Positions 1 through 39,408 of a stretch of 39,408 nt of DNA are shown here, piece by piece. This DNA comes from Jimgerdemannia flammicorona. Taxonomy: Eukaryota. Under the pieces are notes generated by a model that had not been told where the DNA came from, made no database searches, and saw only the letters and a list, made by a program, of their open reading frames with translations. Position 1 is the first letter of the stretch. Each line of letters begins with the position of its first letter. Both the position numbers and the translations under genes were made by a program. The DNA is taken from contig RBNJ01000143.1 in assembly GCA_003990765.1 (NCBI GenBank), positions 1 through 39,408 on the forward strand. Reading direction: 5' to 3'.

Positions 1-131
1 GACAATGTCTAAGAAATTAGACAATGTCGGAATCGAGGACTGCTAACTATAATGCTATACTACTTTGGGAATAGGTGCGATCAAGTGTCTATTCCCTATT
101 TCCTTCTTCCAAATCTGGCTGTACCATCACA
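1..131 (-). repeat. Partial 3' LTR of E1
   Basis: Matches 6259-6389 with about 10 differences by hand count; ends ...accatcaca (TGTGATGG on minus strand). Confidence 0.95.
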
Positions 132-143
132 ACTTCCTCCTGA
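132..143 (-). promoter_or_regulatory. Polypurine tract of E1
   Basis: Minus strand AGGAGGAAG-T directly before the 3' LTR TG. Confidence 0.7.
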
Positions 144-168
144 ATGGATGGTCTCATCCCTGAGGCAT

Positions 169-630
169 CTATTCAAACTCCCAGACTTCAACAGTCTGTA
201 TGGTCTTGTACTGTACGATTTGCTGCATGACTGTTTCCCAATGATGTCTTCTCACCTTCTCGAAGTTGGTGGAAGTTACTCCTCTCAGGTGGTCTATCGC
301 TGCTTCATCTTCTTGAAATAACTTATGGATCCTTTTGGCAATAGTGATCTGTGAGTGGGAGAGTTGACACTCGGCGATCCAGTCCTCCTTGGTCTTTACT
401 GGATCCTGATTGAGCACCTGTCCAAGCTTGAAATACTCTTGGAATTCTGCACGATACTGATAAGCTCTAAAGTGCGAGATCCGAGAGAGATGAGTCTACA
501 CAATACTCTGAATATCCTCATAGTATAGCTCTATGGTTGGAGGCTCGGTGGTGTGCCATTGTCTTTTGATGGCTCTTTGGGCAGCACTAGTGATCTTGAG
601 TGCTATCACAGTACTTTTGTTACTGGTCAT
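169..630 (-). pseudogene. E1 ORF3, ~153 aa orphan ORF after integrase (one internal TAG)
   Basis: ATG at 630 is in frame with track ORF 169-417: MTSNKSTVIALKITSAAQRAIKRQWH...EFQEYFKLGQVL...IAKRIHKLFQEDE...WEFE; the internal TAG is CAG in the E2 homolog. Confidence 0.8.
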
Positions 631-1813
631 GATATTTCTTGAGTCAGTTTCGGTAAATGGTGGTGGGGATTATTGTGTCTGAGGGTTTTCGTAGCCAAAA
701 GGTGGTCCCTTTTATATCTTGCACAAGGTAAGGTCCTTCCCACTTGGGCTCCAGTTTTTGTGACCATGAAGCTTCTACCATGTTCCGATACACCAGGACC
801 TTGTCTCCTATCTTGATAATCTCCAAGGGCTTGTGGATCTTTTCCACATTCCTTCGTTGTAGTGTCTGTGCCTTGGTTATGTAATCCTCAGCCTTCTTCC
901 TGATTTGGTGTAGTCTCCGTATCTCTATGTCCACATGTTTCCATACAGCATCTCCATTAGATGATAGGGTTCCTTGAGAACATTCTTCTCCAAACAGCAT
1001 TTCTCGAGAGGTAAAGTGGGTGCTTTGTAATCGGATATCCCGGAGAGCAGATAATGCTATTGGCAGATAGTGATCCCAGTTCTCGTAGTTATCACAGATC
1101 TTGGCGATAACATTCTTGAGGGTCTTGTTGATCCTTTCTACTTGTCCATTTCCTTGAGGGTGATAGGCTGTGGTCCGAATGTGCTGAATCTTATACTTCT
1201 TGTAGAGAACTTCGAAGAACTTGTTCACGAATTCGGTTCCTCTATCTGTAGTTACTTGTGTTGGGGTCTTGAACCGGCAGATGATTTCCTTGTGGAAGAA
1301 ATCGGCGATTGACTGTGCATTGGCTTCCTTGAGAGGTCCTGCTTCTATCCACTTCATAAAAAGGTCTACGATGACAATGATGTATCGGTTGCCAGTCAAA
1401 GTCAAGGGTAGTGGGCTGATTACATCCATTGCAATGTGGGCGAATGGTACTGGTTCTATGTGTGCTGATCCTGGGGCTTGATTTCGTTGGTCTTGTTTCT
1501 GTTTCTGGCATTTGTCGCATGTTTTGACGAATTGTCTGATATCTTCCTCCATCCCTGGCCACCATATTGTTCTTCTTGCCTTGTCGTATATATTTGTTCC
1601 TCCTAGATGGTCAAGTTCATGTACTGATTTCATTGCTTGCTCCTTCTTGTGTTCTGGTATGACTAGTAGTTTTCCTTTCTTCAGTGTTTCTCCATCAGTT
1701 TTGAATTGTTTCCATGTTCTGTTGATAATCGTTTGTGTTCATTCTTCCAGATGTTGGGGCATCTTTTGCTGTCCCAGGTATGTGATGATTCCATAGTAGA
1801 GCTCCTTATTCAT
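620..1813 (-). pseudogene. E1 integrase in its own reading frame (HHCC, DDE core, GPY); two internal TGA
   Basis: HELDH...CDKC, MDVIS/TDRGTEF/GQVER, KWEGPY; ATG at 1813 (MNKELYYGIITYL) overlaps the RT-RH stop; ends YHDQ* at 620. Confidence 0.93.
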
Positions 1814-4800
1814 GATTGATTTGTTGGTTGGAGGTAGTTCGAGGTGTCCGTAAGAGAGCATCTGTATTGGAGTTTATTCTTCCAGGGCGGTGCACGATGG
1901 TTACATCATAGGCTTGTAACTTCATTATCCATCTGGTATAGATTCCCTTGGGTTGTCCGGTTGTCAGTAGCCAGGTGAGAGCTGAGTGGTCCATCTGGAT
2001 AGTGAAGTATCTTCTGGCCAGATAGTAGTGGAACTTTTCCACAGCTCAGATGACTGCAAGGCATTCCAACTTGTAGGACTCATATTCTTTTTCAGCCCCT
2101 TGGGTTCCATGGCTAAGATATGCAATGATATACTCTTTTTTGTCTTCTTTTTGAGCTAGGACTGCTCCTAGTCCCTGTGCACTTGCATCCATCTGAAGGA
2201 TAAATTCTTGGATCCAATTGGGTCATCTGAGGATAGGTACCTAAGTTAGTCTGACCTTGAGTTCGTCAAATGCTTTTTGTTGTCTGCTAGTCCACTGGAA
2301 CTTGGTATCCTTCTTGTTGAGTTCATAGATTGGGCCTGCGATGTTGGAGAATCCTCTAATGAATCTGCGATAGTAGGAGGCAAGTCCCATGAAGGCTTGG
2401 GCTTCTGTGACGGTAGTGGGCCTTGGGTATGCTGCTACCACTTGTATCTTGAGGGGGTCCATATGTATTCCATCTCGATTGATGATATGGCCAAGATAGG
2501 AGATCTCAATTTCCACAAACTTGCACTTTTTGGGTTTGATATAAAGGCCATGTTGTCTTAGTCTCTCCATTATCTGCTGTATGTACTGCAGATGTTCCTC
2601 GGCCATCTTGCTGTAGATGATTACATCATCGACATAGACCATCATCCATCTTCCCATGTCATAGCGGAAGATTTTGTTCATCATTCGCTGAAAGCTTGCT
2701 GGTGCATTGCACATTCCGAATGGCATTCGTAAGTAGATGTAGGTTCCATCTGGGGTGATGAAGGCTGACTTTTCGCTTGCCACTTCTGTGAGTCCGATTT
2801 GGTGGAATCCTGAGTATAAGTCCAAGGTGCTGTAGTACTGTGCTTCATCTCCCAGTATTATAAGAATGTCACTGATGAGCGGCAGTGGTTGGCGATCCTT
2901 CTTGGTGACTGCATTGAGCTTTCTGTAGTCAACACAGAGCCTTGGGGCAAATTCTCCAGGTTTGCTTCCTTTTTTCGGGGCTAGTACAACTGGTGAAGAC
3001 CAGGGGCTGCTGGCTTCTTTGATGATAACAGCTTCTTCCATCTGCTTGATTTCTTCTCTGAGCCATTCTCGGTAGGCTGGCGGGACAGGTCTTGCTTTCT
3101 GATAAATTGGTTCGGTGTCTCCAGTATCTACCTCATGATAGTAGTGTGGGGTCTTTCCCTTGATATCCTTGAAATCCGTGGCAAGGACATCCTCGAATTT
3201 GTGGAGTATTTTCTTGAGTTCCTTCTTAAGTGGGAATTCGTCTCCAATGGTGTAACTGTGCTTGCTCGTGTTTTCCTCCTTCTTGTGCTCAAGTTCAGTG
3301 ATCTTGGTACTGGTGAATACTCCTCTTCCTGTGGATCCGAATCCTTTCTTTCCTCTTTTCGTTTCCTCCAGATTCTTGACTTCTATGATCCTTGGCTGTA
3401 TGATTGGAAAGATCAACATCTGTGCCAATCGGTCCTTCTTCTTGACTGGGAATGGAATTGTAAGATTGTGGTTCCTAGCAATAAGTAGAATTTCTCCCAT
3501 ATAGTCTGAATCAATGACTCCTCCTTCGATTGTAATTTCGCTTCTAGCCAGGCTGCTTCTTGTCTTGAGAATCCTGACATGATCCTTTGGGATGGTCATC
3601 TCCAGTCCAGTTGCGAGTAGGGTGGTTGTCTGGGGTTTGAGTACAGTTTCTTCTACTGTAGTGATGTCCATTCTGGCTGCGTTTTCTGACTTATATTCTG
3701 GCAAGACTGTGTCAGGGTGGATCTTTCGAATCTTGACCTTGATTTCTTCTTCATCATCACTGTCCTCCAGGAGGGCTGGTGGTTCATCATCTTCCTCTTC
3801 TTCTTCTTCTGTAGTCTGTTTTTCGAGAGCTTTCTGGCTTCTTTCCTGGTAGATCTTCCTGGTTCTGATGGTGCACTGGTAGCAATCATTGACATGTTCC
3901 ATACAGTACATCTTGATTCCATGAGGACAGACTCCTTGTGGGGCATAGCCTTCTGCGATCTTCTTGCACCATTCTTCTTCACTCATCCATCCGACTTTCT
4001 TCTTCTTTGCGGTAGTCACTATATAAGCTTCCTCTTGCTCGCTCTCTTCTTTCTCCATATCAGGCAGGACTCCTTTGTTGACATTGATGGGAATTCATAT
4101 CTTCTGTCCCTGGTAGGTGATTTGCATTTTCTGAGCATTGAGATCGATTACCGCTTTGGCTTTGTGAAGCCATTGATTGCTGATGAGGATGTCATAGTTG
4201 GTGGCATTGGTTACGATTACATCTACTGGGATTGTTACTCCTCCGATCTTGATGGGAACATCTCGGATCTTTCCCAGAGGTGTGGCTCTTGTGCCATCAG
4301 CTGTGACGAATACTAGCTTGGTTGCTTCTTCCACATCTCAACCTAGGTGGTCTGCTGCCTTCTTACTGAGGAGACATCCTCCTGCTCCTGTGTCAATGAT
4401 GGCTTCAAAGACTCGATCCTCAATTTGGCATGTTGCATAAGCAGAGGTTTTGCGATTGTCCTCACTTTCTTCTCCTGAGTCTTCTTGAACATTATTGGCC
4501 TCGGTTATCTTCCATCCTTATTCCTTGGTTGTTTCGGCAAGTCCAAACCTCATTTGCTGTCTGAATGTTGGGATTTCTGCAAGCTGACCAAAGGTTGCAT
4601 TGACCTTTTATTGACTGAGATCCTTGAAGATATCATACTTGAAGGTCTTGGTCTTGCGAAGCTTCTTTTCTTTTTCTCCTTCACTGGCTGGAGTGGTTCC
4701 TCGGATGATATCTTGAACTGCTTGCTCCAGCTCGATATCCTGGTCCATCTCTTTGGCTTAACTTTCTGTGGCAGTTTCTATCCGCTTTTCCACTGGATTC

Positions 4801-5792
4801 TTCTTGGGTCTTCCTGATAGTCTCTTGTAGGGTTCTTTGCAAACATCCTTCTTGGTGGTCTGAGCAGGATAGGCCTCCCATTCCTCTTCATCGGATTCTC
4901 TGATTTCTTCAAAGGTGATTGTATTGGCCTGCTCCTTATTTTGTGTGGTATTGCTTGGTTGAGCCTTATATTTGGTTTCACTCATACATTCATAGGAGTA
5001 GTAGCCTTCTTCTCTACAGCTGTAGCAGGTACCTTTCTTCTTGTCTGAGGTGGTGGCAAACTTCTAAACAGGATGGCAATCTCTTTCTCGGATTTCCTTT
5101 ACCACATCTCCCAGGTGGGCAGTCATTTCAGCAAACCTTTTGGCGAGTTCCTCCATAGGGTTACTGTTCTTTTGCTGCTCTGTAGCTTTTGGCTGAGGTG
5201 TGTTTCGATTGATCATTGTGGTGGGGATCACACTGGTTGCCTTGGGTGCCTTGATTCTGACTCCTGTAACTCTTTCCATTGTATGGTCTTGTGGGTGTCT
5301 GGCTATCCAGTATCGCTGAGCATAGGTGACCTTTTGTGGCAGATCCAGAATCACTGGTGATGAGCAGATGTCTATGGCTATTTCTGGATGGACTCCTTTC
5401 ATGAAGATTGCTTTGGCTACTTGATCTCGGATAGCAGCAGCATAATCTGCAAGAATTATCTGATATCGAATTCTGGTATAGAATGTGTTTGGATCCTCAC
5501 TCATTCCTTGGCACATTGTGTTAAGCTGATCCTTCAGGGCTTGCTTGATCTCGTCTGTGTAATATGTGTTTCAGAGCCAGGTCTTCTGTGCTGTCAGTAT
5601 GGCATCGGCATCATTTTCTGCATGGGTTATGGCTGTAAATGCTGCTCTGGCAGGGCCTTGTAGGCTGAAGGGCATGAGGGCTACTTGCTGTGCTGCTGTC
5701 AGAGTTCTTACAGCAGCATACTGCTCGAAATTGTCAATGAAGGTGATGATTGATTCATCTGAGGTATATCCATGGAATACTGGTAGTCTCAT
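1806..5792 (-). pseudogene. gag-pol: E1 gag-pol polyprotein (Gag, Zn knuckle, protease, CPHG module, dUTPase, RT, RNase H), one frame with nonsense stops
   Basis: Track ORFs starting at 6107/5516/4985/4334/4058/2042 share one frame; degenerate knuckle CYSC..G..S.EC ~4987-5028, IIDTGAG ~4380-4400, RLCVDYRKLN, MPFG, YVDD, RNase H DAS and DH motifs. Confidence 0.95.
3327..3743 (-). other. dut: dUTPase domain in E1 pol (between PR and RT)
   Basis: All five trimeric dUTPase motifs: AA(R/G)MDI, RSSLA, GVIDSDYMGE, RLAQ, RGKKGFGSTG. Confidence 0.95.
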
Positions 5793-5892
5793 ATCTATCT
5801 TGTCTGGGTATTGGGGCTCAGTTTGTATGGTTGTTCGGATAGTAGTGGTTGTTCGTTGTTTAGCTTGAAAGTGAGGGATTCGTCTTGAATCA

Positions 5893-5910
5893 CCAGCCAA
5901 TGAGCACCAA
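5893..5910 (-). promoter_or_regulatory. Primer-binding site of E1
   Basis: TGGTGCTCATTGGCTGG starts 3 nt after the 5' LTR CA; TGG complements tRNA CCA; mutated equivalent follows the E4 LTR. Confidence 0.75.
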
Positions 5911-5912
5911 GT

Positions 5913-6389
5913 TGTAACATAGCGGACGCTTACTCTTGAAAGTACGTCAGATTTCTGTATCTTGAAAACTTGACCATTCTGACTCTCGCAGAGTCTCTTG
6001 AAGTTGTAGGAGAGGGTGGGTGAGTTCGAAGTATATCTGCCTGCAGGCTTACTAGTTCCTTTGCTATCTCTTTGCTTTTGAACTATTTCGATCTGAGGTT
6101 TATTCACTTGAAGACACTGGGTTATTTATACAAGTTTGCTAGCTATGAGAGGGTGGCTAAGTAATAAATGAGTTATTTGGACTTTATTGAAACATTCAGA
6201 CAATGTCTAAATGCTATATTAAATCGGAGTATCCGATTTGGATAATGTCTAAAATTTAGACAATGTCTAAGGATTTAGACAATGTCGAAATCGAGAACTG
6301 CTAACTATAAGGCTATACTACTTTGGGACTGGGTGCAATCAAGTGTCTATTCCCTATTTCCTTCTTCCGAATTTGGCTGTACCATCACA
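5913..6389 (-). repeat. 5' LTR of E1 (477 bp)
   Basis: TG...CA ends (tgtaacat...catcaca); minus-strand TATAAATA at 6123-6130; homologous to 6458-6953 and 18880-19335. Confidence 0.95.
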
Positions 6390-6457
6390 ATGTATAAATA
6401 TTTATAATAAATTTATATAATTTTAATATTAGTATATTAGATAAATATAATTAATAT

Positions 6458-6953
6458 TGTAACATAGTGGATACATACTGATAGAAGTGCAGCAGATTTC
6501 TTTATCTTGAATACTTGATCTTCTTTAACTTCTCAGAGTTCTCAGATATAGGAGTAGATGAGTTTGAAGTATCTTTACCTATAGACTTATTAGTTTCTTA
6601 TCACTTTACTTAAACTATTTCAATCTGAGATTTATTCACTCTAAATATTAGGAATATTTATACAAGTTAACTAGCTATATGGTTGCTAAGTTAAGACTTC
6701 TTTTTCTATAAGTTATTTCATATAGTTGAGAGATTTATATATTTGTAAAATCTGTATAGATGAGAGATCAATATATCTGAGAGATTTATATAGCTATACT
6801 TTTTATATAATTATATAGATTATACAACTGAGAGATTGAGTGACTGCTAAACCATAATGCTATATTATATCAAAAATCAGATTCAGATACATACTACATA
6901 TAATCAAATATCTATTTTATAATTATTATTTCTAATTTAGATCAACTATTATA
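6458..6953 (-). repeat. 3' LTR of E2
   Basis: Starts tgtaacatagtgg like the E1 LTR; ends actattata (mutated accatcaca), followed by a mutated PPT. Confidence 0.85.
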
Positions 6954-8346
6954 ACTTTCTTCTAAATAAATAATTTTACTCCTAAATTATCTTATTCAAA
7001 CTCCTATGCTTCAATCAATTGTATATTCTTATACTATATAATCTACTCAATTATATTCTTTCAATAGTGTCTTTTTATCTATTAGAAATCTTTTGAGACT
7101 ATATCTTGAAAATAGACTAGAGCTTACTCATTATCTTTAAATGAGTTATAAACCTACTTAGCTATAGTAATATAAGTATAGGATATCTAGCTCTCTACAA
7201 TCTATTCTTCTTTAGTTATATTCTTTTTATTTAAGCAATTTTCTCAACTTAAAATACTCTTGAAACTCAGTATAATATTAAAATTTATAATAAGTAAGTC
7301 TGTACAATACTTTGAATACTATTAAACAATTTCTCTATAGCTAGCAGCTCAGTAGAATACTATTGTCTTTCTAAAACTCACTGAGCAATACTTGTGATCT
7401 TGAGAGTTAGAGTAATATTTCATAGTTAGCTATAGTACTTCTTGAGTTAGTTTTAATAGATAGTAGTGTAGATAATTATATCTAATTGTTTTTATAGCCA
7501 AAAGGTAGTTTCTTTTACATTTTACACATTATAAGATCCTTTCTATTTAGGCTTCAGTTTTTATAACTTTAAAGCTTTTACTATATTTTAATATATTAAA
7601 ACTTTATCTCTTATCTTGATAATCTCTAGAGACTTATATATCTTCTCTATATTATTCTAGTATAATACCTATATCTTGATTATATAAGCTTTAGTCTTCT
7701 TTCTTATTTAATATAGTCTCTATATCTCAGTATCTATATATTTTCATACTATATCTTTATTAGATAATAGAGTTTCTTTATAACTTCTTCTCTGAATAAT
7801 AATTCTCAAGAGATAAAATATGTACTTTGTGATCATATATTCTGAAGAGTAGATAATATTATTGACAGATAGTAGTTCTAATGTTTATAGTTATTATAGA
7901 TCTTGGTAATAATATTTTTAAGTATCTTATTGATCTTTTCAGTCTATCTATTTCTTTATAGATAATAAGCTATAGTTCAAATATACTAAATCTTGTACTT
8001 CTTGTATAGAATCTCAAAGAGCTGGTTCATGAATTCTCTTTCTCTATCTGTTATTACTTGCTTTGGAATCTTGAATTAGCAGATGATTTTTCTATAGAAG
8101 AAATTAGTAATTAACTATATATTGACTTCTTTGAGAAGTCCTACTTCTATCTATTTCATAATGAGATCTATAATAACAATAATATGTCAATATTAAGAGT
8201 AGTGGATCAATTATATTTGCAATATGGACAAATAGTACTAATTCTATATCTACTGATACTAGTATCTAGTTTTGCTAATCTTGCTTCTGTTTCTGGTATT
8301 TATTACAGATCTTGACAAATTATCTGATATCTTTCTCTATTCTAGA

Positions 8347-8711
8347 TAGTGCTTCTAATAAATTGAATCAAAGATCTAATTCAATTTGATTTAAATTGAA
8401 TCAAAGGTCTAATTTAATTTGAGATTTAATTCAAACTCTATTTTTTAAAATGCAATAACTCAACAAATATATATATTTAAATTTAATGATCTTTAACTTG
8501 TTAGATTTCTCTATATAAGAAGAATCTAATAAGCTAAAGGTTGATAAATTTAGACATATTTTCATTAAGTTATTATATTTTGAAAAATAGGGGTTGAATT
8601 GAACCCTCAATTTAATTTAAATTCAATTTAATTCAAACTTGATTCAAATTGAAAAATCCTCAATATAATTTAATTCAAATGATCTTCAATTTAATTTGTT
8701 TGGAAGTACTA
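8347..8711. mobile_element. 365-bp hAT-like MITE inserted in E2 integrase
   Basis: 8-bp TSD attctaga/attccaga; imperfect TIRs tagtgcttctaataaattgaat / atttaatttgtttggaagtacta; internal palindrome; absent from E1. Confidence 0.85.
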
Positions 8712-11700
8712 ATTCCAGACTACTATATTGCTCTTCTTACTTTATTATAGGTATTTATCTTTTAGATAGCCAAATATATATACTAATTTCATTATATGTT
8801 TCTTCTTTAGTATTTCTTAATTAATTTTAAATTATTTTCAAATTCTGTTGATAATTATTTATATTCATTCTTCTAGGTATTGGGGCATCCTTTACTATCT
8901 TAGATAAGTGGTAATTCTATAGTAGAGTTTCTTATTTATTTTTATTTTACTAGTTGTAAGTTCTTTAGAATATTTGTAAGAGTATATCTGCATTAACATT
9001 ACTTCTTTCTAAGTAGTACATAATGGTTGTATTATATACTTATAGTTTTATAATCTATCTAATAAATATTCCTTTTAGTTAGCTTATGATCAATAACTAA
9101 GTAAGAGCTAAATGATTATTTAGGATAGTAAGTATCTTCTAGTAAGATAGTATATAGTGTAACTTTCTACAGCCTAAATGACTACGAGATACTCTAGTCT
9201 ATAGAATTTATATATATTCTCTTTCTTCTCTACAGATTCCTCAGTTGAGATATGCTATATTTGACTTTATTTAAAGAACTACTTCTAGTCTAATTGAGCT
9301 TATATCTATCTATAGGATGAACTTTTAAGATCAGTTAGATCTTCTCAAGATGGGTGCTTAGATCAGACAGATATTGAGATGTTTAAATACTTATTATTAT
9401 CTACCAATTAATTGGAACTTAGTATCTTTCTATAGATAAAATCTGTAATATTGAAGAATTCTTTAATAAATCTTCTATAATAGGTGATAAGTCCTATAAA
9501 GACTTAAGCTTCAGTAGCTATAGTAGGTCTTGAGTAGGCTTCAACTGCTTGAATCTTGATAGGGTCTGTATGTATTCTATTCTAATTAATAATATAACTA
9601 AGATAAGAGATCTCAATTTCTACAGAATTTGAATTTCTTAGACTTAATATATAGGCTATACTTCCTTAGCTTCTCTATTATCTACTGGATATACTACTGA
9701 TACTCTTCTGGTATCTTCCTATAAATGATTATATCATCTATATAAACTATCAGCTATCTTTCTATATTATAGTAGAAGATTTTATTCATTATTTACTAAA
9801 AGGATATAAGTTCTATCTAAGATAATAAAGGCTGACTTTTCACTTACTGCTTCTGTGAGACTAATTTGTAGAGTCCTGAATATAAATCTGAGGTACTATA
9901 ATACTATACTTTGTTATAAAGATGTTGCTAATGAGTAGTAGTAGTTAGTAATTCTTTTTGATATCTAGGTTGAGCTTTCTATAATTGGTATAAGATTTTG
10001 GAGTAAATTCTCCAGGTTTGCTATCTTCTTTAGAGCTAATATAACTAGTAAAGTCCAAGAACTACTGACTTCTTTAATAATATCAACTTCTTTCATTTGT
10101 TTGATTTCTTCTCTAAACTATTTATAGTAGACTAGTAGGATGGGTCTTATCTTCTGATAGATTAGTTTAGTATCTTTTCTTTGATATTCTTAAAGTCTAT
10201 AGCAAGAATATCCTTGAGTATCTTCTTAAGTTTCTTCCAAAATAGGAATTTATTTTCTATAGTATAGCTGTATTTATTTATAGTTTTCTTCTTCTTGTGA
10301 TCCAGTTCAGTAATCTTGATACTAGTGAATACTTCTCTTTCAGTGGATCCAAATTCTTTCATTTCTCTTTCTGTTTTCTCTAACTTCTTGACTTCTATAA
10401 TCTTTAGCTAAAGGACTGGGAAGATTAATATTTATATTAGTCAGTCCTTCTTAATTGAAAATGAAATCATAGAATTATAGTTCTTAGCAATGAGTAGTAT
10501 TTCTCCAATATAATCTAAATTGATAACTTCTCTTTCAATAGTAATTTTACTTTTAGCTAGACTACTTCTTATCTTAAGAATTCTAATATAGTTCTTCAGA
10601 ATAGTTATTTTTAGACCAGTTGTAAGTAGAGTGGTTGTCTGGGGCTCAAGTATAGTTTCTTCTACTGTAGCAATATCTATTCTTACTATATTCTCAAACT
10701 TATATTCTGATAGTACTATATCAGAGTAGATTTTTTAATCTTGATCTTGATCTTTTCTTCATTATTACTATCTTCTAGGAGGGCAGATGGTTCATCATTC
10801 TCTTTCTCCTTCATTTCTTCTTTATTCTCTCTTATCTATTTCTCATAGACCTTCTATCTTCTTTAATAGTAGATCTCCTTAATTCTACTGGTATTTAGTA
10901 GTAATCATTGATATACTCTATATAGTATATTCTGATTCTATAGAGGCAGACTCCTTATAGTATATATTCTTCTATGATCTTCTATACCAGTTCTCTTCTC
11001 TGATCTATCTGACTTTCTTCTTCTTCTTTTGAGTATTTATCATATAGGTCTCTTCTTGCTCACTGTCTCCTTTCTCTAGCATCTTCTGAGCATTTATATT
11101 AATTATAGCCTTAGTCTTGTGGAGTCACTGGTTGTTGATAAGAATATCATAGTTGGTAGCATTAGTTATAATTACATTTACTAGGATAATTACTCCTCCA
11201 AACTTGATGGAAATATTTTGAATTTTTCCCAGAGATGTGGCTCTTATACTATCTGCTATAATGAATACTAATTTAGTTGCTTCTTCAACCTCCAAACCTA
11301 GGCAGTCTACTGCTTTCTTACTAAGGAGATATGTATTCTTCTACTTCTGTATCAATAATGGTTTTGAAAACTCTATCTTCAATTTGATATATTATATAGG
11401 CAGATGTTTTGTGATTATCTTCACTCTCTTCTCCAGAGTCTTCTTAAACATTATTGGTCTCAGTTATCTTCCAATATTAGTTCTTAGCTATTTCAGTAAG
11501 TCTGAATTTTATTTATTATCTAAATATGGAGATTTCTATCAGTTGTCCAAAGGTTGCATTAATATTTTATTAACTGAGATTCTTGAAGATATCATACTTG
11601 AAGGTCTTGCTTTTGTAAAAATTCTTCTTCTTTTCTTCTTCACTAACTAGGACTAGAGTGGTTTCTCAGATAATATCTTGAATTGTCTGCTCAAGCTCTA

Positions 11701-12092
11701 TATCTTGATCTATTTCTTTAGCTTGACTTTCTGTAGCAGTCTCCATCTATCTCTCTACTGGGTTCTTCTTAAGTCTTCTTAGTAGTCTCTTATAGAGTTC
11801 TTTACAGATATCTTTTTTAATAGTTTGAGTAAGATAAACATCCTATTCTTTTTCATCAAACTCTCTAATTTCTTTAAAGATAATAATGTTGGTCTGTTTT
11901 TATTTTGGATAATATTGCTTAGCTGGGTCTTATACTTAGTTTTACTTATATATTTATAAGAGTAGTGATCTTTCTTTTTACAGCTATAGTAGATATCACA
12001 CTTCTTATCTGAGGTGATAGCAAACTTCTGAACTGGGCAATAATCTCTCTCTCTGATTTCTTTTACTATATCTCCTAGATAGATAGTTATTT

Positions 12093-12552
12093 TGTAACAG
12101 TTCTAGTTTCTTTAAGAGAAAGTGGCTAAATCTGGAAGTTCTAGTTGATCTAAAGTAGCTCAAAAAGAGATACTTAAAGGTTCAAGTATTCTTGAAGGAT
12201 TTCTGGGAGAAAATATTCTGAGCTTTATTCAGATAGAGAACAAGAATATTTATACATTATCTGAAAGAAAGATCTGGAAGGATCTTGGAAAGAAAGAGAA
12301 ATGCCAAGAAATAGGTTCTTGACAAAGCTGACTAATACTATTCTACAATATTCTGAAAGGTTTTATAACTAGCTGAGACAAGATACTTAGTGCCAAGGAA
12401 AGATAAGAATGTTCTAGTAGTATCTGGGCACTGAGAGAAGGTTTTTAAGCAAGTAGAATGTTCAAGAAATGACAAGAAAAAACTGACTAAAAGATGCAAA
12501 AAATGTACTAAGACTAAATATGACTGTAAAATTATTACATTCCTCTCTCCTT
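12093..12552 (-). mobile_element. LTR (12093-12539) plus PPT of an unrelated LTR element that truncates E2
   Basis: tgtaac...attaca ends, followed by ttcctctctcctt (AAGGAGAGAGGAA on minus strand); starts exactly where E2 homology stops. Confidence 0.75.
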
Positions 12553-14534
12553 AAGAACCAATATTCTTATTGAGTTCTTTAATCAACGGAACCTTTCTAT
12601 TAAAATTAATAAATATGAATTCTAAAATGTACCTATATTGTGTGTCTTGCATGAAAATAGTGTTTAAATTTACCACATATAAATTGTGACGGTAAAGGAT
12701 GCATCGATCGAAACTGACACATCCTCACGTAATTTCGCACATGATTTAGTACGTGGATAATTCATATGTATTGCCACGTGCTAGTCTCTTACATGATTTT
12801 CGTTCTTGCAACGTGAACTGGTATTGTGGAGTATTTTTTTTTTTTTTTTCAAATACCAACTCAACACCATATCGTGAATTCCATAAGTCAGTAAAATCCT
12901 CAAGCACCAACCCGAACTCACCGGTTTTATCCTTATATATTCACCAAGCCTCCCATTTCATAGAGTCTAGTAAGGGGATGCAACAAATTAAATCATATTG
13001 TACCGAGATAATGCACTGCAGTTGATGTACTTGTACAGTAATAGGTCGACGATGGGGAGGTTTATATAATAAGTGGAATTGAGTGGATATAAGATTTTTT
13101 GAGTGTCAGACGGCGTGGGAAAAAAAAAAAAAAAAATCCGCTGGCTTATCCTTTCGCATGGATTTTGTGTTATAAATTTACTAATTTGTTCTGTGAGCTC
13201 TAGCTGGTTGACAATATGACAAATAAGCGACTGATGAAGAAGTTTCATCCATTTAGCATTTTTCGCATGTACAAATATAAATGATATGATAATAAGCCTA
13301 AAATGCCACAATAATCCATCAATCGAGATAAGCAGGTGATATCCAATATTTATATATCACAATTTTTACTTAGAGTATTGTATGAGAGAGTTTAAATGAG
13401 AATAGAAAATTACTAATATTCTGTTCAAAAAGATATATTATATTCAAGTTTACTTCAAAATAAAATCAGTACATAACTCACAAAGGTAGAGAAGAACAAT
13501 ATATACTCTATATTGGAGTGGAGATTTTTACCAGTACATGCTTAAAAAGCATCATTACTGAGGTAAACCCAAGTGCTTGGTTTCCTGTGCATAGTTTGTT
13601 AGAGATGCTCGGTTTCATTCTTCTTAACTTGTGTTGCATTCTCGAAAAATTGGCGTGGGTTGTATGACATGTGAGTGGGTTGTAAAGACAGTTACTCTCG
13701 GCGACGATCGCCCCTCCCACGTATCGATATCGGCAAAGAACTCTCAAATATGCGACGAAACACCAAGAAGCGTTTGGCGATTGTTCTTTGACTTTGGAAT
13801 TTCAAAGAACACCGGGTGGGACTGACTTTCATTTAATGAGCATATCCAAAGAGATGATGGCGCTCCTCCCCAATTGCGTTTATACCACACATCTAACGTG
13901 AAAAAAAAAAAAAAAATGTAACCCACCCAAAAGGTCGTGTTGCGATGTAAGAACCATCTGTGGTGACATTGGTGACAATTTTGGAATTACTCTTTTTTAA
14001 TAGATAGAGTCGAAGCCCTTTTCATGATAAGCTAGAATATTTTTATTTCTTTTTTTCAAAAAAAAAAAAAAAACCGTCCGTTATGCGACTGTCTTCCAAT
14101 CCCTGCCTCGAACCATCCCTTTCCCACATTCCGCCACACACCTCAAAATATCACTCCGCATTGAACGCAATATCAATGTCCCAGCTACGGCAACTTTTTT
14201 TAAGTTGCCGTCGCAATTTTATCAATGTTGCTCCTTCGGCAATAAACTTGCTTGCCTTAGTGCACCCCTTTCTCATCGCCTTCGGGGCATTCTTGCGATG
14301 GTTTATGTTTTATTATTCATTTTTGACTAAAATAAATAACATAATGTGATGCGATCGCACGGTTAACATCTTTCGTTTCTTTACTTTATGCTTCCATTTC
14401 CAACTGTAAACGTGAAAATTAGTCGATATATTCTATTCAACACACAAATTATACGAACTACGTCGATCCTATAGACTATACAAAATTACATTTTCCAACC
14501 ATGCAAACTGAAGTTGATCCTAACCCTACTTCAT

Positions 14535-16550
14535 TTCACCTTTTTCTTTTCTTCGTTACGGCTTTCTCCACAGAGGCGGGTTCTTCAGCCTGGGACAAGG
14601 GATCGTCATCGACATTGATTGCCCGAGTTGACGTGACTATCTTTTTCTTTGTCGTAATGACCTTATCAACAGAGGCGGGTTCTTCAGCCTTAATTGATCA
14701 CCCGAGTTGAAGTGACGTCACCGGCGAGGTCCGTAATTTTGGGCGCAGCTATTTTTTCTGGCTTTCTTCTGTTGCGGTTTTAGCTGTTCCGCTAATGACT
14801 CATAGAGTTGCTCCCTGACGACGTCGGATCTCATCGTCCCTCCCTTGTTCTGTCCCTCTTCAACCCGCTCGGTCTTCACCTTCGTTTTCTGCCCCGAAAA
14901 CTTCTGCTCGCATGCCGTTTACCCATAGAGCGATTCTTCCAATCACTGTCAATGCAATTTCTAACCACGCCCTCGCCCACTTGAGCAACACCTCAACCCT
15001 CCTCTCTGATCCTCCATCTGAATTGTCGCCTCGCCCTTTTCTTCTCTGCTGCTCGTGCTCTCCTCCATCGGCATCGTCATCTCGCCTCCCCATTCTCCGC
15101 AGGTAGCGCTCCCTTCCTGCTTCACTTTTAACCATCATCAAACACATTTTCTGGCAGCTGCTCCTCCGCCATATTAAATCTTCTGTTATCGAACGTTATC
15201 CCCTCCTTCATCATCTCAGCAAACTGCGCCTGAACCTCCATCTTCGCCTTCTCGATTCTGCCGGCAAACCCTTTCTCAGATTCTCCTCCTGAAAATTCTT
15301 AATCACGCGCATTTGCTTATCCCTCTGTATATTTTCAGCCAAGAACCGATGCAGAAGCGATTGAAGAGTTGAGAATATACTGGTATAGCTGATTATAGTT
15401 TGGCTTGTCCTGAATGTTAGTGGTCGTTGGTGGGGGTGACGTCGTGGCCGAGTTGAGGATGGCATTCTGGTTCGCGCTATTGCTCGGAGTTGGGGACGGG
15501 GACGAGGACCAGAATGGGGACAGGGCCGAGGGGACGAGGACGGGGACGAGGACGAGGACGAGGACGAGGATGAGCTTGATAGTTGGTGGTGGAGATCCAA
15601 TCGGTATGGGGTATTCAAGACAGGTGCCTAGAGCAAAGACCCGAACCCGTGGCGGACCCTTCCGGGAATTTTGCATCTGTCAACCTATTTGACGCGCTCG
15701 ATGCCGTTGGCGGGAGTAATCGAGTCCCGTTTGTCCGTCCTGGTGCGGGCTGACCCCGAATACCCAGTCGTCATTCGAGCTGTGGTCTTCGCAGCTACAT
15801 TTGTATTGGTTGAAGCACATGTATTGGCGGCCGAATCACCCGGGATTAAGGCAGCAGCTTGTTGCCCTTGGGTCTGCTGCGAGTGGAGGACCAAGCCATT
15901 CCCCCGAGAATCGACCCCCAAGTTGGGTAACACTTGAGGGGAGCTTAACGGCGGTCGACTTTGACAGGAAGTCTGCGTTGGCTCTTCTCGCGGGAGTAAT
16001 CGAGTTTCGTTCGTTCATACTGGCGCTGGTTGACCTCGAATTCCTCGTTGTAATTCGCGCCGTAGTCTTCGCAGCTACATTGGTATAGGTTGAAACATAT
16101 TTATTGGCGGCCGAATTATCCGGGAATAAGATAGCAGCCTGTTGCCCTAGGGTCTGCTGCGAATGGAGGACCATCAATTGCCCCAAGGATCGAAAAATTC
16201 GATGCCCACAAGATGGGTCACACCCGGGGGGAGCTTAACAGCGGTCGATTTTCCCAGGAAGTGGCGTTCATTTTCGTGTACGGCGTGGGACGGATATATT
16301 TCAAGTGGTATGTAGTGGGAGGATATGACAGAGTTGGTGCCTGGTCATATGATTGGTTGCCAGCGAAGGAGGTGTCTGAGAAGGTAATGTAGGAAGGTTG
16401 TGCGTGATGGATGCTGTAGGTGGGGTCGATGGAAGCGGTTGGAAGACCGTCGAACGAATGAAGAAACGTCTTGTATTCGCTGTTGTCATCAAAGTCGAGG
16501 TCATTGTTGTAAGCTTGCATGATGGAAGACGAAGCGGATGGAGGCATGTG
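14535..16550 (-). pseudogene. Fragmented host-like gene, product unknown (Ser/Pro/Thr-rich repeats, charged helical segment)
   Basis: Consecutive minus-strand protein-like segments in changing frames (MPPSASSSIMQAYNND..., VLHSQQT.GQQAA x2, ...IEKAKMEVQAQFAEMMKEG, ...AEEPASV x2); CpG-rich unlike flanking TEs. Confidence 0.5.
15711..16270. repeat. Diverged tandem duplication, period 280 bp
   Basis: cgggagtaatcgagt at 15711 and 15991, with colinear similarity (gtcttcgcagctacatt, tattggcggccgaat, gggtctgctgcga, gggagcttaac). Confidence 0.9.
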
Positions 16551-16722
16551 TGGAGGTATTTCCAAAGGATAGGAGGTTTGCGCGTTAGGTGGGGTCGATG
16601 GAAGCAGTTAGAAGACCGTCGAGCGATTGAAGAAATGTCTCCTATTCGCTGTTGCCGGCGAAGTCGAGGTCGTTATTGTAAGCTTGCATGATGGAGGATG
16701 AGATGGATGGGAGCATGTGTCG
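16417..16722. repeat. Diverged direct repeat, ~135 bp x2, period 169 bp
   Basis: taggtggggtcgatggaagc at 16417 and 16586; ttgtaagcttgcatgatgga in both. Confidence 0.9.
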
Positions 16723-17930
16723 TCCCACACGTAAAATCCATCCACTGCCAAATGCATACCTTCCATCATGCGCGTGCCAAGTAATATGGCCCTGGGTATG
16801 ACGAGTGTCTGTTGCACTTCCAACGTGCTTTTGATGCCCGTAAGGATCAATTGAATGTCAGAGGTGCAAGTGGCACACATGCGTATCACCGTCAAGGGAA
16901 GTCGCCTAGAGGGGGGGCGGGGGGAGACAGAGATGCCGTAGATGTCCAACATGTTCGAGCGCGGGTGAAGCAGAAGAATCTCGTGGCGGATCGCTTCAGG
17001 ATTGATAAAATTTCCAAGCCACCGACAATGCACGTGGAATGGAAACAACCGCTCTGCCGCTTCGAAACGTATCCTGGCCTACGGCATCAACAACTGGAGC
17101 GTTGCAACCCACCCATTTTACGACGCAAGTGAGACATTGTGCTATGCTGTTTTTTACCACTTTGTATTTATTTTGGTTTTATTATTATTATTAGTTGGAA
17201 ACCAATGCAGCTCGACGTCATGGCGTCCGTCACATTGGAGCTGCATTTTGTATCCCTTCACATTCGTTGAACCCAAATAAAAAGATGTCATTATTCAAAC
17301 CCGACAGAGAAATTCTGTGATGCTACCGTTCACGAACTTCCCCCCCACATAGTACGGCACTGGCAATGTCCACTTTCGCTCGTAACAAACCTTTCTCCTC
17401 GGCCTCGGCCCCGACTACTACCGGTCCCTCAACAAGTGCACCTCCGTCATTGCCATCCTTGCCTCCGCGCACAATTGTGAACCGCTTGCGAACGCAGAAA
17501 CACCATTCGAGCAATGCAGCAAATGGGTACATATTGATCGCTTACCGACGCGGGCGCCAATTTGTTCAGCCCTAGCACAGTCGCGCGCTCCCTCTATTCT
17601 ATAATCTTGCCGTTCGCGCTCTATACCCACGATTAACATCTACATTCTTCCCGCACTCCTGCACTCGTAATTTATTTTATTACCTCCCTCCCTCCCTACT
17701 ATCATACAACCAATCCGGCCGGGTTTTCACATGTCTTTGAATTTTGAATTCCCTGGCATACTTCGAAGTTTCATGTTCGGGGGCGTAGTGTAGTTTACAT
17801 TTCGGCAAACATTGATTTATTTCCATCCCTTGCCATCTGCCGAGTATATACGTCGAATCCAATGGCATATGCATTGGGCACAAATTGACTCGACGAGAAC
17901 CACAAACCCACATCACGAAATCTTTTTGGA

Positions 17931-17970
17931 GTCCTGAGTAGTCCTGAGCAGCCCTGAGCAGTCCTGAGCA
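17931..17970. repeat. 10-bp minisatellite (gtcctgagca) x4
   Basis: Directly visible; lies at the boundary between CpG-rich and CpG-depleted DNA. Confidence 0.9.
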
Positions 17971-17974
17971 GCTG

Positions 17975-18879
17975 ACAAATTTAGTCCTTTTTCAACCAAC
18001 ATTAATTGAGAACTAGAAATGAGTTCTGGAATAGAGGTGCTGATAATTTTTCGATTTCTTATAATATCTCAGAACCTCTTCTCAGATTCTCTACCTTTTA
18101 CTATAAGACTATGTTGTTATCATAGAATCTACAACTTGCTAGTAGAATATATCTCAGCTTACTCTATCTGTTTATAAGATAGATATTGAAAGAATAGATA
18201 CCCCAATTCTGGAAATATACTTTTATAGCTAAATCTCAATTCTCAAATAGTAGTTGTAAATATATTGACTCTTATATCAATAATGTTAAATCTCTCAAAG
18301 CAGTTGACAATAAACATATCTGTTTTCTTATCTATTATTTTATATCTTACAAACTAATTTATATATCAAATAAAAGATTTGACTCTTCTGGAATATTTTG
18401 AAAAAAATAGATAAACTTATTCTATTCTATAGCATTCTATTTCATAAGCTGTTTGAGCTACTGAACTTTGGAGATTGTGGATAATAAATCAGTTATATTT
18501 TTTAAAGCTATGAAATTTATAATAAGTATATAGAATCTATATTTATAGTATATCATCATTATCTAAAAATATATTCTCAATATAGAATATAAGTATCTGA
18601 TATATAATAATTTAGAGAGATCATTTATTATTATGAGAAAAATATTCTCAGATATATATATATATATTGTGATAAGTAAATAATATAATATAGTTAGACA
18701 ATATATATACTCAGTATAGTATAGTTATCTATACCTAGTTATCCACATATATCTCTACTTATAATTAGTCAAAATACTAAATCAGATTTATTGATCTATA
18801 TTCTAAAAACATACTTATGTTTATGAAATATATCTGTGCTCACTAGATATATATATTTATACTTAGTAGATATACCTAG
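17975..18879. other. AT/TpA-rich degenerate relic, probably an old TE (unclassified)
   Basis: Composition like E2, almost no CpG, no intact ORF. Confidence 0.45.
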
Positions 18880-19638
18880 TGTGATGGTATAGCCAAATTA
18901 GGAAGAAGGAAATAGGGAATAGACACTTGATTGCACCCATTCCCAAAGTAGTATAGCTTTATAGTTAGCAGTCACTGATTTTGACATTGTCTAAATTTCT
19001 AGACATTGTCCAAATTGAATACCCTGATTTAGTATAGCATTTCAACATTGTCTAAATTTCTAAACATTGTCTAAATGACTCATAACTTAGCTGCATAACT
19101 CAGTAGCCATCTCATAGCTAGCAAACTTGTATAAATAACCCAGTATCTTTGAGTGAATAAACCTCAGATTGAAAGTGTTAGAAAAAGAACAAGTATACTG
19201 ATAAAAGGACTTTCAGGATTACCTTTTTAAACATATTTGGCCTCAAGGAACTACTGACTCTGGGAGTCAAAAAGACAAGAATTCAAGATAAAGAAATTTG
19301 ACATACTTACCCACCTTAGTGTCCACTACATTATAACTTAGTACCCATTGGCTGGTGATTCAAGATGAATCCCTCACTTTCAAGCTGAACAACAAACAAC
19401 TGCAACAAGAACCCACATAATACAATCAGACAAAATAGATATGAGACTACCCGTATTCCATGGATATACCTCCGATGAATCAATCATCACCTTCATTGAC
19501 GATTTCGAGCAGTATGCTGCTGTAAGGATCTTAAGTGTAGCACAACAAGTAGCTCTACTCTCTGTAAGCCTCCGAGGTCCAGTAAGAACTGCATTTACTG
19601 CAGCCAATGTACAAGCAGCCAATGATCCAGAGATTATC
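18880..19638 (+). mobile_element. E4: 5' fragment of an E1-family element (5' LTR 18880-19335, PBS, gag start 19441-19638)
   Basis: Reverse-complement match to the E1 LTR and leader; MRLPVFHGYTSDESIITFIDDFEQYAAVR nearly identical to E1 gag; ends at LINE A. Confidence 0.93.
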
Positions 19639-19723
19639 ATCGATCTTTCTCCGGTAATATTCAGGTTACACAATCTTTGGTAACACTTTCAACTCAAGTT
19701 TCTGGAGAAAAGCTACTAGTATT

Positions 19724-21751
19724 ATGGTGACCAATGAGCATCTGGAGGTGCATACTGGGCAGGGTGGCCCTGGAGCTTTTGAATGGCAGCAAGTGGGGAG
19801 AGGCCCCAGCTTGGGGGGAAGTATGAGGGGCCTGCTGGCGGGAGGCCGTGGTGGAGGAGGAGGTGGAGCTGGAGGGCAAGGGTCTGGCAGGGTGAGCTTT
19901 GCGGAGAAGGTGAAGGGGGGTCAGCAAGGGGCTGGACTGGAGAGCTGGCTGTGAGGGGGGAAGGTACCAGTGAAGGCTGCCAGACAGCAACCTCTTGGGG
20001 GTACCTCTCTGGAGGGCCATAGGGGTGGAGCTGGGGGGGTAGCAGCTGGGGCGGGGACTGCTGATGGGGGTGTGACGGGCGATTTGGAAAAAAATCTAGA
20101 TGGGACTGCTGATGGTGAGCCAAGTGGTGGGAAGGGCACGAGGCCAGGGGATCTGGCAGATGGTGTAACAGGACTGGCGGTGGCTCCATTACTCAAGAAG
20201 TCAATCTCAGCATTCACAGTCACATTGTGTTTCCGAGGCTTAGCAGTGACAGCGAAAATGGTGTTGGGGCTTATCGCTAAGCAGGTGGCTGGAGCAGCTT
20301 TGGTGAAGTTCCTGAAGGGACTGGAGGGGATGGAGGTGGGCTTTGAGGAGGTCGGACTGCTGGAGGAGGCACTGAGGGTTGGGCTGGTGGTTGGAGAGGT
20401 GTGTGTTCTGATGGCAAGGTGTTTGAAATGGGATCCAAGGGTGGTCCAACTGCTGGTGAAAGGAGTCCCTACAGTGATGGCAATGGAGATGAGAAAGAGA
20501 GTGGAGGATGTCATGGCAGAGTACGGCGAGGTGATGGATATTGGATTCCGGGTCTGGGAAGGGACCACACTCAGGACTGGGGATGTGGATGTGAGGATTC
20601 AGCTGGCCAGAAAGGAGGCTACTGGAAAGATGAGGGACTGGCCTTCGACGATGGTTTGGGGGGCATTCCTGTGCAAGGTGACATGGGTGAAAGGGAGCGA
20701 AGAAGAGGAGGAGGATTTGTTGGAAGTGCTGGAGGAGCTGGATGGAGTGGTGGACCGGTGTGCCAAGGCTTGGAAGACTTTCGAGGAGTTGACGCACCTG
20801 GAGATAGTGGATGGGAAGAGGATTCGAGTGAACAAGGTGCAGTGGGAAAGGGCTCAGGGGCGGAAGAGGCAGAAGGATCTGCTGGCTAAGCTGGGGGGTA
20901 GACAACCGAAGGATGCGAACATGATGGCAGGTGCCGAAGGGGCTGGAGCGAGTGTCTGGGCTGGTGAGAGGAGTGGGTATGATGGGGCAAAGACAGGGAA
21001 GGCGAAGGAGGTGCCAAGTGGCGACCCATATGCGGATGGCACCTTGGAGGTTTGGGAGGAAGTCTGGGAGAACTCCCCCACCCCTTCCCCTCTTATCAGG
21101 CATGGCCCGGCTTCCAGGAACAAATCTGGGGAGGACGTGATGATGCTGGGGACCCAGCAGGTGAAATTCAGCATTCCGGAGGTAATGGATGGGGACCAGG
21201 TGGTGGCAGCCGGGGAGGAGGAACTGGTGGATCTCCCAGAGGTGTGGGATGAGGACGCGAGTGCTGGAGCTGACACCACGATGCTGGACGGAGGGAGGTC
21301 AGCGACCCCTGGTGGAAAGGAGGTGGGGAACCTACTTTGGATATGCTGGATGATGAACAACCTGGCGGCAGAAGAGCTGGGGGAGGTAGACCTGTGTGGG
21401 ATGAGTGATGAGCACTGGGCAAGAATTTTGCAGGGAGAAGGTGTGGTGATGGCACTGAAGGCGGAGATTCTCGCAGTGTATCTGGAGGAGGAAGGGTATG
21501 AGGTGGACAAGGAGAGGGAGGCAGAGTTGGCAGTTGTCACTGGGGAGAAGGCTGAGTACTGTTGGAACAGGCATCATAGGCTACAGCTTTGGCAGGAGGC
21601 TTGCATCGAGTACCGAGAGGAGTTTGAGGAGAAAGCTGATGAGGAGATGAATGAGCTGTTGGCTGGACTGGAGGCTCAAAGGGCTGAAGAGGGGGAGGTG
21701 ATGGCTGAACACAATCTGGACATGGCACAGGAGGAGATGGGCATGGAGTAG
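19724..21751 (+). pseudogene. LINE A ORF1 (Gly-rich N-terminus, RRM-like core, acidic helical C-terminus; one internal TGA)
   Basis: Track ORFs 19724-19954 and 19970-21751 are in frame; SFAEKVK, EYGEVMDI, RTGDVDVRI; colinear with LINE B ORF1. Confidence 0.85.
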
Positions 21752-21784
21752 TAGGGATTGATTGCGAACAAACCGTATTTCATT

Positions 21785-24700
21785 ATGAATAGTACAACCA
21801 ACATTTTTTCTTTGAACGTGAATGGGCTAAGGGGTGCAGTTAGACGCAGGAACATTTTTACTTGGTTGAAGGGATTGGAGGCCGATCTCTTCCTCTTGCA
21901 GGATGTCAGGTGCGAGGATGATTCTGATAGGATGGAATGGACTAAGGAATGGGGTGGCATGGCGATTTGGAACAGCAAGGTTGGGATTCTGGTTTGGAAA
22001 GGCAGAGGGGAGATACAGAATGTAAGGAGCTGGGGGGAGAGACTGGTCTGGGGTGAGTGGATTCGTGCAGGGTGGGAGCCGGTTACAGTTGGCTCCTGTT
22101 ACTGCCCTACTGTGTGGAGGGAGCATGTGGATTGGGTGAAAGGGCTCCTGGAGAGTGGGGTCCTTGCTGAAGCTGGGTTGGACATACTTGGAGGTGATTT
22201 CAATATGGTGCAGGATGTACAGCTGGATAGAACCGATGGAGGCCGGGGTGCTGAGAGCAGGAGTGGGGGGCTGGCAGTGTGGGAGGAGGTCAAAAGGCTA
22301 GGAGCGCTGGTGGATGCTGGTAGGGTATGCTGGGGGGACAGGAGGGTATATACACATTGGGCTGGAGGTCTGGGGACAAGGATTGACTGGATTCTGTCAG
22401 CCGACTGTTGGGGCCATGACATTTGGAAGGAGCTAGAGGTAGAATGGTGTCCGTAGTCAGATCACTGGGGCCTTTTGGGACAGGGGTGTTTTGGGGGTAG
22501 TGGTGATGGACCTGGACATTAGCGCCTGAACTCCTCCTTGTTGGATGACAAGTCCCAGTAGGAGGAGTGGGCAAATGACATTCAGATTAAGGTGACGAAT
22601 TGGTGGCAGGAAGGGGCCACCATTGGGGTTCGGTGGAGAAGGATGAAGGAGATGGCCAGGATGTACTGGAGCAAGGCTGGCAGGGTGGCTGGGAGGCAGC
22701 GAAGGCAGAAGGTATATTGGGCTTCTACTAGATTGGCTAGGCTTCTGGAGGAGTGGGCGAGTCTGGCAGTAGTGGAGGGAGAAGAAGATTGGAGAATAAC
22801 AAGGGTGAAGATGGAGGTTGGGAAACTATAACAGGTGCTGTGGGAAGAGGAAGAGGCAAGGGTGCAAGGCCTGGCAGCACGGCTTCGTTGGCAGGGACTG
22901 GAGGAAGGGGAGAGGCCTTCCAAATTTCTTACGAGGATGCTTTGAGCAAGACAGGTACAGCAGCAGTGGGAAGGGGTACTTTACTCAGATAGTAGACTAG
23001 TGCACGGTGTACAGGATATCCTTGGAACACTGAAGGTGCGATGGAGTGGATTGTGGAGTGAGGAGGAGGGTGGGGCGGACACTACAGCCATTGAATGAAC
23101 ATTAGAAGATTGGCACACTCCACGAGCTGAGGGATTAGGCAACCTGACGATGCCTGTAGAGGAAGATGAGATCCACCAGGTTCTTGCCGCGACAGCCTTG
23201 GGTATGGTGCCTGGGGAGGATGGTCTCCCCTGGGACTTCTGGAAGCGAATGGTTGGAGTCCTGGGCATTTTTGGAGAGTTGATGGCACTGTGTGACTCCA
23301 TATTGCAGTCAGAGAGATGGGTGGGGGAGCAGGATCTTGGGCTGGTGATGCTGCTTTATAAGAACAAAGGAAGGCGAGAGGATTGGAAGACTGGTGGCCG
23401 ATAATGTTGCTAGATATGGACAGAAAGTTAGTGACTAAGGTGGTGGTCGCAAGGCTGCAGAAGGTGGCCCAGCAAATTGTGGGAGTTGAGCAGAGGGGCT
23501 TCATAGGGGGTCAGCTTATTTGAGATGGCATGGCCTGGGTGCACGGCATTATTGAGGGTGCTCGAGCCTGTGGACTGGATGGGCGTCTTGTCTTCCTAGA
23601 CCAGGAGAAGGCTTATGACCGGGTGTGGTGAGTCTGGCTGGCGAAAGTGTTGGATAGGATTGGAGTTTCAGTCCAATTTCGGGTGGTGATGGTCAGCCTA
23701 CTGGAAAGGAGTAGGGCTGTGCTCGTGTGTAATGGGCATAGAGGGGTAGCTTTCTCTCTGGGTAGGGGGTTGCCCCAGGGGGACCCACTGTCTCCCATTT
23801 TGTATGCACTTTCCTTGGAGCCTCTACTGGACCGAATTCAGTAGAGGATTGTGGGGCTTTCTATCTATGGAATTGGCTGGAAAGTTGGAGCCTTTGCAGA
23901 CGACATGGTGGTTGGGTTGGGAGTAACTGCAGATATTGAGGAGCTCAAGGAGATGGTGGAGGGGTATGAGGAGAACTCTGGGGCGAAGCTGAATTGGCAC
24001 AAGTGTGAAACGATGGTTTTAGGCAATGGACTGGTAGGTGGAGAGGTTATTGGAACAATTGTCCCCACTAGAGAAGTGGTGTGGTACTTGGGCATATTTT
24101 TGTCAGTCTATGGGTCAGTTCTGCCCAGGCTGTGGTGGGAGCAGAGGATTGGAATTTGGGAGGAGGATCTGCGGGGTTGGGGGGGAAGACACTTCTCTCT
24201 GGCAGGAAGGATCTCGATTTTGAATATATACTGGCTGCCGAAATTGTGGTATTTGGCTTATCATCTGGACTTCCCAGCCTAGGTGGTGAAGTGATCGGTA
24301 AAGGTAGCCAAGGGATGGATTTGGGCTGGCAGAAGGAGTCAGATTGGTTGGGAGACGCTGTTCCTACCGGTGGTGAGAGGTGGTCTTAGGCTGGTGGACT
24401 TCCCCAAAAGACTGCACTGCTTGAGGGCATGGTGGCTTAGAAGGGCAGTGGAGTTGTGTGGAGGGGGTTGGGTTCCCCTACTGCAGAAGGTATGGGAGAG
24501 GCGGACATCGCCAAGAGGCTTGACTGGAGATCTTCTTTCATTAGTTGGGCTTCAGAACACTGGGCAACTGCGATATAAAGGCTTCTGGTGGGGGATAGCC
24601 AAGGGGGCGCACCGCATTGGTATTCGCTGGTAAGGAGATGAGGGGGAGAGGGCTTGGGGCCTGGCGATGTGGAGATGGGATGGCATTCTGCTGGGAGGCA

Positions 24701-25440
24701 TGCCTTTACTGGAGTTTGACATTGGTGATGGAATCAAATGTCAAAGGGGACCAGGCCAGGATCTGTGGCCTAGTGGGTGGCAAGGGGTCAGAATTGGTGA
24801 GGAGTGGGACTAGCAGGGGGTTTGGACCTGGAGTGCCATGGTGAAACATTGGATGCCGCTGAAGTACTGGGTGGTCTGGTGGTATATGCTGAGGAGGAAT
24901 GTAATGCTTAACTTCTGCTCAGGTCACCTTGTCATAGGGGGCTGCTTTGACTGTGAGGAGTGTCATAATGTAGGGTGGGAAGGGGAATATGTACAGATGC
25001 CAGAACATTGGCTTGGGGTGTGTGAGGTGTTGGGTGACTTTTGGCGGGCCATTGGGGACCGCTCAGGGGTAGGGCATAGGGGGGATGATGTATGGGGGAG
25101 GTGGGAAGATCTGAGGGATTGATTGATAGGAGGGGTAGGGGAGGAGTGGCTTACTCTAGGCTGGGTATTGGCTATTTGGGTTGGGCTGGCCAGTCACTGG
25201 CTATTTGTATTTGAGGAGGGGGGGCAATAGAGCTTGGGGAGTCGGGTATCATGGTGGCAGTACCTTATGGAGGATATCTTGACAGGCTGGTGGCTGGGTT
25301 GGGGGCTGCAAGGGGGTCAGAGGCACCATTTGGTGGTGAAAATCTGTGGTCAGAGTGGTGGGAGAGTTGGAGTTGTTGGTGAGAGGGTAGTCTTTACACA
25401 TGATGAGATGGGGAGGGGCCCCCCAATGGGGATAGGGTAG
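21785..25440 (+). pseudogene. LINE A ORF2 (AP endonuclease, RT, C-terminal Cys/His motif), multiple stops
   Basis: SLNVNGL, GGDFN, RIDW, SDH, PGEDG, LDQEKAYD, GLPQGDPLSP, FADD, YLG, CEEC...EHWLGVC; ends GIG*. Confidence 0.95.
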
Positions 25441-25515
25441 GGGGTGGTGTTATTGTATACTTATTCATAGATTGGTAATAAAGACGGAGTCCAAGGGACT
25501 ATAAAAAAAAAAAAA

Positions 25516-26351
25516 GAGACAATGACCACTGGCATGAATACCAACCCACCTTCACCCCCAATTACTTCAACTATAATGAAGAGACCGGAGAACACAACCT
25601 ATACCTGCAGACAACCCTGGAGATTGAACCAACCACTCCACTACCTGAGAACGAGTGATATGAACCACAGCTGCCAGCTTACTACAATCCTGCAACTCAT
25701 AGTGCTGTAACCTATAGAAGGTACACAGACAGTGAATCCAATGAAAGCAAAGATGATATACCCATCCTTCATCCACCAACACCTTATCCAGCCTATGAGA
25801 CAGATGATGCTATCCTGTAGGATGGAGATGAAGTCCCAATGTATTACTACCTCAGTAAATAAGAAGAAGTAATCCGCGAACCACTTTCCTAGATGACTAC
25901 TTCATCAGAGATGATGCAATCAATGGTGATGTCATCGAGGACTACCCAGATAGTGCCTAAACCCATAAATAGCCTAGCAGTTATAGTATAGTTAGATTAG
26001 CCTGGTACAACATGACTGTGAACTGACTCAGTAGTCAGATGATCTCTTGACATGTCAGATCACACTTGTACTACATGACTGCATTCCAACTCAGCAAGGT
26101 ACTTAGTACAACATCCATATTCAGCATAGTCCAGATAGCCCCTCACTAGTATAAATACCCACTCCCCCAGACCTCAGAATCTCAGACTCGAACACACAAG
26201 AACATTCCTGAATACTTCCCCACAATATCCCTTCACACAACTACTCCTAGTATAGCAATATCATGAATGGCAAATAAACCTATTCAATAAACCACAAACC
26301 ACTCTTAAGTAAATCCGCTCTCTGTTAGGTCCTACTCCTAACTCCCTTACA
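25516..26351 (+). repeat. Distal part of E3 5' LTR (left end lost at LINE A)
   Basis: TATAAATA 26150-26157, two AATAAA, ends CTTACA, the inverse of TGTAAG that starts the 3' LTR; left extent inferred, no overlap with the visible 3' LTR. Confidence 0.6.
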
Positions 26352-26383
26352 AAATTTCCTAATTGGGTATTGTCTGCAGCGAT

Positions 26384-29300
26384 ATGCCAATTCAACTAAG
26401 CTGGTCTTAGTTTCTTGAACTTCCTGTAATACGGAAATCCTGAATATCCAGAACTAGTCCGAAAAAAGGACTTTGGTTGAGATGTCAACCCGATCATGAA
26501 ATCAATAAGCATAAAGGACGTACTCCATATGAAATTGATCTTGACCATAAAAAAATGGTCTTCCAGAATATCCAGAACTTCCAGAAAACCCTTCCAGAAC
26601 TACGTAATGGTTACCATAAAAAGCAACCCTCTTACAACTTGGTAGCAGTGGTTTACAATCCAATTCCGCTTCAAGATGCTTCCTCACCCTGCTACAAACC
26701 CTTCTGAGAATTCTTACAAGTTGGTATAAAGTCCAACATTCGAACTGGAATTTATCCTGAACCATCTGACAATCTGGAGAGAATTGAACCTGACGTACAA
26801 GGACAATTTGACCTCTACACCTGCAACAAGTGGGACAAACTTCATTCTAAGAAAGAAGTATACCAGCAAATAGGCAAAACCCTATTCACCGAACTCCTTG
26901 CACTACACCCAGCAAGTCAAGATGAAGAGAAGCCTTCTTTACTCTTCTCAACAAGAGTTTTGTCAGCTCCACAAATCCGAGTGACCTAGGACAACCAGCA
27001 GCAGTCTTTCTAGCCTTAGTTCCTCACGAAGCACAAGTGTCTGTAGCCAAGTGGCTCAACTCTACCAACTTTCACCATACCAGGACCAAGACCACATTAT
27101 ACTACCGATTCCAGAACAGCAAGGCCTGCCATATTCTTAAAGAAGAAGCAAGAGAAACCCTTCATCAACTACCTGATCCTGAACCCGAAGCAGGCCCTGC
27201 TACAGCCCTACCTGTATCAGAAACTAACACTGAACCTGAACTTGACTTTGAATTAAGTCCATCTGAAATCAGATATACAACTGATTCCGTCTACTTTGAT
27301 GCTGAGCAAACCCAATTACACAGGGACCAAACCAAAGAGGAGGAGGAGTATCTCACTGAATTCGATCCCAGATACACCACCGAAGGAGACACACATCCAT
27401 CAGGACAGAATATACCTACACAGCAACAAACAGTTATCTATCAAGCCCTTACTCCAGATCCACAACTACTACTCCAGCAACTTACACAGACCCAAAGAAC
27501 TCCATCACACTCTGCACCAGTACCTCAAGTAGTACCAGTAACACCATTACCAGCAGTCCAACCGCCTCCAGTAAACAACATGGTGAACCAACAGATTCTT
27601 GATCTCACAGCCCAAGTAGCTACAATGGCAGCAACTATTACTGCCTTAGCTAAACAGACCTGACCTACAAAAAATCTGAGTCTACCTACCTTCAATGGTA
27701 CTGCACAAGAAGTCCAAAGCTTTATTAGTGTAGTTGACACCAACTTCAAAGCCAATCAATGGACCAATGAGCGAGTTGCTGACCATGTTCTGATAAACAA
27801 TCAAGACCACACTCTGGAACAACTCTTTGCTACCACTACAGCCTATGTCCACCAAGTTGTTACATTCTCCCAAGGACCTGCCAAAGAATGGTGGCGAACC
27901 CTTCCTGAAAAACCCCTCACATGGGATACCTGACCTGCAGTAGTTGCTCAGAATGCAGCAAACAATGCCCCAGGATATGGAGCCCATCCTGCAGCCCCTG
28001 GACTCAAACAACTCATGATCACTCAATACTGCAGCGAAACCATGATTGCTGAGTCTCAAGTAAAACTCCACAGCCTCAAATTTGATATACATGACAAAGA
28101 AGAATTCGAAACCTTCTGTACAAAACTTGAGTCACTCCTGAACACTGTTGGCCTAGGATATATTGCCAACAATGAAGCATGAAATGGTACAAGAGCAGAC
28201 CATTTATTTGATGCCCTGCCTGAATGGTTTACCAGAAATATCTGAGAACAAGGCTGCCCAGTTGGTGGTAACTACCAACAATGATGCCTGGTAAGAATCA
28301 AGACTATGGTTAAGCAAATCCTAACAGCTGGACCAATTCTGCCCCGAAGACAATTTAACAATAATGAAAAGACTTGGACCAAGAAAGAAGAACCCAAACA
28401 TAAAGCATCCCGAGCTCCCTCCACATCTATCTCTTGGATGCCAAGAAATCATGAACCTACCCAGCCAAGTATCTTCAAGAAACTTACTGAAGGTGAAAGG
28501 AATGAACTTCGAAGAAGTGGAGCATGCTTCTATTGCTGAAAGACAGGACACATGGCCAGTGCCTGCCCTAACCAAAAACCCTGAACAGCAACAAGAGCAA
28601 CTGTTACCACTCTGCACCACCTCAACAACCTGACCACTAGAACACGGAACTTTGTCAAGTTAAGACAAACTGCTAAGGCCCCAATCAAAGGAAGTCAGAA
28701 AGCAGCTGGATATGACCTATATGCAGCCGAAGAAGCTACAGTTTCCAACTGAGAAGTCAAACAAGTCTATACAGGAATCAGCATCCAAATCCCTGAAGGA
28801 CATATTGGAAGAATATGCTGTCGCAGTAGCCTAGCATTGAAAGGACTCTCAGTAGAAGGAGGAGTCATTGATGAGGATTACACAGGCGAAATTATTGTCC
28901 TCATCCGAAATCACAGTTGGACACCCTTCAAGATCCCTATTGGTTTCTGCATCGCCCAGATCCTATTTGAAAAAATTGAGTCAACCCTGACAGTCAAGGA
29001 AGTCCCTGAACTACTGCCCACCATCTGAGGATCCAAAGGATTTGGCTCATCCAATAAGGCCCCAGCCCAACCTACCATGAACAAAGAAGAACAATTCTAC
29101 AAGAAGATCAAAGATGGATATGTACCAAGTGGCTGATGTCCTCATGGCATTAGAATATACTCTTCCTGAATGATTGATGATTGCTTCTCTTGTGTCAATG
29201 AACTGGCTCAAAGAAGAACCAACAGAAGGAAAGCTCCTACAACCGAAATCACTACCATTGGATCAGACAAACTACTCACACTTAAGGCTTTTGTCAACCA

Positions 29301-30146
29301 AGCACCTGTCAAGATTATGATAGACAGTGGTGCCTCAGGCAACTTCATCAATAAAGAGATAGCCAACAGACTCAAGGTCTTTACCTCTCCAGTACAGCAA
29401 ACTCAAGCAGTTGCTACAGCCAATGGGACCTCACATGTTATTAGCAATGAAGTCTGCAATCTACCCCTCCGAATTGGTGACTACTGAGTACATGTTATCC
29501 TCCAGATCATACCACTCCCTGACAATGAAATCATCCTTAGGACTCCATGGTTAAAATAAGAGAACCCTATGATCGATTGGGTAAACCATTCTCTGACCAT
29601 CAAGAAAGGATGCCACAACTTCAAACTGCAAGGTGAAAAAGACCCACTTAATTCTGGTGACCCTGGACCAAAGATCACCCACATCAACAAGTTACAACTC
29701 AAGAAATTGGTCAAGAAATGCCCTCTCTTCGCCATCTCCATCTGCTCATCCAAAGGAGAACCTGAGAACTCTGAAGAAGATTTTTCCAAAGTTGACAGCC
29801 ATGTTAGACCACTACTCCAGAAATTTCGAGACATATTCCCAAAAAAGCTCCCGAAAGACCTACCTCCTAAGCGAGCAGTAGACCATGCCATCAAGACTAT
29901 TCCAGATACCAAACCAGCCTTCAAGTCAATCTACCACATGTCTCTGAGAGAAATCGATGCACTCAAGAAAGAAATTGCAAACTCCTAGAATAAGGATTCA
30001 TCAGACCCAGTGTATCACCTTATGGTGCACCAGTCTTATTTGTTGTCAAGAAAGGAGGAGACCTATGAATGTGTATTGACTACCATGATCTCAATGAACA
30101 GACCATCAAGAACTGTTGCCCACTACCAAGGATTGATGAAATATTT
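26384..30146 (+). pseudogene. gag-pol: E3 polyprotein 5' part: unknown N-terminal region, Gag, knuckle, dUTPase, CPHG module, PR, RT start
   Basis: ATG 26384; track ORFs 27037/28306/28837/29170/29569 share one frame; LPTFNG, IDSGASGNFI, LPPKRAVDHAI, SPYGAPVLFV, LPRIDEIF. Confidence 0.88.
28651..29052 (+). other. dut: dUTPase domain in E3 (between Zn knuckle and protease)
   Basis: AAGYDLYA, RSSLA, GVIDEDYTGE, IAQ, (R)GSKGFGSS. Confidence 0.95.
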
Positions 30147-30231
30147 TTTTTTTTTTTTTTTTTTATAGTCACTTGGACTGCCCTTTATTACCGAAGTCTA
30201 TAGTTCTAACAATACAATGTCACCCTCACCC

Positions 30232-33200
30232 TCAGCCAATGCCCCTTGGCCCCAACCCACCTCCCTCAATCTCCTCCTGCCCGAGCACCACCCAATTACC
30301 CACTACCCGAATCCTCCCCCTACTCTTCTGGGATATACACTATACCAAGCCCCTGCAGCGACCCCCCCCTAGCCCCCAACCCTACCACCAACTATTCAAA
30401 ATGTCCAATAGCAACCATTCCCAATGTGCCACCTTGTCCCCGACCCCAACCTGATGCCCTTCTTCAAAAACATGAACCCAATGCCCAGCCAACCCAACCC
30501 ACATAGCCAAAGCCCAACCAAGGGTCAGCCATTCATCCCCAACTCCACCCACCAGTCGCTGGCAGAGCTCTCCCCATCTTCCCCCTCCCTCTCCCTCCAA
30601 TGCACCCAGCCCTAACCTATCCATAATACATTTCCAAAACTGCTCCAAAACCTCACACTCACCAAGCCAATGTTCAGGCATTTGTACCACTCCCCCCTCT
30701 TGACCAACATTGAAACAATCCTTGCACTCGAATGCTCCACCATCCACCAAGTGCCCTGACTGATAGTTCAACATCACATTCCGCTGTAGGACCTGCCACC
30801 ACACCACCCAGAACTTGGGGGGCAGCCACTGCCTCACCATTTTGCTCCAAGGCCAGAGTCCATGCCAATCCCACTCCTCACCAATTCCAACCCTCTGCCA
30901 GACTTTGGGCCACAGGTCTCCACCTAGGCCTCGCAGACACTCCAAACCTTCACTAAGCTGAAAGTCCTCCACCAGAACACCACCCAGAAGAAGCCTATCC
31001 CACCACCACATCCTTGGTCCCCAGTCCTCTGCAGCCTCATCACCTCGCCAGCGAAGTCCAATTTTCTTGGCACCATCCACCACCCCCTACCAGAAACCCA
31101 TAAATCACATTCTCCTGCTCCCTTCCATGGCCACCATCACAAGCAGGTCACCAGAGTCACCACATGGGGAGTACTGAACCTCCCACAACCTCTGCATGAG
31201 TGGTACCCACTCCTGACCCTGCAGCTCACTCACCCTTCGCAACCACCAAGCTTGCAAACAAAGAAGCTGCCTAGTAAAGTCCACTAAGCTCAGCCCACCT
31301 CTTTCCAAGGGCAGTGTGAGAACCTCCCAACCAACCTGGCTGCGCTGCCCACCCCAGATCCATGACCTCGCCATCTTCAACAGCCCCTTGACCACCCAGG
31401 TTGGGAAATCCAAATGATAACCAACATACCACAGCTTAGGCATCCAATACATATTCAGCACCATCACCCTTCTAGCTAGTGACATGTGCCGGCCACCCCA
31501 ACACAACAGAACATTTCCCCACTCCTGAAGCTGATGGTCCCACCAAGCCCGGGGAAGAAGAGAACCAAATACTGAAAAGTAGATTCCCAAGTACTGCACC
31601 GGTTCGCCCACCAGTACCACCATCCCAATGACATCGCCACCAACAATGCCAGCTCCTAGCACCAGTGTCTCGCATTTGTGCCAGTTTAGTTTAGCACTGG
31701 AACCCCTCTCATACCATTCCACAGATCTCTGCAACTCCCCCACATCCTCCATGGAGCCCAGCCCGACCACTATATCATCAGCAAAGGCCCCCATCTTCCA
31801 ATTGACCTCAAGAATGTCCAAACCCCCAATCTGCCACTGAATTCTGTCCAGTAGGGGCTCTAGAGAAAGGGCATACAAAATGGGTGACAATGGGTCCCCT
31901 TGCGGCACCCCACGCCCTAGGGAAAAAGTCTCCCCCCTGTGGCCATTAATGACCAGTGCTACCTGACTGTCCTCCAGGAGGCATTAAAGATCCTTGAAAC
32001 CCTGGGGGAATGCCAATCTGTTTCAGCACTCCTACTAGCCATATCCTCTGCACTTGATCAGGGGCTTTCTCCTGGTCCAGAAACACCAACCTGCCATCTA
32101 CCCCTGTCGCCCGGGCACCTTCAATTACTCCATGAACCCAAGCCATCCCATCTCGAATCAGCCGACCACTGACAAACCCATGCTGCTCCACACCCAGCAC
32201 CTGCTGAGCGATCCCCTGCAGCCTCATCACCAAGATCTTTGTCACCAGTTTGTGGTCCATGTCGAGAAGCATGATCAGCCGCCAGTTTTTCCAATCCTCT
32301 CTCCTCTCTTTGTTCTTGTAGAGGAAGGAAACTAGCCCCAATTGCTGTCCCCTAATCCAAGCACCAGACTGAAGGACCCCATTACACATGGCAGTCATTT
32401 CCTCAAGCACCTTGCCCACCCCAGCCATCTTCTCCCAAAAATCCCAGAGAAGTCCATCCTCTCCTGGGGCGGTCCCCTTACTTGTCGAAGCCACAACCCT
32501 GCAAATTTCACCACCACTCACTGGGTCCCCCAATGCTCCAAGTCCCATTGCAGGGTCCGGGTGCCAATCTTCCAGCTGTCTGTCAACGTCCAAAGCATCC
32601 ATTCCACCCTTCTCTTGGTTCTCAATAGGTCCAGAATTGCCAGAGTCCCTACCATCAGCCTGCCCTCCTCATCCAGAACTCCCTCCCACTGCTGTTTCGT
32701 TTGCCGCACTCATAACATTCATGACAAAAACCTAGTAGGTCTCTCCCCCTCTACTAGCCCCTGCCACCATAGTCTGGCCACCATTCCTTGCATCTGCACC
32801 TCTTCCTCCCAGCATAACACCCCTTGAAGCTCTACTATCTCCTGCCAGATTCGAACAATGCACCAATCAGACATGTCCCCATCCTCCAGCACACCTGCCC
32901 ATCTTTCCATGAGTGCCTCCAGGCGCCGTGAGGCCCACAGCCCCCTCCACCTCTGCTGACCACACTTTCCTTTCCCAGCCTCTCTCCAATAGCCCTGAGC
33001 ATTTACCTTCAAATGTCTCCAGCAGTCCTCAATCCCAAGGCCTTGTTCCTGCCACCTGCCAATATTTCCCACCACCTCTATCTCCCAACTCTCCCACAAT
33101 GCTGTATCCTCCAATAATGCAGAATTCAGCTACCAATGTCCAGGCCCATCCTCATTACCCCCAAACCTCCCCCCCCCATGCAGCCCCCAGTGATCAGACC

Positions 33201-33870
33201 ATGGACACCATACTACTTCCAGTGCTGACCAGACATCTGCACCCCAACACTCCACAGTCAGAACCCAGTCAATCCTGGAGCCCAGCCCTGCTACCCAGTG
33301 GGTATATACCTGTTGCTCGGCCCAAAAATGTCTTCCCGAGTCCACTAAAGAACACAACCTCTCCATTTCTAACCAGTCACCCAACCCACCACTTTCACCC
33401 TGCACACCTTGCACGCTATCCATTCTATCTATCTCCTTATCCTGGACCATGTTGAAGTCACCCCCCATACAGTCCAGCCCAACATCTCCCAATACATCAG
33501 TCTCCTTCAATCTGTGAATCCACTCCACTCTCTCCCCTCTCTCAGCTGGGCAATAGCAAGACCCAACCATCAATGAGCCCCATCAAGGCCTTTTCCACAT
33601 TCCCCACACCACCCTAGACCCCCAATGTCCAATGTCCTCAATGTCCCCCATCCCTTTCCTAATGAGAATACACACTTTTCCCCTCCATACAGCCATGCTC
33701 CCCCATTGTCTAGTCCAATCCTGTAAGTCCACATCTGCCTCATAATGAACATCCTATAACAAGAAGAGGTCTGCATCCAGTCCCTTAAGCTATCCAAATA
33801 TATACTTCCTCCTAGCTGCCCCCCGTAACCCATTAATGTTCAGCGAGAATATCTTAGTTGTACTGTTCAT
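30232..33870 (-). pseudogene. LINE B ORF2 (APE-RT-CCHC), stops and frameshifts
   Basis: MNSTTKIFSLNINGLRG, GGDFN, SRIDW, SDH, PGEDG, PQGDPLSP, FADD, CKDC...EHWLGEC, ends GIG*. Confidence 0.93.
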
Positions 33871-33900
33871 ATTGGAAAAATGTGGTAAAAGAGACCCAGC

Positions 33901-35817
33901 CTAGAATTCCATGCTCATCCCATCCCCAGCCAGATCTAAGGGCCATTCAGCTTCCAAGTCCCCCTTCACAATATCCTGAGCATCCAGCACCCCCAAGATT
34001 TCCTGGCATTCCACCCTGTCCACTTCTTCTATATCTGACTGGTAGTCCAAGCAGACCACACGCCACTTCTCCAGTCCCTTCCTCACAGTCTACAAGAAAA
34101 GTGCCCTCTCACTCGCCACCTTCCTAAGTTCCTCCTCATGCTGATCATCAATCTGATACTCAACTGACTCCAGGAGGACTGCCAGGATCTCATTTCTCAT
34201 CTTCCTCAGCACCTCCTCTCCTCTAAGGATCTCCTCCCAGTGCCTCTCTTCCATCACCCTGAAATCTTCTCCCCCCAGCTCTTCAGCTGCAACCCCTTCC
34301 AGGGTCTTCCACATCCACTTCTCCTCATCCACTGCCTCTGCCACACCCTGGGTGATTTGTCCCCCATCCACCTCGGGGTCCGCCAGTGCACTCCTCCTTA
34401 TGGACTCATCCCACTCCTCATCCGGCACATCCAGCAGCTCCTCCTCTCCCTCAGCTCCACCCAGGACACTATACGTAGGGTGCACACCCTCACCCATTTT
34501 GGTATCTGCCTCCAAGCTGCCTACTCTCTCTTCCCCCACTCCAACCTGAGCTGCACTCCATGCCATTCCTCCCCCTTCAGCCCAGGCACTCTCGCTCAAC
34601 CCTGCACCTCCCTCCTCTGAGCTATCACTAGCCCTACCCTCACCCAATGATGCCAGCAGCTCCTTCTGGATTCACCTTCCCTGCAACTTCTCCCAGGCCC
34701 CTTTTTCCATCCAGACCCTCTTCCCCTCAACCTCCCCCACCATCGTCCTGGCCTCAAACTCCATCCAGGCCAATCTCCTCCTAGCCACCACCCCTTCCAG
34801 ATCCTCCAGGGCCTCCAATAGGTCCTCCTCCTCCTCTGTGGTCCCCTTCACCCTCATGACCTTACATTCCACTGGTCCCCACCTCAGCACCGCTGGCCAG
34901 TTCCTCGACTTCCCCGTATTCTCTTTTCCAGCCAGCCTCACCCTGACATTGACATCTCCAGTTCTAAGCTCCATGCCCTCCTAGACTTTGAACCCAACAT
35001 CCACAATCTCGCCATACTCCTTGATTGCCTCCACAACTAACTCCCTGGTCCTCTCCTTTGACATGGTAGGGAGGTCCAACACCATCAACTGCACTACTTG
35101 GGGGTCCCAGCGCATGCACCGGGCCATAGAGACCACCACCCCACCAACCTTCAACCCCTTCTCCATGGCTGCCAACAAGGTGTCTTCCTCCTCAAATCCC
35201 ACCTTGACTCCTTCTTTCCCCCTCAAAAACTTCACTGATGCAGCATCCTTAGTCTCCTGTGCCACCAGCCCCAGAATCATCCTCACTGTCACTGCCAAGC
35301 CCCGGAAGCACATCATGACCGCACATTCTGACTGTGACTTCTTGAGTAACGGGGCTGACACCATGTCTGTCATGCCATCTGCCAGGTCCCCAGGCCTCAT
35401 GCCCCCATCCAGTTCTGAATCGCCAACCACTGTCATATCTGGATTTTTTACCAGATCCCCAGTCACAGCCTCATCAACAGTCACATCTCCTTCCCCTACA
35501 CTGGCTCCTCCCCTGCCCCCAGAGACTCCCCTGGGTACACCTCCCTGTCCCCCAGCAGCAGCAACCGACGCCTTCCCCAGGCCCAGTCAGCCATCCAGAC
35601 CTGAGGCCATCTTTCCCATTCTGACCTTGTCAGCGAAGGTCGACCTATCCCCTCCTCTCTGCCTCAGCCCACCCCTCCCTCCACCACCAGGGCCTCAGCT
35701 AGCCATCATGACCTCCAGCATCCCCAAACCATCTCTCTTCCTCCCCACCTGCTGCCAGCCAAAGGCACCGGCACCCCCCTGGCCAGTATGCTCACCAGTT
35801 TGATCATTGCCATCCAT
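33901..35817 (-). pseudogene. LINE B ORF1, several stops
   Basis: MDGNDQTGEHTGQGG..., PLLKKS, CFRGLAVT, EYGEIVDVGF, RTGDVNVRV; colinear with LINE A ORF1. Confidence 0.85.
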
Positions 35818-35902
35818 GTTAATAGTCGCTGTACACCAAAAACACAGTGAAAAGTGTTGTCTGAGTCTTGTGTCACCTGAATGTTACTGGTGAAAGATGT
35901 GC

Positions 35903-38149
35903 GGATTGATGAAATATTTAATAAACTTACCAACCCATAATTCATAAGCTCCTTTGACCTGTGAAATAGCTACTGGCAAATTGCCATGAAAGAAGAAGAC
36001 ATCTACAAGACAGCCTTCCGAACTCACTATGGACACTTTGAGTTCCTTGTTATGCCCTTTGGCTTAACTAATACTCCAGCAACCTTCCAGACACTGATGA
36101 ATACCATTCTATATCCATACCTGGACAAATTCGTTGTTGTCTATATTGACGACATCCTAGTCTTCAGCAAAACCCTGGAGGAACATCTTGAACACCTTGA
36201 ACTAGTACTACTGAAACTCCAAGAAAACCGACTCTTTGCAAAACTCAGCAAGTGCAAATTTCTCCTGAAAGAAATTCAATTCCTTGGACACATTGTCACT
36301 CCAAATAGAATCAAATTGGAATCCCGCAAAATCTCTGTAATCAAGGATTGGCCCAGACCCAAGAAGCTGAAAGACCTCCAGTCATTCCTGAGATTAGCAA
36401 ACTATTACAGGTGATTTGTTGCCAACTTTGCTAAAATCACTACTGCCCTCACTCAAATGGCCAAGCATAGCAAGAAACAAGAATAACCCTAGACCATAAA
36501 ACAAGAAAAAGACTTCAACAATCTTGTAACTTGGGGACCTGAACAAGATACTGCCTTTCAAGCACTGAAAGATGCCCTGATAACTACTCCAGCACTTCAA
36601 GCAGCAAACCCTGCCCTACTATATGAAGTCACTACTGATGCCACTGACCTAGCCCTTAGAGCAGTACTCATGCAAGAAGGACACCCTGGGGCCTACCACT
36701 CCTGCAAGTTGAATAATACCAAAATCAACTACGCAACTCACAAGAAGGAGATGCTAGCCATCGTGGACACTCTGATCAAATGGCAACCATATCTAGAAGG
36801 AGCACACTTCACTGTATTGACCAACAACAAGTCATTAGTCAACATCAAGACTCAGGCTACCCTTTCCCAAAAGCAAGCCAGATAGATGAAAGTCCTCACC
36901 AACTTTGACTATGAAATCCAGTACTGTCCTGGCAAGGAAAATATTGTTGCTGATGCAATCTCAAGACCACCAATCGAGGAGGTTATCCAAACTCTCACCT
37001 TGGTTACAAACTCCATCATGGAACAAATTATCACAGCATGTGCTGATGATAAGGAAGCTCAAGCACTCTGTGAAATCTTGAACAGTGATGATGCTGACAA
37101 ATATATCCGGTACAATCAATACCAACTCAAGGACAATGCTCTCTACTACAAAGACAGACTGTATGTCCCAAACAACCGAGACCTCTGAAGGACTATCCTA
37201 TTCGAATGTCATGATGCCCCTATAGCTGGACATTTAGGATTTGATAAATGTTACGAAGTTATCTCCTGAAACTTCTATTGGCCCCACATGGCAGATCAGC
37301 TCAAAACCTACATCACTTCCTATAATGTCTGCCAATGAAACAAGTCCTCAATACTAGCAAAACCTGGCTTACTGCACCCCATCTCAGTACCATCTGCAAA
37401 TTGAGAACAAATCTCTATGGACTTCATTGTACAATTACCCCAAACCAAGAATGGGAAAGATGCAATTGTTGTCTTTGTGGACTATCTTAGTAAACAAGCC
37501 CACTTTGTGCCTACTACCACTACTGCAACAGCACCAAACATAGCTACACTCTTATTTGACAACATCTTCCGCTATCATGGTCTTCCCAAGATCATTGTTA
37601 GTGACTGAGACTCGAAATTCACCAGCTATTTTTGGAAAGCCCTTCATGCACACCTTGGAACAAAACTTGTACTATCCACAGCCTTTCACTCTGAAACTGA
37701 TGGCTAAACTGAAAGAATGAACCAAACTCTGGAACATATGCTAAGGAACTATGTCTCCTACCAACAAGATGATTGGCATGAACACCTCACTGCAGTTGAG
37801 TTTGCCTATAACAATAGCAAGCAAGCCTCTCTTGGAATGACTCCATTCTTCGCCAACACTGGACAAAATCCAAACACCCCTTTGACACTCATCTGAACTA
37901 CTGAAGAGCCCTCCACAGTTGAAGCTGTTGAAGAATTCTTACTCCGAATGTGTAATCTAAGCCAGATTGCCATTGAGAATTTATCATGAGCACAAGAACA
38001 ACAGTTACAATATGTTAACCAACACCACTGAGAAGAAACCTTTTATATTGAAGAAAAGGTTCTACTAGACATCAGAGGATACCGAGTTGACAACCTCAAG
38101 CATAGACCATTGACAAAGCTGAACAGCAAGTTCATTAGACCATTTGAAG

Positions 38150-38193
<44 letters not shown>

Positions 38194-38540
38194 GACCATT
38201 TGAAGTTATTGCAAAAGTTTCTCCAACCTCTTACAAATTGGCACTACCAGATACCATTAAGATTCACCCAGTCTTTAATGTTCAACGTCTCAAGCAATAC
38301 AATGAGAATGATGATGAGCTATTCTCAAACCGGACCACCAAACCATCTGCACCTGTCATTATTAATGACCAAGAAGAGTAAGAAGTTGAACAAATCCTCA
38401 ACAAACATGGCAACAAGAACCACCCTGAGTACCTTGTCAAATGGAAAGGTTATCCAATCCATGATGCCACCTGGGAACCCAAGACCAATCTCCAGAATGC
38501 TACTGACCTAGTTCAGAAATATGATTCCTTGAACAATTAG
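35903..38540 (+). pseudogene. pol: E3 pol 3' part: RT, RNase H, integrase, chromodomain
   Basis: KTAFRTHYGHFEFLVMPFGL, YIDD, VADAISR, CHDAPIAGH...C, MDFIVQLP, HGLPKIIVSD, IHPVFNV; chromodomain EVEQIL...YLVKWKGYPIHDATWEPKTNL (~38373-38525). Confidence 0.95.
38136..38209 (+). mobile_element. Solo poly(A) insertion (38 A) with 18-bp TSD in E3 integrase
   Basis: tagaccatttgaagttat at 38136-38153 and 38192-38209 flanks a pure A run. Confidence 0.9.
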
Positions 38541-38938
38541 AACCAAATACTCCACACCTACCCATATATTATCCTTCCGAACATTATAATTATTGCAACC
38601 AAGAACTCAGCAAAACAAGACAAGAATACCGAACTCCTGAAAAAAATAGCAAAACTGAAAGCAAGCCTATTCTCCCTATACCACTGGTGGGAAACAAGGC
38701 ATATTCCTTTAAGGAGATTCCTTAGAGGAAATTCCCCAGCAGTAAATGATGTCAGAATCACTTCTGGCACATGGCATCGAACACATGACCCTTTAACGTG
38801 TGAATCCAATGCGTTAGGCAACTGTACTATGAGCATGCCACTTTCTGAGAAAATGGACCTTACCAGACTTTTGACCTCCCAAATGGTGCAACAACACTAG
38901 AATAAAATTAGAAGGCTCTGATGAGGACATCAAAAGCT

Positions 38939-38951
38939 AAGAAGGGGAGAG
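38939..38951 (+). promoter_or_regulatory. Polypurine tract of E3
   Basis: AAGAAGGGGAGAG-T followed by TGTAAG. Confidence 0.85.
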
Positions 38952-38952
38952 T

Positions 38953-39395
38953 TGTAAGCGCACAACCTCCAAGCAACCAAAATTACATGTCACCCTCTGA
39001 ACAAGCCACTGAAATCACATGTGGCCTCTGAACAAATCTGGAAATCACCTGCTTGATCATGAAGCTGAGTCAAACCGAAGTCACAGAACACAATAATTAC
39101 ACAAATGGAATCTTACCAATCAGGACCAAATGCATATATACTGAGCACTGAGACGCATTGAATCAGAGAACCAAAACAAACAACAACTACAACATCCAAA
39201 CACACAAACATGACCACCGAGATCTATACCCATATCTGCGCTGACATTTGGAATGCCATTGTCAACCAAGTCACACCCCCTCTGCTCTCATGAATATCCA
39301 TAGCCTGGCACCCCTCTACTTCATAGAAGCCCAATGGAATGCTCTGAACATGCTTAGTGAGGCCCACTGAATCAGACAAATCTCAAGCAACTACC
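38953..39395 (+). repeat. Proximal part of E3 3' LTR
   Basis: Starts TGTAAG right after the PPT; has short internal repeats (acatgt...cctctgaacaa x2), CCAAT and a TATA-like box. Confidence 0.8.
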
Positions 39396-39408
39396 TTTTT
39401 TTTTTTTT
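39396..39408 (-). other. Poly(T) run at window end, probably the tail of another minus-strand LINE
   Basis: Abrupt T run like 30144; body not visible. Confidence 0.45.

Follow-up and report, generated by a model that had tools for sequence, protein, structure and literature searches.

An integrase gene that overlaps or abuts the end of the upstream ORF in a lineage of fungal-type Ty3/gypsy retrotransposons

In LTR retrotransposons and retroviruses, integrase (IN) is taught to be cleaved from Pol, which guarantees its packaging with Gag-Pol. Some other reverse-transcribing agents, namely foamy viruses, hepadnaviruses and caulimoviruses, produce an enzyme separately from their capsid protein and have to recruit it in trans, and in caulimoviruses abutting ORFs are translated off one RNA. 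However, in these groups either the whole of Pol is separate or integrase is absent, whereas in the lineage described here, represented by element E1, integrase alone is detached and RT–RNase H (RH) stays fused to Gag. Closer in kind are the dUTPase-bearing fungal Ty3/gypsy elements of Phanerochaete chrysosporium and PosPlaTy3-5 of Postia placenta, which, according to the excerpted text of PMC2864245, carry the dUTPase between protease (PR) and RT and share with E1 the order gag-PR-dUTPase-RT-RH-IN, the failure to find a chromodomain and, in some cases, an extra ORF of unknown function. Unlike E1, these elements, which are likened to it by description only, consist of one fused Gag-Pol ORF or of two ORFs (PMC2864245, excerpt), and that excerpt makes no mention of a separate integrase cistron. 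No description of an LTR element with such a cistron was found in the literature searched; the tabulated structures of the PMC2864245 elements may be relevant to novelty.

A stop and a start codon within 20 nt of each other, as UAAUG or AUGA, following a long ORF form the signature of viral termination-reinitiation (PMC10275272, excerpt), which extends to two fungal viruses, CHV1 and HvV190S (excerpts of PMC10275272 and PMC2699510). The junction forms of these two, AUGA in HvV190S and UAAUG in CHV1 as given in the excerpts, recur in the E1 lineage, likewise after a long upstream ORF and in lineage hosts that are probably soil fungi. Nevertheless, HvV190S and CHV1 are RNA viruses in which the downstream gene encodes the RdRp or ORF B, whereas the upstream ORF of the E1 lineage spans 1300–1650 codons and most of its junctions have no predicted structure. 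HvV190S requires an upstream pseudoknot (PMC10275272, excerpt); two relatives of E1 (L007 and L009) have a hairpin 3–6 nt before UAAUG. In caliciviruses and influenza B segment 7, where reinitiation depends on TURBS, the stop and start also lie within 20 nt and in differing frames, as at the E1 junction, and the downstream output is 3–20 % of the upstream protein (PMC10275272, excerpt); a similar output in the E1 lineage would mean a low, fixed dose of integrase. However, TURBS are defined by pairing to 18S rRNA, while the E1 lineage is likened to these viruses by junction spacing and frame. The only retrotransposon example in the excerpted text of the reinitiation review (PMC10275272) is SART1, a Bombyx non-LTR element with UAAUG between ORF1 and ORF2, a pentanucleotide also present in L007, L009 and L021. 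SART1 belongs to another element class, and its split separates the Gag-like protein from the enzymes, whereas that of the E1 lineage falls inside Pol.

The DNA analysed (the window) is a 39,408-nucleotide stretch of Jimgerdemannia flammicorona contig RBNJ01000143.1, in which E1, a decayed fungal-type Ty3/gypsy LTR retrotransposon, occupies positions 1–6420 of the minus strand, where all of its features lie. Its coding region is flanked by LTRs, recognized as a direct repeat (1–132 and 6259–6390, 92 % identical): the 3' LTR (1..131) starts with TGTGATGG at ~131 and is clipped by the window start, and the part of the 5' LTR that pairs with it is found at 6259..6390. The purine-rich stretch AGGAGGAAG (133..141), read from the sequence, adjoins the 3' LTR and is assigned as the polypurine tract by position only. 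ORF1 (1806..5792, 1328 codons from its first ATG, in a frame open from 6125) was defined by Pfam and tblastn and encodes gag, PR (~4433–4182, Asp_protease_2, 3e-10), dUTPase (~3704–3327, PF00692, 1.5e-24), RT (~2978–2481, RVT_1, 2e-33) and RH (~2294–1908, RT_RNaseH, 4.1e-30). It contains 10 internal stops and no frameshift, and a single tblastn segment spans 1397 residues. ORF2 (620..1813, 397 codons) encodes integrase (Integrase_H2C2, 4.2e-17; rve, 4.2e-13), with the HHCC zinc domain at ~1660–1493, the catalytic core at ~1447–1157 and a C-terminus of GPY/F type that stops 3 residues past an ...LKKYH motif. Two TGA codons interrupt it (first bases 1741 and 646), of which the former is TGG in other copies (the contigs of four sequencing runs, place 1739, and L003). 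The order PR-RT-RNase H-IN, as in Ty3/gypsy, is repeated in L002 and L005, where the dUTPase also scores highly (3.2e-32 and 1.3e-31, respectively); both carry CCHC-PR-dUTPase-RT-RH by Pfam, while the CCHC zinc knuckle is without a Pfam call in E1, the motif there reading C-x2-C-x4-Y-x4-C. In contrast to chromoviruses, no chromodomain was among the Pfam matches of IN or ORF3.

At the RH/IN junction (J1; 1806..1813, ATGAATAA), ORF1 closes with CAT GAA TAA (TAA 1808–1806) and integrase opens in the +1 frame at the embedded ATG (1813–1811, ATG AAT AAG), so that the start codon overlaps the stop. At the IN/ORF3 junction (J2; 620..630, ATGACCAGTAA), integrase closes with CAT GAC CAG TAA (TAA 622–620) and ORF3 opens, again in +1, at an ATG (630–628) situated 8 nt before that stop. 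ORF3 (169..630, 153 codons) has one internal stop (TAG, first base 498) and ends with TAG at 171–169, 28 nt ahead of the polypurine tract and 3' LTR. Both overlaps thus agree base for base with the preliminary description, which had also regarded a random decay frameshift as unlikely. E1 is a dead copy inactivated by point mutations, with 13 stop codons inside its ORFs (10 + 2 + 1) and yet no frameshift within any of them (1328 + 397 + 153 codons); the only changes of frame in ~5.6 kb are hence these two, and they are not products of decay, a point settled by the relatives. Both fall exactly on domain borders and with an ATG.

The window holds two further copies. E2 (~6440–12100, minus strand) is 5'-truncated, belongs to the family of E1 and shows RIP-like hypermutation: 1030 of its 1602 substitutions relative to E1 are C>T and G>A, and its identity to E1 rises from 69 % to 89 % once these are forgiven. 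The E1–E2 alignment bears out what had been claimed for this copy, namely an equal RH-to-stop spacing (in both copies 19 codons separate the RH Asp codon and the TAA, which in E2 is at 8934–8932), ATA in place of the integrase ATG (8939–8937, within J1 at 8932–8939) and an equivalent IN/ORF3 overlap (7426–7433), in which ATA (7433–7431) replaces the ORF3 ATG and the IN-frame TAA is at 7428–7426. No indel separates the copies between E1 positions 2004 and 1681, but ~40 indels lie outside the junction region and a 1-nt deletion follows J2 at E1 position 614; E2 is thus a weak second witness for the E1 junctions. The third copy, E3 (18848..19631, plus strand), retains only an LTR and the start of gag (blastn, 74 % over 830 nt; tblastn to ORF1 residues 3–135) and includes no junction.

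Relatives were recovered as metagenome contigs with mechanically called ORFs, and integrase was found as a separate ORF in E1 and 11 of them, in contrast to its usual release from the Pol polyprotein in Ty3/gypsy elements. Ten metagenome loci cover both RH and IN (L002–L009, L011 and L018), which with E1 and L012, where only 42 nt of upstream sequence are present, gives 12 elements. Measured from the first base of the stop codon of ORF1, the integrase ATG of E1 and of all ten of these loci lies between -8 and +5 nt. The J1 sequence of E1 is identical in L003 and reads CATGAATAG in L004, these three sharing the form ATGaaTAA/TAG, while ATGA is found in L002, L011, L012 and L018, TAATG in L007 and L009, TGAtcATG in L008, ATGgatcTAG in L005 and ATGaacacTGA in L006. 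At the RNA level, the natural forms across the lineage include AUGA, UAAUGG and AUGAAUAA. The frame of integrase relative to ORF1 also varies (+1 in four elements, -1 in eight), and only the proximity of stop and start is kept. When 880 contigs of four public sequencing runs were compared with the element, indels were detected at three places in 2269 nt, none of them at J1 or J2, and in one variant among these contigs the linker differs while CATGAATAA is unchanged. A C-rich, G-poor tract before the AUG was considered as a common signal and rejected, being present in E1, L003, L005, L006 and L011 and missing from L002, L007, L009 and L012.

The preliminary description had named a continuous RH-IN frame in the least-mutated copies, or an unconserved overlap ATG, as observations that would speak against the arrangement. 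Neither was observed. L002, the least-mutated relative, has three intact ORFs without internal stops (at least 1577 open codons in ORF1, 418 in IN and 230 in ORF3), and its IN occupies another frame than its RH, the two meeting at ATGA; ORF1 of L005 comprises 1623 codons. The ATG is conserved among the relatives: among the best 120 of 374 matches to integrase-sized proteins, 96 start exactly at the Met of E1 (MN/MD-x-E/D-L-Y...), and the remaining 24 comprise five with this Met behind an upstream extension, two alignment-offset starts at that place and 17 N-truncated sequences. A search across all lengths returned five full-length matches of at least 40 % identity (394–448 aa, matched from residue 1–2), and the best fused or longer protein among the 120 listed is 39 % identical to E1 integrase. 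The split arrangement extends to integrases only 40–49 % identical to that of E1, the DDE and HHCC residues are invariant across 18 integrases, and the dN/dS of integrase between E1 and L003 is 0.10, indicating purifying selection. A quick maximum-likelihood tree groups 11 of the 12 tight-junction elements in one clade (SH-aLRT 99). Searches for further relatives yielded four loci in viral contigs, all at or below 32 %, and 16 loci in genome contigs, none close. On these data, the separation of integrase from Pol is the ancestral and selected state of the whole lineage and not a decay frameshift.

ORF3 is similarly conserved. The E1 copy shares 66 % identity with its counterpart in L003, which is intact and 153 aa long, homologues occur in nine further loci, and constraint is evident from pN of 0.21 against pS of 0.86. 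The product is a conserved protein that is all-helical in the AlphaFold model (pLDDT 81). No Pfam match was obtained for E1 or its relatives, a protein collection yielded only 10 close relatives, structural neighbours in the Atlas were uninformative, Foldseek returned no PDB match at E <= 0.001, and the best Z of the wide VIA-align search (6.3) was inside the noise stated for helical models. A suspected likeness to the C-terminal part of P0278, a Cetraspora protein, found no support (hhalign probability 0.1 %). In all 11 elements ORF3 is in +1 relative to IN, and its first ATG precedes the stop codon of IN by 8–404 nt, a distance that is within 30 nt in just three of the 11. Tight coupling at J2 is therefore not conserved, and the ATG/TAA overlap between IN and ORF3, presented earlier as a general feature, turned out to be confined to E1 and its nearest kin.

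On balance, the junction sequences point to termination-reinitiation as the likeliest means by which integrase is made. The working architecture of the lineage comprises three cistrons on the full-length RNA: ORF1, encoding gag-protease-dUTPase-RT-RNase H; integrase, with a conserved AUG overlapping or adjoining the stop codon of ORF1; and the small helical ORF3, with its AUG within the last conserved codons of integrase and in the +1 frame. Ribosomes finishing ORF1 would remain bound to the message and resume translation at the neighbouring AUG. Free integrase would then be produced at a constant, low level relative to Gag-PR-RT-RH, and this integrase would need to reach the particle or cDNA in trans instead of within Gag-Pol. 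The spacing associated with termination-reinitiation, with stop and AUG within ~20 nt and out of frame, is present at J1 in 12/12 elements. The earlier suggestion that both integrase and ORF3 arise by reinitiation is favoured in its first part, as reinitiation fits integrase better than a +1 frameshift does (the frame flips between +1 and -1 while the proximity stays), but not in its second, since the loose J2, with distances of 8–404 nt and three of 11 within 30 nt, makes reinitiation a weak general explanation for ORF3. We tentatively suggest that this LTR clade may have detached integrase from Gag-Pol and produce it by termination-reinitiation after an ORF of 1300–1650 codons, through junctions, AUGA and UAAUG among them, of a kind known until now from RNA viruses and a single LINE, with the dose set by restart efficiency, recruitment in trans to the particle or cDNA, and the lineage-specific ORF3 as a possible adaptor.

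Several observations count against coupled reinitiation. Abutting ORFs may be found in compact genomes from economy alone. Shared RNA structure was not detected at J1, where mean z was -0.24 for the 80 nt upstream and -0.61 downstream versus 0.16 +/- 1.0 in 29 control windows, and RNAalifold predicted 0 pairs on four J1 sequences. Of 11 junctions folded singly, just two, those of L007 and L009, form a strong hairpin immediately upstream of UAAUG, and the remaining nine resemble shuffles, so that no common cis element emerged at J1 from single folds, shuffles or RNAalifold; reinitiation after 1300–1650 codons, however, normally needs an upstream cis element (PMC10275272, excerpt). In addition, in a related clade (L020, L024 and L026) integrase begins 95–374 nt past the RH stop, a spacer that coupling is unable to explain.

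These points also favour the alternative that integrase, and probably ORF3 too, is expressed from a subgenomic RNA of its own, made by splicing or from an internal promoter, or through internal ribosome entry, the abutment of the ORFs reflecting a compact genome. A conserved AUG suits any initiation mechanism, and an ORF3 AUG as far as 404 nt before the IN stop demands more than tight coupling. Because J2 is not tightly coupled, at least one cistron probably uses another route, which could serve integrase too, and the ORF3s of LTR elements typically derive from spliced messages (PMC5408684, excerpt). On the other hand, all 12 junctions hold stop and start within 8 nt, although they have been remodelled into six or more forms and occur in either frame relation, which mere compaction does not predict. 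Furthermore, no AG occurs in the 45 nt before the AUG of E1 and L006, and therefore no acceptor lies close by, and the contigs, which are DNA contigs only, exhibit no splice joint. A separate message or internal entry is thus considered rather unlikely as the source of integrase.

Programmed frameshifting at the ORF1 stop (+1 in E1, GAA-U-AAG) would instead generate an RT-RH-IN fusion that the protease cleaves as in an ordinary gypsy element. Stop codons are known sites of +1 shifting, antizyme and RF2 being examples, and +1 shifts are also employed by Ty1 and Ty3; in E1, L003 and L004, a +1 step over the first base of the stop would join the frames unbroken. Nevertheless, eight of the 12 relatives would need a -1 shift, a slippery heptamer is found at none of the junctions, and the frame relation is not fixed. 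The IN frame is open for just 2 codons before the ATG in L018 and for 9–11 codons in L012, L004 and L002, and a shift site would need no Met, yet Met is conserved here and absent from fused relatives, in which only 1/29 has it at the residue aligned to the integrase start. Such a frameshift therefore appears highly improbable. A last reading, which takes the changes of frame for plain decay or for defects passed down in a sublineage that is non-autonomous or dead and was copied in trans, is scarcely credible: E1, E2 and E3 are all dead, and E2, which has the junctions of E1, may descend with it from one master, but L002 is an intact three-ORF element, the arrangement spans the divergent integrases noted above, selection on IN and ORF3 is strong, and the 5.6 kb of E1 contain no further indel.

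With RT-RH fused to Gag and integrase as its own cistron, the lineage raises the question of how integrase reaches reverse-transcribed DNA and offers a natural system in which to study it. If the restart mechanism holds true, the lineage would provide the first example among LTR elements and also one in which reinitiation follows an ORF of exceptional length in a cellular translation system of fungal type, and the many natural junction variants allow side-by-side comparison. Pipelines that annotate on the expectation of a single pol ORF will label such copies as frameshifted or defective. Metagenome pipelines name the free integrases of this lineage bacterial transposases.

On the minus strand of E1, an LTR element of gypsy type that runs from ~6420 down to the window start, where its 3' LTR is cut (repeat 6259-6390 versus bases 1-132, 92 % match), the long frame ORF1 closes CAT GAA TAA, with the TAA at 1808-1806, and the integrase (IN) frame opens at the ATG at 1813-1811, one base forward of it. 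The integrase closes CAT GAC CAG TAA (TAA at 622-620), and ORF3 opens at the ATG at 630-628, again one base forward, and extends for 153 codons to a TAG at 171-169, with the polypurine tract and the LTR shortly beyond it. ORF1 has Pfam matches to aspartyl protease, dUTPase (1.5e-24), RVT_1 (2e-33) and RNase H (RH; 4.1e-30), and ORF2 to the zinc domain of integrases (4.2e-17) and to rve (4.2e-13), while ORF3 has no Pfam match. The overlaps with +1 frames at the RH/IN and IN/ORF3 junctions, as reported in the preliminary description, are borne out base by base, and that observation on E1 is confirmed. The copy is dead: ORF1, ORF2 and ORF3 are interrupted by 10, 2 and 1 in-frame stops, respectively. 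Nevertheless, every ORF forms a single unbroken tblastn segment, so the sole two frame changes in ~5.6 kb sit exactly on the two borders.

The 5'-truncated, hypermutated copy E2 (~6440-12100), which directly adjoins E1, was said to share this geometry, and it does: TAA codons lie at 8934-8932 (RH/IN) and 7428-7426 (IN/ORF3), ATA replaces both E1 ATGs, and no indel separates the copies across E1 positions 2004-1681. E2 is a weak witness owing to its mutation load and the ~40 indels against E1 away from this stretch. Its substitutions are predominantly C>T or G>A (1030/1602), with 60 % of CpA, 65 % of CpG, 39 % of CpC and 28 % of CpT cytosines changed, and its G+C content is 23-30 % versus 44-46 % in the adjoining E1. 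By its base changes, this pattern is RIP-like and points to a fungal host. E1 also shows A or T at sites reading G or C in other copies, which is decay of the same kind to a lesser degree. Relative to E1, E2 carries a 373-nt insertion (8340-8715) of AT-rich imperfect repeats with aattaaattgaa-like units, which splits the zinc-finger region of its integrase.

Further copies were sought in public runs. Words of E1 turned up in metagenomes from soil and in sequencing runs of a single organism, none of them recorded as RNA. Contigs of four runs (666, 27, 61 and 126) aligned to positions 132-2400 showed indels at only three places (852, 860 and 1729) and none at the RH/IN or IN/ORF3 junction. The in-frame TGA of E1 at 1741 is TGG in the other copies, and in one contig the RH-IN linker differs with CATGAATAA unchanged.

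When metagenome contigs were scanned with 18 aligned integrases, 441 of 485 candidates were confirmed and 80 loci obtained, at each of which the frame of the RH C-terminus was compared with that of the IN N-terminus. At 10 of these (L002-L009, L011 and L018) the split is tight, the IN ATG lying between -8 and +5 nt relative to the stop codon of the RH ORF, counted from its first base; one further locus (L012) has ATGA and only 42 nt of upstream sequence. Three loci (L020, L024 and L026) have a stop-to-ATG gap of 95-374 nt, 34 have RH and IN joined in a single open frame, as does the other gypsy element of the window at ~35.9-37.7 kb, seven are broken in various irregular ways, and 25, not counting L012, have an upstream side too short to score. 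At least six kinds of tight junction occur: ATGA (L002, L011, L012 and L018), TAATG (L007 and L009), TGAtcATG (L008), ATGgatcTAG (L005), ATGaacacTGA (L006) and ATGaaTAA or ATGaaTAG (E1, L003 and L004), with IN in the +1 frame relative to ORF1 in four elements and in the -1 frame in eight. That the split is not a decay frameshift is substantiated by L002, which is intact throughout (an ORF1 open over at least 1577 codons, an IN of 418 codons and an ORF3 of 230) and retains the overlap ATG with RH and IN in different frames. CCHC, protease, dUTPase, reverse transcriptase and RH were all found in its ORF1, as in that of L005 (1623 codons).

The integrase start itself is old. Among proteins of similar length, E1 integrase had 374 matches, of which the 120 best were examined; these are mostly 408-434 aa, with 40-49 % identity to E1. 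Exactly at the E1 Met (M-N/D-x-E/D-L-Y-Y-G-L-V-x-Y-L) start 96 of the 120, and two more start there with an offset alignment, while five place this Met behind an upstream extension and 17 are N-truncated; a start Met common to proteins of such low identity shows its age. In an all-length search, the five full-length matches with at least 40 % identity were 394-448 aa and aligned from residue 1 or 2, whereas the long polyproteins listed had 27-38 % identity and mostly aligned only from query residue ~38-50. Among the 120 longer proteins listed as matches to the intact L002 integrase, none exceeded 39 %, the best being a Cetraspora pellucida gene model. Many of these free eukaryotic retrotransposon integrases are labelled by metagenome pipelines as 'transposase InsO family protein' or 'IS30 family transposase', so their contigs are being taken as bacterial. 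The DDE triad and zinc ligands are invariant in all 18 aligned integrases, and dN/dS between the E1 and L003 integrases is 0.10.

A quick maximum-likelihood tree built from 50 integrases places 11 of the 12 tight-junction rows in one clade (SH-aLRT 99), with L018 outside it, adjoining the fused L027. Comparison of these sequences shows that the three ORFs are the genuine, ancestral arrangement of the clade and are under selection. In the fused relatives, the residue aligned to the start Met is Met in only 1 of 29, namely L027 (~984-1120), the sister of the split L018, where RH and IN share one frame with the Met retained; the fusion may be secondary, or the locus may represent an intermediate. 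The sister group L020/L024/L026 also has IN as a separate ORF, beginning 95-374 nt past the RH stop, with a repeated motif of ~35 nt in the spacers of L024 and L026; coupling cannot account for IN there. In L021 (469-731) and L022 (166-451), what precedes IN is not RNase H but a short ORF (86-92 codons), ending TAATG and 4 nt before the ATG, respectively, so that the gene order upstream of IN differs from the RH-IN order.

The reinitiation proposed earlier is the best-supported mechanism for integrase, and we consider it slightly favoured: after ORF1 termination, translation would restart at the conserved initiator AUG. That AUG, a stop kept within 8 nt of it despite repeated remodelling, and indifference to frame together form the signature of coupled termination-reinitiation. 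This process yields the downstream protein at 3-20 % of the upstream one (PMC10275272), with CHV1 and HvV190S as fungus-infecting examples (PMC10275272, PMC2699510) and SART1 as the retrotransposon example given (PMC10275272). In L007 (1799-1833) and L009 (419-450), UAAUG is preceded at a distance of 3-6 nt by a 13-bp hairpin, its sequences almost entirely different but its pairing kept (z of -1.7 and -4.5 over 83 nt, and of -3.0 and -4.5 for the 80 nt upstream, respectively), which is reminiscent of the structure that HvV190S requires upstream for stop-restart. The other tight junctions fold like shuffled sequence. Since no common cis element was found at the tight junctions, production of integrase by internal entry, or from an RNA of its own (spliced or subgenomic), stays a serious rival. 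Programmed frameshifting at RH/IN fits poorly, as the shift needed would be +1 or -1 depending on the element, a shared slippery site is absent among the tight junctions, and in L018 the IN frame is open for only two codons ahead of the ATG.

As a general explanation for ORF3, reinitiation is weak. Homologous ORF3s follow IN in E1, L002, L003, L005-L009, L011 and L012, and L018 has an ORF at the same place; the frame is +1 of IN in 11/11 elements. The first ATG mostly falls within the last conserved IN codons (...R-L-K-K-Y-H), with the IN stop 8 nt past it in E1 and up to 404 nt in L007, and lies within 30 nt of that stop in only 3/11. The neat ATG/TAA overlap is thus a peculiarity of E1 and E2, and provides no argument for coupling in general at ORF3. 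Between E1 and L003, ORF3 shows pN 0.21 and pS 0.86, the latter saturated. The AlphaFold model of the L003 protein is all-helical (pLDDT 81, pTM 0.77), with no convincing structural match; the ORF3s belong to no Pfam family, and the protein collection searched held nothing beyond close relatives.

In PMC2864245 and PMC5408684, a dUTPase between protease and reverse transcriptase is described for basidiomycete gypsy elements and bdelloid rotifer elements, and fungal elements are given one or two ORFs, sometimes with an additional one. Full-text searches of the open literature returned no description of an LTR element whose IN forms its own cistron, linked through a stop-start overlap, and the arrangement can be called new only as far as these searches reach.

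The window has 43 % G+C and is rich in repeats; among seven of its ORFs scanned for domains, no host gene was recognised. A third fragment, E3 (18848-19631, plus strand), comprises an LTR and the start of gag. Another gypsy family (35941-37743, plus strand), with ~30 % identity to E1 Pol and IN, carries RH and IN in one continuous frame and so provides a control, within the window, for the ordinary fused state. Non-LTR retrotransposon fragments at 21755-22453 (plus) and 31108-32668 (minus) carry an Exo_endo_phos endonuclease domain (2e-08) and two RVT_1 pieces (1.1e-13 and 4.3e-08). A dUTPase-like stretch at 28681-29193 (plus strand) shares 38 % identity with the E1 dUTPase across 128 residues, and after it comes a short match to the part of E1 that precedes dUTPase; the stretch is probably left over from a further element with a dUTPase.

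Follow-up and report, generated by a model that had tools for sequence, protein, structure and literature searches.

The open reading frame that lies between the integrase and the 3′ long terminal repeat (LTR) of a retroelement in the soil fungus Jimgerdemannia flammicorona, here called ORF3, is a coding accessory gene of a Ty3/gypsy family that carries a dUTPase and has no chromodomain. Its product is a lineage-restricted accessory protein, neither an envelope protein (Env) nor a chromodomain, and is predicted to be soluble and all-helical, about 153 amino acids in length and outside the described families, in that no relative was found among them. ORF3 is very probably a real, selected gene.

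The window, meaning the whole stretch of 39,408 nucleotides that was analysed, opens with the retroelement in question, E1, an LTR element that takes up the first 6.4 kb on the minus strand, and continues with a decayed relative, E2. The parts of the two elements that are referred to below are the following.

1..131, minus strand, from 131 downward: start of the 3′ LTR of E1 (TGTGATGG...), which runs past the window edge
133..141, minus strand: polypurine tract (PPT) of E1, AGGAGGAAG, directly 5′ of the 3′ LTR, read from the sequence
630..169, minus strand: ORF3 of E1, 153 codons plus stop (ATG 630..628, stop TAG 171..169)
498..496, minus strand: in-frame TAG that breaks ORF3 of E1 at codon 45
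622..646, minus strand: junction between the integrase stop (TGA 646..644) and the ORF3 start (ATG 630..628) of E1
644-1633, minus strand: integrase (IN) ORF of E1, with zinc-binding part, core and GPY/F-type C-terminus
1809-1960, minus strand: junction between RNaseH (RH) and IN, with IN in the +1 frame (L001:4516-4619 in the metagenomic copy introduced below)
1809..5591, minus strand: gag-PR-dUTPase-RT-RNaseH frame of E1, with 10 in-frame stops
5631..6390, minus strand: 5′ LTR of E1, matching the start of the 3′ LTR in self-comparison, inner end approximate
6391-~12100: E2, directly adjoining E1, with a GC content of about 23%
6992..7433, minus strand: ORF3 remnant of E2, located by nucleotide alignment and by tblastn matches from the family proteins

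E1 is a Ty3/gypsy (Metaviridae) LTR retrotransposon that bears a dUTPase and no chromodomain, as assigned from LTRs starting with TG, the PPT and the gag(CCHC)-PR-RT-RNaseH-IN order. Another copy of the family was recovered by a metagenome scan, in which one of 305 pattern matches encoded an ORF3 relative. This contig, L001, measures 6,479 nt and represents a near full-length element, which is 74% identical to E1 throughout and contains an intact gag-PR-dUTPase-RT-RH ORF of 1,260 amino acids, to which the gag-RH frame of E1 is 69% identical in one frame (tblastn). Pfam matches follow the same order in L001 and E1, namely zf-CCHC, aspartyl protease, dUTPase, RVT_1, RT_RNaseH, Integrase_H2C2 and rve. 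The dUTPase lies between the protease and the reverse transcriptase (RT) in both copies (E1 2241-4058, minus strand; L001:837-4616) and was matched at 6.9e-25 in E1 and 2.9e-28 in L001; the corresponding values in E1 are 8e-34 for RVT_1, 1.7e-15 for Integrase_H2C2 and 3.1e-13 for rve. In E1, the IN frame can be followed back as far as about 1909 and is interrupted once, by a stop at 1741, and its ORF closes just after the GPY/F-type module. The IN ORFs of E1 and L001 gave no Pfam match to Chromo. The PPT run AGGAGGAAG precedes the LTR in L001 as it does in E1, and the LTR pair of E1 is 92.4% identical over the 132 nt available (1..131 against 6259-6390).

E1 is dead: its ORF3 contains one nonsense codon, and its gag-pol/IN contains 11. 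Near-identical pieces of its family are present in soil-metagenome contigs of several studies and in one organism run. The contigs of four public runs, of which three are soil metagenomes and one comes from an organism, all have G or C at many A/T sites of E1 within window 1-1700, and at sites 185 and 215 codon arithmetic on these contigs gives Ala codons in the relatives and Val in E1; the contigs placed on E1 showed no joints. As to L001, its first 177 nt repeat the end of ORF3, the PPT and the start of the LTR, so that the contig has been assembled round the LTR. An 18-nt unit, CAGATGTAGAGATCTTAG, is repeated in tandem at least four times inside the LTR where the contig ends (L001:6395-6479).

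ORF3 of E1 starts 13 nt past the TGA that closes the IN ORF and ends about 27 nt ahead of the PPT (141..133). A first-pass annotation of this DNA had described here a hydrophilic ORF of about 153 amino acids between integrase and PPT that is not Env, and both statements are borne out, the former with its coordinates. The protein has a GRAVY of −0.58, and its top 19-residue Kyte-Doolittle mean is 0.29, with a range of 0.19-0.74 across five family members, compared with a usual threshold of about 1.6 for transmembrane (TM) segments. No TM segment, signal-like h-region or hydrophobic fusion segment was detected in ORF3 by the Kyte-Doolittle scan, and an Env or env-like identity is ruled out by the absence of a signal peptide and of a TM/fusion segment. 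The slot between IN and PPT is occupied by ORF3 in all three copies having DNA context (E1, E2 and L001). In BLASTP against the element's own gag-pol, taken from L001, ORF3 showed no similarity (best E 0.76). Being on the sense strand between pol and the 3′ LTR, conserved, and unrelated to gag/pol, ORF3 belongs to the accessory-ORF (ORF3/aORF) class. The column of the TAG at codon 45 holds Q, H, N or K in the relatives.

The coding nature of ORF3 is best seen in the comparison of E1 with L001. In the latter, ORF3 is intact over 153 codons in the same slot, followed by the PPT and the LTR start, and the other five frames carry 5-15 stops. The two ORF3 proteins are 65% identical, and their genes differ at 158 of 462 nt (34% divergence) with zero indels, the differences being distributed over the three codon positions as 37/29/92 (chi-square p=2e-10). 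Over 152 codons, pN is 0.206 and pS is 0.856, which gives a pN/pS of 0.24 (bootstrap 0.18-0.32); this is a ratio of proportions and not a corrected dN/dS, because pS is saturated between these copies. The other two sense frames of the same stretch give 1.14 and 1.33, and the antisense frames 0.99, 0.37 and 1.64, where the frame with 0.37 has its wobble position in common with the ORF3 frame and contains 8-9 stops. For the same pair of copies, pN/pS is 0.25 in PR-dUTPase-RT and 0.16 in the C-part of IN. From the low pN/pS, the lack of indels and the third-position excess, ORF3 is protein-coding and constrained; it is under purifying selection to a degree comparable to that of pol, on the basis of one informative pair, E1 and L001.

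E2 is an older relative of E1 that has decayed heavily through C>T/G>A changes in a RIP-like pattern, with cytosine losses of 59% at CpA, 64% at CpG, 38% at CpC and 28% at CpT, CpA and CpG being the worst. Purifying selection on a non-Env accessory protein had originally been argued from this copy, and the underlying observations were reproduced by nucleotide alignment. The peptides LKITS.AQ (LKITSIAQ in the remnant), IQSIVQT, EFQEYFKL and (W)EFE*, the last retained as (stop)EFE-stop, are present at 7433..6992, though in different frames; E2 has CAG where E1 has its single TAG; and the synonymous ACT/ACA and CTT/TTG differences between the two copies are real. Nevertheless, E2 cannot carry the selection argument, since it is a dead copy with frame-breaking indels, namely deletions of 17 bp and 2 bp in ORF3. 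Its one-frame translation contains about 15 stops, and it reads ATA at the ORF3 start position, where E1 and L001 have ATG. Between E1 and E2, transversions per site amount to 0.14 in ORF3, 0.04 in IN and RT, and 0.10 in the 68-nt non-coding PPT/LTR flank, and those in ORF3 fall on the codon positions as 22/12/33; by itself, this pair is weak evidence of selection on ORF3. Thus the claim of purifying selection fails as argued from E2 and stands through E1 versus L001, where the frame is free of indels, the third-position excess is clear and pN/pS, with pS saturated in this one pair, is well away from 1, as well as through 27 relatives in two subfamilies.

The 5′ LTR of E1 abuts the truncated 3′ LTR of E2 at 6390/6391, and for this reason E1 may be nested in E2. 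Farther along the window, an LTR-like stretch at 18880-19601 on the plus strand shares 74.6% identity with the LTR of E1 across 771 columns and 89% in the first 131 nt; since no matching internal region follows it, this stretch may be a solo LTR that belongs to a related family. The G+C-rich stretches (51-56%) at 19970-25500 on the plus strand and 26000-36000 on the minus strand show very strong strand GC skews, of up to +0.49 and −0.54, respectively, and contain the following LINE-type pieces.

21758-22456: LINE-type piece matching Exo_endo_phos
23851-24282: LINE-type piece matching RVT_1
31105-31908: LINE-type piece matching RVT_1
31946-32602: LINE-type piece matching RVT_1

Relatives of ORF3 were collected from protein databases. 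In a first search, eight of 12 candidates proved to be relatives, with identities of 60-79%; one of the eight is full length, with 153 amino acids, and the E1 protein is 79% identical to the database protein P0002. When 1.84 billion representatives were searched with a profile, five matches were obtained, including a distant protein of 165 amino acids, and a profile that included this distant protein retrieved 27 relatives among 622 candidates, spanning 49-168 amino acids and forming two subfamilies; none of the 27 has a precomputed Pfam domain. Subfamily A is window-like and ends in ..EAWEFE. Subfamily B is 140-168 amino acids long when complete, has an invariant EGEYPPFIDFG and ends in ..ELDEWDL/V; it is 20-28% identical to subfamily A across the whole length, and the start positions of the two differ by no more than four residues. 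Residues common to both are E35, K55, E62-F63-Q64, N74, L90, R100, L104-F105, D107, A111 and G117. The net charge of the last 30 residues is −7 to −12 in subfamily B versus −1 to −2 in subfamily A, and that of residues 31-120 is −1 to +7 versus −3 to 0; the family as a whole is near-neutral to acidic (pI 4.7-7.1). A 455-aa, internally repeated protein, P0011, was matched by six short stretches, best on profile positions 97-131; it was judged not to be a relative and was left out of all ORF3 alignments. Most relatives are on contigs of less than 1.3 kb. The count of three in three for the IN-PPT slot covers E1, E2 and L001, and viral and genome contig scans found no DNA context of further relatives among 28, 69, 173 and 55 candidate stretches. 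No description of the protein family was found in the literature searched, though one may exist in Repbase or among the fungal gypsy elements already published.

Similarity and fold searches gave no known identity for ORF3. There was no Pfam match for the E1 protein, and across 28 members at E<=10 no Pfam family was common to more than four; HTH_Tnp_Mu_2 appeared in two of the 28 (best E 0.031), and Chromo matched none of the 28 at the same cutoff. The profile reached a best E of 0.46 against PDB sequences. AlphaFold2 gave a best pLDDT of 56.7 with nine sequences; when 28 sequences were used, a pLDDT of 85.2 and a pTM of 0.82 were obtained in one of the five models, the others remaining at 39.6-44.2. 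This best model, which comes from one of the five runs, has eight helices and zero strands, and together with the lack of a Chromo match it led to the rejection of a chromodomain (PF00385-type) identity, the model itself being uncertain. Foldseek of the best model against PDB returned no match at E<=0.001 (best 0.39), and VIA-align against 48,161 chains returned none at Z>=5 (best 4.2). The top VIA rows include helix-turn-helix (HTH) proteins, the TetR-type Mce3R at Z 4.2 and KorB and Spo0J at 3.8, which is noise level, as Z values below about 13 are uninformative for helical bundles. A BFVD search with the model gave a best E of 0.13, the ESM Atlas gave no usable lead, and neither the top 50 VIA rows nor those from Foldseek contain a capsid chain, the model being uncertain. 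Because the model is backed by one run only, the outcome is to be read as no known fold found and not as a new fold demonstrated. An already described gypsy domain was not met with in the Pfam, PDB and BFVD searches, none of which gave a meaningful match.

E1 and L001 have three successive frames: gag-RH, IN in the +1 frame, and ORF3 in the +1 frame relative to IN. The gag-RH stop lies inside ATGAATAA, whose ATG opens the IN frame, and this overlap, being identical in E1 and L001, suggests that the RH/IN boundary is a stop-start or frameshift junction that has been conserved, and that it did not arise by decay. At the next boundary, the position of the IN stop reads TGA in E1, TAA in E2 and CGA in L001, so that the IN frame of L001 runs 44 nt into ORF3, compared with a gap of 13 nt in E1. 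The geometry of any IN/ORF3 coupling is therefore not fixed between copies. Read backwards from its ATG, the ORF3 frame stays open for no more than 13 codons in E1 and likewise in L001; given this short open stretch and a start conserved across both subfamilies, a separate ORF3 protein is favoured, probably initiated at its own conserved AUG. The way in which it would be expressed that we prefer is termination-reinitiation on the genomic RNA, by which the ORF3 protein would be made together with IN, since the ORF3 AUG lies a few nucleotides from the IN stop in the +1 frame and IN likewise starts on the gag-RH stop. A spliced subgenomic mRNA would be an alternative to reinitiation. Potential splice sites upstream of the ORF3 ATG, chosen by eye (CTGAC...AAG and CCCTCAG), were discarded, as their bases also serve as codons of IN and some of them differ in L001. 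Among the 16 public runs carrying the element, none is recorded as an RNA run.

The first-pass annotation had named an integrase chaperone or targeting factor and a suppressor of host silencing as candidate roles. As for the role of the protein, the reading that we put forward, as a possibility rather than a likelihood, is that of an adaptor of the integrase or of the pre-integration complex (PIC). ORF3 would act in trans as a non-enzymatic link between the integrase or PIC and a host factor, and its contacts would, speculatively, be made by two parts of the protein, namely its helical core, which is conserved, and its acidic-aromatic C-terminus (..EAWEFE; in subfamily B, ..EGEYPPFIDFG..ELDEWDL). 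This role is preferred because ORF3 sits in the chromodomain slot, its expression would be tied to that of IN, it lacks a catalytic or nucleic-acid-binding signature, and its C-terminus is acidic-aromatic. On the other hand, the tie between ORF3 and IN is one of adjacency only, and the long acidic tail is a property of subfamily B, the tail being short in subfamily A, to which the window copy belongs.

A rather doubtful alternative to the adaptor is a regulator of expression of the Tas/Rev/CERV type. Such a regulator would either transactivate the LTR, by means of a helical DNA-binding core and a tail that serves as an acidic activation domain, or promote RNA export as Rev and CERV do. A precedent exists in CERV of Cer1, which is required for export of the genomic RNA (PMC10309623). 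The mildly basic core (−1 to +7) and the strongly acidic, hydrophobic-studded tail (−7 to −12) of subfamily B would suit a transactivator, and the sub-threshold likenesses of ORF3, that is, Mce3R, KorB/Spo0J and HTH_Tnp_Mu_2, are all of the HTH kind. However, every one of these likenesses lies within the noise range given above, the core of subfamily A is not basic (−3 to 0) and its tail is short, and no NLS, zinc-finger or RNA-binding motif is seen in ORF3.

Production of ORF3 as a C-terminal extension of the integrase by +1 ribosomal frameshifting, which would place a new domain where chromoviral integrases have their chromodomain, is unlikely, and this reading is a lesser rival to a separate ORF3 protein. 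Frameshifting of this type occurs in yeast Ty elements, and the arrangement here would allow it, as ORF3 is +1 relative to IN in E1 and L001, its frame is open for 13 codons before the ATG and overlaps the end of IN, and IN itself is +1 relative to the gag-RH ORF. Yet the ATG is kept at one place in E1 and L001 (ATA in E2), and the predicted proteins of both subfamilies start within four residues of each other. Inspection of the 24-82 nt overlap by eye revealed none of the known +1 slippery sites, and a search for longer proteins returned no fused form of ORF3 among 214 candidates, the latter being weak evidence.

It is very unlikely that ORF3 antagonises RNA silencing, methylation or RIP of the host, a role close to one suggested by the first-pass annotation. 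The elements are evidently attacked, since 28-64% of the cytosines of E2, according to their context, have disappeared and E1 shows G>A/C>T changes against the family letters in four runs, and evolution faster than that of pol would fit an arms race; however, a pN/pS of 0.24 means constraint and not positive selection, both copies in the window have been inactivated anyway, and no likeness to known suppressors appeared among the matches obtained. Finally, the idea that there is no protein at all, and that the stretch is open by chance or is conserved as a nucleic-acid element that acts in cis ahead of the PPT, can draw on the E1-E2 transversion rate in ORF3 (0.14), which is near that of the non-coding flank (0.10, 68 sites), but is highly improbable, being already contradicted by the codon-position excess (threefold at third positions) and the frame-specific pN/pS, besides the indel-free alignment at 34% nucleotide divergence, a frame open in L001 where others carry stops, and a subfamily of only 20-28% identity with the same length and conserved residues.

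In a more far-reaching proposal, ORF3 would be a free-standing protein of new fold, made in stoichiometric amounts with the integrase by stop-start coupling on the genomic RNA as the last of three cistrons (gag-RH, IN and ORF3), and steering integration or shielding the element from RIP or silencing in a lineage that lost or never had a chromodomain. Taken as a whole, this proposal is improbable. If it were true, ORF3 would found a new class of factors for the targeting or counter-defence of retroelements, and no LTR retrotransposon before this one would have shown a polycistronic reinitiation cascade.

Although extra ORFs are known in LTR retrotransposons, selection has been demonstrated for few of them, and a function for almost none. 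ORF3 is a fungal example that passes coding tests, in a family of two subfamilies for which no Pfam or PDB relative was found. Should it turn out to be a partner of the integrase, to regulate expression or to act in counter-defence, it would offer a handle on the persistence of gypsy elements in fungi that mutate their repeats; should it be merely another lineage-specific accessory gene, the result is a useful annotation and not a surprise.

Among known systems, the chromodomain of chromoviral integrases occupies the same place as ORF3, C-terminal to the GPY/F module and before the PPT, whereas ORF3 is in another frame, has its own ATG, is predicted to be all-helical and has no Chromo match. 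The Env or env-like ORF3 of gypsy and Athila likewise fills the slot between pol and the 3′ LTR; the ORF3 described here, by contrast, has only 153 amino acids and neither signal peptide nor TM segment. With respect to expression, fungal RNA viruses have stop-start coupled ORFs, with UAAUG in hypoviruses and AUGA in victoriviruses. The retroelement resembles them in having a downstream start a few nucleotides from an upstream stop (ATGAATAA at RH/IN; at IN/ORF3, a 13-nt gap or as much as 44 nt of overlap), and differs in that its coupling is putative and the IN/ORF3 spacing varies between copies. We know of no stop-start coupling in LTR retrotransposons, and the gag-RH/IN and IN/ORF3 junctions would allow coupled translation to be tested in a retrotransposon.

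Accessory ORFs of the same general kind have been described in bdelloid rotifers, where the LTR elements Juno and Vesta carry diverse non-Env ORF3s and a dUTPase between PR and RT (PMC5408684). Like these, the fungal ORF3 is a sense ORF between pol and the 3′ LTR that is family-specific and not derived from gag/pol; the bdelloid ORF3s that could be named are GDSL esterases, DEDDy exonucleases or TM/Env-like proteins (PMC5408684), whereas the present one has no enzyme, TM or Pfam signature. In fungi, a survey of gypsy elements reports dUTPase in elements of Postia, Phanerochaete and Tuber and draws for some elements an 'add. ORF' without an assigned function (PMC2864245); ORF3 may be the same as one of these. 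The accessory protein closest in character is CERV of the Ty3/gypsy element Cer1 in C. elegans, an orphan protein needed for genomic RNA export (PMC10309623). By description, CERV differs in being a protein of 517 amino acids with a G-protein-like domain, translated from a spliced mRNA of five exons and having its N-terminus in common with Gag, compared with 153 amino acids after IN for ORF3 (PMC10309623). The two are nevertheless alike as lineage-restricted orphan accessory proteins of Ty3/gypsy elements, and CERV acts in trans on the cycle of its own element and has homologues confined to a narrow host group (PMC10309623).

Follow-up and report, generated by a model that had tools for sequence, protein, structure and literature searches.

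An uncatalogued Cys/His module, probably zinc-binding, in the Pol region of dUTPase-carrying Ty3/gypsy retrotransposons

The window analyzed here, a stretch of 39,408 nucleotides of Jimgerdemannia flammicorona DNA (contig RBNJ01000143.1), contains two Ty3/gypsy LTR retrotransposons, E1 and E3, that carry a dUTPase. The assignment of E1 to this group follows from its LTR pair, protease (PR), reverse transcriptase (RT) and integrase (IN). An LTR segment of E1 lies, at its minimal extent, at 6259–6390 and repeats positions 1–132 with 92% identity. On the minus strand, Pfam identifies an aspartic protease at 4113–4475 (RVP_2, gag-asp_proteas and Asp_protease_2), a dUTPase domain at 3327–3704 (PF00692, E 7.1e-25, 87.7 bits), an RT core at 2481–2978 (RVT_1, E 8.3e-34) and an integrase at 647–1738, with an H2C2 zinc domain and an rve core and no chromodomain found by Pfam. 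A stop-free frame of 617 codons (P0001, 2241–4094, minus strand) encodes the dUTPase as residues 131–256, and its product matches solved dUTPases with up to 82 bits. The same frame encodes the Cys/His module that is the subject of this work (3849–3995, minus strand; P0001 residues 34–82), and its translation reveals an acidic, Glu/Asp-rich linker between module and dUTPase (3720–3818, minus strand). From Pfam and translation, the domain order in E1 is PR, module, acidic linker, dUTPase, RT; about 36 codons separate the end of PR from the module, with one in-frame stop between them (4095–4097).

E3 lies on the plus strand and is assigned to the gypsy group by its knuckle, PR, RT and chromodomain. 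It comprises a gag CCHC zinc knuckle interrupted by one in-frame stop (28522–28572; zf-CCHC, E 0.0056, below the cut-off), a dUTPase domain (28672–29052; PF00692, E 2.6e-32, 111.8 bits, and like that of E1 above the Pfam cut-off of 22 bits), a copy of the module (29083–29217), an aspartic protease (29263–29610; RVP_2, E 1.1e-10), the C-terminal part of RT (36040–36531; E 1.7e-38 against the E1 RT with phmmer) and a chromodomain (38382–38525; Chromo, E 5.8e-17), because of which we regard E3 as a chromovirus. The RT is split by an insertion of ~5.6 kb (~30400–36040) that itself bears a minus-strand RVT_1 match. The Pfam order is CCHC knuckle, dUTPase, module, PR, with ~10 codons from the end of dUTPase to the module and about 15–24 from the module to the start of PR. 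The module therefore sits between PR and dUTPase in both elements, in opposite order, as the original prediction had stated. The further claim that each element has a separate knuckle holds in that both knuckles could be located; that of E1 has Tyr at the position of the expected His and is not called by Pfam, and that of E3 is below threshold.

The module of E1 is supported by translation, BLASTP and a family profile (86 bits); a span of 3864–3986 corresponds to P0001 residues 37–77. Its four putative zinc ligands are encoded, on the minus strand, by the codons for Cys56 (3927–3929), His58 (3921–3923), Cys71 (3882–3884) and Cys74 (3873–3875). In the E3 copy, supported by translation, BLASTP and the same profile (78.7 bits), the equivalent plus-strand codons are Cys 29137–29139, His 29143–29145, Cys 29182–29184 and Cys 29191–29193, and translation reveals two in-frame TGA codons (29134–29136 and 29167–29169). 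The two modules are homologous: over a segment of ~45 residues they align with 18/36 identities and no gaps, as had been predicted, with all four putative ligands included (50.8 bits, E 9e-16 in a single BLASTP comparison), and this match is still far above chance when scaled to all six reading frames of the window. A search of the six-frame translation with the family profile yields exactly three copies in the window, the third being the decayed one that had been suspected in E2 (10874–10990, minus strand; domain E 9.5e-5, and alignable to E1). The decay of E2 is RIP-like: among 600 differences between it and E1, 429 are unidirectional C>T or G>A substitutions, with a preference for CpA and CpG contexts. 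E2 is a copy of the E1 family, so its module, of the E1 type, provides no independent evidence.

Both E1 and E3 are dead elements. From gag to RT, E1 has eight in-frame stops (three TGA, three TAA and two TAG), and E3 has 16 in 26926–30390, of which two are the TGA codons inside the module. We rejected a sense reading of TGA in E3: TGA is not in excess in E1, and recoding of E3 is also countered by the fact that its stops fall at Arg positions of relatives. In motif 5 of dUTPase, an E3-family copy found in a metagenome scan (L002) has Arg at the position of a TGA in the E3 of the window. E3 and L002 have the two module stops in common, and recoding or descent from a shared dead ancestor was rejected as the reason for this. 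With CpG decay this heavy, losses in parallel are to be expected; E3 and L002 both retain CpG at two sites and differ as CG versus TG, CA, AG or CC at 16, and by a rough estimate ~20 of ~36 ancestral CpG are gone from both.

Outside the window, the module was found in a metagenome contig, L001, and in four gypsy polyproteins, P0017, P0152, P0153 and P0154. L001, which the metagenome scan returned at 59% identity (E 2e-19) and with its four ligands preserved, is a contig of 1122 bases in which the module is present and no dUTPase is in view. A profile constructed without the P0017 group returned, as its best four non-self matches among 157 proteins, P0017, P0154, P0152 and P0153, with E-values from 0.0084 to 0.24; each of these proteins carries dUTPase, and every match lies upstream of it. 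The profile of an 8-row alignment, A3, matched P0154, a protein absent from its construction, at E 1.3e-11. P0154 has two module copies by profile and a third by eye, none of which entered any profile or structure model. We note that the family is small: its independent sequences number five or six, and several are pseudogenized. Matches to “ESNFQNGKCKH” in P0113, P0079, P0107 and P0019 were rejected as modules, since they fall in gag CCHC knuckle regions.

The family alignment reveals the ligand pattern Cys, His, Cys, Cys, spaced as C-x-H-x(9-12)-C-x2-C. The predicted x12 spacing applies to E1, E3 and L001 and gives way to x10 in P0017, P0152 and P0153 and to x9–x10 in P0154. In all eight rows the initial Cys and the His with its subsequent G-I are invariant, and each of the later Cys residues is kept in 7/8, the exceptions being Tyr in two decayed copies; the four residues are therefore conserved in independent homologs. 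The core reads G-x-C-x-H-G-[IT]-x-[FMI]-[YHF], followed by 4–6 residues, an acidic residue and C-x2-C. Modules of E1, E3 and L001 have in common a lead-in, I-x-[ED]-G-Y-x-P-x-G, along with the x12 spacing; the P0017 group has no such lead-in. In P0017, P0152 and P0153 the proportion of invariant columns peaks at the module (0.65 per 20-column window, against 0.05–0.15 in the linkers, which are rich in indels).

Taken together, these alignments indicate that the module is a real conserved family. A chance likeness, or a functionless relic of a linker with fortuitous Cys and His residues, could be argued from the shortness of the segment, from the dead elements that hold the copies in the window and from the low confidence of the structure model described below. 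We give this reading almost no credence, given the E-value of 9e-16 for the E1–E3 pair, the recurrence of the same four residues in independent metagenome contigs and database polyproteins, and the conservation peak inside otherwise variable linkers.

Neither the Pfam families nor the solved-structure sequences and literature searched contain a description of the module, and the family was previously uncatalogued. It is distinct from the CCHC knuckle, as originally proposed: its spacing of C-x-H-x(9-12)-C-x2-C differs from C-x2-C-x4-H-x4-C, the gag knuckles are located elsewhere, and zf-CCHC (PF00098) has no match on the module in any of eight members at E-values up to 10. One of the eight, E1, does match a described domain, zf-C5HC2 (PF02928), with 17.5 bits (E 0.0052), below the curated cut-off of 22 bits; we reject this identity, as neither E3, L001 nor the P0017 group conserves the additional Cys and His present in E1. 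The integrase HHCC domain has the form H-x(3-7)-H-x(23-32)-C-x2-C, and its Pfam families (PF17921 and PF09337) match only in the integrase reading frame at 647–1738 and not on the module. RING fingers use eight Cys/His ligands in a cross-brace around two zinc ions. The second zinc site of a RING finger such as RBX1 (C-x-H ... C-x2-C) resembles the module in its C-x-H and hydrophobic strand; the module keeps only four ligands, however, and the profile match to RBX1 (E 3.8) is noise, as is the best single-peptide match among solved-structure sequences (DnaI, E 0.61), so a RING identity was also rejected.

Broader searches added no members. The module alone found no relatives in a word-indexed search of 5.8 billion proteins, either among those of near length (nine candidates) or among longer ones (one candidate); predicted-protein sets under-represent transposons. 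In viral contigs, none of eight pattern matches was confirmed as a module. In the ESM Atlas, the best feature score was 0.78, for the E1 module, and residues 100–285 of P0154 gave no usable match.

The AlphaFold2 model from a 6-row alignment (mean pLDDT 65, pTM 0.34) has a helix at residues 6–14, a hairpin at 21–29 and a helix at 32–48; in this low-confidence model (pLDDT 65), the hairpin bears C-x-H and the second helix bears C-x2-C. The single-sequence model reaches a pLDDT of 52 and is uninformative. Fold searches with the alignment-based model gave nothing above noise (best Foldseek E 2.5, best VIA-align Z 3.3). Most likely, the Cys, His, Cys and Cys residues would bind one zinc ion, with C-x-H on the β-hairpin and C-x2-C where a helix begins, in what may be a treble-clef or a β-β-α arrangement. 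Ahead of this core there would be a short Glu- and Lys-rich helix, and after it a basic one.

Profile matches among the 157 proteins occur only in dUTPase-bearing gypsy polyproteins. The 147 RT relatives without dUTPase, 143 of which extend more than 150 residues upstream of RT and 127 more than 300, contain no match better than E 0.25; these proportions describe a sample of 150 relatives selected for their similarity to a query in which dUTPase and the module were present. The expected co-occurrence with dUTPase holds in this direction within the sample and fails in the other, as P0155 and P0157 (the latter truncated at its N-terminus) carry dUTPase and have no module. The short L001 contig has a module and no visible dUTPase. 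Cys clusters of other kinds occur in P0155, those of P0144 differ in spacing, and P0157 lacks any. The module is thus not universal in dUTPase-bearing gypsy elements.

Its position next to PR raises the alternative that the module serves the protease, as a folded spacer for cleavage sites or in PR dimerization, and that its nearness to dUTPase is incidental. In the two elements of the window it is indeed close to PR, ~36 residues after it in E1 and about 15–24 before it in E3, and PR–dUTPase linkers hold further conserved islands and other Cys clusters (P0155 and P0144). However, in P0017, P0152 and P0153 the module is ~150–200 residues after PR and ~30–60 before dUTPase, and 0/147 of the PR–RT gypsy relatives without dUTPase carry it. 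On this evidence a role as a protease adjunct appears quite improbable.

E1 and E3 belong to different lineages, as originally proposed: their positions in the RT tree are separate, no similarity was detected between their Gag regions, and only E3 has a chromodomain. The RT tree unites eight PR–dUTPase–RT proteins in one clade (SH-like support 98) and puts E3 elsewhere, in a 13-row set (support 100) whose other 12 members are without dUTPase. The dUTPase label takes two changes on this tree, and the E3 branch accounts for one. In the E1 clade, the module appears to have descended vertically along with PR, dUTPase and RT. The pattern of module subtypes, by which E1, E3 and L001 are alike and the P0017 group stands apart, conflicts with the RT tree; moreover, E1 and E3 resemble each other most in the module, at 50% identity versus 25% for PR, 36% for dUTPase and 38% for RT. 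The similarity of the two modules hints at lateral exchange.

The original prediction went further, and proposed that the module was exchanged along with dUTPase. In this form, module and dUTPase would have moved as one accessory cassette between E1-type elements and the chromovirus lineage of E3; the location of the module between PR and dUTPase in both elements is consistent with such a transfer, as are the label change on the E3 branch, the high identity of the module and the x12 spacing and lead-in common to E1, E3 and L001. The dUTPases themselves do not support it. The E3 enzyme is as far from that of E1 (36%) as from others (36–42%), and the E1 enzyme is at 33–38% from every other retroelement dUTPase and scores 62–82 bits against solved cellular and viral enzymes versus 83 and 76 bits against P0017 and P0144. 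In a comparison set that holds no cellular eukaryotic dUTPases, the dUTPase tree leaves E1 and E3 in a polytomy, and the AU test of an E1+E3 clade gives p 0.229, which speaks neither for nor against that clade. In addition, the reversed order of module and dUTPase could not result from one cut-and-paste event. We therefore consider the joint transfer unlikely.

The explanation we favor, and judge to be reasonably probable, is that the module represents an uncatalogued family of ~35–45 residues with conserved Cys and His in Pol of dUTPase-carrying Ty3/gypsy elements, and a probable zinc module that may anchor dUTPase. In the non-chromodomain clade with the order PR, linker, dUTPase, RT (E1, P0017, P0152, P0153 and P0154), it is a conserved island of one to three copies in the variable PR–dUTPase linker and looks vertically inherited. 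The E3 module is of the same subtype as that of E1 and was therefore probably acquired by recombination between co-resident elements. As to function, our best guess, by analogy with the betaretroviral nucleocapsid–dUTPase fusion and the extra Zn knuckle of rotifer Juno elements, is that the module binds nucleic acid (or the RT complex) and so holds the neighboring dUTPase trimer where reverse transcription takes place. The strongest version of this account, in which a new family of self-contained zinc fingers dedicated to retroelement dUTPases acts as an RT-complex anchor and has moved laterally between the unrelated E1 clade and a chromovirus, marking domain-level recombination of co-resident elements, strikes us as doubtful.

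The layout of betaretroviral gag-pro resembles the order in E3 (knuckle, dUTPase, then PR). Mason-Pfizer monkey virus has a nucleocapsid–dUTPase fusion protein (PMC1802613) which, as described there, resembles the module–dUTPase arrangement in that a zinc-containing nucleic-acid-binding domain, putative in our case, is covalently linked to a trimeric dUTPase. However, the betaretroviral domain is the ordinary CCHC nucleocapsid, whereas the module has another pattern and is present in addition to the gag knuckles, which are separate. Similarly, the Juno LTR retrotransposons of a bdelloid rotifer are described as having an extra Zn knuckle after dUTPase (Rodriguez, Kenefick and Arkhipova 2017, PMC5408684). 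By this description, to which our comparison is confined, Juno is like E1 and E3 in having a small zinc-type module adjoining dUTPase, and its dUTPase is inserted between PR and RT in gypsy-like fashion. Juno differs in its animal host and in its knuckle after dUTPase, where the E1 clade has the module before it; furthermore, the Juno domain is called a Zn knuckle, whereas C-x-H...C-x2-C has no Pfam knuckle match. Among fungi, Novikova et al. 2010 (PMC2864245) describe dUTPase-carrying gypsy elements in Postia placenta (PosPlaTy3-3, -4 and -5), Phanerochaete chrysosporium and Tuber (Tmt1), with dUTPase at the N-terminus of Pol or in the PR–RT interval, which correspond to the E3 and E1 layouts, and suggest independent dUTPase acquisitions. 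The zinc motifs listed in the main text and Figure 3 legend of that paper are CCHC and HHCC only, with no dUTPase-adjacent module.

Extra polyprotein domains of this kind show how retrotransposons borrow and reshuffle functions. Why some retroelements carry dUTPase, and how it is kept at the site of cDNA synthesis, are poorly understood, and the module offers a testable handle on this question, through its possible binding of zinc and of nucleic acid or RT and through a possible need for it in making low-uracil cDNA. It would also justify a new profile for transposon annotation, and, as its subtype disagrees with the RT tree, it could help in a small way to trace recombination among gypsy lineages. 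This is an incremental advance and not a conceptual one, as accessory zinc knuckles beside retroelement dUTPases have precedents. As a component of mobile elements the module is genuine, though of modest importance.

The window holds three copies of a Cys/His segment of about 45 residues with the pattern C-x-H-x(9-12)-C-x2-C (hereafter the module), found by a family profile in its six-frame translation: one in each of the gypsy-type elements E1 and E3, and a decayed one in the element E2. In E1 the module occupies 3849-3995 on the minus strand, or residues 34-82 of the translated P0001, a stop-free frame of 617 codons (2241-4094, minus strand) that encodes the peptide quoted in the original prediction. 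In this frame, Pfam assigns residues 131-256 to a dUTPase and residues 373-538 to a reverse transcriptase (RT), with an aspartic protease (PR) directly upstream, separated by one in-frame stop. The E3 module lies at 29083-29217 on the plus strand and contains two in-frame TGA codons. The two peptides resemble one another as predicted, with identities at 18 of 36 positions and no gaps (BLASTP, 50.8 bits, E 9e-16), and the decayed copy claimed for E2 is found at 10874-10990. Pfam also reproduces the proposed domain orders, namely PR, module, acidic linker, dUTPase and RT in E1, and CCHC knuckle, dUTPase, module and PR in E3. Each element was said to carry a separate gag knuckle; E3 has its CCHC knuckle, and in the gag knuckle of E1 Tyr replaces His and Pfam makes no call. 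The earlier observation is confirmed and extended.

We find that the Cys/His module is genuine, conserved and uncatalogued. It was described as unrecognised, and indeed none of eight members scanned (E up to 10) reaches the cut-off of a Pfam model, nor does the module region carry a Pfam domain in the database relatives P0017, P0153, P0152, P0154 and P0042. An identity with zf-C5HC2 was rejected: E1 alone of the eight members matches it, with 17.5 bits where the cut-off is 22. Solved-structure sequences returned only noise (DnaI, E 0.61; RBX1, E 3.8), and an ESM Atlas search gave no usable match. No description of a C-x-H...C-x2-C module was found in the literature that could be searched. According to the accessible part of PMC2864245, dUTPase is already known in fungal gypsy elements, at the Pol N-terminus, at its C-terminus or between PR and RT, and independent acquisitions are suggested; the only zinc motifs given there and in the figure legend are CCHC and HHCC. 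The nearest precedent, from the portion of PMC5408684 available, is the bdelloid rotifer element Juno, where an extra Zn knuckle comes after a dUTPase located between PR and RT.

The module alone gave no match in word-indexed protein searches. With the full 617-residue frame as query, an exhaustive HMMER search matched 184,989 proteins (E up to 0.001). Only three of the best 150 contain a dUTPase: P0042 is a fragment, 81% identical, in which the module is present; in P0017 a recognisable module precedes the dUTPase by about 30 residues; and P0144 has two Cys/His clusters whose spacing is unlike that of the module. The module-plus-dUTPase region of P0017, used as query, retrieved the gypsy proteins P0152, P0153, P0154, P0155 and P0157 as well as a copia-like fragment, P0156 (Pol_BBD, dUTPase, rve), so that dUTPase capture is not limited to gypsy in these data. 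When metagenome contigs were scanned with the module alignment, at least two loci were confirmed among the 592 pattern matches listed. L002 is a relative of E3 and has the same dUTPase-module-PR order; in L001 the module is intact and of the E1/E3 subtype, and the 1122 bases of the contig include no dUTPase. Positions 1-1122 of L001 form one reading frame with two stops, in which the module is followed by more Cys clusters; a Trp-rich unit recurs close to the contig end, and residues 58-87 match Pfam SCNM1_acidic (30.2 bits, cut-off 27, E 3.5e-7). L001 may represent a multi-module PR-dUTPase linker as in P0154; alternatively, the module may stand here in a different context.

The Cys/His residues are conserved. 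Across the eight rows of the module alignment A3, the first Cys is invariant, as are the His and the next Gly-Ile; seven rows retain each of the later two Cys, the exceptions being Tyr in P0042 and in L002. P0154, absent from A3, was found by its profile (E 1.3e-11) with two copies, and a third can be seen by eye in the sequence. When the profile was built from E1/E3/L001-type rows only, the top four non-self matches were P0017 (E 0.0084), P0154 (0.032), P0152 (0.055) and P0153 (0.24). Each is weak singly; that all four fall in the few dUTPase carriers, each time upstream of the dUTPase, is unlikely to be due to chance.

Within this sample, which is biased because the query held both dUTPase and module, the module is tied to dUTPase-bearing gypsy elements. 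The expected co-occurrence holds in one direction, as the A3 profile matches only dUTPase carriers among 157 stored proteins, and not in the other: P0155 has other Cys clusters instead of the module, P0157, truncated at its N-terminus, has no Cys cluster, and the copia-like P0156 also lacks the module. The 147 RT relatives without dUTPase among the best 150 of 184,989 gave no profile match better than E 0.25, the best of their matches being gag knuckles. The relevant region is mostly present in these relatives, since more than 150 residues precede the RT in 143 of them and more than 300 in 127. The PR-dUTPase linker holds two C-x2-C...C-x-C units in P0155 and two C...H...C-x2-C units of other spacings in P0144, none matching the module profile. 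Small metal-type motifs seem to concentrate in this linker within E1's RT clade.

E1 and E3 belong to different gypsy lineages, as originally proposed, on the combined evidence of the RT tree, the chromodomain and Gag. In a FastTree RT phylogeny of 127 rows, E1 groups with P0155, P0154, P0144, P0157, P0017, P0152 and P0153, all PR-dUTPase-RT proteins (SH-like support 98), and E3 lies apart, in a set of 13 rows (support 100) of which the other 12 are without dUTPase. For E3 the row is limited to the C-terminal 164 residues of the RT, whose gene is interrupted by a non-LTR element. A chromodomain is present in E3 (Pfam E 5.8e-17) and absent from the E1 integrase ORF; between the Gag regions, said to look unrelated, there is no similarity (best E 0.37). 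The arrangement of module and dUTPase appears to have been inherited vertically within the E1 clade.

Between the lineages, our comparisons favour lateral movement of the module. It is the segment of highest E1-E3 similarity, with 50% identity against 38% for RT, 36% for dUTPase, 25% for PR and none detected for Gag. The x12 spacing and a lead-in are common to the E1, E3 and L001 modules and missing from the P0017 group, with which E1 groups by RT, and it is this conflict between module subtype and RT grouping that points to lateral movement. The further proposal that the module was exchanged along with dUTPase is not borne out. The E1 and E3 dUTPases are no closer to each other than to other retroelement dUTPases (33-38% identity for E1, 36-42% for E3), and the bit scores of the E1 enzyme are 62-82 with cellular and viral dUTPases of solved structure, 83 with P0017 and 76 with P0144. 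Their placement is a polytomy in a ten-sequence IQ-TREE phylogeny, and an AU test neither rejects nor supports an E1+E3 clade (p 0.229). Given this absent signal and the opposite order of module and dUTPase in the two elements, joint movement as a single cassette appears improbable.

Both E1 and E3 are dead elements. E1 has 8 in-frame stops from gag to RT. E3 has 16 in 26926-30390, 12 of them TGA, and 13 in 36040-38100, 9 of them TGA, at positions where relatives carry Arg. Both TGA codons of the E3 module recur in L002, and in P0153, a relative of the family, Arg stands at or close to both positions. L002 and E3 are 79.8% identical and nearly all CpG is gone from both, only 2 being common to the two copies; parallel CGA-to-TGA decay is therefore expected. 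This heavy CpG decay is a mutational pattern unlike that of E2. E2 (6500-13700, 25-30% G+C) is an E1-family copy with a RIP-like mutation pattern, which points to a fungal host: it is 73.7% identical to E1 (2241-4700) over 2282 aligned bases, and one-way changes, C>T or G>A, account for 429 of the 600 differences, with a preference for CpA and CpG contexts (mutated fraction 0.59 in CpA, 0.66 in CpG, 0.35 in CpC and 0.24 in CpT). As a RIP-like derivative of the E1 family, the E2 copy gives no independent support for the module.

Two further blocks, about 19955-26000 (plus) and 30400-36040 (minus), are copies of one non-LTR (LINE-like) retrotransposon in opposite orientations. Their GC skews are opposite (+0.44 and -0.45) and their inverted arms 73-74% similar; the plus block encodes an Exo_endo_phos endonuclease (21755-22453, E 2e-8) and a 598-codon open frame without Pfam match (19955-21748), the minus block an RVT_1 domain (31108-32668, Pfam). 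The minus copy is inserted within the E3 reverse transcriptase. Between elements, the stretch 15710-16720 (48-49% G+C) contains two direct repeat pairs, one of 184 nt (83% identity, 280-nt spacing) and one of 135 nt (85% identity, 169-nt spacing).

In P0017, P0152 and P0153, the module is a conservation peak inside an indel-rich linker, with an invariant fraction per 20 columns of 0.65 against 0.05-0.15 in either flank. The same linker has a further conserved basic/acidic island some 70-90 columns after PR and another, Trp-rich, near columns 133-155. A single zinc site is plausible, as it would fit the four conserved residues, their spacing and the conservation peak. An AlphaFold2 model from six sequences, of low confidence (mean pLDDT 65, pTM 0.34), predicts a helix, a hairpin and a second helix, with C-x-H on the hairpin and C-x2-C where the second helix begins; fold searches with it gave no match. 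Lys and Arg are abundant in the module flanks. On the model of the Juno knuckle and the nucleocapsid-dUTPase fusion of betaretroviruses, the latter from the available part of PMC1802613, the module could plausibly act within the particle as a tether between dUTPase and either nucleic acid or the RT complex. The main functional rival is that it serves as a protease-side spacer. The module adds to a known kind, the accessory zinc modules of retroelement polyproteins.
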